DNA of 58,268 nt, counting the filler, from Sphacelaria rigidula (taxonomy: Eukaryota): the NCBI GenBank assembly GCA_964200075.2. It is 4 parts of 4 records of this genome, joined end to end, with 100 filler letters (N's around TTAATTAATTAA, not from the genome) between each part and the next. Parts side by side here need not be neighbours in the genome. Positions count along the whole stretch, not along the records: positions 14,595 to 29,086 come from CAXNAA020002221.1; 3 more parts are not named here. One strand, given 5' to 3'. The notes under the pieces were generated by a model, which saw only the letters and a program-made list of their open reading frames with translations, did no database searches and was not told the DNA's origin. The position numbers and the translations under genes are program-made. Shown here in pieces: positions 1 through 58,268 of the stretch; positions within the stretch are counted from its first letter, which is position 1; every line of letters begins with the position of its first letter.

Positions 1-272
1 CAACTTTTGCGCCATTCCACGTGTTTGTGCTGCGTGTACCTGGGTTGCAACGCTGAAAACAAAGCCTGGGGATTGATTCGTACGATTCGAATCAGTTATA
101 CTAAAACCAAGTAACTCCCAGACGAAATCATTCATTTGTTCGACCCTTGGAATATTCGCACTTGAACCCTTTTGTTGCAGCTGACTGGATTTTCTCCTTT
201 AATCACTTCCACCCCCCCGTTTGCTTTCGAACCAAGCTCTTGACCCCAACACGCAAAAAAGGCACGACCCAC

Positions 273-443
273 CTCTTCTTTGGACGTTTTGAGGCGCTGC
301 TTCTTCATCACCAGGGACTGGCACAGTCCGTGCACCTGTCTTTGGCGGATATGCGCATGCAGTTGCTGGGTCGTTTCGTTGCCCACCCAATGGTTCCGGA
401 ACTCGTCCAGCCAGATCGATAGCGCTTGCGTCAGCGCGGGCGA
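273..443 (-). CDS. Internal exon of unknown multi-exon gene A (SPALTQALSIWLDEFRNHW...SKEE)
   Basis: TTTGCAG acceptor at 444-450 and GTGGGT donor at 272. Length 171 nt, phase 0/0, compatible with the upstream exon. The gene continues beyond the window start. Confidence 0.7.
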
Positions 444-714
444 CTGCAAACATCAACACAAACATAAACACAAGCAGAGCGAGAGACAGGCACGCCGCAA
501 ACATACAAACAAGTACAAGGATGGGACGAAAAATGACCCGTCTAAAAATTTCTTGCTTTTTTTTATCAACAGCGTTAGAAATTGGCGATTGTGCGGAAAT
601 AATGATGACGGTACCAACAGCAACAATCCCTCAGAATGTTCACCATGCCAACTGGATCGAATCCATGAGAGGGTTAGCCGTGAGTACAGTATATGACCCA
701 GAATAACCCCCGCG

Positions 715-826
715 GGGAGGGGGGGGCGGGGGGAGTACTCATGATCTTGCATGCCGTAGTCGGAAGACTGTTGACTTAGCGTTCCTACAAAGCAGGGACG
801 AAGCACGCCGGGGTATCGCCGGACCA
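715..826 (-). mobile_element. 3' end fragment of a second LINE-like subfamily (another copy at about 5310-5422)
   Basis: The two copies share TTGCATGCCGTAGTCGG...ACAAAGC.GGGACGAAGCACGCCGGG. On the minus strand this copy ends in ATGAGTAC plus a C-rich tract. The 5.3-kb copy translates as GCEVKNHPTTAC, resembling the GCVVxGQTTKAS end of the LINE at 6.7-7.6 kb. Confidence 0.55.
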
Positions 827-1270
827 GCCTCGCAATCAATCACCGAGCGCGAAGCGCCGTGATGTTCTCAGCGAGTCGCATGAAGGATGAGCCGTATCCT
901 GCCAAGATTGTTCGACCCGGAGCGTTCTATTATGATCATCTTGCACTTGAATCACAGCCTCCAATGAGTTGCTCCATTTTCTGATGTCGCCACTTCCAAA
1001 GACGACCACGATTTACACTGCCTCATGGATGTCTCACCATTTGAGGGGAGGGGGGTCTGGATGGGGTTGATGCACACCAAACATTGGGGGTCCCATCACA
1101 AGCCTGATCCGCTATACTGACACTACGTTATTATAACACCAGCACGATGCAAGCATGCGGAGATGGCGACCCACCGCACTATACAGGGATCTCACTGTAC
1201 CCCAATGCAGGACTGTATATACCGACACGATCCAAAGAGTAGCAGGAAATCCGTTACTTTCGTCTTGGAG

Positions 1271-1468
1271 AGGGGAGGGGAGGGGGGGGGGGCAAAAGGG
1301 TACTCATTTGTTGCTGACCTTAGTTGTTCGACCGTTGACCACGCCAACTCCTTCGAGACGGAGCACATGACGGGTGGGGTGGGGTGGGGGTGGGGGGGAG
1401 GGCGCGCTCATTTGTTGCTTACCTTAGCCGTTTGACCATAGACCACGCATCCCTTTCGAGACGGAGCA
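1271..1468 (-). mobile_element. Two tandem, severely 5'-truncated LINE 3' ends
   Basis: Both are reverse complements of 7488-7570 (GTCTCGAAAGGGATGCGTGGTC...GCAACAAATGAG plus C-rich tract). Confidence 0.7.
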
Positions 1469-1870
1469 TGCCATAGCCATTGGGGGCTGGAGGGGGGCAC
1501 TTTACCACATACAATGTACCCCTGGCAACGCCGAAGGGTGAACGTGTCCTACTAGATGTGCCAGAAGTTGTAGACCCTGGTAATGGTAGCCATCTTTCCA
1601 TGACAGTATTGCAGACGAGCTACGAGTCGGTGGACTGTTCAGAGTACGCTTTTGATACTATAATACACCAACCCCTTGATCGCCCAAGCAGTCAAAATCA
1701 ATCTGTACGAGTCGGCCATCATTTTTATTCGAAAACCAAGTCGACAAACCCACATGACCTACTCTCGGAGTCAAACAAAGGTTTGAAACAGAATTGATGA
1801 GGAATGAAAAGAGAGAGTAAGCCCATGATACTCGTACATGACACACGACCCTAGTTTAGCGTCGACCTAC

Positions 1871-2047
1871 CTGAGGATAAACGGTGGGGCTGAGTTCGTC
1901 CGCTACACGCTGCTCCACCGCCACTTTGAACGTTTCCATCGTTGCCTCCCACTCCTGCACCACAACCTTCAGCTGCGTGTCGGCAGCCTGCTCCGCCTGG
2001 ATCACGTCGTTCGACCCATTGTATGCGAAAGTCTCGCACTTGAACAC
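1871..2047 (-). CDS. Internal exon of gene A (VFKCETFAYNG...PTVYPQ)
   Basis: TTGCAG acceptor at 2048-2053, GTAGG donor at 1870. Length 177 nt, phase 0/0. Confidence 0.75.
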
Positions 2048-3266
2048 CTGCAACAAAAGGGCGAACGGGCGAAACAAACAAGCGAGCAAGATGGGAAGAG
2101 AGGGAGAATGCCTTCAAAACACAGCACACCCCCGCTGGGCGGTTAGAAATTTTCATGCATCATGCGAATATTGTCGCCACGTCCACGTCCACTTTCGTGA
2201 GTTTTTTTCGGGGAGGGCGGAGGGGTATAGAACATGATCATGACATGACGTCACATAACAATCACATGGTTGTTTCACATGTAGGCTTTTGTTCCGTATG
2301 CGCGCATAAAGTTTAGCTCAATTTGGGGGTTTTGAGATTAAATAGGCCTTTTTCCCCAGAATTTTTTCAACCCTGGACAACGTACGGTCAAGAATTGACA
2401 AAATACAGAAAAACGTGCTGCGTAAAGTATGAACCTATCGCAATCACTGTACATATTTTTGCCGTGTATATATTTCAACTATTTTCGAAAGACAAAAATG
2501 TACCGCGTGAAGTATAGGTCTATTGCAATTATTGACCATATGATTGTCCATGGTATGCAAGTATCTGACTTCCGCTGTTGAAAACGTGAGGACAGGAGTA
2601 TGAACTAAAAATAAAAAATAACTGTTTTTCGGCTGAGTTTGTCAGACGACAGTCGACGTCGTGCGAGAGTGCTGATGGGCATGATCCAATAAATCCGCGA
2701 TACCACAATGTGATCAAGGCGTGTACCCGGGAAGAGATGCGTTGATCTCTTGTAGACTTTCGGCTGTCTCTCGAGGAAAGGGGGGAACGGTTAGAAGTCG
2801 GAACAAAATCGAAGGAAAAAAAGCGTCAATATTGATAAATGTAAGCACGACAACATACCGCGGAAACTTGACGGCTGGCTCCCGCAGATATCGATATACA
2901 TCGTTGCATACTTTTACACCTCATCAAATTACAGCCACCACACTTTTGACCGGATCACCTACCCGGAATCAACGGACACGGAGCAAACTGCCCCGAGATA
3001 GAGCGACCCAGGCCATTCGTCAGCGAAACGAGGGCAAAGTAAAACACACGCACAGAGTATCCGATGCAAACTAGAAGAACCAAGACAGGCACGGACTGAA
3101 TCCCCCACAAAACACGAACTACACAGAGGGAAAAAATACAAACCGATACAAGACCTCGTCACATCCAACTCTCTGGGTTCCCATTCTCGCATACTACGAC
3201 AGTCACAGGAGGTTACACAAGCCCAAGACCGAAACCGGCACGTACGGGAAGATAAATGACGCATAC

Positions 3267-4530
3267 CTGCAGACGAGCCCGTAGAGAGCGCTCCACGATG
3301 GCATCGATCACGCGGCACCCCTCCGCTATCAGCAACTCCGACCACTTCTCCCGGGCGGCCATCGAACGAGCCAGCAGGGGCTGCTTCTCTGCCGCGCGCA
3401 GCACACCCACGGTAGCATCATGAAGGGCAGTCATCTCCGCCCGCTTGCGCTCGAGAAGCTCGGCAGCGCAAGCGCGGTTCTGCGCCGCGAAGCACAGCGC
3501 GATGCCCATCGGCTGGGACTGCTCGCGCAGCTGCTCCCGTCGCGCTTCGAGTGTGAGCTCCAGCTGCCGCTTCACCGACTCCTCGTAGGACGTCCAGAGG
3601 TCTTCGGCAAGAGCACTCGCTTCCTCTTCGTCACTCTTGACGTCCTGCCCTCCCGCGCCGTCGGCCGGAGCCTCCGTGATGAACGCCAAGCTGAACGGGA
3701 ACGACAGCCCGTGAAGCGCCATGGTTACCTCGGTCAGCCACTCTACCAGCGCCGCCTCGGCCTCCTGTAAGCGGGGGGCGAACTGCGGATTCCACTCGAT
3801 GTTCGACGTCATGGACGCTAATCCGCTGCTGCTGCCGGCGCCTCCGCCGGTGCCCGTGCTGGGGTCGTGCAACCCCACCCCCGTGCTGGCCTCGATCACC
3901 CCGCAGCACTTGAACGCGTTGTCCCGCGCTCGCTCCGCGCGCTCCAGGAGCGTCCACAGGTCTCGCGTGTCCTCGGGACCCTGAGAGCGTCCGTGCTGAT
4001 GCTGGTGTTGCTGGTGCACAGCGAGTGTTCCCGAACCCGTGCCCCTCATTCCGTTGGCGGTTTGTCCCGACATCAGGGCGGCCGTCGGGGCAGGGTACGT
4101 ACGCAGCCACTCATCCACGGTGAGCTCTCGAAGAGCCACCTCCCCGTTCTTGGCGCTGCTGCTCGTGCCGGGTCCGCCAGCGCCGAGCTCCGCCGCCGGG
4201 GTGTTTCCCGCTGGCGCTGCCGCCGCCGCTTGCACCACGCTCATGACCTGCCGCAAAAGATCTGGCGTTACTGGAGCTCGGATACGGAGTCGATCCGGCG
4301 TCCCCGGCGGCTGCTCGTCAGCCTGCGTTTTGTGGGCTTCGTTTTTCCCGCCCGCTGATGAGTCAGGCGCGTCAGCGACCGCGCCCTGTTTCCCCCCCGA
4401 CGCTTTCGCGCCTCCCCGTGTGTGCTGCTTGATTCGCTCATGGCTGTAGCAGGCGGCGAGCTTGACGAGCTTGGTGATGGGAAAGCCACCCCTCGTCATG
4501 CCGGCGTCCAAGGCGTCGCGTAAGCTTTGT
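3267..4530 (-). CDS. Large internal exon of gene A (helical/coiled-coil, Ala/Gly-rich; function unknown)
   Basis: GC-rich part of the 452-aa ORF, bounded by a CTGCAG acceptor (4531-4536) and a CAG|GTATGC donor. Phase 2/0. Confidence 0.85.
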
Positions 4531-5514
4531 CTGCAGATTCCGCAGTTGACGTTGTCTATGCTGCTCCGCACCTTTGTTCATGGCGAGAGTGGGGATGGTT
4601 GGGGTTAGGACAGTGCGAACGGGCAAGACGCATAAAATTAGTGGCAAAAAACAAGACCTACAACTTGGCATGAAAGTCTTGCGTTGCATCACTCGTGTGG
4701 GGTCTACGGCTCTCTCGACGGGACCATTTGTTCAATAGTTACTAGGCCCTGATTCAGTAGAGAAAAATGCATTTCCAACCCAGTACGCACGTCCTTCTAT
4801 GCGACGTCTCATGCTCATCTTAATGCAAGCGTTACACGTCAGAGCTCATTTTTAGCACAGGGCCGCATGACTTTCCAGCAGGCACATGCCGTTTGCAAAT
4901 GGAATTACACGTTCAAGAGAGGGAGCGTAGCATCCAGCACCCCGAGCTCAACACATCTCAATCACCATTCCCCCAAGCAGACGCGTGCATTGCACACATC
5001 ATCAGAGGAGGGCTGAGCCAACCATCCCACGCACCAGAAGCACCATGGTCGTGCGGGGGGGAGGAGGGTAGCACTGTCTGTACTTAAACCCGCGGAGAAC
5101 CCAAGCGGAACCTTCCAAGAATTTGGGAATCGCAATTTTGGGTGCAGGCAGCGAAACGTTTTCAGCTCGGAGATTGTTGGTACAGCGCTTCCATGACGAC
5201 TTCAAGGCACCCTGGGCCTATCGCGCTGGCGGCTGAAGCCTGCTCAACATTTTGCGCTCGGCGCATCAAGGGCCACAACACCGTCCGACTTTTGATACCC
5301 GGGCCTGCGCGGGATGGGGGTGGGTATGTTCTTTCTGATGTTATTGCATGCCGTAGTCGGATGATTCTTGACCTCGCATCCCCACAAAGCCGGGACGAAG
5401 CACGCCGGGTTTACACCGGACCACACTCACCTCTGCGGGGGGGGGGGCGCAAAAAAGTACATACAGTACAAGCAGGCTTGCCGGCCAAAAAAAGCGTCTC
5501 CGCATATCAGTACC

Positions 5515-5655
5515 AGACCCTGGATAATGACAAAATATTCCAGTCAAAAAGTGTACTGGGTACAGTATCGACTATGGCTTCTATTGAAATAGACAATAGA
5601 TTGCATACTGTGCACTGTACATTTTCTTCAAATGGAATCTTTTGTGCAGGGTGTG
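5515..5655. mobile_element. Palindromic MITE of the CACACCCTGGACA family (degenerate copy)
   Basis: Similar to copies at about 37520-37808, 49060-49195, 51975-52110 and 57362-57490. Confidence 0.6.
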
Positions 5656-6719
5656 ATGAGTAGCGAGAGGGGTGGTGTGTGCTTCCTGCAGTACAAGTAC
5701 GGAAAAGAACCATCGCGCTCGCATTAGCGGGTGGCGTGTGCTGGGTCTAGAGGGCTCGACACGGGCAGATCTGCTCCCGATCCTCTGCAGCTGATCGACC
5801 TTCGATTGTTTGACGCTACTTCTGGGCACCGAGGCTCTGATGTGGTGCCAAAGTGGTGGACATAGTGACGCTGATATGCACATGATACTTGACATTAGCG
5901 GGACATTTCTTCAAATGGTCCCGCCGAGGTGCGGTCGTGCATTTCGACGTAAAAGCATCATCTTTTGCCGTAGTTATTTTTGCACCACGAGCACGGAGAT
6001 ATAGCACCATGTAGTCACAGGGGAGCGGTACATGTACGACGAAATTGAACAGCGTCCCGATTTTTCAACCCAGCCCCTGGGGAGGGGGGGGGGTCTTTAC
6101 AACAGTCCCAAGTCATAGAGCTGCCAGACGTTGCCAGCCTTCAAAACTGAAGTTGAGTGACGTCTTCAGAGCTTCAGAGCACGTTACTGGATTCCGAGTT
6201 GACTGTGAGTCAGAAAAATCGGTATCATGTGATGGAAAAAAAATGAGGCGGCTGAGTTTCGGTGTGTTCCTTGGATGCCAGACTGCGCCCCGTGGAAACA
6301 GTGCATGAAAAGCTCAAGCTCGCCTCGATAATTTATACAAATGTCAGATTTTTTGTGCAGGAACGCAGATGCTTGAAAGGCCTTGGGGTTGCCTACCATC
6401 ATGCTGGTTTTCGGTCACCGTATGAAATATATTCACAGGCTCAAAGAAAAAGGTGAGGGGGCGGGCGCTCCGGAACTGACGGTTGCGTGCCACCCCTCGG
6501 CAATACTGAATGACGTGTTGACCATTCCATTCGACTGAGATGGGATCACGCTTGAATCGGCATCACGTTCACCAGGAAAAAACGATTTTCAGACCCAGAT
6601 AATCCACCCTGGCGATTCAATGATTGGTGAGAGCGAGCCGCTTAATTTTGTTCGGCGGAGCTCGAGAGCACCTTTGGGCAGGAGAGACAACGTCCAAAAA
6701 GAAACAGGGCTGGGCCCGC

Positions 6720-7570
6720 TAGGCTTTTGAAACAAACAGGGACATGAGAAAATTGAGGTGGAAATATAGCGTGAAAAACATGCAGAGAAAGAGATTGCCA
6801 GCTAGAGTTGATGAGAGTTGTATGGCAGAGAAGTACGAAAGGGCAGAGGGGAATAAGGTGGGATAGGGGAGTCGAGAAAGTATGGACGGAGATAGGAGGA
6901 AACCAAGACGAAATACTGTCCATGGGTGAAGGCGCGGGGTACAAGACAATAGTGAGAGACATGGTATAAATGAGGGAGAAGCGCTCAAACGCCAAGTAGA
7001 CGGGGAAGAACACCCGAAGGTATACGGGGGGTTGAGAGAGGGGATAGGGATGAAAACCATATCTGCATGGCCCAATGGACGCGGCAAAAAAGTTGAAACT
7101 GCGATTTCGGGTGGGGGACTTGTCCTGCCAGAAGGCAGGAAGAGATATACCAGTAGTCGAGTGGAGGAGGAAATAGATGCAGAGAATTCCTCATGTGGCA
7201 TAGCAATAGAGAGCATGAGTTATGTAGTGGCAGAATGTGAACTACACAGATGAGGAACGGAACGTGCCAGAGGGGGAAATACGGGACAAACCGAAGATGG
7301 CATGGGATCGTTTGATGCATTAGACAGTAGGGAGAAAACGATGGCTGTACTAGGAATAGGTTGTGGCCACAGACGACGAAACAGGACAGGGATAAGATAT
7401 GTGAAAGGGTTTCGTGCAGTGTATGAAATAAACGTAATGAGCACCTGAATGCTGGACTTGTCTCTATTGGGGGCAGGAACGGCGCTTCGTCTCGAAAGGG
7501 ATGCGTGGTCATTGGCCAAACGACCAAGGCAAGCAACAGATGAGTACCACCCTCCCGCCCCCCCCCCCAC
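6720..7570 (+). mobile_element. 5'-truncated, frameshifted non-LTR retrotransposon (LINE) ORF2 C-terminus, inside a gene A intron
   Basis: Purine-rich strand. Across frameshifts it reads RDMRKLRWKY..M..KRLP, IRWDRGVEKVW, EGIGMKT, RKRYTSSR..CG..ES..VVAECELH, GCVV.GQTTKASN. This resembles a post-RT LINE region with a Cys/His cluster. Its 3' end recurs four more times in the window. Confidence 0.7.
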
Positions 7571-7613
7571 CTAACTGGGTAGGACGAGCACACGTCAACA
7601 CATACACAAGCAC

Positions 7614-7657
7614 CGCGCATGAAATCGCAACTGGGAGCTTGTCCGCATAACAACCGC
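7614..7657 (-). CDS. Putative 44-nt exon 2 of gene A (AVVMRTSSQLRFHAR)
   Basis: CAG acceptor and GT donor. Phase 0/2 exactly bridges exon 1 (phase 0) and the large exon (phase 2). Confidence 0.5.
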
Positions 7658-8548
7658 CTGCTACCCGAGCGGGAGCTCGTGGCGTCAAGAGTCGTGGGAA
7701 GGGAGGGGAGCCTTGGTCCATTTCTGCCGTTTTGAGCATGTGGGCGAACAAATGAAAAAACGCCCGATGTTTCACACTTGAAACTCTATAAATACCATCA
7801 GCATAGTGCCCCTCCCCCCCCGACCTTCTTGCGGCCACCTACGCTTGCACTACTGCCGCTGCCCCATAGCCCGGTGGGGGGGGGGGGTGCCGATGGCCGG
7901 ATTCTCGGAACAGTTGGTCGCGAGGGATCGAAGGGTTGATGAATTCAACAGCTTGGGGCGAGTGCCAGGTTTGTTTTCTTTGTACACCTGATGTGCTCAT
8001 TACACAAATGCGAATCAGCCAGCAACCGTGTGCTTCTTGCTAGTTCGCTCCGGGTAATGTACAACAGCAAGAGCGTCAGAGTGTGTCCTCAAAAACTGTT
8101 TGATCGTAAACCCGCTGGATAAAATCTGCCCGAACTTGTGTAGTGCGGTAAAAACAAAATTGCAAGTTGGTCCGTGTGATGGACAGCAACCTATGACACA
8201 CTCTGTCGTGCTCTCCGATCATTTCACGAAATCCCAAATACCGCTGTACTGACTGTGATGTCTGGCGTACAGTGGCACTCCACGAGAGTATGGGAGTCTC
8301 TGCACTGTCCTTTGCTGTCTTGCAAGACACGAGACGAGGATGTATAAGCCACGAAGTACGGTGTAGGGACAGAACACAGCAAGCACAAAGGGTGGGCAAA
8401 TCGCAGCAATACGTGAACAGAGATTGCAGTACAGACAGTGTAGTCAGCAGTTTTACTTCAAATCTATTTCCTCCCTCTCCCCCTCCCCCCCCCTGCTCAA
8501 ACTATGCTTCATGTGACGCTGTCACTGCAGTCTCAACAAGTGCCGCAC

Positions 8549-9160
8549 CTCATCCGCCCCGATGTCCAACACTGGGGGGAATTCCTGCACGAACGACCGG
8601 AACTGCTTCGTCGAGTAGTTCTGCCAGGACCACTCCTTTTGGGCAAACATCTGCACTTGAGGGCTCGTGCCCAGCCCTTCGCCGTTGTGACATCCGTCCG
8701 GAGGCGCCTTGGGTCTGCCCTCCCTGTTACTGCTGTCCTTATTACTATCTCTGTCCCCCAGATCACCACGCTCCCTCTCGCCGGCCATCAACCTCCGTCG
8801 TCCATCTAGCTCCCGAGAGAAAGTCCCGAACCCATTACTACTGCCGCGGCCGTCAGCCCCGCTGCCGCCACCGCCGCCAGCCACCGCCTCACGCCCTGCG
8901 TACCCCCCCCACCAGAGCTCCCGCGACAGCTGTGCAGCGGCACTTGACTCAGCTAAGCCTCCAGCGGCGCTGGCCGAGTTGTCCGTAGACCAACTGGGTC
9001 CGTTTTTTCGGTTTTCTGTCCGGTCGAGGGTGGCAGTGCTGGCGGCGGGTGACAGGGCGATTGCTGGTTCTTGTGGTGGCGGTGGTCTGGAGCTAGATCT
9101 ATTGCTACCGCTGCCGCCGCCCCCCGGTTTTTTCTTGCCTTTGCTTTTTTTGCCTGCCAT
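8549..9160 (-). CDS. First coding exon of gene A (MAGKKSKGKKK..., basic NLS-like N-terminus, low complexity)
   Basis: ATG at 9160, 212-aa GC-rich ORF, GAG|GTGCGG donor at 8548. Confidence 0.8.
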
Positions 9161-10465
9161 TGCGGTGCCGAAAACGTCCCGCTAAGGCCCGGCGGGATCG
9201 CGCGCAGCAGCCGCGCAGGGTGAAGTGTGCTCCCGTGCCCGGGCCCGTGCTCGGTGAACTTGAGCGTGAAGGGCCGTAACGGTGAGCTAGCTTGCGCCGC
9301 TTTGAAGAGGGGAGAGGACTACTTGATGAACAGTACCTAGGTTTTTCCCCTCAATGGTGTGTACTGTGCTGCAATGTCCTGTACTGAAGTGCACAGTTAT
9401 CTGGGCGGTGAGACTTGTTTGGCTCCTTGCCCTATAGAATTCCGCTCCCTCAGTGCTGCTCTGTGCGGTACCGTTCTCACAGTACCGTCTTGTACAGTCA
9501 GGTTGAGCCTAAAATTTCTGGTTGCCGAAACACTTGCCGCCGCTGCTGCTGCTGGACATACAAGAAAGGAATCAATAACAGGCAGCAGAGGGCTGTGAAA
9601 AAGATGCAAGAAACAGGTGAAGGGTCAACAAGTACACTCCGTAACCAATGGTTCACTTGTGTTCGTGAGATGAGGTGCGTACTGTACGTGTGTCTCAGCC
9701 AAAACCAGTCAAGTGTGGGCGATTCAAAAAGCTATGGTGTAACTTGCATCATGGATTGAAGGAAGAAGCATGCCCAAAAACCAAGGGCAGGCCAGCCACG
9801 CACGAAGATCTTTCACTCAACTAAATCGAACCAGCTTCTCCCAGATCCTCGCTGACATACCATGGAGAGTCTCTCGGCTCGATCCTTCCGGCTTCAGCAC
9901 AGGAACAAAATAATGGCGTCCACACCACCCGGAAACAATAATACTACACAGTTTACACCTTTCGCTTCGGTGGTGGCCGGGACACGCAAAGCGTGTGTGG
10001 CAACGCGATTGGACGCGACTCCACCCCTTCACGTCCTGACATAAATACAATCAGTATGCTTCTCTCTCCATCTGCACACATGGCACTCACATGGTGTCTG
10101 ACGTAATCAAGCTCTCCTGCTCTCACGGGGTATAGGTGTGTACTATGCTCTGCAGAGTTCACAGCTCTCTTTCCTCTCTTTCTCTTTCCCTCTTTCCTTA
10201 TATGTCGTTCTCCGAAGCCTTCTACTCTACTGCCTCTACTATTTACCGTCCTCTCTCACGCGCAGTCCATGTCCCTACTCTCGACCCTTCAAAAATATTT
10301 CTCGGGCACATGCGGACCGGATCCAACTTTACTTCCTGTCGGATCGGATCTAGAATGTACTAGTCCTGAAAAGGTACATGTACCCTATATGTTGCCTGGT
10401 TGTTTCAATTTTTCTGCTATTCTGTGAACCAAGACAACACATCAGCGGTAGCAGACAGCGAGAGG

Positions 10466-10972
10466 ATGAAGCGCACAGCAGTGAGCGTCGAGACACCCCC
10501 GAGCATCAAAAAGCGGAGGGAATCAGTGGGAAGGGGTTCATCCCGGGGATCGCGGCTGGTAGCTTCTTTGAATGACACCGACGGGAGTAGTGCGACCGTA
10601 CCGCGCTCCTCGCGTACTACACGCAGTAGTACACCCGCCAAAACTCGAGCATCATCAACAACAGACGCCTCAGCAGCCTCCAACCCACGGCCAAAACGGG
10701 GGAGCACCAGAACCAGCAAGGTTGTGGCTGAGACGAGCGAGCCACCATCTACTTCTAACGATATTGGCGGTGGTAGCGATGGTGGTGTGGAATCTCGCGA
10801 TGGCGCACGTGAGGCGGATCGAGGACTCGCTCCAGGTCGGGGATCAAGAAAACGGTTATCGATATCGAGCGGGAGCCCCAAAAGCAGCAGTGCATGCGAT
10901 GTCGGCGAAGAGGACAAGGTGCTGGCCACGCTGCTGATTCCTGGACTACCACCAAGCATACCGACACGGGAG
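10466..10972 (+). CDS. CDT1: CDT1-like gene, exon 1 (disordered Ser/Thr/Arg-rich N-terminus)
   Basis: ATG at 10466, GAG|GTGGGT donor. Length 507 nt, phase 0, in frame with the next exon. Confidence 0.7.
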
Positions 10973-11563
10973 GTGGGTAATCGTCTTTCGGAAGAGTGTC
11001 GCGACTTAAATTGCTACGATGTTGGCATATAGGGCACGCGCAGAGTAGGTAGGCGTAGGCTGACTGGTTGTACTTTGGTTCACTAGCGGATCAATCCCCG
11101 CGGGATTCCCGTGAGATATCTAGATCATCCAGGAAACTACTCATAACATCAGTGTCGCGTGAGCAAGGTCAGAGTTGACATGTTCTCCGCACACGAACCT
11201 CCACGAGTCTGTAGATCCACAACCTAACTCCTGTGATCTTGGTTGCCAGTTATACTCTATTGCCATCGCTGGACTCCTTGTACGGTACGCAACTTTGCTC
11301 GAGCCTTGGAGCCATGAAAGCCGAAGCCGAACGTACCAATCGACTACGCGTACGAGTATCATCTTTGGTTTGAACGTCTGAACTGAACTCTGTGGTACTA
11401 CAAGTAAAAAAGTGATGGTCGTGCGTTCTGGCTGCTGCTCTAAGATGCTGTACACTGCTGTGTACGACACCTTCACGCCGGCGATAAACCGTCTCCGATG
11501 CTTCCCTCACGCCATCTATCACGCGGTTCCACGGGCGGCCGCTCGGGACCCCCTGCTGTGAAG

Positions 11564-11795
11564 GCGAGCGAAGCAATAATAGGCAGCCCCCCTGCAGCAG
11601 CAGCCAACGCCGCCGAGGCTGATGGTCCCCCGTGCCTGGTGGAAGAAATGTTCGAGGCCTTGGAGCAGGCTTTGCCCATGTTCCGGCGGCGGAGGCAGGC
11701 GACGTTATTCAAGCAGGTAAAGGGCGTTGTGGAGGGGATGTGCCACCGGTCCTTCACGCGGCAACACCTGGCGCGGATTGTCTACGTGTATCCAG
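11564..11795 (+). CDS. CDT1: CDT1-like gene, exon 2 (geminin-binding winged-helix domain)
   Basis: EEMFEALEQALPMFRRRRQATLFKQVKGVVEGMCHRSFTRQHLARIVYVYP follows the Cdt1 middle-domain pattern F..L......R.....F..V...V..M..R.F.......I..VYP. AAG acceptor, G|GT donor. Confidence 0.85.
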
Positions 11796-12184
11796 GTGTG
11801 ATAGTGGAGTGCATTTACGGTCGTGGTAGATGAACATTGGACACTGCACCATGCAACCCTGCACCCCGATCTGTACACGAAATGGGTCCTTGTACGGCAC
11901 AGAGTTTGACTCTCCCGCTCCCGTTGAATCGAGAGTCTTGCGATGCCTCTCGATAACTGCGTGCCGATTTCTCCCCTCTCCACCGCCTCAGAGCTTGTAA
12001 GGATGATGTGAGTCCAGCAGGGAGGAGGGTGAAAGGGTGCGGTGGGGCGTTAGTTGTACTGCGCGCACGAAGATGTCTCGAGCTTTTGTTCACCGTGTTC
12101 GCTGCCCCACAACATTCACCCGCCCACTCATTCTCCACTCTTCAATCACCACGGCCGCCCGACTCTACACGACATCACCTGCAG

Positions 12185-12428
12185 ACGCCTACGTACTTTC
12201 TAGCAAGGCCGACTCTCGTCCAACAAGGGGAGGCTACATCCTGAGAGACCTCTTGATAGAAATTGGACCGGCAGGCGACGGAGGAGACACTGGCTCCATG
12301 TCCTCCAGCCAAGCTAGCAGTAGCAGCGCCACTACCGCTAGCAGTGGTGGTGGAAAATGGCGTAACGGCATCGCGGCTGATCAGAGAAGGGAGACGTTTT
12401 GCCAGTTGCTCTCTCAGGCCCGGGATAG
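12185..12428 (+). CDS. CDT1: CDT1-like gene, exon 3
   Basis: CTGCAG acceptor in phase 1 gives YP-DAY..., followed by the Cdt1-type RRETFCQLL motif. AG|GTGAGG donor. Confidence 0.75.
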
Positions 12429-12731
12429 GTGAGGGAGCTTTGGAAGGAGGCAATTGCATGGCCACATGATCTCTCGGGACATCGGGTACCGCGGTATGGT
12501 ATTTTGACCGCTGCAGCGAGCTTTTCGTTTCCCCGCCGCTCTGTTGTGTTTGAGGGAGGGAACCGAGCGTGACCACGCGCAGTGATCAACGCGGCCCCTG
12601 GAAAGTATGGCTGTAGTATAGCAAGCAGCCCGTGCACATGTGTTGCCACTGTGGCAATTCTGTACTGTCGCCTTGTCGTTGCGAAGAGTGCAGAACGGAA
12701 GAAATGGAATCCCCTACTCGTCTCGTGCCAG

Positions 12732-12834
12732 CGCAGCGCACCTCGAGTCGGTCCTCCTCCAGCTCCATACTAAAGCCGGCAGCGTAAAACGTTTGAGGCG
12801 CTTTCCGTCGCCTATGTACGACTTGGCAGAATGA
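12732..12834 (+). CDS. Possible CDT1-like exon 4 (phase-compatible, ends at TGA)
   Basis: CCAG acceptor in phase 2, reading SAAHLESVLLQLHTK...DLAE*. No recognisable homology. Confidence 0.3.
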
Positions 12835-14494
12835 AAATGCCATTGTAGACACGGAGTTGCTCAAGTCTAGGGAGAATTCAGTCGACCAGGAATAATTGGA
12901 TGACTTCAATTACCCCGAGATGGATTGCTGTACAGCGCTGCGCAACGGTATCGATAAAATTCGATTTAGAGATAGACCGTTGTCGCTCACCTTATCGCTA
13001 ACCTCTCCATCCTGCCATCAATCCCCCCCGCCCACTTTTTTCGACACCCGACATGGTTGTTATCGTCAGCTACGTACCCATCGATCGAGACGTGTCGATC
13101 TCTCGAACGTGAACCTCTTGAATGCACCGCATTACTACACTGGAAATCGGCTCCAGGTGGCGTATTTTATGTCAAATCAGCAATTATTTGCCACAGTTTT
13201 TACAAGTATTCTCGCGGTCTCCGCTGTGACTCATCGGCTCATCTAATTCACGCTATAGCCAACAGCAGCCCAGTGATCCATGATCCTCGCACATACCTGC
13301 AACTTCTCAGCAGTGCCCACTTGCTGTTACAGCAAAACTTACTTGGCTTTCGGTTAGATTTGAGATCCGAGTAGTTTTGGACTCTGATTTGTTGCAACAC
13401 CGTTTGGCGCGTGTCCTACGGTCATCGACTGCTGAGCCACTGAGACCCACACCGTGACTTGAAAAAACAACAATGGAGAGGCCGCCGGCACCACGGCGTG
13501 GCTAGCCGAAAAATCGTCAACCCTTGGACCGCGAGGGTGAGTCATCTCGGTGTTGGAATCACATTTTTCAGGTGAATGTGAACGAGACGCCGCCGATTGA
13601 AGGAATATGACCTATTCTGGCGTTCCAAGGGGTGACAACTTTTTGGTTTCGCAAGTACTTGGGATTTCACATTCGAGCAAGTTAACTTGCCTCCTGTGTA
13701 GTCGTATGCGATGTAGAGACCATCCTGCACAAACTCATAGCACGTCCAAAACCAGAGCTTATCAACAGTTACTGCAGTGTCAAAAGTGTACTTGTTCCTG
13801 TGTGGCATTTCCCTGGTCCCTTGGCCGTGAAATGCGAGTTAGGGGTCCCCCCCTATTCCCTCGCCTTGCACCCCTAGAATATTCTGTACCCATTTTTCAA
13901 GGACTCGTCGTCAATGAGGCATTGACGCAACCGACGTCGATCATGAGAATTTCTTCCTGAGTACGGTTAGCGAGTGTCATTTTCGGTTATTGTCCTGACA
14001 TTTTTTTGTGTCCCGCATCCGCGTATGTGCATGCCGCAATCGTTTCTCGGAACTTGTCATAACTATCCATATATTTCCAAGAGCCACGTGTCTGACTCTC
14101 TCCGAATTGATATTTTGTACCATGTAATTCTTTGATCAAGCAGAGCCAAAGGGTAGTCCATCCTCTCGACCGCCCACCACACGCGTGGTGAATCTATGCG
14201 ATCAGAATCATGTTCACCTGGAAAAGAACAGTGCCAAATTCGTCTGTGCAATCTGTGGGCGCTGAAAAGGTCATCTCCCGTAGATGCTTGTATGTGGTAG
14301 GGTGTCAGTTAGGTGGAGCAAAGTCCTGGCTGTACTGAGCAAGTCGGGGCGAGCGTTGTTGATCTTTATCTGGATCGAAATGGTGACGTACACTCATAGG
14401 CACCACCCGGAAATCATGCGTACGTACCCCCCGGTTGCACGCCCCCCCCCACCACACACACCCCTAACTACTCCTTCAACCTGACCATATATTT

Positions 14495-14594
14495 NNNNNN
14501 NNNNNNNNNNNNNNNNNNNNNNNNNNNNNNNNNNNNNNTTAATTAATTAANNNNNNNNNNNNNNNNNNNNNNNNNNNNNNNNNNNNNNNNNNNN
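14495..14594. other. Artificial contig-join spacer (N run with TTAATTAATTAA)
   Basis: 100-bp spacer whose core has stops in all six frames. Confidence 0.97.
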
Positions 14595-15368
14595 GCGCTA
14601 CCTCTCCCAAGTCGCCCTAAAATGGCCGTTCATTGAGGAGTGTTTCTTGACGTGAAAAAAATATATATCCTACGACCGCCGGAGGCAGGGGTACATCAGG
14701 GCTGGAAATGACCAACCCCAACCCCTTACGAACCCCTTTTTTGGGCTCGATTTTTTAAACAAAAATATGTAACTTTCTTATAAACTCGTAAGTTGCCTTT
14801 TTTGTGCCGCGTTGGTTTCGAGGCGAGGTTTTGAGGTGCCAAATCATTCGTGCGCTGGAAGGCGACATGCACAGTGTATGTGCGCAATGAAAATACGTGT
14901 GGGGGCACGAGGGAGATGGGTGGGTGGAGGGGGAATATCCCGCCGACCCAGGTCACTTTCGACGGATGAATTCAATTTCTTTCTGCTGGGAATTTGTGCC
15001 GCCTAGTCGCAACCCATCTTGCACTCTTATTCATGTTATAAGGCGTAAGCAGCAAGCATGTTTCACGACATTTGCGTGTGACTCTTTTTACGCTGACCGC
15101 CGTGAAGGGTTGTGGTTGCTACAACCAGGACGAAACTTGTCTGACCCGCGGTCACTTTCGAATATAGCAATCGCAATCGACAATGGTATGGAGCTTGCGA
15201 GCCCTGGTGTACACTGCTGCATAATCGTGTTAGCAGGGAGACACTCATTCGCAGGCAGAAAACTACTCCAAGCAGTATCCATTCGTAAACACGCTAAGCT
15301 GGAGGCCCTGCAGGTCCCTGTATGGAATACGCCACCCGTATCACTACCTACTTGGACTACAGAGGCCT

Positions 15369-18174
15369 TCAAGAATCAAAAGGGAACCGTCTTTTCGCAA
15401 CCCTCAAACGTCCACGCTGGCTCCTAGGTTGCAGGACCGATTTATCCGCCTGCCCTGCTGTGCTTTCGACCGAACTGGACCTGCCACGCTTTTTACGCCC
15501 CTCGTGTACCCGCCTACCCCTTCCCGTGCTAATATTTTGCTGACTCTGCCCAAGATGATCGTCTTCTTTTTCTTGGTTTTTTTGTTCTTGTTCTCCTTCT
15601 TGTCCTTGTTCTTGTTCTTGCTCTTCTTGTTCGTCTTCGTTTTCGTCTTCGTCTTCGTCTTTGTCTTTGTCTTTGTCTTCGTCTTCGTCTTCTTCTCCCT
15701 CTTCGTCTTCCTCTTCGTCTTCCTCTTCGTCTTCCTCTTCTTTTTCTGCTTCTTCCTTCTCGCCCTCCTCCCCATCCTCGTCCTCCTCCCCATCCTCGTC
15801 TTCATCCCTGCTGTCATCCACACTGGCATCTGTGGAACTCGCCTCAATTGCAGCTCCCGTCTCGAGTTGCCGTCGCCCGTTCTGTCGTGTTCCCTCCAAC
15901 CAACCTCCTCGCCGTCTTGTGTGCCGTTTTGCGCGGTCTACCCCTTCCCGCCCTAGACTTCGGCTTCGAAGACTCCTTGAACGCGGCTAGTACAAGCTGT
16001 TTTTCCTCTTCGGATACAGTGTATTCCTGGACGAAAGCCTTGGCCTCGTCATCGTTCTGGAGCAGGGCGGACTTGTCAGCGTGTTCCGCAGCGACATGAT
16101 CGCCCATCCCGTACTTCCAGACGTATTGAGGTTACTCGCAAAACTTGCACAGCATGGGTAAGTTGGTTCAGGGAGTCGACTTGGTCGACACTTTCGCTGA
16201 AGACAGACGCAGGTGTACTACCTCACTCCGCATGTCCGCCCTGGGAGCGTAGCGACAATTAGAGAGGACGGTGCCGACCCCGTTACGCTTGGCGGGAGGC
16301 TTGATCGAGGACCGGCACTGCCCTGACCGGCCACAAAACCCGCAAAAACTCTTTTTCCGAAACTCCTTGCGCTGAAGCATGTGGCCGCCGACATGGTAGC
16401 GCATCTTTGTTATCTTCACCTCAACGTTACGGGTAGCACATGCAAGGTAATCGTTTGCGCTCCCCCCCCTGCACACAATGCAGAGTCGTCCAACGGACGG
16501 GAGTGCGTGAATTCCTCGTGAATAGGCAGTGGGTTCACGTCGCTGACCTGGTGCCGCCGCTGCCTTGGAAGGAAGCCCCAACCCTCCAGCCCATCAACGG
16601 CGCAAACAAGAGCGTCCGTCAGTCCCCGGAGCTCATCGCGGGTGAACACGAAGATTTTGAGGTTTCGATAACACCGCACGCACGCGCTGACGGGAATCTT
16701 ACTTGTGGTTCTCCGAATTCTTATGTCGTCGGACCACGGCTTCGGTCAGCTTTTTCACGTCTTCGGCGAAGACGTGATCGCACGGGTAGATCCACTCGCC
16801 GGCAGGGGTTTTTGTTGCTATGGTAGCAATCGGAAGCTCGGCTCCCTCATCCTGCGACTTTGTCGCGTTCCTATCGCACAAGTTCGAAACAACACGCAGG
16901 TCACACCGTCGAAGAGACAATGTTACAAGTTTAGGTAAAGGTGCATATGCATAGGTTGGGCACAGAGTTCATCAGCGTACTTTCCCTTGCGCGGCCTAAG
17001 CCGGACGATATGAACGGTTGGCTGTTTCACGGAGAAAGTGGAGGAACCACATCGCGAGAAATTCAAACCCTGACAAACAGAACGCACTTGTGCCTCGCAG
17101 ACGCCTCGTACTGTTTCAGCTGGGCCTCTCCCATTCCCCTCCCCGTACTGTCGAAAGGCTGCTTGCAAATCTTGCACTCCATTTCCCCTGGTCCAGTCTC
17201 CCGCAGAAGCCTCGCTACGACAGCTGCAACCGTTTCCTTTGCAGCAGATATCGATTGTCTGCTGGTGATAGCGCTGGTCGAGTTGGCAAACCCGAAGGAT
17301 AATTATTGATTGATTTGATTGATTGAATATCGCACTTTAACTGACCCCCCAGGGATGCAGCCGTGGTCACATGATAGACGTACCCAGTAAAAACGAGACT
17401 GGAAAAAATACTCGCTGTGGAAAAAGAAAAAGAAGGAAAAGTTATACCAAAAATCCGAGCAAAACGACACAGTAGGCTACGACGTGAAAAAAAGAAACAG
17501 AAAGGGAAGGGGAAGTAAAAATAAGATAAGAGAAAAAAATAAAAAGCAGACGAAATGATGCGGGAGGCTAAAGGATTTTCCTGTCAATATTTTCTGCGCC
17601 TCGACGGCACGTCAACTAAGCGACCCCGCTTCTCTCGTGTGGCGGGTGACAAGCCGATCCATTACCCGATCCAAATGAATTGAGAAGGTGAATTGCAATG
17701 AAGGTAGGTCGCAGTGTAGCGCGCGTATGACATTGACTTGTTACGGTATGGTTCGAGAAATACACCGGGTTCAAAGCCAACCGAACTCCTGCAAAGTTAG
17801 AAACTGCACTACAGTATACCTTGCCGCAAACGGGTACTGGCAGTTTGTCGTGGACGAAAATGTCTCGGCCGCAGGGTGATGTGCAGACGCCAAAACCGCT
17901 GCGCTTCGCACACGTTGTTGTCGCATTGCTATTCATGTCACCGCATCGCCTGTAATCTCACCTTCACGGGCGTACCCCTGTTGTCCTACTCTTGTGTACC
18001 ATTACAACATGTTCTGTTCATTGCTTTCCTGTTCTGCTGCTACGACATCCAAACAAGCTCACCTTGCATCAGACGCGTTGTTGTTCTCGGTTTTGCATTC
18101 CTCCACTTCCCGTGAAGTGCCTGCACCAGCCGAGCTATCAGCCTCTGCTGCGGCGCTGGTGTCGGCCATCCTTT
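15369..18174 (-). pseudogene. Decayed, apparently spliced gene encoding Cys/His-rich (zinc-finger-like) domains and an acidic tail; probably transposon-borne
   Basis: One frame reads MRYHVGGHML..FCGFCGRSGQC..SNC..STP*TNLPMLCKFCE*PQYVWKYGMGDHVAAEH through two in-frame stops (16168-16170 and about 16132-16134). An E/D/Q-rich tract lies at 15560-15800. Exon-like segments occur at about 18063-18174 (MADTSAAAEA..., GTGAG donor) and 17820-17949 (Cys-rich). Confidence 0.55.
17308..17640 (-). mobile_element. Non-LTR (LINE/SINE-like) 3' end with an (AATC)n tail, inserted in the pseudogene
   Basis: The minus strand is T-rich and UTR-like, ending in TCAATCAATCAAATCAATCAA. The 5' boundary is approximate. 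Confidence 0.45.
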
Positions 18175-18544
18175 CAGCTGATGCACGTTGATTGCGGTCC
18201 GCTGCACTACCTACTGTAACTATGCAGACCTGGTGCTTGGCAGATTCAGAATGCCCCTCTTCTTTACTTTTTCCCCTTCACACTTGATTGCAAAATCAGC
18301 TGAGCCCGTTGGTCAGGGAGAACACATACGACCGTACACTGTGCGGATCTATGTATGCTTCTGTCACGTTGAAAACACACTGCGTCTCACCACCCAAGCT
18401 CTACCCAGTATCTCAAGCAACACTGAAGAGGACCACACTCGCTGAAATGTGTAAAATCTGTACAGGTCGACGTCCAGATTCGGCACGTGTAAATGTTTGA
18501 CCGTGCTCCAGTGTCTATACAGTCATCCAATGATGATCAAACCG

Positions 18545-18640
18545 TACACTAACATCAAGTATTCTACTTACACACTAAATTCAAGTATTTTTACTACACT
18601 AAGATCAAGTAGTTTACGACTACACTAAAGTCAAGTAATT
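18545..18640. repeat. Short tandem repeat, about 4 units of 22-26 bp (ACACTAA..TCAAGTA)
   Basis: TCAAGTA recurs four times, each preceded by ACACTAA. Confidence 0.7.
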
Positions 18641-18758
18641 AGCGCGGACTTGCCGCCCGACGCCCAACCCCCCCCGCCAAACCCCCTTTTTCTTTTTTTT
18701 TCTCGATTTTTTAGGATTTGGGGGGTTCTGTTCCATGAAAAATAATATTGATGTACCC

Positions 18759-19871
18759 TTGGCTGAGACCGGGTATTACCACTTGCTGCACCGTCCATTG
18801 TCCCGTCCACAAGTCGTGGACTAGTTTAGTCGGCACATCCCCGTGTACAAGGGAGCTATCGGACTCCTTTACTAAAATCAGATCCCCTACCTGAGCTCGC
18901 GACCCCACCGACTGGCGACTCAGCTCGGCATTTCTAGCCAATCTTACCTCTTCCCTTCGCTTGTGGCGTTGGGTCAGCAGCTCGTGAGCTTCCTTCAGGT
19001 TTTGGCGTTGTTATTCCACCGTGTTGTTCAACGGTGGAGACTCATCCGCTTCAGGTGACACAGCGTCTATTTGGGTGCGTCGCTCGCGCCCAAAAAGCAG
19101 CTTGAATGGAATCGAGTTATTAGGCAATGAAGGATCGGGAGTAGTACGGTGAATCCATACAGCGGGGTCTACGTACTCATCCCACCTCTTCCGCCATTGC
19201 TTACAAAGCTCGGCCAAAACGTCGTGCAACCATCCTCCGTACCTCTCTATCGCGCCTTGACCGCTCTAGGGTGCTCTGCCGGACCATGATCCAGCTTCAC
19301 CTTCATCCACTGGCATACATGCTTCCGACGTGAACTCCCCCCCAGCGTCACTCCTTAAAAAGTAGGGTACCCCAAACGTCAAGAAGAGCTTCAGCAGGCA
19401 TTTCGCTACGGGTACCGTGAGCTTGGCAGCCAATGGGGGAGCAAAGAGAAACTTGGTTGCTCGATCCACGATGATCAACAAGTACCTGTTGCCCGAGGCG
19501 GAAACCTGCTTCATGTTCGATATGTCCATCTCTAACACCTCCCATGCTCGCAGAAATCGGGCAGGCCGCATTGCTAGGGTGTGACTGTTGGTACGCTTGC
19601 GTCGACGACATCCACAAGATAACACATATTTGCGAGTATCGGCGAAAAGAACAGGCCATTCGTACCGTGCGTTGACTACTGCAGTCGTCCTCATTACTCC
19701 AGCGTTTCCATGCGTAGTGTGCACCCACGCCAGCAGCCCTGGCACTAGGCTGCGTGGGATAGCTAACTTGGCTGGCTCCTTAGGGGAGGTGTACCATAGA
19801 AGATTATTCTCATCTAGCACATACGCATCGCGCCTCTTGCTAACTCCTTCATCCTTAGGCTCCTTTCTCAA
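18759..19871 (-). pseudogene. Gypsy integrase (frameshifted)
   Basis: Zn-binding region HTTHGNAG..RYEWP..SCGC. Catalytic core EMDIS, LIIVDRATKF, FGVP..LRSDAGGEF. Then WDEYVDPAVWIHRTTP..PFKLLFGR and the C-terminal VGDLILVK..KL...WTG.W.V. Confidence 0.92.
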
Positions 19872-20159
19872 CCTATCCTTGATGGGTCCCAGACGGAAGT
19901 CCGCTCTTGTAATAAAACGAGTTGTGATTTGTCCGTCAGGATCGCCCGCGTTTGTTCGAGAACGGTTCTAGTGTTAACTTTACCTGGTACTGGCTCATCA
20001 GCTGAGGCCTCCCCCCCACCAGAGTCCTGGTACGACTTATGTGCCGCTTCGGGAACCGACGAGCGCGTTACTGCGGCTCCCCACGTCTCTGGCAACTCAT
20101 CCTCAATCGGCCATATCGCCGCTAGCGCACTTAAACCTACGTCCTCACTCCTAATCCGA

Positions 20160-21070
20160 GTCAAGCTCAACCAACCTTTTGTTTCCAAGCTTGATAAAAC
20201 TGCCCCTAACATCCGCGGATGAACGAAACTAGCCACAATATCTAGCATAGCATCGGGGTTCACCGTTGGTGGAGTCTCGCAGTGGTCGAGGGTGGTCGCG
20301 ACTCTGACGAAGTCGACTCTTTCCAACTCTACTGCTTCCTCCCGTACCCCTGCGTCCGCCCTGTGGGTGTAAATTCCTCGCGCCGAGGTTTCCCTCTCAT
20401 CAGCCGAGAACGGGTTAACCTGGGCATCGGATCCTCGAAACTATGAATAGCCTTGCCTTGCCCCGTCGGCTCCAAGAAATAGGTGCTAGTCCGCCCAAAG
20501 AGCTGGCCCAACGGGGGGCAGGTTAGAGCATACGCTTCTACTCGCTGCCTCAATGCGCGCAGTGACTCTTCCACCCGCCAACCAGCCTTCAGAGCGACCA
20601 CATAGGTCCGTCGCTTCCTGTACGGGGCACCCACGTGCACGGCTGATATAGAAGCCTGCTCAACGCAGCAACCGACTCCGTTCAGCAACGGAGCCACGTT
20701 CTCCGTCCAATTCGGAGAGTGTACCATCACACCCGTACTTTCCAAGATCAGCGTTGTCGTCGAGACTGAGGAGAGGAACGTCTCGACCAATTCTCGGACA
20801 CCATCTGCGGATTCCAACTCTCCCGCACGTTTATCAACGGAAGCAACCCTACTCATATCTTCTACCAGCACTTCTGGTTGCACCTCTTCCACCAGATTGT
20901 GGAAAGAAGGGCACCCTGGAGCCGTACGTACCAGCTTGACTTCCTTCCCAATTTGGTTCATTCTGACACAATTCAGCGCCTTCTAATTTGCATCAGTAGC
21001 TGCTACCACCTCCAAGAACTTCTCCGCGGCAAGAATGTTTCCCCCGCCTCCACAATGGACAATCAAAGGG
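20160..21070 (-). pseudogene. C5 cytosine DNA methyltransferase-like domain within Gypsy pol
   Basis: Motif I-like LIVHCGGGG (HCGGGG at 21057-21040) and motif II-like VVAATDAN*KAL..VRMN. Motif VI-like LILEST, motif VIII-like GAPYRKRRTYVVA (20631-20593), motifs IX/X-like ELERVDFVRV...IVASFVHPRMLGAV. No Pro-Cys at motif IV. Confidence 0.75.
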
Positions 21071-21339
21071 GGGGGGTCGTTGCTTAACCGGTCCTGCCAC
21101 AGGGTTCTCTGAGTCAACCCTGTCCCTTGTTTCCGGTGGATACAACGCGCTGACCTCCTCCAACGCCAATGTCATCACATGCGCGGATTCCCTCGGGTAC
21201 CCAGCCTCCAACTCCTTCAGTAACATCCCGTCCAGTTTGGGTCCTTGCGGTCCTCCTCCTCCGCCGGGTCCGGCTTCGGTATCATCGTCAGGGAATGAGA
21301 CGTCAATGTCACTTCCCCGGGGTTGGCTCCCTTGCAGCC

Positions 21340-21919
21340 GAGATAGGGCGTCCGGCAACTGGTGTTCGCGTCCAGCCCTCCACTTGAGGACCATATCATA
21401 CTCCATCAATCTTAGCGCCCACCGGTGGAACTTAGGCGACAAGTTCTGACTACGAAACAGCCATGCCAACGCACTGCAATCCGTAACCAGAGTAAACTCT
21501 CGCCCCCATAGGTACGATTTGAATCGTTCCACGGACCACAAAACAGCGACTACTTCTCTCTCTGATGCTGATCTTTTTTCATCTGCCCGCGACCATCTAT
21601 GACTAGCGTATTCGATTACCGATTCCCTCTCATCCGCCTCCTGGGACAGGGCGGCCCCTGCTGCGAACTCGGAAGCGTCTGAATGTAGCACGAACCGTTC
21701 ATTCCAATCCGGGTACGCCAAGATCGGATATGATATCAGAGCGCTCTTCAAGTCAAGGAAGGCTTGTTGCTGCTGTTCCCCCCACGGAATTTTCATCCTC
21801 CGCGCTCGCTTAGAAGCGAACCGCGGGTCACGCAGCAAGTCTGTGAGCGGTGTTGCCGTGTTACTGTACCCCTTTATGTACCTCCGAAGATATCCAGTCA
21901 TACCTAAGAACGACCTTAG
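21340..21919 (-). pseudogene. Gypsy RT connection and RNase H
   Basis: LRSFLGMTGYLRRYI, PILAYPD..RFVLHSDASEF, EREVVAVLW, FTLVTDCSAL, RWALRLMEYD..G..H..PDALSR. Confidence 0.95.
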
Positions 21920-22640
21920 CTATTCTACCCTCTGCGGCTCCCTCAACTGAGCGATAGCTTCAATCTTAGACTGGGAGGGTCGTATTCCCGATGCGTCGAT
22001 CGTCATCCCTACGAAGTCCTGTTGCTGAGTGCACCATTGTGATTTCTGGAAATTCACAGAGAGGTCAGCCTTCAGCAAGCAATAGAGCACAACTCTCAAC
22101 CCCGTTATGTGGCTGGCGAAAGTCGTACTAGACCACAAGATATCATCCAACCAGTTCTTGACACCCCGCGCCGGCAACAACGCTTCAGATACTGTTCGGT
22201 GAAATGTCGCGGGTAGTACCTTGAGTCCGAGTCCACAACGTTGATAGTGCCATAAGTGCCCCCTCGCATCGCGAAAGGCGGTAAGATGTCGGTCTTCTTT
22301 CGCCACTTCCAACTGGAAAAACCCACTCGCTAAATCCACACTCGTAAAGTACTTGGATCCCGCTAGGCCACTATACATGGTCTGCATACCCCCCAAACCA
22401 ACACTATACGACTCGAGAAGTTCGTTTAGCCCACGATAATCCTGACGCAACCGTAAACTACCGTCCTTCTTCCGCACCGTGACGCAAGAAGCTGCCCATG
22501 CGGACGTCAACGGCTCAATGATCCCCCGCTCCGCGAGTTTCTGGATCTCGTCGTGTATAGCAGTTTCTTGTTCCGGCGAGTATCGTTTAGTACCAGCAGC
22601 GAATGGCCGGCACCGGGGGTCTTTCAGTCGTAGATGCAAT
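21920..22640 (-). pseudogene. Gypsy reverse transcriptase
   Basis: VRKKDGSLRL..DYRGLN, YFTSVDLASGFFQ, DRHLTAF, GLK..PATF, WLDDIL, VNFQKS. Confidence 0.95.
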
Positions 22641-23459
22641 GGCTCCCCACGCGCTGCTTTCACCCGCTTGGGGCCCACCGCGAACAGACCTGCTTCGTTG
22701 AAGTCTCTCAACACGGATAACAGCTGGGTCTCCTGCACCGAACCCAACTGGCTCATGTTCGCCTCCGTGAGATCTACTCCTGTGGCCCCAGTTGTGTCCT
22801 TCTCCACTTTCGTTGGTTCCGGCGGCGGTTGGGGAGGGGCTGGCGTAGTCCCTCGATCCTCCAGCCCCGACTTCAGCGTAGTTTCCGTGTCGGACACATA
22901 AAGATTTTGCAACCGCTCGCGATCTCGAACATTCACGGCCACAACCTTCGCCACTACCATATCTTTCTTCACTAGGCGAGTACTCTTGGCCGTGTTGACC
23001 ACCTTACATACTAACGGCAACTGTGGGTCCCACCACTGCACTCCCCTGGCTACCCCTATCTCGGCTTCCTCATCTAAATAGAACAAATTTCGAGGTTCGA
23101 TCAACACGAGTTGACGTTCCTATGGTTGAGGACCTCGCACATAGCCTGGAACTAGCTCGCTAACGAAGCCTTCTAACCTTGCGTCCTCCGTCAGCCGCAG
23201 AAGCCACTGAAGTGTAGCGTCGTCCTCCCACGCCGCTCCCAGGCTCTTCCACACCTCATCCCATGCTGCCAGATCGCTCTCTTCTGACAATACCCCCGTC
23301 GGGTCGTCGCTGAGCGCGCTTGGCTTGACAGCATAGAAGAGATTCCACCTGGCCGAATCCCCTTGGCCGGTGAGGTGATCGGTGTCAGCAGCTCCGAGTT
23401 TTGGTGAACCATTAGACACGAATCTTACCCACGGAGCCTCAGGCGAAGGTCGAAGTCCT

Positions 23460-23881
23460 GATCGACCTTCAAAAGACAGTGTACTCTTGTTCCTTCTAAA
23501 GAAACTTGCCCCCAAAATAAATCCGTACGGCAATCCATCGACCATCCTGACCCATACTTTCCTTATTCTATCCTTTGGGTGGAACCGAATCGGGATTGCC
23601 GTTGACCGTAGAATCTTCATCGGTGGCGTCCGGCTGTCACCAGGGTTTGCTGCCCTCTAAAATCCTGCTCCCTGACGCTGCAGCTTGCCTGTGATATTAC
23701 CCCACGTCACCAACGACTTCCACCACTGCTTCGATGCATAGCTACCCCCCCCCGCCCCGGTGTCCAGTAACACCGTTACTGGCAAACCGTGGCTACTTTT
23801 ACTGTGGTGCCAAACTCTAGCTTGCACCCACAGTTGCTGTGCATCGCTACCATTTATAGCTGACAAACTATCCACGTACAC
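23460..23881 (-). pseudogene. Gypsy aspartic protease
   Basis: VLLDTGAGGGSY active site and the GLPYGFILGASFF motif, in one frame across a TAG at 23657-23659. Confidence 0.85.
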
Positions 23882-23917
23882 GCTGTCCCCCGGGGACTGT
23901 GGCCCCAGGGCGCACCT

Positions 23918-26104
23918 TCATTCTTCGCCTGTAGCGTCGAAACGGTTGCTCAGTGCATCAACCGTCTCGACTCCCTCCTCCTCGTCGTCGCTTTCTGGTT
24001 TGTCCAGCCAGTGGTTGAACCCCCGATCTTTGTTCTGGCTGTCAATCAACCCGAACAACTCCCCCAGTTGTAAGCTCATCAGCCTGCCCTTCTACGTCTT
24101 GGGCTCTGCTTGTGTCGGCTCCGGTTGCTTGTAGTGACCGAAGGGAATTCGATCTTGATCGTGGGAGTAATTGCAGCCGCCCTCTGAGTCCTTGCTGCTG
24201 CAGTCTCGTCCATATGCATGGTTGAAACATCCCCCCAGCAAACGTATGGCGACGTCGCGCTCCCCCTTGGGCGTATTGTGGGCAGGGAGGAACCCGGTCG
24301 CCGGTGCTTCTCCTCGCGTGTCAAACTTGATACGCTTGGTGGGCTTAGCTGATTCTTCCTTCGGGTGTTTCCGTGCTCCACGAGTAGATGAGGATGTCTC
24401 GAAAGGCGTGCCGCCTCGTGGTGTTGATGCCTTTTGGTTGCTGAAGGCAGCAACGGAGTGGAAGTCTTGCCCTTGGGTCTCTTCCTCTGCTTCTTGCATG
24501 AGTCGCTTCTTAACTTCTACCAACCCCGCGTATACGGGCTTGTGTGCGGGGCGTGTTAGGGCTGCAGTAGCGCTATTCATCGCCTCAGTAGATGTTCTAG
24601 AACACTCACAGTGACGTTGAATGGCCGATACAAATTCACTATATATATGATACGTGAGGCGCCCTCGCTTCTTCATGTCGGGGCTGCACGGGTCTCCATG
24701 GTGAACTGGGAAGGAGCGGACGTCGTCCTCTAAGGCTTTGTTGGGCGTTTGTAGCAACGTATGCGATACGATTTGTGCAGTCGGGTCGGGGATTACCAAC
24801 TTATGGAAAGTGCTGCACATCTGTAAGACCAAAACTTCCGAGGCTGTCCTCCAGGAGTATTCCTCCTCTGCGAGGTGTGGAGAGGTTGAAGAAACCGTGG
24901 CCGCCATAGTTAACAGTATCAGCCGATGAGCGGCTGCTACATAACTCTCATTCTTGAGTAGTTTCATGTTGTGCAGTGCAGGCTGTGCATGGCTTACGCC
25001 CATCCTCGCTTTTTCTGCTACTAGCTTCCGTAGCCACTCCAGAGCGGTTACGTCTCCAAACGGTACGCGTATGAAATTTCCTGTTACACCAGGTACTGAG
25101 ATCTAGTTCTCCCTCCAACTTGTCATCTCCGTATACGTCGCGGAGGTAGACAGCATTACACGCATCAGAAGGTCCCTGTGTCTATCTGTGTACTGATCCG
25201 CTTGTGGTTTCAGCGGCTTACTGGTCATGTGTGCATCAGTAGGGACCCTCCAATTCCCCCCTTCATACGCCGCGAGCGTGGGACGAAAATGGTTCGCGAA
25301 CAAGACCGCGGAGTTATGATAAGTCAGTTCTGCATTGTGATCTACAGACCGTCCCTTGTAAACGGTGGTATCAGTGTCCTTGGATTCGAGAAGCTTGGCC
25401 AAAGTGTTTGCTTGACGTGACATCGCTTGTTGGTGTTTCAGTACAGCCGACCAGTTGTGATCAGACGGGTATGGTGCGGGAACACGAGGATACGTGGCCC
25501 CATACGGAGTCCGCCCATCCAGCCTGGATTGGGCTACCGGGGTTACACCAGAGGAATGGAGAGATCCGTAGAACGGACTGCAGTAGAGACAAACCGGGTC
25601 TGGCGCGACCGTAAACCTCGAGCGGCGCTGCGGGGGAAACGGCGGTGGAGGTGGCAGCTGGGCATGAGTGAAATTTCCAGCGGTCGGAGCTTGATAAGCC
25701 CCCTGAGGCACAGAGACTGGATTTGCCGGCTGAAGAGGCGAAGGAAATAGACGGCGGGACATGCTGAGGCATCGGGCCAAAGTGCCCTTGCTGTTGTTGT
25801 TGCAGAACCTGCTGATGAGGATGTGCGGCCACCTGTTGCTGCCGAAGCGGTCCAACAGCCTGCTCCTGAGGGAGTACGGCAGCCTCTGTTGCTGAACAGG
25901 TCCAACAACCTGTTGCTGAGGGGGTGCGACAGCCTGCTGTTGCTGAACAGATCCAACAAACTGTTGCTGAGGGGATGCGACAGCCTGTTGTTGCTGAACA
26001 GGGACGAAAGGTTGCTGCTGCTGGGGGGCTTGCACTGGAGGCTGTTGACTCGACGCGGATGGGTAGAAGGGTTGGGCTTGCGGGTTCAAGGGGTTTCCGC
26101 TCAT
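23918..26104 (-). pseudogene. Gypsy gag-like ORF (Q/P-rich N-terminus, C-terminal CCCH finger)
   Basis: ATG at 26104, directly upstream of and in frame with the protease. Contains internal stops and apparently compensating frameshifts in the Gln-rich repeat. Confidence 0.7.
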
Positions 26105-29086
26105 CCTTTTGCCGATTTTTGAGTTGGCTATTCGGTACTTGAAACGATAACCTGCACACATATGCCACATGAATATGATAACATCAGTCAAACGTACTTC
26201 ATAATATCGACACAATACCTCACCGTCTCGTGGACGCGTTGGGCAGAATGAGGTGAGAAACGTCCTTAACTCATCAACGTCGAAAAGACACAATGGGATA
26301 AAACAGACAGCCTCAATTTTCCATCATGGTACAAGAGTGGAAAGCAGAAGGGGAAGGTGAACAAGGGGGAACCGGAAAGCAAGCATGACAGGAAATTTGA
26401 TCGCGCAGGACGGGTTCATGTGAGCATTCGGCTCGAATTTCCCTAAATGAGGAATAATCAAGGACGTTCTCCCAGGCCTCGGCCTCCTGTCAACCTGGAA
26501 AAGCACGCGGGGGGAAACATGGCTCCCATAAACCTGTTCGAACGAGCACGGTTTTGCTATCTTGGGCCTCCGTCCTCCTTTATTTCCCTGTATGTAGTGA
26601 TTCCCTGCCTGCTTGTGGGTGAGCCTATTGTAGAACGCACGCATACTACGAAATCACACGAATTTCCCATTTCATTCACACGTTGTCTGGCGTACATGCT
26701 AGCAAAGTGCATAATGTCCTTAATTATTACTCTCATTGTTCAGCACCAGCCAACCACTCTGTCGATTTCTCTTCGATATATATTTCGGCAAAAGAATGCG
26801 TGGAGCGCGTAGACCCTCAAGACCAGAAGCCCCGTCCAGAAGAACCCGATGGTGGTCAAAACATGCCCGATTAGACGATCAACTCTTGCAGTTGGTCGCC
26901 AGCGAGTGCAGAGTAGATAGAAATCGGGAGTCGGGGGGGTAACGTCCGTCGGGTAGCCTTGTGCACGTCTCTTGGCTTGCAACACTCTCAGTAGTTGTCC
27001 AATCGCGGCAGTGTTGAGGTGATCAACGCAGCCATGGGTGGAAAACTCAGGGGATCCATGACTGATGGATTGATAATCCGCCGCCCCGGGAATCGTTGAA
27101 TCAATATCGCGGAAGAGAAAACAATATTATGGTCAGTGTTTGAGTACACTTGGACACGATCATTTCATGTATTTAAAGCCGTGAGTTAACTACAATACAC
27201 CGTTGGGTCTGGTCTATTCAAAACCGGAGTAGACACCCCACAGCCTTGAGCTATCCTGGCAATGAGAACCACGTTGAGGTTACTTCCATTTCCATGTCAA
27301 TAAACATTCCGACTATCAGTGCTTACCCCCCCTGACCAGGAGGTAGGGTAAATGCCTCATATGTGGTAACCTGCGTAATAAATGATTCACTGGAGATTCA
27401 CTGTAGACAGGTCACAATGCGTTTTGGTCATAGACGCAGACATTCTACACCACTGCGTGAAATTGATGCCCATTCGACAGATGACCTGCTCTCGCTGTGT
27501 AAAAGTTAAAGCGCAATCCTCCTCAACACCACACTCAACACGAGGCAGCATTCTAAAACTTCTGGTTCAAGACAGATAACAACACGCGGCGGCTTTGTGG
27601 CTGCATGTATTGATTTGAAATAACAGCACGTTCTAAGCGTAGCTGGCGTCAGTGAATGAAGCGGAACATTCGGTCCTGGCTACCGGCTTTATTACTGTGC
27701 TTGCGTCGTGAAGCACATGCAGTGATACCAAACCACCGTACAGTTCAATACCGCTCGATCACTCAATCATCGTGGGTCTGCTCGCTGTGGTGTACGCCCA
27801 TGATCAGTTTCTCCGAACTCTGTTGATTGCCCCGCATCGTGTGTGCAAATCGATCAATAATACAGTACCACCTAGTAAAGCTAAGATCCAAAAGGACCCT
27901 TTTTGTTCTTCCTTGAAAAGCACACTACATGTGCATTACTAGATTGAATACAGAGTCAAGGAGTTCAGCGATATACTCGTACTGGGCTGTGAACAGTCAA
28001 TACAGTCATTACACACCGCCCTTCTTGTAAGCGCAGTCACAACTCAATCAACCGGTCGTCTGTAGAGGGTATAATTTAACGTCCCGACCCAATTTTGGAA
28101 CAAATCACCATCCATATGTCGTGATACCCCGCTTTCAACACTCACAGGGTTGCCTGTCTCACCGGTAGACTATCGTAACGGCAACACGATGGCTGAGGAC
28201 AACATAACATTGCCCTTTGCAACTGCATCACTCGGCAATAAGTGAGCGTACAGCAGCTGTTGCGTCGCAGGTTCCACGACCGGTGTAGCGGAATGAAGAT
28301 TCTCAAAATCTTTCCTTGATCCTGTCGAATCAACCATCGTTAATAGATCCGGCTCTTTCTAGGAAAAAGTGTCAATCTGGATTACTCAGAGCGAGAGAGA
28401 GAGGCACGAGTCTCGTAGGTGTAACCACAGCTGTAGCCTGGTGCAAAATACCCAGATCGGTGTTCATTACACTTTAATCCACAGCCCACATCAGAAGTCG
28501 CTAGAGTTGTGAATTCACCCATCATGGCTCCATGTTCCTCACTTTATCGCCTTCTGAGAATTGATAACATCCGAGGTGGCACCGGCACGCTGTGTTAGGT
28601 ATCATACTCAGTCTGACGTTTCACATTAGTGATGGCTCATAAATTTGAATCTAACTCCAGGTAGCATGCGCCAAGTGCCATCTCACGGTATCCAGTAAAC
28701 CGTGAAATCAATGTAAGCGGGTAGCACGAATGCCATGAGCCTCAATCATCACGATCTTTTCCTCCATGATTACAACTGTCATGGCAGCACAAAGTTGACT
28801 GATCACGTTGTCAAGTTCTTCAACCCATGAACTCGAGCGCTGGCGGTCAATCCAATCGTCAAATCATCCGTAATTATACTAAAAAACATGTATACGGATA
28901 GTTTCTTTGTACATCGTACAACAATGCTCTCGGCACGACTGCCTGTGTGGGGTTTCCCGTGGTTGCAGACATGCAGTAGCTAACTCTCATCACAGTGATG
29001 GCTACTATTCACATCATGCCTAGACGAATAACAGGGTTGCCAGAAAAATGAGAACGTATTTTGAAATGAGAATCAACCGCTCCCCG

Positions 29087-29186
29087 NNNNNNNNNNNNNN
29101 NNNNNNNNNNNNNNNNNNNNNNNNNNNNNNTTAATTAATTAANNNNNNNNNNNNNNNNNNNNNNNNNNNNNNNNNNNNNNNNNNNN
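29087..29186. other. Artificial contig-join spacer
   Basis: 100-bp N run with TTAATTAATTAA. Confidence 0.97.
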
Positions 29187-29423
29187 AATCTCACGAAAAC
29201 ACTGTTTAATACGATATATATGCGGATCACGGCCCAACTCGTCTGCGTCGAAGAGATATTGCTTTTAGAGCTTGAATCCGTTTTTAGGCTGGCCCAGCTC
29301 GTACTCGATACGATTTCCATAATATCGGTCGATACGGCGTATCGATATCGCCGCTTCCTAAGCCGATATAATATGTCGATACGTATCAATATCGATATCG
29401 ATAGCGGATAGTGATATGGTCGA

Positions 29424-29454
<31 letters not shown>

Positions 29455-30496
29455 TTCTTACCGAGGGGGAAGGGGGGTAGACAGCACATCGTCCCACCGC
29501 CCATCACCCCACTGCTCACCATCCCACCACCCACCACACTCCACACACACCACACACCACACAGACAATTGCTGCGAACCACACCGATCTGCAACTTAAG
29601 CCGCCTTCAGACTTTCGACTTTCGGCGTTGTGAAAGGCGGTAGCGCAGTCTGCGGTCGACGTTTCTGCCGAACCGTTTGTATCTGTGTCTGCTACGGCGG
29701 CTGCTGCTGCACCAGTGACCGCCCCAGTGCCCTAAACCAAGAGTAGAGAGAGCGGGCAAGCAGAGTTACCCGCGGAGTTTTGGGTGTCTGAAGAGTATAC
29801 TTCGTTGTGTAGCCGAAAATGAAAAAAATGTACCTATGCTGCCGACTTATCCCTTGGTATGAATAACATAAGAAAAAGCGAGCGCGCATTTGCATCCATC
29901 GTTTATCGCCCAGTTTCGACGTTTGGCGCATTTATTTGTTATTGAATAATGAGTGCGTTCGCAGTGCGCAGTGCGCAGAGCCGAGGTAAATGCTCAAGTT
30001 CGATACGAAGAAACATGACGGAATAGTGGCCGCGGAATATGCATTGGTATATCACCGGCTTGAACAACATACTATATTATTCATCACACCTCGACTTGTG
30101 ATCAACAACCTCTTTTGAGACTTGCCCCTTGCACGATAAACCATTTTTGTCAAACCGAAGCATCACGCCGCGTGTTGTGCCGCCACTTCTACTCGTATGA
30201 TTTCAGATAACAAAGCACACATCACAGACGTGTGCTGTTGTACCTTCACACAATCAGGCGTGCACTCACTCCGGGTTAGGTTGCTAGTGTCAGAGTAGTA
30301 CCGTGAGGTCTTGCAAGCTGTGTCCCCACCAAAATAGCCGTATCGTATCGTATCGAGTATCAGTATTGAGAATCGATACGTATCGGGTCATTTTCCGCGT
30401 ATTATCGAAAAAATATCGATATTGACGTCTTGAGGAGATCGATACGTTAAAAATATATCGTATCGAACTTTTTTTCCCGTTCGATATTCAACACTG
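29187..30496. mobile_element. Non-autonomous hAT-like DNA transposon; left end lost at the contig edge
   Basis: Dense subterminal CGATA/TATCG repeats at 29300-29425 and 30340-30490. The right end CAACACTG is the reverse complement of an hAT-type CAGTGTTG terminus. Confidence 0.6.
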
Positions 30497-31748
30497 TCAT
30501 TTTTGCATTATTACTATGATCTCATGAGCTTTTACACCGCAACCCACATGGTCCAACACCTCCACCCACATGCCAATATCGCAATGCACATATCAGCTGC
30601 AGAGACAAATCAAGTTGCTCTGTGTAAAGCTAAGACTCGTACCTACCTCTAGGTTCTAGCTGCGCAGACCCTTTCCACGGATGAAATCATCGAGGTAAAG
30701 TGAAGGTCACCTACTACTACTGCAAATATATCACTGCTCTCAGAGTTTTTCGCTAGATTCTTGACCTCTAACGATGGATTGTAGCTATAAAAGTTGTGCC
30801 TGCCTGTAGAGTTTTGGCCCGCTGACATTACATGATATATTGTCAAGAATATAATTTTTTCCATTTTGATACCTACGGAACTGCCGAGTTTGAGGGCGAT
30901 CTGAGCTTTCCTACAACAGATATTATAGAGGATACCGTCACGAGGCTCCCTGGGTCTCTTGTGCGTACCATTGACTGCGACGTGAACGACAGCAGCCACA
31001 TATGGGCGATGGCACAGCATCGTCCAGGGCACGCAATTGTGCACAAAATTCTTGATTACATTGTCTGTCCCGCATCGCTGGTCGCGCTTGCGTCCCATCA
31101 CATCAAAGGTGACAACCTTAAACCTTTTCACATACAACAGACAGTACACGCGATCTATTTTTTGTATTTTTGTCGAAAATGACACAGGTATAAGTATCCC
31201 GATCCCCTCCAGACAAGAACGCCTCTGTCCGCTTTGAGGTGCTGTGTACATCGTGATCGCCGGCACAGGCTACCCGTAGCGTCCAGCGACACCTCAAGCT
31301 CAATTACTGTAGTTGCATTTGGGAGGGGAAGACATTGCTAATTGCTGCACTCCGTGAGGCATCAATCTCGAAATACAACTGCACGACACGAAAAGGGGGG
31401 AGATCCGTAGTTGGCAGAGCGAAAGCGGAAGAAGGAACTTGCTGGCTCGCGCTGTGGAGGACACAGGAAGACAGCAATCGAGCACACAACAGACGCGGAG
31501 TTCAAGAGTTAACACACAGCATTCGTCCCTGGGTGCTGCAGGGCTGTGAGTGTTTGGCACTGTTGTACAAAAATCGCTGCACTCCAGGGTACTGTCGGTG
31601 CAGGCGAGTGTTGGTTGTCATCATTCCACGGCTTTTATCAAGCAACAGGCGGTTGGTTCTGTGTGTCGACACACCCCGGAACCTAAATTGGGCAGAATTT
31701 TCATTCGGGTAGCTGGAACTTTAAATTTTTCATCCTGCGCAGTTGGAC

Positions 31749-31985
31749 ATGAATGGGTTGGGCGGGGCGGGAGGGGTGGGGGTGGGCGGGACCGCAGTGG
31801 GAGCAAACAGCAAGCCAACACCCCTGCTTATTCGGATCCTTATGATTGGCGATAGCTCGGTGGGGAAAACGTCTTTGGTGCTACGGTATGATAACCGGGG
31901 TTTTAACCTGCGGTTTACGACAACGATTGGGGTGGACTACAGCGACCGCTTGCTGGAGTTGGAGGGCCGTCAAGTCAAATTACAG
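31749..31985 (+). CDS. Rab-family small GTPase (Rab8/RabE-like), exon 1
   Basis: G1 GDSSVGKT, switch I TTIGVDY, VKLQ|GT donor. Length 237 nt, phase 0. Confidence 0.93.
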
Positions 31986-34646
31986 GTACCAGACAGTACT
32001 TCAGTGATAATTGTGCCAAACTCTGTGGGGCAGTCTCTACTGCTAGAGTCAGTTGTATGTTCAAAAATGTCTGCGCGTGGTCGGCACTTTCGTATTTGCA
32101 TCAATGGCGGCTGTTGGCTGTGTCAGGCAACAGGCACAGGGCAGGGCGACGGTGACATGTTTAGTTGCAAGGAGAGTGGCACGTCAGTACGATTTTTGGG
32201 GTTCCTTCTGCTACCAGTAGATCGTATGCCCTCGGATTTATATTTTCCCTGCTCCTTGACTCGTTTTCTGGGGCCTTCAAAATAACGAGAGCTGACATCA
32301 AGAGCTTTGTGTAGGGCCCAGAGGATCGCGGGTTGTCCACCTTGCTGGTCTGAACGCATGATGCTTACGAAAGTCAAGCTGGCAGAACCTCCCTTCCCTC
32401 TGCATGTATGTCAGCATTGGCGAACACCTTTGTGCTGTATTGCTAGTCTCCTCGAATAGCACCCGCCCAATGTACGTGCGAATTTTTGCACCCGTCTACA
32501 CCGTGTCTGCTTTCCAACTCCTTCCGAGATCAACCGTTATGTCGGACCTTGAAATGGCGAGTCAGATTACCTCAATAGCTGCGCATTAATGGTTCCCCTC
32601 CGGCATAACAACTGTCTGTACTGGCGTGTTTGTACACAGTGCTCTACGGTCCATACGGTATTACACTGTTGTGCTGTACTGGCACTGTTGTGCTGTGCTG
32701 TTTGCTAGAAGTACTGGCTGACCTGTTGGTATTTTTCAAATTCGAGCGTGCAATGGGCAGATGGGTTGTACTGTTTTCACGCTCGCGCGTTTTCACGGTG
32801 CGTCTATGAGCAATTCTAGAGACAGGGATAGACGCGGCGCTGTAATTTTCGCGAACATACAGTACGAGTATCAGGAAGCATGAATCGTGTGCATTTCTTT
32901 CTAACCCCACGAACATATAAACCGTCTATACTGGCCATGGAATTGTTTTTCTCGGGACGGCGTGCTGGCCAGGTAGGTCTGCGTGTTTTCCGGTATGGAA
33001 TCAGAGTCAACCATACACATTTTCTGTACCACTTCGAATTATAATACTAGTGCACGGGTGTGTTATCGCAGGAACACACCGAACACATGGCAGCGCGTGT
33101 CTGGTCCTTTCATATCACGCCGTCTTTTTTTTTCGAAGCTGAAAGAAAGGAAGAGGCGTCGGCTTGTTTGCTTGTTTTCACGTGTCCTGTGCGAGTCCCA
33201 GACCGGTACGCCACAGGCTGCTATGCAATTGTGCAGCAGTGAATGAAAGCTGTGCGAGCTCTGTGATTGACTTCATCTTCTGTCTTTTTTTTCTCTCAAG
33301 AACGAATATGTCATTGCTGGGCCCAACGCAACATGTACAGCTGTCAAGTCACCCTACTCTACAGACCCGCCGAACTCTCTCATTTAGCTCTGGAAGCTGA
33401 CTGACCGCAGTTATGTTGTAGTGATGCTGCAAGTCACCAACGGCCAAAACTTGGAAAAAACTGCAATCCCCACGCGCCCGATACCGAGAAATCGAGTCGG
33501 TGTTTTGTCATGGCGTGCGCGTGAGAATTGTGCATTCCCCGCGCTGTCGCAAGCCCATGACGCCGACAGTTGTGGTTTACGTGTCTCTCCTTGTTTTACA
33601 CCGGTGCAAGATTTTCACACACAGCAGTATTGGGTAGATGACGCCCATGGCCCTTCAGCGAGCGGTGCCATTTGAATTTATGTCAAACAAATCTTTCATG
33701 TACGTCATGTGTATTCCCCATAAGTGGTCCACTTCGTACTGCAGGACTTCCTCCCTGCCTATCGTCCATGAGTGTATGTTACGCTTGTCGACTATATATT
33801 CTTCGAGATACTACGGCTTGTTTGCGGATCATGCAGTGGAGACACGTCACAAATACAAATACCGACAGTCCGATAGTGCTGGACGACAATGGTTAATCAA
33901 TCATTCTTTCGTGTCGCTACGAGTTCAGAATCTCCCCATTTGCGCTTTTTGGAACCTCCGCAGCTGCCTGACCCGCCTTGAGGGGATCTGATGCTCGAAC
34001 CCATGTCGTCAGCAGTGTCCGTACATGTTAGTCGGGTGCCCTCTATGAAGTATGAGTGTACCGAAGTCGTCTACAGAGCATCGGCAGAGGGGCTACGCAG
34101 AAAGCCGCGCAAGCTGGTGCGTTGAACCGGGCGCCTAGATTTCGGTGAAACACCAAGATTCATCTTGTGCCATGATGACCGGTCGCAACCCTCCGGTAGC
34201 CTGAGGGCAGTTGTCCAGGGTTACTCAGGCCGATGTCTCGCGGACCCAATTCTCACTCATGTTGGGAAAGAATAATGTATTCCAACTGGAAATTCGATGG
34301 AGACGCCGAATCCGAGTTGCTGTTCTTGATGCAGTTCATTGTCCCTCCTCTCCTCTGGAGAAAGCCACGTGCACACTTGGCAAAGCCACTTCGGGGTATT
34401 CAAGACAAGCGGTATCCCGAAAAGCAACCGGGGAATGATATATGCTATCGAATAAGTAGGGGGGTAAAGGTAGCTTTTGTCTGAGTTGAGCGAAATCCAG
34501 GTCCGCGAACGCCAAAATGAAGGTTTCAGCGCTTCGACCAGCGCGTCCCGACCGATGAAATTAGAACAAATTGCGGGCTAATGTTTCCCCTCACTTGTTT
34601 CGGGTGGTTCTTCGTTGCATTCAAGACTCACATTAATAAGCCGGTC

Positions 34647-34840
34647 GCCCCGGTGGCTCAGTTGGTAACCTCGAAACCCTCTGACGGTGGGGTCGAGGGT
34701 TCGAATCTGGGTGAATTCATACAATCTGTGATATCTTCTTACACAAAATTTGCCTTCACGGTCGACGACGGGAAGGGAACGCTGAACCTCCCCTCGCGAT
34801 GAAGAATAAGGCAAGCACCGCAAAAGGAAGGTGGAGACAA
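34647..34840 (+). mobile_element. tRNA-derived SINE-like element in the Rab intron
   Basis: A box TGGCTCAGTTGG (34654-34665) and B box GGTTCGAATC (34698-34707), with no closing acceptor stem. The body (34750-34840) recurs inverted at 35175-35265. Confidence 0.65.
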
Positions 34841-35989
34841 AGTAAAAAATTAGAACTCCTGTGTTGGCCTTCCTCTTGTGTGACCCTGGCTGATGCGCCC
34901 ACGATTACCAGAAGGTGTAGACTGGCGAGCACACACACCAAACTTACGGTCGAGAATTTCATGCATGACAAGTACGATAAAAACAAAACAAAACAGTCTG
35001 TAGAGTGGAACGCGGAAGGGGCGCATCTACCCAGCTGGCGAACAAAGCGCGCGGTTCAAATACTCCGTTTTTTTCGAACGTCAAGGCTAACCCCAAGCAT
35101 AACCCAAGGTAAACCGAGAAACCCGGGGCCACACAGGAAAAAGATCAACACAGAGCTGTGAAATTGTTAGCCTGTTTTAGTTCCCCCACCTTCCTTCTGC
35201 GGTGCTTGCCTTCTTTTTTTCGCCAGAGAGGCTCAGCAGCTCCCTTCCCTCGTCGACCGTAAAGTCGTACCTTCTGTGCCCACGACAACAGTTGCAGAGG
35301 CTTCATCATGAATCCATATGGTATAGTTTACACATTCCACCGAAAACCTCGTGTACTTCGCGATTTTAAACCCTACCTTCGCAGACGACCAGACTCGCAT
35401 TTCGTTGGCTGCTTGTCTGTGCAGAGAAGGACGTACGTGATTGACACCAACCGCGCACGTTCACAGTTCAAAGGGGGTCTCAGAAGAGTGCAGCCCATGC
35501 ATGCACATCTCACCAGTTACGGTCACACAGCACACAGTACCGTTGCAACTGACCACAGCATCGCACCTCACAACAGTAGAGTCATACGCCCATCTGTATC
35601 TTACTGTCACCGGCAGACGTGTCTCCCAGCTCAACAGTGACGTCTCTTTGGGGGATGACCAAATATCGAGCGTTATGCATACACAAGACAGAGAAGACAC
35701 TACGTGTATGGTACAAACGTCATGAGTGATGACTTATACAGTGCAAACTCAATTTTCTTTCTCATGCTCGCATCACTTCCAACGTTAACCCCTACCCTTG
35801 CTCCGGACGAGTCCGTACGCTTAAGGAATCAACCGATACCGATCTATCCACCGGTACACGTGTTATATTTTGGTATTATCGCGGATTGGATCATGACCAA
35901 CACTCACGCCATCACCTCGTCGGCTCTCAAGTTAAAACCCCTTTGCTACTGATGTTCTCGCGTTTTCAACGACGAAAATCATATACGTG

Positions 35990-36272
35990 TCGGTCAAAAG
36001 CTCCGATATATTTGCTGGCAATCGAACCCACATTTCTCGGACCTGATGGTTCAATCCCTTGGCCGCACGGGTAGTTCACATCTGGATCATGCATACTTTT
36101 TTCAGGTAAAATTGAAGCCGATTCAGCAAATGCTCGTCGTCTGAGGGTTGAGGCTGTTCCATTGACCCTTAGACCGCGGTACGGGTAGTCCATCTGGATC
36201 ACGCATACTTCTTTTAAGTGAATATTGATGCCGATCCAGCAAGTGACCTACCGTCGCGGCCAAAGGGTTAAG
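35990..36272. mobile_element. Cluster of about 100-bp TTAA-type mini-MITEs
   Basis: CCCTT.G.CCGC...GCGG.CAA.GGG-TTAA units, same family as 41016-41113. Confidence 0.6.
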
Positions 36273-37519
36273 CCACCGGGGCGGGGCGCGGGGGCTGCAC
36301 TGTTCCGCTGAATACACAGGTCAAACTATTTGCGTGTATTGAGGACAAAAGCAGTTGTAGCAGCTTTTTCCGAGATGTGTACAGCTTGCCGGTGCATGGC
36401 ACTACAACACCGTTCAGGCTGGTGGTCCCTCTGCTCGACACAAGCCGGTGTCTTCGTGAAAACACGTTGCACAAACAAAAGGCACACCAAGCAAAAACCC
36501 TTGAATCATATAAGTACCCCTGAGTGCTCCACAGACTTCGGCTTGACCACTCGCTTAACTTGACTCCTTTTTTTTTCACGCCCACGGCTTTCTGTTCCTA
36601 AAAACCCGGTCTCTTGACAGTCCCGCGTATTAAGAAGAATGACCATTGGGTAGGTATAGTAGGCGCAGGCGGCTCGTAGTAAGCCGCTCGCGCGCTCGAA
36701 CAAATTGATGTCGCGAATTTTGTTTGTGTGCAGGATTTAGTGCACTAGAGTGTCGGACTTTGTCCTGTCCCAAGTATTTTTGAATTGCAAAGCCAACGGA
36801 GGTCGCTCTCCTTTCCCCAGTCCCCGAAGCGACGAGCTCCCGCCTGGGCAGCAAGGGTTCGTGATGAGGGCAAGTTCGCCCCTGCGATTTCATGCGTGTT
36901 GCCTGTGCGCGCGTGTGGGGGAGAGGGGGGATTTACAGTTAGGGTCAAGGTTAGGGTTTAGATTACGTGTGCGTGCGTGTGTATGAAACTTGCTGTGCTT
37001 CTGCTCGATTGGCTGAGACTCCGCGGGGAAAATTCCGTGATCCTCGAACACAAGATCAAATCACCACCCAACAATCGTACCTGCCGCGCAGCCTTTAGAA
37101 CGTGCACCCCTGCATCAATCAAATTGACGCAACTCGAAAAGGGGAAACAACGCGAGACCTCCTCTTCCTGATTCATAGATGATCGGTTCGCACTTCGAGT
37201 GAGAAGTCGCCGGAGACACTGGTTTGTCTCCCAAGCAGTGGGACCGCCAGTCTGTAGCTTCGCAAAGCGTTATCATTGCGTGTGGCATCGTGTTCTCAGC
37301 CTGAATTTTCTGAAAAGCTATCGTGCTGTTGGGTACAGTCTCGTTAAAGGTTCGGGACTTCGCTGGTTCAGAGGATTGAGTTTGCTCAGCTCGTCAACGA
37401 AAGTGGTGACCCTCCGCCACCGTCCGTCGTCGAATTTCAAACGCGTAACGAAATTGGCGGCAATTAGGAGGTTCGCGGCGTTCGTTACTTGAAGGGATGG
37501 GACAACCAGGTATATTTTA

Positions 37520-37808
37520 CTCCCTGGACAATATACGATAAACAGTTGCGATGGGAAAAAATACTGCGTAAAGTGAAGGCCTATTGCAACTATATAGAGT
37601 TTTGGAAAACGCTTTTTAATCACTTCATCACAGGGCAAATATCTTTGAATCAGAGTGTAACGAAAAATCGTCAAATGGGGTATCCCCCTAACTTTTTTTC
37701 GATGAGCTTTTTTCTATTCTGCACTCTGATTCTGAGATATTTGCACTCTGAAATGACAATAAAAAAAAAACGTTTTCCAAAACTCGCTACTGCAGTGTCC
37801 AGGGTGTG
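37520..37808. mobile_element. CCCTGGACAA-family MITE interrupted by a nested TIR element (about 37595-37786)
   Basis: Outer ends CCCTGGACAA / TGTCCAGGGTGTG. Inner inverted repeat GAGTTTTGGAAAACG / CGTTTTCCAAAACTC. Confidence 0.6.
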
Positions 37809-39137
37809 GAACATGATATTCACGCGTTGCACATTTCGTCCCGGAATTTAGGCACTCGAGTAGTAAGGTTTCAGGCGATCAACTGGTCAGACTGCAAGCT
37901 TCGTCCAGGGGGTATGCAAGGCTTTTCAAAACAGCAGCTGAGTCCCTTTCGACGCAGGGAGGGGTGGATGGTCGTCGGAAGTTTCGTTAGTCAACCATGC
38001 GTGCTTCTGAGAGACTTTTTTGTCGGACGGCAGGCCTGAAAGGGGGAGGATGTGACCATTGCGATCCTATGAAATGATATTTTATTTAGTAGTTGATCAT
38101 GCTCGCGGACAGATGGACTGCATTGGACTGCATTGGAATGCCTCGCAATGAATCTCTCAACGGCTGAAACTACTACGGCCTCTCAACCATTAACGCTCAC
38201 GAGTAATGGTTGTGCCTTTTTACTTATTTTTTGTTTCATATGCAATCTTGGTACTTCTTTGTAGAGCACAGACTGGATCATGACTCAGCATTCCCGCAGC
38301 CCATCACCTGTGATCCCACTATATATTATTTTGTGCCATCTGGCATTCCCCCGTATTTGTTTGAACGACGGAAACTGGAGATGAAAAAGGCGCAGAGCAA
38401 GGAGAGGATGGCTTCGCACATCCCGTTGGGATCCAAACGCACAAAATCAATCCGGCCGAACCCAGCATTGATGTATCCGTTCGATCACCGAAGCGCCACC
38501 GCACCACTTTCCACGGTGAAACGTCATTACCCACTATGGCAGTCAGTAAAAATGTCGAGTCTTTTCAATACACGTCATGGACGCTACTGGGATTCCGTAA
38601 GTCCGGTCTTGTAAGAAGGATTTGTGAGGATCATATCCCACCATCAGCTTGCTAGCAGTCGAATATCCGACAAGACCCTCCTCTCTAGTACTATCGACGG
38701 CTGTGTGCTCACTGTGCATCTGCAAACCCAGACGGTACAAGTAACGCCGCATCGACGCAGCACCCGCCGTAGCTGGTCTTCCGTGGGAGGAATCACAGTA
38801 ATGTCAGTTGGTATGAAAACTCCACACTTCGGACAGCTCATCAGCTACCTAAAATATGTATCGAAGAGAACTCTCGGATGCTCTTTTCAAGGACACAGGA
38901 TACCTGAAAGCAGGGTGCGAGAAGCGAAAACGCTACCTTTGAGTACTCCGCGCGCTCGACGTCGGGCGCTAAAGGGGGCAAATGTGGAAGAAAGGGCCAA
39001 ATGAGCTAGCATGATCTGGATCAGTACATCAACAAGAAGTCATATCTATAATAGGTAGCTCATGAGCTGTTCGACGTGTGGAAAACTATGCATTTTTACC
39101 CTTTTTTTTTTCTCTGTTATGCTTTAAAAATGAGCAG

Positions 39138-39281
39138 ATCTGGGACACAGCGGGGCAGGAGCGGTTTCACTCGCTGACAACAAGCTTCTTTAAGCGGGCG
39201 GAGGGGTTCGTGCTGGTGTACGATGTGTCCAATCGACAATCGTTCGAGAGCGTTTCTACATGGATGAAAGACATCGTGGAG
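39138..39281 (+). CDS. Rab GTPase, exon 2
   Basis: IWDTAGQERFHSLTTSFFKRAEGFVLVYDVSNRQSF (G3 and switch II). CAG acceptor, GTGAGG donor, 144 nt. It follows a 7,152-nt intron. Exons for G4/G5 are not seen before the contig end. Confidence 0.95.
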
Positions 39282-41015
39282 GTGAGGGGTTCATCCGCAG
39301 GCCAAAGAATGTGGAAGAGGTGTGAAGCGCGGGGGGCGGGGAGCGGATGGAAACTCCCTCCGCTGTAGGAGTATATCAGGCCTGACCCGAGCAGTGGGGG
39401 GTGTTATTTGAAGGGCAATAGACTTGGCGTGTTATATCTCTGGATATCTTTTGCGTCTCTCCCCCCCAAAAAACTAGAAATAACTACTTTTGCTCGGGAT
39501 TCCTGATGCACGTTAATCTTGCATATCTCGTGCACTCGTAGCTTGACTGGATTTGAAACAAGAAAAACGTGTTCTCGTCTCATATGACCGTGCGCACACA
39601 ACCGGTCGTCCACCCAAACCAGTGGTATTCCCACACTGTATGTGTTTTTTTTCCCTGCATGATAACTTCCTGGACTGACGTTTCCCCCCCCCCCGAAGCA
39701 CCACATATCTTCAGAGCGTGCAACTGCTCAACTCGCAGCAGAATCACCGATGACACCCAACAAGCGATTCTTTTCCCGGCGTTTTTGCCGTTAAACAACT
39801 ACAACAACGACCAAGCCCGACATTCCATTTCGGGAAAACACTTCAGAACTTTCTCCGCGCTCGGCGTCAACCGTTATTTTGAAACGTTGTCTTTTTCGCC
39901 GGGCAAAGTATTATGTTTCTGAAGGGTTTATTGCGGCTCCTGGACCAACCAATGAGTACGTCGGAGAAATGGACGCCTCATTCGTGTCAAACACAATCAC
40001 GTCATGATGTCGCCCAGCACCTTCCGAAGCCATGTACGGCACCTTTCCGGGGGAGGGGGGGGGATCCGAAGATTCGTATTCTCTGGGCTCATACCTTTCA
40101 ACGGTTTCACCCTTAGACCGCGAGGGCAGTCCATCTGGACTATGCATACTTCTATCGAGTGTTATTGATGCCAATTCAACAGATGGCCTACTCTCGCCGT
40201 CCAAGGGTTATAACGGCGAGAGTACGTCGTCTGCTGAATCGGTATCAATTTCACTTGAAAAAAATGTATGATTCAGATGGACTACTGTCGCAGTCGGAGG
40301 TTTAAGCCTTAGACAGCGACTGCCCCGCAGGTGGACTGAGATGAATTGTGTCACAGTCGGGTTTCAAAGCAGTTCTTTTCTCGCTACACGAAACGCCCTT
40401 TCCATGAATACGTGGATGTTGGGTATCTATATAGAAACTATGATAGTCCCGCAGAACCCCTGACCGGTTTTGACCCTGTGGTCAATTTCGTGCGGAGTCA
40501 GTGTGTGTGCGGTATGTCTCCGCTGGATACAAGGGCAAGAAACAGTCAGCGTGCCATCGTTCTCCATTCAACACGGTCCACTGCACATGCTGCTGACGTC
40601 TCTGCTTAGGGTTCCACAAGAGCACTACAGTGTGAAGCTGTGCCGGCAACACATGAGGGGTGAGGCAGGCGGCATAGACCACGAGCAGAAACACCGAACC
40701 CGTTGTGTGTGTACACGTACTATACGGTTAAAGTTTCGCGATCAAGATGAGAAATACGACTTGACAGCGAAGTAGTCCACCTGTAGGGGAACAAAGTGAC
40801 CACTTTGATGGCCATGATTGGTCAGAATGGTCGCTCCGCTCCTCTCCGGCCTAGCTCCTGGCTTATAATTACCGAAGGAAACTTCCAAACACACATGGTC
40901 AACGTGGTGAGCTTTTCGGCTGTGGTGCGCCCCACCCCCCTGGAAACCCCCGGATGTTCCCGGACTGTCGGCCCGTGAAACTGGTCCGATGCGACAATCG
41001 CTGTCTGGGGGTTAA

Positions 41016-41113
41016 CCCTTGGACCGCGAGATTAGTCTTTCTGGACCATGCACACTTATTTTCACTTGAAATTGATGCCGATTCAACAGAAGACCAACCT
41101 CGCGGTTTGAGGG
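41016..41113. mobile_element. 98-bp piggyBac-type mini-MITE
   Basis: TTAA-CCC...GGG-TTAA with imperfect TIRs. Confidence 0.75.
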
Positions 41114-41688
41114 TTAAACTTGTCGAGCGCGAGGCTTATGCTCGGAACGATATCATCGCCTGACCTTCCACGCCCGTAAACCTCGACCTGAAGCTGAGCG
41201 GCTCCTCTCTGTTTCCGAGCACCTTCTCACTGTGGCAACCCCGTGACTCTGATGATCCCAGTATAGCCTTTTGAAATATTTTCAGTGCACGATCTGGGGT
41301 GTATCTACCGCGTAGACGGATCGTCGGAGGTACGTGAAAAATAATGCTTGAACTAGTAGGGCGTTAGGCAGGGAATTGTTCCACCACAGAACACACGATA
41401 GGTTGTTGTCGTGGGTGGTGTTTGCAAAGAAAGAGCAGCTTCTCGGCTAGTGCGTCGGGGTAACAGCAGTATTGGAGGCCAGCCCGTGAAATCGTTCCGA
41501 AAAGAGGTCGTGCGCTGGAGGCCAGGGGGTCGAGCGTACATGCTGTATCGATGGCTTCGCGCCGCAGCAGCATCGAATCCGGCATGTCCGTGCGGAGAAT
41601 CATGGGTGACCTCTGGACATCGAAGGGATACGTGTACGCTTCTCCGTTAGTAAATGTTGAATACGAGGCCCTGCGACTGAGGGTTGTT

Positions 41689-42321
41689 ATTAACCCTGTG
41701 GCCCCCAGGGTAGTTCATCTGGATCATGGGTACTATTTTCGAGTGAAAATGATGCCGATTTAGCACATGACCTACTCTCGCCGTCGAAGGGTTGTATAAC
41801 CCCTTGACCGCTAGGGTAGGTCACCTGCAGAATCGGCATCATTTTCACTTGGAAAAGCATGCGTGGTCCAGATGGACTGCGCGCATCGCGGTCTAAGGGT
41901 TTACGCGTCTCTTTGTTTACCCGAAATTTCCGAAATTTTCGTAGGAAATCTTTTCGTGACGAAAATGTGAGAGCAGAGTTTTTTAACCCGTAGACCGCGA
42001 GATTAGTCTTCTGTTGAATCGGCATCAATTTCAAGTGGAAAAAAAAGTAAGCATGATCCAGAAAGACTAATCTCGCGGTCCAAGGGTTAAGCAGGTGGCG
42101 TGTTACGAGCTGGTCCAGGCTAGATACGGGTACCGCGAGGGTAGTGGGGATCATGCGTACTTTTTTCAAGTGAAATTGATGCCGATGCAACAGATGACCT
42201 ACTGTCACTGTCTAATGGTTAACCCTCAGACCGCGATGCGGATAGTCCATCTAGATCACACATACTTTTTCAAGCAAAGTTGATGCCGATTCAGCAGGTG
42301 ACCTACCCTAGCTGTCAAGGG
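41689..42321. mobile_element. Array of piggyBac-type mini-MITEs; best copy 41987-42086
   Basis: TTAA CCCGTAGACCGCGAGATTAGTCTT...AAGACTAATCTCGCGGTCCAAGGG TTAA, plus several degenerate neighbours. Confidence 0.75.
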
Positions 42322-43019
42322 AAGAAGTTCTCCAAGCAATATCTCAGCGACACACACAAGTTTTTCCGTAATCCGCATATCGTATTAATCGTGTAATGAA
42401 GGGGAAGGTTCCCATCCGCTCGAAAGTCTGAGCAAACGCCATGTCTACTACCGTATAGTGATTCCTATACCGTACGGAGATACCATTCACACTATTATAG
42501 TCTATCGAACCCCGAGCGGTATTTTCAGTATGTTAGATGATCACGATTTTTTGTGAGGGCATTCCGTGGAGTGCGGGGAAACGATCGATACCCTCTCCTT
42601 CACCTAATTCGTCATTTTTATCGAGATATGGCGCGCATAATATCTATACTAAAATCAACATATTATGAGAAGAGGCACTAAATGCACTGAATCTGGATTT
42701 CGTGTCTTAGTTCTCCAGAGTTGTGCTCTGAAAAATTGTGTGGAGAATCGCTACGGTAGTGCATATTATACAAACTTCGGCTCTTGTCATTTTGTCAATT
42801 TTTTCACGTTTTTCGGTTTTTCATGGGATTTCTGAGAGAAAATGCACATAGTGTTTGGACATAATCTCAGTGTTTCAGCTCAATTTTTAGAATTGTGACT
42901 TGAAAATTGGCATGAAGAATCGGAAAGGCATACTGAGAACAGGGGGGAGAGGGCGGGGCTTCATTTTTTTCTGAAGAGGTGAGCGCGTTTTCGTGAAAGA
43001 AATAGTCTTTGCTACACTA

Positions 43020-43480
43020 AAACGTCCCTGAGGCCGCTTCTTATAAGAGATGAGAATAACAATGTGGAAAAGTGCCTTTTTGGAGCCTTCATGTCGTTTT
43101 ACGCCCGAAACGAGAGCCGGGCGGAGTTTGACACCGTGGAATGACTTGTTTTACTAGTTGAGGCGGTTCCGTGACCGCAGTTTTTATCTCGACCAAGCAA
43201 GAATTTTTGTCCAAGAACGGTCAAGTCCAGAGGAAAATGTGATTTTTTCTAGATTTGGCTGTTTTTGACCATTCTTGGACAAAAATGCTTGTTTGGCCGA
43301 AATAAAATATGCGGCTACCGGAGAACGAGATAATGTCGTGGAACCGCTTCAAGTGGTAGTGCAAGTCGTCCCAAGGTGTCATACGTAGCCTAGCTCTCTA
43401 TTGGGGCGTAAAACGACGTAGAAGCTCCATGAAGATACTTTTCCAGATTTTTATTTTGGTCTGTCATCAGGAGCGGCTTA
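43020..43480. repeat. Long imperfect palindrome (foldback MITE-like)
   Basis: GTCGTTTTACGCCC / GGGCGTAAAACGAC and TTTTTGTCCAAGAA / TTCTTGGACAAAAA are symmetric about 43245. Confidence 0.65.
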
Positions 43481-43677
43481 GCTCATGAAAAGTACTAATA
43501 ATAACCTGTCCCGTTTTTTTTTGTTTATGATGCCCTAGCGCAGTCCCACACAAAATTTCGAAACACAACAGGTACCAAACCTGGACGGGTAAGTGGCCTG
43601 CAAGATACTGTTCCGAAATTCGATCGGCCAGGTTTCTAAATCGCCATGCCTCCCCTCAATGTTGAGAGATTTGAGGG

Positions 43678-43777
43678 NNNNNNNNNNNNNNNNNNNNNNN
43701 NNNNNNNNNNNNNNNNNNNNNTTAATTAATTAANNNNNNNNNNNNNNNNNNNNNNNNNNNNNNNNNNNNNNNNNNNN
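43678..43777. other. Artificial contig-join spacer
   Basis: 100-bp N run with TTAATTAATTAA. Confidence 0.97.
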
Positions 43778-43963
43778 CCCCCCGCCCCGTCCCAGAAAGG
43801 TTGGTGGGGACATCGCTAAAATAAACAGCAAACAAAAAAAAAAAACACCCCCCCCCCCCCCCCCCCCTCCACTCACCTCCCGCGACCTTTTCTCCCTTTG
43901 TGTTTCATGGTTGATTGATGACGGCTTGATAATTGCAGCTTGCGTGACTGGCTGGACATCTAG

Positions 43964-43988
43964 AAGAAAACGAGCGGCTTACGCTTCG
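43964..43988 (+). CDS. Possible 25-nt micro-exon of the HTATSF1-like gene (EENERLTLR)
   Basis: TAG acceptor and CG|GTGAAA donor in phase 2, matching the next exon. Weak support. Confidence 0.3.
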
Positions 43989-44234
43989 GTGAAAAAGTCT
44001 TCACGCACGCAAGCAGCTCTCTCTCTCACACACACACACACAAGACGTGAAAATCTCGTGCAGTACACAAAGCACTCCGCTCACTGCTGACGTAGTGACA
44101 AACAAAAATATCCGCGAGATGGTCGGTTGGTCCACGGCCACAAAGTGATTTTGTTTTTGCTTCATCGCCTGTTGTGCCCCCCCCGCCTTTTTTTCGCCAC
44201 CTGGTCTTGTATCCGTGTGCGTGTGTGTTTACAG

Positions 44235-44381
44235 AAAGGATGAGATCGCCCGGCGGAAACGATTAGGACTGCCCTTAGACGGCTTGATCGACCCTAAAAT
44301 ACTTGCTCAGGAAATGGGTGGGTCGGCGAAGACAAAGCCACCGCCCCGGGCTCCACAGGCTACCGGCGGAGGACAGAGCAG
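44235..44381 (+). CDS. HTATSF1/Cus2-like splicing factor, internal exon (KDEIARRKRLG...)
   Basis: TTTACAG acceptor, AG|GTGCG donor. Phase 2/2 joins in frame to the RRM exon. Confidence 0.7.
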
Positions 44382-46163
44382 GTGCGCCGCATTTCCTTCC
44401 TTTATTTAGACCACCAGGTATTTCGGGATACTGTTCCGAAAATACACGCTGGTGTCACGCCGTCAAAACCTTGGGGAGGGGTGTTGAAGCTGTGACGCCC
44501 GCTGATAGGCGACTGAGTATGACATTATATTCGTCATTTTCCACGTTCATTTGATGTCGGTTCAACAAATGGATACATGGGCGGTCGAACGGCTCATGCC
44601 GCGGTGCTGGATGTATATATTTTTGCACATGGTTGTGTGTAAATGACGAGCTGGTAAGACGATGTATAAAATTGACTTTCAACACCTCTCGTATCCGGTG
44701 TTGAGAGCACATTTTCCTGGTGTGGTTCTTGTGATTATTCCATTTTTTTTTTGTGAATTTTGCGGTCATATCATTTTGTTTGCTTTTACTCTTGGACCGA
44801 TTTTTGCGCGGCTCTTATCTACATCCGTATACATCCCCGTCCTCGGAGATGAGCGGCAAGGGGGGGGTGTATGCCGTACTCCGTTGGGAGAGCCGACAAC
44901 TGTCGATGGACATGTGCTGGTGTGGAAACTACCACAGAAAGAGGGAGTCTCGCGCGAGTGTTCGTCGAGGACAATTACTTTTTCAGATCGGTTCAATATG
45001 TGTCCGGCATGACGTTTTGATATTTGGTGTAAGTCGACCAACCTACAAATATGGTGCAAATGAAACATTGTAAGGCCACTTATTACGGGACCAAAAGTGC
45101 GAACCGACCACAAGTGCATGTTTTGGGCGTTCCGTTCCTCTCTAATGACGTTTTTTTTTTCTTCGTTAGTTGGATTTTCCAGTTTTTGATACATTTGACC
45201 CAGCTTTCGGCCGCTAAACAGGGAATATCATTATCGCATGTCTTGGACATTTGCATCACCCCACCCAGAGGAGTCTACCCCGCGTTTCCAATTCGCTTGG
45301 ATCCGAACAAAACTTTGACTGGACATAAAAAATGTGAGCACGATGTAGAAAAAACACTGAAGAATCACTACGATCTAAGCCAGCTTAAAAGCGGCTAAAA
45401 GTTGCCCACTCCACAGCTCTCCCAGTATCCCGAATAAACCCGATGTAAGTATATCAGTGTGAACTGCAGACCCACTTGATGACAAAGGACTGCGTCGCTG
45501 TTCGATTGGCGTTGTATTGTCGATGACGTTTTTGTACTGCACAGAGTACGGGGTGCGTCTCATATCGTTGGGCGATAGCGTGTCGGAGTGCGTTTTTATT
45601 TTATATTCATGCGGTGGGTTCACGTCAGCAATCACCCCGCCCTGGGTATATGTCGGGTGCAGCAGTGTAACGCAAAATGTTGCACGCACGGCCCAATTCG
45701 ACGACTCTTGAGCTGAAATTTCACGAAGACCTTCTGCACCCAAGGGAATGATACGCCCCGGGAGCAGCTGCAGATTCTCATTTTTTTGCTGAACTTATGG
45801 CATTATCTTGTTTTTGCTGAAATTTCAAATACCCATAACTTCCTTGTTTTTTTCGTTTTTTTTCTTCGCGGCTTCCGGGATGTTCCGCACGTCGATCATA
45901 GTAAGCTGGTGTCAAAATTTCAGCGTCCAACTAACTCCTAATTTTACGCCGTGCGTCGCCTGAGCGAGGAAACTACCCACTGTTGACTGGCCCAGCTCGT
46001 ACGGACACCTGCAGACATCGTGTTTTCTTTTTATTCATCATGTCAGGTTGGATTTTTTGTTCAGAGGCCATTCTCGAAACCTCCGAGCCAAACGAAGGAC
46101 CAAAATTGTGAAAAATTGTGAACGATCGGTCGAATCATACTTTTGACATGAGAAGTCGCGTAA

Positions 46164-48324
46164 CCCTTTTGGAACCCTCCCCTCCTGTCCCCTGGCCAAA
46201 CGCCTTATTATGAGTAGCCCTGACGAAGAGGAAAACACATAAACAGAATAGGCCGACGACAACCATTTTAATAATGGAAGCCCGAAGAAGAATGTCCTCC
46301 CTAGAGAATTTGGGTAAGGTTTGTCCAATCATACCACGCAACGGATGAAGTGTGTCCAATTTTATCCATCGACAATAATTAGCAAAAGCACTATGAAACA
46401 CTCCATTCAAAAAATAGCAATGGGCTCCAGGGTCCAACTTGGCAAGTTTGTATATTAGCATTTGTACATGAGGGAAGCACCACTTTGACGGGCTGCAGCA
46501 TCGGGTGGCGAAATCCCGTCACAATATGTGGAAGGCACAGTGGGTTGTGCGGTGGTACATGGCAGGCGTAATCGCAGGCGTCCGAACAGGCGATATACAT
46601 GTACACGGGAGGGATCCGACGGACGCCGCCTACCGTAGTCAGGCCAGATGAAAAACACTACAGTCGAGTAAATACAGTTGGTTACAGTATTGACTTGCGG
46701 CTACACTCCGTGCAAGATAAATATGGGCATGTCGTGAAAAGTCGGCCACGAGAGTAGACGGCACGAGACGATAACGGTAGCCGGCGTCATGAACCTCATG
46801 CAGCATGGAGTATATCTGTGCAACGGTCGGGAACGATCAACCCGCGGTATAGATGTGGTGGGGCAACTGTGCCTTTCGCTACGCCGTTGTGCAATAGTCA
46901 GCCCGAAGTATGATGTTGTCGGTACGTACTTGGCAGAGCGCAGTTCAGTGCATGCCCCGCGTTTTACAGAGATGTTTTCAAAATACAACACAGACATGAC
47001 ACGAAGCTGTAAGGTATCACCCCTGGGGCAACGGCTTTTGGCAGACTGTACACCACAGTGACGGTGCATAACTGCAGGGCACATGGCATCTGCGTCGCCT
47101 TTACCCATTTTTCAAAGGGCGGGATGGTACTGTCGGAACGTGCAAGAGCGCGATGTTGTGCATGACGTGAGTCTACAGTTGAGATTACCTCAAACTGCTG
47201 TGAACACACCCAGTACTGTACAGGGCAATGTTGCAGCACCCCCGGCGGCACGGAAAGGTGACTGCCTGGGATTTTATACCGCCAGTTCATACATTTAGCG
47301 AATGTGCCATCGGCGTTGCCCTTGTTGCTATGACACTGCAAAGAGTATAAACTGCAGCGGGCAGGGCGTGCAGGCCAGGCGGTGAACATGCTTCACAGAG
47401 GCCTGTCGCGCACTGTGGTCGGGGAAGGAGCTCATGAGTGTAGAAAAAAACGCCGACGGGTCGCAGCAAGAAAATAGGAAACCTTCTCCTGTTCCACTTG
47501 TCACTCGTACGGGTCTGGAGGATATGCGTTTGGCCAAAATTGTTTTGTTTAAGCTGTGAACCATCAACCATATCTTGCTCAAAAACCGTCAATTGCATAT
47601 GATCAATTTTCCATTGTGAGGTCCAAAAGGTTTAAACCTTTCGGAACCTTTGATGGAAAAGTGACGATTTACAATTGACGTTTCTTTCTCGGGGAAGATA
47701 TGGTTGTTTTTCTCCAAGTGTTGATGATGCAGCCCACCAAAACAACGCACCACTCTAAGGTCAAGTAATACTAATGTGACAGATTCGTGCAGAATCGAAC
47801 TCGAAGTGACGTCTTCCCGGTGACGAAAGCTCGCATACGGGAGTTTGTATGTATAATCGTCATTTTTCCATCAACGGTTCCGAAAGGGTTGACCCCTTTG
47901 GAACTCACAATGAAAAATTGATCATTTGCAATTGACGGTTTTTGAGCAAGGTATGGTTAATGGTTCACAGCTCAGACGCGACAACATTCACCAAAGGCGT
48001 ATTTTTCAGACCCGTGCGAGTGACGAGTGGAACGAAAGAAGGTTTCCTATTTACCGATGTGCCGTATCAGACCCTGAAACCCATTGCTGTTATTTAATGG
48101 AATATTTCAGTGCTTCTGCTGACTATGACTCGCCAAACCCCACCCGCCCTCTCCAAGGAGGACATTTTTCCTGCACCCGGCGTGTGTGCTACTGGATTCT
48201 TCTTCGGTCTTCCATCATCAAATGGTTGCCGTTGGCCTTTTCTGCTTCCATTTTCTCCTCTTCACCAGGGCATCCCATAATGAGGCGTTTGGCCCGGTGA
48301 AAGGAGGGGAGGGTTCCAAAAGGG
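46164..48324. mobile_element. Three abutting piggyBac-type non-autonomous elements (46164-47631, 47636-47888, 47893-48324)
   Basis: Each is bounded by CCCTTT.GGAAC / G.TCC.AAAGG(G) and separated by TTAA or TTGA. The first and third are the same family in opposite orientation. Confidence 0.7.
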
Positions 48325-48925
48325 TTGAGCTGTCGAAGTATTTCACACGCCGGACAGATGATGATTCGCCTGGAAATTACTTCTTAGTATACCGATACGG
48401 ATCACGATACGGATCATTTGGCCCCCCTTTCCCATGTTTGCTCCATGCAGCGCCGGACGCCGGGTAGTAGCGCAAAGATCAAGTTTTGGCCTTTCTGACT
48501 CCGCTGTCACATTTGTGTGTTCTGGGACCATCGGGTCCGAGAAGTCTTGTTTCATTACTTATTTCAGACGGATCATAATCTGCCAGACGTGTCAAATATT
48601 TGCTCTTTAGATTAATTGTCACGATGATCGCCACAACACCCGCAAAATATGTCAACATCCGGTCTTAACATTATTGTTCCGAAATGTGCGTTCCATTCTG
48701 TTTTCCAAATTCTTGCTCAAAATATTATTTAAAAAGATTCCGAAAACATCCAGATAATACTGTTCCGAAAACGACAAGAAATCGCCCATTTATGTACACA
48801 TATTTTTAGTACCGAGTGTCGAAGTTCGGTACTGTTGTGAAGAGCGAAGATATCGTCTTGTGTGTGCGTGCGTTCATCTCATCTTCCTCCCCGTGATCAT
48901 CTTCCTCCCCGTGATCATCTTCCAG

Positions 48926-49014
48926 GGCTGGCATCGGTACTGCGGGAGCGAAGGTACAGAACACAAGCGTATACATCACAGGCCTGCCCCCGGACATTAC
49001 GCAGTCCCGTATTG
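48926..49014 (+). CDS. HTATSF1-like exon, RRM1 RNP2 (NTSVYITGLPPDIT)
   Basis: TTCCAG acceptor, G|GTGAGG donor. The VY.TGLP.DIT motif is typical of Tat-SF1 RRM1. Confidence 0.85.
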
Positions 49015-50477
49015 GTGAGGCATCTTTTTCGTTTCTGTTATTGTACTGTAGTAGATACCACAGCCTGTGCAAAAGATTATACTGTCAAAAGTGTACTGCG
49101 TACAGTATGGGCTATTGCGTCTATTGCAATAGGCAATGCATCTCATACTATACACGGTAAAATTTTTGAAAGTGTACTCTGTTTTCCAGGGTGTGATGGA
49201 TACCGCATGGGTGACACAGTGGAGCACGCGCGGCTCCTGTCTAGAGGATGGTATACAACGTAGAGTGAGAGTCCCGGCATAGTGCGGCCCTCCAGAAGTG
49301 CGGATTTTCAGCACAGTACCGTGCAGCGGACGATTTTTTCATTTTTCATAGTTTGTTCTCTCGAGCCGTACGTATATTTTGATCAAATTATTTTTCACTG
49401 GCGTGTGAAAAATCCCTCCCTTTCGGGGCGCAACGTTTCCCTGTTGGTAGTCGGAGTACTCATTTTCCTTTGTATTCTGCCTTGTTGCGCCATGTCTTCG
49501 TAAACACGGGCGCTAGATTTCTGGAAAATGACTTATCTGAGAAACAACGATGACGAGAACAACAGCAGCGCGGTCTTTCAAAGTGCGGGATCTCAGCCCG
49601 TTCGGTCAAATTCACTTGTCATGAGTCCAACCCGCTATACTAGTATCAAGTAATTGCACTATACCCGTTATAGTGCTGGGTCCCTGCATAGTGCGGTTAT
49701 GTCGGACTGGGGGCCCACCAGCAGTAAGCTGGGATACCACCCACCGTCCTGTAGATTCCGACATGGTGCCGAAAATAATCGAAAGTCTCTTATCCAAGGT
49801 GTTTCTCAAGGGAGAGGGTGGTATCTACCGTACGTGTGTTGACACACTTGTCCTGTGTCACATGCCGGAATCGCCGCGTCTCGGTGGTCTAGCTGATACT
49901 TTTTTCGCCAGAAATTTTGGCGTTTTTTTTCTTTTTGTTTTTTGTGGTTTTGGATCCCGTTACACGTCATGATCACCCCGTACAGTACCCTATTTTTGTC
50001 CTTTCTGTTTACCGTTGTGACAAAACGAGCATGAGAACGAGACCCGCCGAAGTTTTCCGATTTTTTCAAAATCGACGGGGTGCAGTAGTGCTGATCTATT
50101 GATGACTACAAAAAGAACGATCTTTATTTCAGCTGCAGGGCGGGTGTTGGGGGGAGATAGTGTTGTTCAGTCCTAGAGACGACGGAGTCGTACTGGCGAA
50201 GGAGAGGGCGAGGGGTGAAAAGGCACGCCAGCAAAATGAAAGAAAAACGAAAAGGTTGAGAGAGCTCAATGTACACGCGCATGGTTCTCAACCCTGTGTA
50301 GGTGACAGTTTTGGGGGGAGAAAAGGAAGAATTAACGACACACCGCATGTTATTATTGTATGTTGAGTCGCCATCATTATTTTTTTACGTGATGTAGCGA
50401 AAATGCTTGCTGGCATACACACAACAGTAGTCGGTCTACGCGATTTTTTATTTTCTGCTCAAACCATCGATCGCTGC

Positions 50478-50513
<36 letters not shown>

Positions 50514-50553
50514 TTTTGCAACGTTGTTGTTGCTGGGGCAACAAAAAACAAAG

Positions 50554-50681
50554 AGCTAATTTTCTCACAGCACGGAAAAGTGAAGAAAGTAAAGGTGTAT
50601 CGTGACGAAGCCGGAAAAGCAAAGGGCGACGGGCTCGTCACGTACTTGAAGCCTGCCTCCGTAGATCTCGCCGTTACAAAG
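50554..50681 (+). CDS. HTATSF1-like exon, RRM1 RNP1 (ELIFSQHGKVKKVKVYRDEAGKAKGDGLVTYLKPASVDLAVTK)
   Basis: K.YRDE.G..KGDGL..YLK..SVDLA is characteristic of Tat-SF1/Cus2. AAAG acceptor in phase 1, AAG|GT donor. Confidence 0.9.
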
Positions 50682-50687
50682 GTACCA

Positions 50688-50942
50688 TGTGTGTGTCGTA
50701 CTCTATTCTAACGTGTGTCGTACTCCATTGCGTGTATAATACTCTAACGTGTCGTACTCTTTTGTAACGTGTATCATACTCTGGCGTGTGTGTCGTACGC
50801 TATCGTAACTTGTGTGTCGTACTCTATTGTGTGTCCTTCTCCAACGTGTGTCGTACTTGAGCGTATGAATCTCCATTGTGTGTATTATACCCCAGTGCGT
50901 CATACTTTGGTGTGTCGTACCCCAGTGTGGTGTCGAACTCCT
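50688..50942. repeat. Degenerate minisatellite (GTGTGTCGTACTC.. units)
   Basis: About ten recurrences of TGTCGTAC-like units directly after the donor site. Confidence 0.7.
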
Positions 50943-51621
50943 GCGTGTTTTGTTTTTAACGCCGTGGTCTGTGATCCTTCAACTAACAGAGCACAGTGTC
51001 CGTCTGGCTTTGCTTCGTCGACAGAGTACATGCTGTTAATTCGGAATCACGTATAAAGTCCAAACTCCTGAGAATTCGAACAGCGTTTTGAGGCTCAATC
51101 GCGGTATATACCTGTTGTGTTTTGAGTAAAACAGCATGGGCCGTATTCTTGAGGACTAAAGTTCGACCTCTGTACGATGACTTTCAATCATTTGTCACGA
51201 TGTACTTGAAATCGGGTGGCTGTGGTAAATGACCATATTCACAGCTGTAACCTACCAAGGATGAAGGGCCTTTTGGATACTTGTGTATTCTTGTAGATTT
51301 TCCGTTTGCCGTGTTTTTGTCGATGTGTAGCTGTTTCTCTGTCCTTTCAGAAGGATTCAGCATTGTCTGGTTCAGGCTTTTCAGATTTGAATCAAGCTGA
51401 GTGTGTGTGTGTGTGTGTGTTTGTGTGATTGATTGTGTTGAAATTGAGGCGCGAAAAATCGGGTAAATAATGTCCTACAACTACACCGTGTACATCCGTC
51501 GGAAGTTGTCACCAAAGACGGAAACGTCAAAACCGGTCGTCTTGTTCCGCGACTTTATATCTAGCGTTCACTCATTCCGTTTTTTTCTTTTTCTTTTCCT
51601 GTTTCTTCTTTCGGTGACAAG

Positions 51622-51690
51622 TCAAACGGGCACGAAATATCTGCGGGATATCCGATCATCGTATCTATGGCGGACTTCACTAGATCGAAG
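51622..51690 (+). CDS. HTATSF1-like exon, end of RRM1 (SNGHEISAGYPIIVSMADFTRSK)
   Basis: CAAG acceptor, GTGAGC donor, 69 nt, phase 0/0. Fits the RRM ending G.E...G..I.V..A.F. Confidence 0.8.
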
Positions 51691-52742
51691 GTGAGCTACT
51701 GCTTGTGTGGATGACGGTGGGCACCCCACCTGGAGTATTAGATGGTCGCATTTGTTTTTATCGTAGTGCGTCCGTGTTGATTTTTCGGGGTCCTTTTGTC
51801 ATTTGCCATTCGATTTCCTCGTACCTTGTTTTGGGTAGTTAGCCCGTGGCCACACGGAAGGCGTCCGCATTAGATGCGCGGTACGGAAGAGGGAAGGTAC
51901 TCTGTGCAGATATCGGAACGGTTTGCAATGTGAGGACAACTGCAGCAGCAACATCAACATCAACAATAATTCATACCCTGGACAAAATAATACAAAGTTA
52001 AAAAGTGTACTGCGTACAGTATCAACTGTTACGCCTGTTGCTTTAGACAACAGAGTCCATACTGTACGCAGTATATTTTTTGACAATGGAATCTTTTGTC
52101 CAGCGTGTGCAATAGTTGGAAATACTTGCTGCAGGGGAAAATTGTACTGTGTACAGTATCGAGCCTTATTGCCTACTGGCAACAGCCAATAGGCTCATGC
52201 TTAACAGTGCATTTATTTTTCCTCTTGCCACTACGGCACCTTCTGTTTTCTAAGGTGTGGTGTATACTCTACTGTGCTGTAGTGCTGTGATGACTGCGAC
52301 ACACGCATGGGTGTGGCATCAGCCTGTGTATGTGTAGGCGTTGTGTCTGCGCCTGAAACAACTATTCCGAACCCTAGGCTCGAAAAGAGAAAGAAGCGGC
52401 CTGCTAGCTCAAGGGCGCTGAAATAGTTGAAAGCAGATGGTGGGGAGAAGCTAAACACACGAGGTTTATTCCTGGATCCCGCTCTATTCAGGGATGCCAG
52501 TGTTGCAGATTCACTAGAATATCGCTTTGTGTGCCGACAGCTGTCTTGGAAAACGTTTGAAAACCTTTCATGTCCCGGTTGTGGTTCGCTGGCCCTGTAT
52601 GGAATACGATCCCCGCGTATCGCAGGCGAAATGGTCTGGAGCTCACTGCGAGCTCGATGAACGAAGAACAGAACCGCGTCGAGAAGTAAAGTAGAGCGAA
52701 CACGAGGAAGTCTGACGCCTAGCTTGTGCTGATGGCTCCATC

Positions 52743-52778
<36 letters not shown>

Positions 52779-53021
52779 GGATGTGAATCCAGTCCCCTGA
52801 CGTCAATGCTCATGCCATACACAGCCTGTCCAATGCTTAGACCTGCCTGTTCGTGCTTCCCTCGTAAACGTGGTCTACTCCCCGCCCATCGTCTCTGCTC
52901 CTGTGCCTGTCTGTGTCCTTGTCCCTGTCCCTGTCCTTGCCCCTGCCTCCGTCTCCCTGTCCGCTCGTCATTTCTGTGCTGTCGCTCCGTTTGTCTTTCT
53001 GGTTAAATAAAAACAAAAAAG

Positions 53022-53285
53022 TCCGACGGAACAGAAGAAGCCGAGCAGCAACAGCAGCAGCAAGAGGAAGAACAGCAAGCCGAAGCGCCACCCCCGCCTG
53101 CCGCCCCGCAGTCGGACGAAGCGCTCGAGCAGCAGCCGGTGCTGCCCGAGGAGGTTCATGATGAGTCAGCCTTCCCGCCCCTGCCGCCGGAATGCGAAGA
53201 GGACAAGTACCCCGTGGTGGTCTTGCAAAACGTCTACACCAGGGAAGAGGCGGACGCTGACCCCAATTTCTTCGACGATTTGGAG
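53022..53285 (+). CDS. HTATSF1-like exon, linker and start of the UHM domain (VVVLQNVYTREEADADPNFFDDLE)
   Basis: AAAG acceptor, GTGAGA donor, 264 nt, phase 0/0. UHM-type VVL.N...D..F..DLE motif. Remaining exons are not seen in the window. Confidence 0.85.
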
Positions 53286-54386
53286 GTGAGACGAGCGATA
53301 TCGTTCATGGACTTCGAGTACATCCCCTTAGGGTGGGGGGGGCGTACTCATTTGTTGCTTGCCTTAGTCGTGTGACCATTGACCATCCCCTTAGGGTGGG
53401 GGGGATGGGGTGAGGAGTGTGGGGACATGAAAACTGTGACCCATATTTTATTTCACATGAGTATACACACGAAAGATTTCGATACTTCAGCAGTGCGCAA
53501 GGTTTTGACATATCTAGCCACACATATCTGTGTTTTCTGGCACAAAACACTACAGTGTGACTTCATCAACCGCCTCCCGCCCCCCTCCACGAGACTGATT
53601 TGAACCCTGGTTCATTGCACGGGTCTCGTAACCGACCCTTATTCTTTAGGGTGTGTGCTGTGCAGTAACGCCACTCGTATGGTCGTGTTCCACGACGGGT
53701 ATGTGTACATGCGGTATCCCGAACATTCAATTGGTAGATCGATTGGTATGAGAGTACACGGTGTCATATTGACGAATCGCCAAGTGCCTCCAAAGCGTTG
53801 AATTGGAACATGAAATTTTTCAAGATTGTGTTCGGTAAGGCATGAGTATGGTCGGTAGGGTATACTTCGTACATGAAATTTCTTACTGAACTTACAGAAC
53901 GATTCAGGTACCGGTATGAAAGTTTTTCAAGAATTCACAGAACCTGTCGGGCACGGTGAGGAGGTTGTACAGAAACCCTCCACATGTTGGACGAGCAGAG
54001 TATGACTCGCGGCACTCGCACTCGTTGGACTGCTCGTTGGCCGTAAAAAATAATATTATAGGGCGATTACTCGCGTCATCAGTCGTTGTGGAAAAAAATA
54101 ATAGAGCGAGGACTTGAGTCATTGCTCGTGATGAACGACTTGAGTGGAGGAGTCAGCAATACGACTAGCAAATAGTTATAATGAGCTCTCCGACGATCTT
54201 GAACTCAGAATCTTGAGTTCATATGCATATGTACAAGCGTCAAGCTCCAAAGCCCGCGTTCATTTCATCTAAGAACCCCCCCCCCCCCCCCCTCCCTCTT
54301 CCCCCCCGCCCGCTGCGTATCGTGCAGCGACTTAGGCCACGTGCGANNNNNNNNNNCATCTAAGAACCCCCCCCCCCCCCCCCTCT

Positions 54387-54457
54387 GTCTCGAAAGGGAT
54401 GCGTGGTCAATGGTCAAACGACTAAGGCAAGCAACAAATGAGTACGCCCCCCACCCC
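54387..54457 (+). mobile_element. Truncated LINE 3' end (another, on the minus strand, at about 53333-53388)
   Basis: GTCTCGAAAGGGATGCGTGGTCAATGGTCAAACGACTAAGGCAAGCAACAAATGAGTAC plus a C-rich tract. Confidence 0.7.
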
Positions 54458-55362
54458 TCGCGCACACACAGAGGAAAGAGTTCCACTAAAGCGGCGGAGA
54501 GCATCTCTTGAGTAGTACATTTACAGGGCAAGCACTCGAGCCATTGCTCATTGTAAAAAAAAATAATGACTCGACCACACGGGTCGTGCTCGTTGTGTTT
54601 TCAAAAAACATCTAGGAGTGCACTCGTTTCGACAAGTAATGACTCGTCCGACTTGTGAAACCCTGCCCCGTAACCGGGTATTGTACAGGGTATATCCGCA
54701 CTTGTGATGAGTATTGCGTACAGATCTCACAGAACTGTCAGGTACCGGGATGAGAGGTTTACAGGAGTCACAGACCGGTCGGGTACGGGTAACATCCGGG
54801 TCCATACCCCGAGTACGAGTATACCAAAAATCGTACCCGACAGAATACAACCTTCGAAGATTTTTTTTCCCCCCCCCCCCCCCACCCGCGTGGTCCAGTC
54901 CCGTCTAGTATTCAGCACGCCGTACGGTACAGAGCGTTTTCGCGGCAGCGGGCATTCGTCTGACTGTACATTTTGTAGCACGTTCGAAAGGGATGATTGT
55001 ACGAGGCGACGTAGAGTTTTGGTCGTATATTCATGGTTGATTTTTATGAACAAACCAACAATAATGCTAACTCTAACCCTAACCCTAACCCCGACCCGAG
55101 GCGAGGCGAGGCGAACGAGACCCTCGGGCAAGGGGGATGCTTAGGTTCCCCCAGGCAAAGGGTGCGTTGGTAGACCTCAAATCGACGTCGCAGGCGCCGA
55201 TTTCGACCAAAACACGTTCTGGACGAGCTGTGTCCACTGCTCACCTGCCCTAAACCATACATCCTCAAGTCTAACATCAAATAGTGATGTTGTCAACCAT
55301 TGATATACGATCGAAACCCTATTAATGCGTCTACTGGATGGTACAGCTTTACGGCGCAGAGT

Positions 55363-56477
55363 CAGGGCTTTACAGTGCGGCTGGCGTATATCTGCCTGTA
55401 CGATAGAACCAGTTCCACAGCACGTGTGAGCAGACCCGCCGGTCCAAGAACGAACGCATATTCTTGAATTCACCCACCACGCTCAGGAGAGACGACGCAC
55501 CCTAATACGCGCGCAGCATATGGCACACGCACACGCACAGCACTACAAACCACATACAGAGAGACGAACCACCACCACCACCAGCCGTCCAACTCATCGT
55601 ACACGCGTGGCAGGCAGGCAACTCACCTGCTTTTGTGTGTACATATTGATTGTGTTTGGTAGATACTCCTCAGACAGTCAGCACAGCACTGCCGCAAACA
55701 TTGTTCGCAATACAGACTAGAACGCTGAATACGATGAATACTGAAGTGTAATTGCGATGTCTGCAGCGTGTATCGTTGTCGAAGCCCTGAACAAAGCAAG
55801 CTTAACCACCTGCGCAAATGTAGGATGAGATAAGTCTCACTGCTCTTATTTTTGTACGTACTATGAGGACAGAGTGTGCTGAAGTATCTACTGTTTGTGT
55901 GCGTACAGATTGTTTTTGGTGCATACATGCTCCTCAGACGTTTCACATGCCTCAACACAGTTGTGTATGTGGGGAGGGGGGGGCGTTTCCGAAAACACGA
56001 CAGCGGAGAACAACAGTAGCCTTGAGCATCCGTTCCATGTCGACATCACCGTTAACATTAATGCGAACGGTAAAGCTTGTCATGTTCAGGGCTTCGAGTA
56101 CAACACATGCTGCTGTCAGTACAACATGTTGGGGTATCGTTGTGCCTAGGGAGGATACATCTTACAAGAACAATCAATTTCTAAACACAGGAGGTGATCG
56201 TTCGATACACTCTTGCCTCGTAATGGGCACAAAAAGACGAGCAGTGCGGCTTATTTTTTCGTACATCTATGCAAGACAGTTTTTTTTAGTAATTATTATT
56301 TTTGTTCAGGGCTTCGAGAACGATACACGCTGCAGACATCGCAATTACGTTTCAGTATTCACCGTATTCAGCGTTCTAGTCTGTACTGCGAACAATGCTT
56401 GCGGCAGTGCTGTGCTGACTGTCTGAGGAGTATCTACCAAAAACAACCAATCTGTACACACAGAAGCAGGTGGGTTG

Positions 56478-56517
<40 letters not shown>

Positions 56518-57031
56518 CCAAGCGTGTAGGATGAGTTGAACGGCTGCTGGTGATGGTTCGTCTGTGTGTGTGTGCTTTGTAGTGCTGTGCGTGTGCTGCG
56601 CGCGCATTATGGTGCGTCGTCTCTCTTGAGGGTGGTGGGTGAGTTCAAAAATGTACACGGTTGGGACGAATCATCGCCAGTCCGAATCACCATATGCACG
56701 ATCTTTCAGGCCTGATTGCTCGAACGAGAGAAAAAAAGTTGACCGCTGGTCAAAAAGGTCTTCACGCAATGTTCGCGCCATTCCACGTGCCTGGGTTGCG
56801 CGTGCCTGGCACGCAACCCTGAAAACAAAGCCTAGGGATTGATTCGCACGTTACAAATCAAGCACACTAAAATCAAGCAATTTCTAGACGAATCGTTGAT
56901 TCGTTCGACCCGTGAAAATGTGCGTTCGTTCTTGGACCGGCGGGTCTGCTCACACGTGCTGTGGAACTGGTTTTATCGTACGGGCAGATTCATGTCAGGT
57001 AGATATACGCCAGGCGCACTGTAGAGCCCTG
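55363..57031. mobile_element. Inverted pair of about 430-bp CAGGGCT-ended elements (55363-55789 and 56307-57031)
   Basis: The arms are reverse complements over about 400 bp. The right arm is interrupted by a nested MITE. Confidence 0.75.
56656..56914. mobile_element. 259-bp hAT-type MITE nested in the right arm; a homologous right end lies at 1-149
   Basis: TIRs CACGGTTGGGACGAATC / GATTCGTTCGACCCGTG, with an 8-bp TSD AAAATGTA / AAAATGTG. Confidence 0.8.
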
Positions 57032-57361
57032 ACGGATATATTTTCATTTTTGTCTGCCTGATCAAGAACATGGAGAACGAACGGGGCGAAACAATTTCAC
57101 CCGGTGGTCGGGGAACGGATTTTTCGCGTGCCCTCAACCGGCGATCAAGCGATGGCGTGTCCTCGAGAATTTTGATGGTTGTACTTGTGTGTTGGGGAAG
57201 AGAATGAAATTTGGAGATGATAACAAGAACATTCTGTAAGGATCTCCTCCCCTCCCCTCCCCTCCCTTCGCCTCCTCTCTCGGACAAAGTTTTTTCCGTC
57301 TTCCCCTTTTGTTGTAAAGCGCGGTCGATGACCACGCCGCCGCCAAAATGTTAATGTTTTG

Positions 57362-57490
57362 CACACCCTGGACAATGGATTACATTGCCAAAAAAATATA
57401 CTGCGTACAGCATGGGATCTATTGCTGATAATGGATCCCATACTGTACGCAGTATATTTTTTGGCAATGTAATCTATTGTCCAGGGTGTG
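57362..57490. mobile_element. 129-bp near-perfect palindromic MITE (CACACCCTGGACAA...TTGTCCAGGGTGTG)
   Basis: Arms of about 58 bp pair with very few mismatches around a short loop. Confidence 0.85.
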
Positions 57491-58268
57491 ATGTTATGTG
57501 TCGCAGGAAATATCTGGTCGTTTATGTGAATCGGCATCATTTTCATTCATTTTCAAGTCAAAATGATGCCGAGTCACAAAAAAAAAACTTCAACGGGATC
57601 CAAAAGGGTCAAGACGGAAAACACTTTCGGCGTTGTTCCCCCCTCTCCGCCGTCGATTTCCCTTTGTTTTAGTCGCCAGAGAAAACATGATTTTTTTTTT
57701 TGCGCTTTTTTCAAGTATCATCACGACTCCCACCCGCCCCATGTATGTACTGCATCACCCCACAAATGTTAGTGTTGAGGAAATTGTTTGTAAGGAAGGA
57801 GCTGAGAAGGCTTCTCGGTGGCGTTCTAAGCAGCACGATCCTGAGTAGTAAGTAAGTAATGGTCCGATTCATCCGGCGGGACAGGCGCCGCGTACTGTAC
57901 GGATATATTCAGCACACGATCGCGAGGGGCAGGAGGGAGGGTGGTGGGGGCGGTATCGATTGAATAAAACTTGAATCGTCGAGGTGATCAACCCAATTGG
58001 GACTGAAGCTTAGTAACAAGGGGTTCACCATGTACTTCCTCTGGGGCGAAATATAAGCTCGCTTGGAGGAAAAGTGACATATCTCGTTCCCATTTGCAAG
58101 TCTTTGTGAACGTTTTTTTTTGCCGTTTTCGCGAGCACCTCGAGCAAAGCCCAAAACCGATGTCTTTTCTGAGTCCCAAACACAGCAGTACCTACTCACC
58201 CGGCAAGCAGGTGACAAAAAAACAAAAGACGGAAATCCACCGGTTGGAAGCCTTCCCATCCTTTTTTT

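Follow-up and report, generated by a model that had tools for sequence, protein, structure and literature searches.

A strongly diverged descendant of C5 cytosine methyltransferases, probably non-catalytic, in the pol region of a brown-algal Ty3/Gypsy lineage

Introduction

Retrotransposons that carry a DNA methyltransferase (DNMT) have been published for dinoflagellates, a charophyte, Cymbomonas, and Euglena (PMC5890265; bioRxiv 10.64898/2026.05.21.726589); an earlier note on the DNA studied here had named the dinoflagellate and charophyte cases, both of which are in print. Their methyltransferase domains are recognizably DNMT3- or DNMT4-like and keep the key catalytic residues, and their hosts have 5mC.

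Brown algae are reported to have no DNMTs except DNMT2/TRDMT, with DNMT1, 3, and 5 completely absent, and DNA methylation is treated as dispensable in them (PMC13076208). Low-level non-CG 5mC is described in the kelp Saccharina, with no known DNMT besides DNMT2 and with six genes reported as "DNMT2" (PMC6916402); the same paper quotes a 5mdC level of <0.035% for Ectocarpus. In the literature covered, which included bioRxiv 10.1101/2021.11.30.470311, we found no brown-algal retrotransposon described as carrying a cytosine methyltransferase-like domain; the element schematics and domain tables in the supplements of PMC12477816 could already show one. The main text of PMC12477816, the Gypsy-10_Ec32 lineage paper, names reverse transcriptase, RNase H, integrase, protease, zinc knuckle, chromodomain, Tudor, and NADAR, and names no cytosine methyltransferase-like domain for Gypsy elements. 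The main text of the Ectocarpus transposon catalogue may be silent on the domain because standard domain searches miss it.

Here we describe such a domain in the window, by which we mean the whole stretch of Sphacelaria rigidula DNA that was analyzed (58,268 nucleotides, filler included; assembly GCA_964200075.2), and its relatives in other brown algae.

Results

Layout of the element

On its minus strand the window contains a gag-pol region with protease, reverse transcriptase, RNase H, and integrase, the order by which Ty3/Gypsy elements are recognized (Table 1). The gag-like open reading frame (ORF) has in-frame TAGs at both ends (25103-25105 and 24092-24094), and the protease region is interrupted by another at 23657-23659; neither has a Pfam match. 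Both resemble parts of other polyproteins: Residues 75-230 of the Nemacystus polyprotein P0079 match the gag-like ORF at 24991-24521 (tblastn), a similar Cys/His stretch is found in P0086, and the Asp-Thr-Gly protease motif is common to P0083 and P0086. The reverse transcriptase is 43.8% identical to that of P0083 (160 amino acids). In the integrase, the Integrase_H2C2 and rve matches span 19269-19967, residues 804-1022 of P0017 match at 19427-18777 (tblastn), and in-frame stops occur at 19266-19268 and 19011-19013 before the pol frame terminates at 18711-18713. The tandem repeat directly past this stop probably belongs to the 3′ untranslated region of the element; other copies have loose ends at 18634-18637 with letters similar to the repeat.

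Table 1. Features of the Sphacelaria rigidula element, in positions of the window
Feature	Position	Strand	Basis or detail
Gag-like ORF with C-terminal CCCH-type zinc-finger-like stretch	24092..25102	-	ORF listing
Aspartic protease region, Asp-Thr-Gly motif	23120..23917	-	translation LLDTGAGGGSYAS
Reverse transcriptase	21923..23119	-	PF00078 (RVT_1), E 3.5e-16
RNase H and linker after RNase H	20996..21919	-	PF17919, E 1.1e-29; PF17917, E 9.9e-29
Nine-base homopolymer (nine C on the minus strand), frame shift from RNase H to the domain	21068..21076	-	sequence, reading frames
Diverged C5-cytosine-methyltransferase-derived domain	20160..21066	-	relatives, PF00145 in the family, hhalign, Atlas
Motif I slot (approximate)	21066-21040		
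Motif IV slot (approximate)	20860-20840		
Motif VI slot (approximate)	20745-20730		
Motif VIII slot (approximate)	20640-20600		
Motif IX and X slots (approximate)	20330-20200		
In-frame TAG inside the domain	20983..20985	-	column nearly invariant among relatives
Second frameshift inside the domain	20364..20371	-	tblastn frame switches between 20371 and 20365
Linker from the domain to integrase	19968..20159	-	frameshift near 19900 just downstream
Integrase: zinc-binding H2C2, catalytic core, C-terminal part	18714..19967	-	PF17921, E 9.9e-7; PF00665, E 1.3e-5
26-base tandem repeat, 3.8 copies	18545..18641	.	directly past the pol stop

About 300 codons separate RNase H from integrase, as the earlier note had claimed and as the flanking Pfam matches confirm; the window pieces give no significant Pfam match there. 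Searches for terminal repeats, direct or inverted, found none, either within 14600-29080 or over the window as a whole, a view restricted by 100-base masked stretches at 14495-14594 and 29087-29186, and long terminal repeats (LTRs) or DIRS-like terminal repeats were rejected as the ends of the element. The window copy is decayed or truncated.

Decay of the window copy

Three lesions named beforehand, in the homopolymer run, at a TAG codon, and near 20370, were located where claimed (ORFs, tblastn), but they are far from the whole list: across gag-pol there are nine internal stops (seven TAG, one TGA, one TAA) and at least three frameshifts, one of them near 19900, where ORFs 19868-20440 and 19266-19967 lie in different frames and other copies differ in length. 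Past the run of nine C's, the homologous reading goes on in another frame (tblastn, ORFs). One-base length differences are seen at 21070 and 20364 in a share of other genomic copies (public runs), so these two frameshifts are private to the window copy or to some copies. The TAG inside the domain is spanned by a read contig identical to the window. From run X5, guessed to be RNA, 25 pieces were compared with the stretch; none was at ≥99% identity, four were at 95-99%, 12 at 90-95%, and nine at <90%.

With seven of the nine stops being TAG, stop-codon reassignment was considered and rejected: In relatives the stops face varied residues (Trp, Leu, Glu, Ser, Phe/Tyr/His, and Asp/Pro), and because they align to different residues they represent decay rather than recoding. 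The window copy is a long-dead pseudogene, and its own residues therefore tell little about function.

Relatives and lineage of the domain

Scanning the complete set of 1.84 billion representatives with HMMER gave 81 relatives of the domain at E ≤ 1e-3, and 26 of these reached E ≤ 1e-10. Ten polyproteins have the order reverse transcriptase, RNase H, domain, integrase. Where a source is named, it is Ectocarpus sp., Cladosiphon okamuranus, or Nemacystus decipiens; all three are brown algae, in agreement with the origin proposed earlier. The insert is a real pol domain common to a whole lineage of brown-algal Gypsy elements and no accident of the window copy. Of the proposal that a Gypsy lineage captured a DNMT, the derived domain in Gypsy pol holds; the capture itself we infer.

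Within the lineage of Tudor-carrying elements, identity to P0083 is 61-72% for the reverse transcriptase, 50-66% for RNase H, and 53-60% for the domain; by these figures, conservation of the domain comes close to that of RNase H. The clade of the window copy is more distant, with 30-35% domain identity to the Tudor lineage. Fragments predicted from short contigs make up many of the family rows; these could represent dead copies, which makes the residue counts given below noisy. The window piece found nothing in word-indexed searches, whether at near or at longer lengths, and searches for related DNA loci gave no relative for P0006 (metagenome contigs), P0016 (viral contigs), or P0027 (genome contigs).

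Homology to C5 cytosine methyltransferases

The window's own pieces have no match to PF00145, but 10 of the 82 family members match it at E ≤ 1. P0026 scores best, with 23.2 bits against a cut-off of 22, and is the sole member above the cut-off. All of these matches fall within profile positions 79-179, corresponding to motifs VI-VIII, and no other Pfam family recurs in more than two of the 82 members. A methyl-CpG-binding domain (PF01429; window piece E 0.0074, below cut-off) was rejected as a chance match, being found in one of 82 members.

For profile comparisons we used a canonical set of 17 enzymes (Escherichia coli Dcm and 16 phage or plasmid enzymes), with profiles built from nine and from all 17. 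The family (74 effective rows) aligned to the 17 canonical enzymes with a probability of 79.6% (E 1.5e-5, local hhalign), compared with 0.1% (E 0.54) for a reversed-family control. The clade retaining the motif IV Cys gave E 1e-4 alone over 155 columns, with motifs I, IV, VI, and VIII in register and the family Cys aligned on the catalytic Cys of the canonical enzymes; the profile of the window's clade alone was not significant against them (E 0.17). An hhalign comparison of profile A1 with Dcm alone, a single-sequence template, has no power. Motifs I, IV, VI, VIII, IX, and X are colinear with those of the canonical enzymes, I-VIII with confidence and IX-X in the greedy extension only. The peptide strings quoted in the earlier note are all present in the window, in the family-alignment columns of these six motifs. 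Column by column, conservation in the family is correlated with that in the canonical enzymes (Spearman 0.279, P = 4e-4), a value reached by none of 154 circular shifts.

Features from the ESM Atlas point the same way. For residues 425-770 of P0017, 30 of the 30 nearest clusters are PF00145 (score 0.94; 176 of 256 shared), as are 30 of 30 for P0019 (score 0.92), and the Atlas neighbors of the domain are bacterial and viral DNA methylases. The Atlas model of P0019, a 158-residue fragment with a pTM of 0.57 and a mediocre pLDDT of 0.61, has PF00145 structural neighbors with a TM score of 0.67 over 144 residues. In sequence searches of the Protein Data Bank, neither the window piece nor the A1 profile matched a DNMT, and the A3 profile gave five unrelated weak matches, the best being spermidine synthase over the GxGG loop. 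P0026 touched two DNMT-family chains over motifs VI-VIII, namely DNMT2 (1g55, E 0.19) and a tRNA C38 methyltransferase (9hgm, E 0.2), in a search in which an unrelated phytase scored better. The Pfam, hhalign, and Atlas results show that the domain is homologous to C5 methyltransferases, bearing out the derivation proposed in the earlier note.

Motif residues kept and lost

Several hallmarks are kept in the family. Motif I retains its GxGG loop (Gly in 24-25 of 28 rows at its three Gly columns; Gly-Gly-Gly-Gly in the window), followed by an acidic residue; motif VI retains Glu (57 of 67 rows; Glu in the window), and motif VIII its Pro and Arg; and a basic Arg-Arg follows the motif IV Cys or Ser. 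The last Arg of motif VIII is found in 40 of 58 rows, with Lys in a further eight. The best conserved stretches of the Tudor lineage include the loop Gly-Asn/Asp-Ala-Cys-Arg-Arg-Tyr-Asp. This loop, together with the GxGG, acidic, Glu, and Arg residues, would also fit an unusual active enzyme and to that extent speaks against a non-catalytic reading.

Other residues have been replaced. The aromatic residue before the motif I loop is Gly in 14 of 28 rows and His in the window. The Asn of motif VI survives in one of 67 rows (Cys in 33, Ser in 24), and the adjoining Val has become Thr or Pro. In motif VIII, Gln has given way to Ser or Thr (19 each of 58 rows) and the middle Arg mostly to Lys (40 of 58); the window has Pro-Tyr-Arg-Lys-Arg-Arg. 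Gly-Asn is missing from the motif X slot in all 13 covering rows, where the commonest reading is Phe-Thr-Leu-Pro-Pro-Met-Leu and the slot alignment is of low confidence; its absence from the window, claimed before, is confirmed.

The motif IV column contains Cys in 28, Ser in 17, Tyr in four, and other residues in 10 of the 59 covering sequences, and the Pro expected before it in none, so that a check for an intact Pro-Cys across the relatives came back empty. The missing catalytic Cys of the earlier note is correct for the window, which reads Met-Ser, and for its clade (none of six rows), but does not extend to the family: Both Ectocarpus proteins, for example, carry it. On the tree, Ser or Thr in this column requires at least four changes and Cys is found in deep clades, and the Cys looks ancestral in the family. 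At least two clades that kept diversifying have swapped Cys for Ser or Thr, and one has shortened the loop. As the alignment reads, the degeneracy is family-wide and older than the loss of Cys, because Pro is absent everywhere and other catalytic residues are replaced in all clades.

Discussion

We consider it probable that the stretch is the pol part of a decayed Ty3/Gypsy copy encoding a strongly diverged C5 methyltransferase descendant, common to a brown-algal Gypsy lineage that includes the Tudor-carrying elements and now probably non-catalytic. The non-catalytic reading rests on what has been lost. No clade has kept the motif I aromatic residue, the Pro of Pro-Cys, the Asn-Val of Glu-Asn-Val, the motif VIII Gln, or Gly-Asn, and at least two diversifying clades also replaced Cys, yet other motif residues stay conserved. 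In the mechanism that we propose, a domain descended from a C5 cytosine methyltransferase (PF00145 fold) within Gypsy pol would have lost canonical methyl transfer and been retained to bind nucleic acid and possibly to flip cytosine; it could act on cDNA or target DNA at integration, for example in targeting or cDNA protection, beside the element's other chromatin reader. Judging from sequence, the balance tips modestly toward such a role, a polyprotein module that is no longer a canonical methyltransferase and works around integration.

The Cys that aligns on the catalytic Cys, kept in 28 of 59 rows and in deep clades, invites another reading, which we think unlikely: The Cys-bearing versions in Ectocarpus, Cladosiphon, Nemacystus, and other clades would be active C5 DNA methyltransferases that use Ala-Cys-Arg for Pro-Cys-Gln and methylate cDNA or the neighborhood of insertions, and the Ser clades, the window's among them, would have branched off later and lost function. 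Activity would be in keeping with the high conservation of the catalytic-loop stretch in the Tudor lineage and with retention of the GxGG loop, of Glu in motif VI, and of Arg in motif VIII, but every clade has replaced residues that do not vary among the 17 canonical enzymes (Pro in 59 of 59 sequences, Asn-Val, Gln, the motif I aromatic, and Gly-Asn), and clades without Cys retained the domain and diversified. The DNMTs of other retrotransposons are regarded as functional (PMC5890265), and the low-level non-CG 5mC of Saccharina has no known DNMT besides DNMT2 behind it (PMC6916402); against this, 5mdC in Ectocarpus is quoted at <0.035% (PMC6916402), and the element is not CpG-depleted (observed/expected 0.91, compared with 0.97 in the window). 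It is quite improbable that brown algae carry hundreds of retrotransposon-borne copies of an unorthodox active Ala-Cys-Arg enzyme that would mark element DNA or RNA/DNA intermediates. If they did, these could be a source of the unexplained low-level, mostly non-CG 5mC in kelp, and some kelp "DNMT2" genes could even be such elements.

Derivation from the host tRNA methyltransferase DNMT2/TRDMT, with action on RNA such as the primer tRNA or the element's genomic RNA, seems very unlikely. Brown algae do keep DNMT2 homologs (PMC13076208), with six "DNMT2" genes reported in Saccharina (PMC6916402), and 1g55 and 9hgm are the sole solved DNMT-family chains touched by P0026. Both E-values are insignificant, however, the phytase scored higher, and the Atlas neighbors are DNA methylases of bacteria and viruses. 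DNMT2 retains the canonical catalytic motifs, which are absent from the brown-algal family. It is scarcely credible that the insert is an unrelated Rossmann-like or novel spacer domain whose likeness to C5 methyltransferases arose by convergence or chance: The window pieces have no PF00145 match, one member of 82 passes the Pfam cut-off, the Protein Data Bank sequence searches are negative, and the spermidine synthase match of the A3 profile lies over the GxGG loop, yet four partly independent lines (recurrent Pfam matches, profile-profile alignment, Atlas features, and Atlas structural neighbors) arrive at PF00145, with colinearity through six motifs and conservation correlated column by column.

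Read as non-catalytic, the domain would be a fossil of a methylated ancestor re-used as a nucleic-acid-binding module, a clean case of pseudoenzyme exaptation in a mobile element; read as active, it would be an overlooked source of 5mC. Either reading bears on the interplay of transposon and host after a lineage loses DNA methylation.

Comparison with known systems

The brown-algal domain shares with canonical bacterial and phage C5 methyltransferases (PF00145) the motif order I, IV, VI, VIII, IX, X and a variable insert between VIII and IX, and keeps their GxGG loop, motif VI Glu, motif VIII Pro and Arg, and, in part of the family, the catalytic-loop Cys. It differs in that about two-thirds of the residues conserved in ≥88% of the 17 enzymes are replaced and in being embedded in a polyprotein. 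Inactive DNMTs of the DNMT3L type keep the methyltransferase fold while their catalytic motifs have decayed, and have a non-enzymatic role. The brown-algal domain would be like DNMT3L in keeping the fold while the catalytic motifs decay. DNMT3L is a partner of active DNMT3. In brown algae, by contrast, no active DNMT partner is known (PMC13076208).

Among Gypsy elements, the Ectocarpus, Cladosiphon, and Nemacystus polyproteins resemble the Ectocarpus Tudor lineage Gypsy-10_Ec32 (PMC12477816) in ending with a Tudor-like region; PF21743 (Tudor-like) matches P0085, P0088, and P0017 weakly (E 5.8e-4 to 8.5e-3, all below the Pfam cut-off). The domain-bearing Ectocarpus-type proteins may be Gypsy-10_Ec32 itself. 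The window copy differs from this lineage in having no C-terminal Tudor: The match to P0017 extends no further than residue 1022 of that protein (window position 18777), and pol ends at 18711 with no match to the Tudor part.

A C5-methyltransferase-type domain inside a Gypsy pol polyprotein is also what KnitGypsy-Dnmt3 of Klebsormidium nitens has (PMC5890265), and SymbioDIRS-DNMT3, SymbioLINE-DNMT, and the "EpiLTRs" of Cymbomonas and Euglena likewise have such a domain in retrotransposon pol (PMC5890265; bioRxiv 10.64898/2026.05.21.726589). Compared with these, the brown-algal domain has diverged so far that most members escape Pfam, and its hosts are reported to lack DNA methyltransferases. 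All of its clades are without the Pro of Pro-Cys, Asn-Val, and Gly-Asn, about half are without Cys, and the domain could not be tied to any DNMT class, unlike the DNMT3- and DNMT4-like retrotransposon domains. DNMT-carrying retrotransposons are known from a handful of lineages, each of which has cytosine methylation; in the brown algae, a widespread Gypsy lineage that includes elements of Ectocarpus carries a descendant of such an enzyme.

Layout and decay of the window element

All recognizable parts of the element belong to one long broken gag-pol reading on the minus strand, with the end of pol at 18711 (see table). The roughly 300 additional codons between RNase H and integrase that an earlier note had described are confirmed. 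Other copies have loose ends at 18634-18637 with a similar sequence, so the 26-base repeat directly past the pol stop seems to be a 3′ feature common to the element subfamily. The last 150 residues of longer relatives have no counterpart in the window pol, and no LTRs or other terminal repeats were found for the element. The Gln/Pro-rich ORF may represent the gag N terminus or else foreign DNA.

Features of the element and of the remainder of the window
Feature	Position	Strand	Evidence or remarks
Gln/Pro-rich ORF	25103-26323	minus	directly upstream of gag-like ORF, same frame, TAG between; no Pfam match
24- to 51-base tandem repeats	25785-26038		inside Gln/Pro-rich ORF
gag-like ORF	24092-25102	minus	upstream of protease
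Protease	23120-23917	minus	Asp-Thr-Gly motif; upstream of reverse transcriptase
Reverse transcriptase	21923-23119	minus	Pfam, E 3.5e-16
RNase H	20996-21919	minus	Pfam, E 1e-29
Extra domain, ~300 codons	21066-20160	minus	RNase H-integrase interval; no significant Pfam match of its own
Integrase, zinc-binding and core domains	19269-19967	minus	Pfam
26-base tandem repeat	18545-18641		3.8 copies
Pyrimidine-rich, microsatellite-like long tract	15560-15760		downstream of element; period 6, ~20 copies, degenerate 30-base repeats
Open frame, 454 codons	3213-4577	minus	longest outside element; no Pfam match
ORF with N-terminal Ras/Roc small-GTPase match	31725-32282	plus	PF00071, E 3.7e-11, confined to profile positions 1-54
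Short dispersed direct/inverted repeat clusters	36056-42321, 46162-48326, 55361-57033		self-comparison; 70-90% identity, 80-370 bases
Paired 44-base N runs	14495-14594, 29087-29186, 43678-43777		spacing ~14.59 kb

The three lesions named in the earlier note are all real by sequence, frames, and stop list: A nine-C run (minus strand) at 21068-21076 is the site of a frame shift, an in-frame TAG stands at 20983-20985, and the frame changes between 20371 and 20365. Another frameshift lies near 19900, and the gag-pol reading (18711-26323, minus strand) holds nine internal stops (seven TAG, one TGA, and one TAA). Four public sequencing runs from the same organism supplied contigs for comparison with 18600-23200; they yielded 62, 336, 844, and 25 pieces of at least 88% likeness, which shows that the element family is highly repeated. 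A share of these other copies is off by one base in length at 21070 and 20364, so these frameshifts do not characterize the family. The TAG at 20983-20985 is spanned by a contig identical to the window. Reassignment of TAG as a codon was rejected: the stops line up with different residues in relatives, as expected from decay. The TAG excess probably reflects codon make-up and transition-dominated decay, and transitions do predominate among the differences between copies in the run contigs. The window copy is a dead fossil.

Elsewhere in the window, the ORF with the small-GTPase match probably represents a single host-gene exon, and the dispersed repeat clusters probably belong to further small repeat families or MITE-like elements. 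The N runs look like masking and not like assembly gaps; their positions are those of the 100 filler letters that join the four records and are not from the genome.

A family-wide pol domain

Word-indexed searches with the domain returned no relatives. When all 1.84 billion representatives were scanned with HMMER, 81 were found at E ≤ 1e-3 and 26 at E ≤ 1e-10, most of the 81 being fragments from short contigs. By a profile search for longer proteins we found 10 polyproteins that carry the domain, among them two from Ectocarpus sp. CCAP 1310/34, three from Cladosiphon okamuranus, and four from Nemacystus decipiens. The order reverse transcriptase, RNase H, domain, integrase holds in every polyprotein with flanks present, and the 1451-residue predicted polyprotein P0083, on a 6.7 kb contig, is unbroken from protease through the domain. 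Several polyproteins have a weak Tudor-like match at the C terminus (E 5.8e-4 to 8.5e-3, under the Pfam cut-off); we infer that these fit Gypsy-10_Ec32, the Tudor-carrying Gypsy lineage of Ectocarpus described in the available text of PMC12477816.

Within this Tudor lineage, identity to P0083 is 61-72% in reverse transcriptase, 50-66% in RNase H, and 53-60% in the domain; integrase identity to the Ectocarpus polyprotein P0084 is 73% for P0088 and 70% for P0017. Conservation of the domain thus comes close to that of RNase H. The window copy lies farther off (reverse transcriptase 44%, RNase H 57%, domain 30-35%, integrase 43-55%). These data show that the domain is a family-wide component of pol with a fixed place.

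Origin from C5 cytosine methyltransferases

Four agreeing lines of evidence (Pfam, profile-profile comparison, conservation, and the ESM Atlas) give good support to the descent of the domain from C5 cytosine methyltransferases, as the earlier note had claimed. In the search against PF00145 proposed there, the window pieces gave no match; among 82 family alignment rows, PF00145 was found in 10 at E ≤ 1, and other families in at most two rows each. The family member P0026 alone scores above the curated cut-off (23.2 vs. 22 bits). On re-scanning of ten proteins, six matched the same profile positions, 79-179 (motifs VI to VIII), and four did not. Against this descent stand the missing window match and the lack of significant hits when Protein Data Bank sequences were queried.

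For local hhalign comparisons, public records supplied the canonical set: E. coli Dcm plus 16 annotated C5 methyltransferases of phage or plasmid origin. The family aligns with nine canonical enzymes at E 0.0019 (reversed control 0.39) and with all 17 at a probability of 79.6% and E 1.5e-5 (reversed control 0.1%, 0.54). The clade bearing the motif IV Cys aligns alone over 155 columns (E 1e-4), with motifs I, IV, VI, and VIII in register and its Cys on the catalytic Cys; greedy extension carries the colinear order, with low confidence, across motifs IX and X, so that the motif order noted earlier is borne out to this degree. The Ser clade alone gave E 0.009, and the window's small clade alone was not significant (E 0.17). 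Column entropies of family and canonical enzymes are correlated (Spearman 0.279, P = 4e-4), a value unmatched by any of 154 circular shifts. By ESM Atlas features, the nearest clusters carry PF00145 in 30 out of 30 cases both for residues 425-770 of P0017 (score 0.94, 176/256 shared) and for the Ser-clade fragment P0019 (score 0.92, 154 shared). The P0019 model supplied by the Atlas (pTM 0.57, pLDDT 0.61) has structural neighbors in PF00145, with a TM of 0.67 over 144 residues.

Residues kept and lost

Residues were counted in an HMM alignment of all family members, with covering rows as denominators. Motif I keeps its three Gly in 24-25 of 28 rows, and an acidic residue follows shortly past it in 40 of 44. 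The motif VI Glu is present in 57 of 67 rows, and in motif VIII the Pro in 48 and the last Arg in 40 (Lys in eight) of 58. Other canonical residues are replaced throughout the family: the motif I aromatic residue mostly by Gly, the Asn-Val of ENV (Asn in one of 67), and the motif VIII Gln by Ser or Thr. The motif X Gly-Asn is found in none of 13 rows. Gln replaces the usual motif VI Glu in P0006, P0010, P0054, P0025, and P0067, three of which also retain the Cys.

The motif IV column holds Cys in 28, Ser in 17, Tyr in four, and other residues in 10 of 59 rows. The Pro-Cys whose occurrence in other copies had been in question is never present, the preceding Pro being absent from all 59 rows (Ala in 33, Thr in 11); the following Gln is replaced, by Arg in 40. 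In a tree of 45 rows, Cys occurs in deep clades and Ser/Thr requires at least four changes, one leading to a clade of 10 rows (support 100/100; nine Ser) and another to the window's clade (support 96/83). The clade of P0043, P0055, and P0063 keeps the remainder of the domain with a catalytic-loop region ∼11 residues shorter, which makes a third route to Cys loss. The Cys looks ancestral in the family and is still present in about half of its members. The earlier reading of the domain as catalytically dead stands for the window copy and its wider clade (Ser five, Thr one, Cys none of six) and needs restating at the family level, where the loss of Cys is not general. Degeneracy, as read from the alignment, affects all clades.

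Possible function

These comparisons establish where the fold comes from, its constant position in pol, how well it is conserved, and which residues it keeps or loses. We consider canonical methyl transfer unlikely in clades with Ser or a shortened loop; the Ser clades still conserve the Glu, the residues of motif VIII, and the Arg-Arg past the Cys slot. In the Cys clades, too, loss of canonical transfer appears likelier than retention, because every clade lacks many otherwise invariant residues near SAM and the target base. For these clades the chief competing reading, which we regard as rather improbable, is an active enzyme of an unorthodox kind; it is supported by the Gly-Asn/Asp-Ala-Cys-Arg-Arg-Tyr-Asp loop, which is very highly conserved within the Tudor lineage. 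An RNA methyltransferase derived from DNMT2 is a weak lead only.

The conserved glycine loop, the Glu, the basic residues past the Cys/Ser, and motif VIII would suit a module that grips nucleic acid, perhaps also a flipped cytosine. This favors, by a little over an even chance, a noncatalytic role within either the polyprotein or the pre-integration complex, where the domain may help to target or handle the cDNA. Observed/expected CpG is 0.91 in the element and 0.97 in the window; this lack of CpG depletion fits an absence of CpG methylation and is silent on other contexts.

Comparison with known systems

In the available text of one curated study of Ectocarpus transposons (PMC12477816), the additions to Gypsy elements are chromodomain, Tudor, and NADAR; its main text does not mention a cytosine-methyltransferase-like domain in them, and its supplements could bear on this. 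Full-text literature searches yielded no description of such a domain in brown-algal retrotransposons. According to the text available for each, brown algae reportedly lack DNMT1, 3, and 5 and retain only DNMT2/TRDMT homologs (PMC13076208), and ∼1.4% methylated cytosines and six "DNMT2" genes are reported for Saccharina (PMC6916402). This is a host group in which a DNMT-carrying retrotransposon was not expected.

Retrotransposon-borne DNMTs are described from Symbiodiniaceae (DIRS and LINE elements), Klebsormidium, Cymbomonas, and Euglena in the available text of PMC5890265 and bioRxiv 10.64898/2026.05.21.726589, which does not mention brown algae or stramenopiles. In contrast to the domain studied here, the Klebsormidium Gypsy element carries a DNMT3 with its key residues kept and a Ka/Ks < 0.2, and those of Cymbomonas and Euglena are DNMT4-like (same sources). 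The family is a strongly degenerate form of the already known combination of retrotransposon and DNMT domain, in an unexpected host group. The interest lies in this family, above all in its intact Ectocarpus members, through which the question becomes testable.
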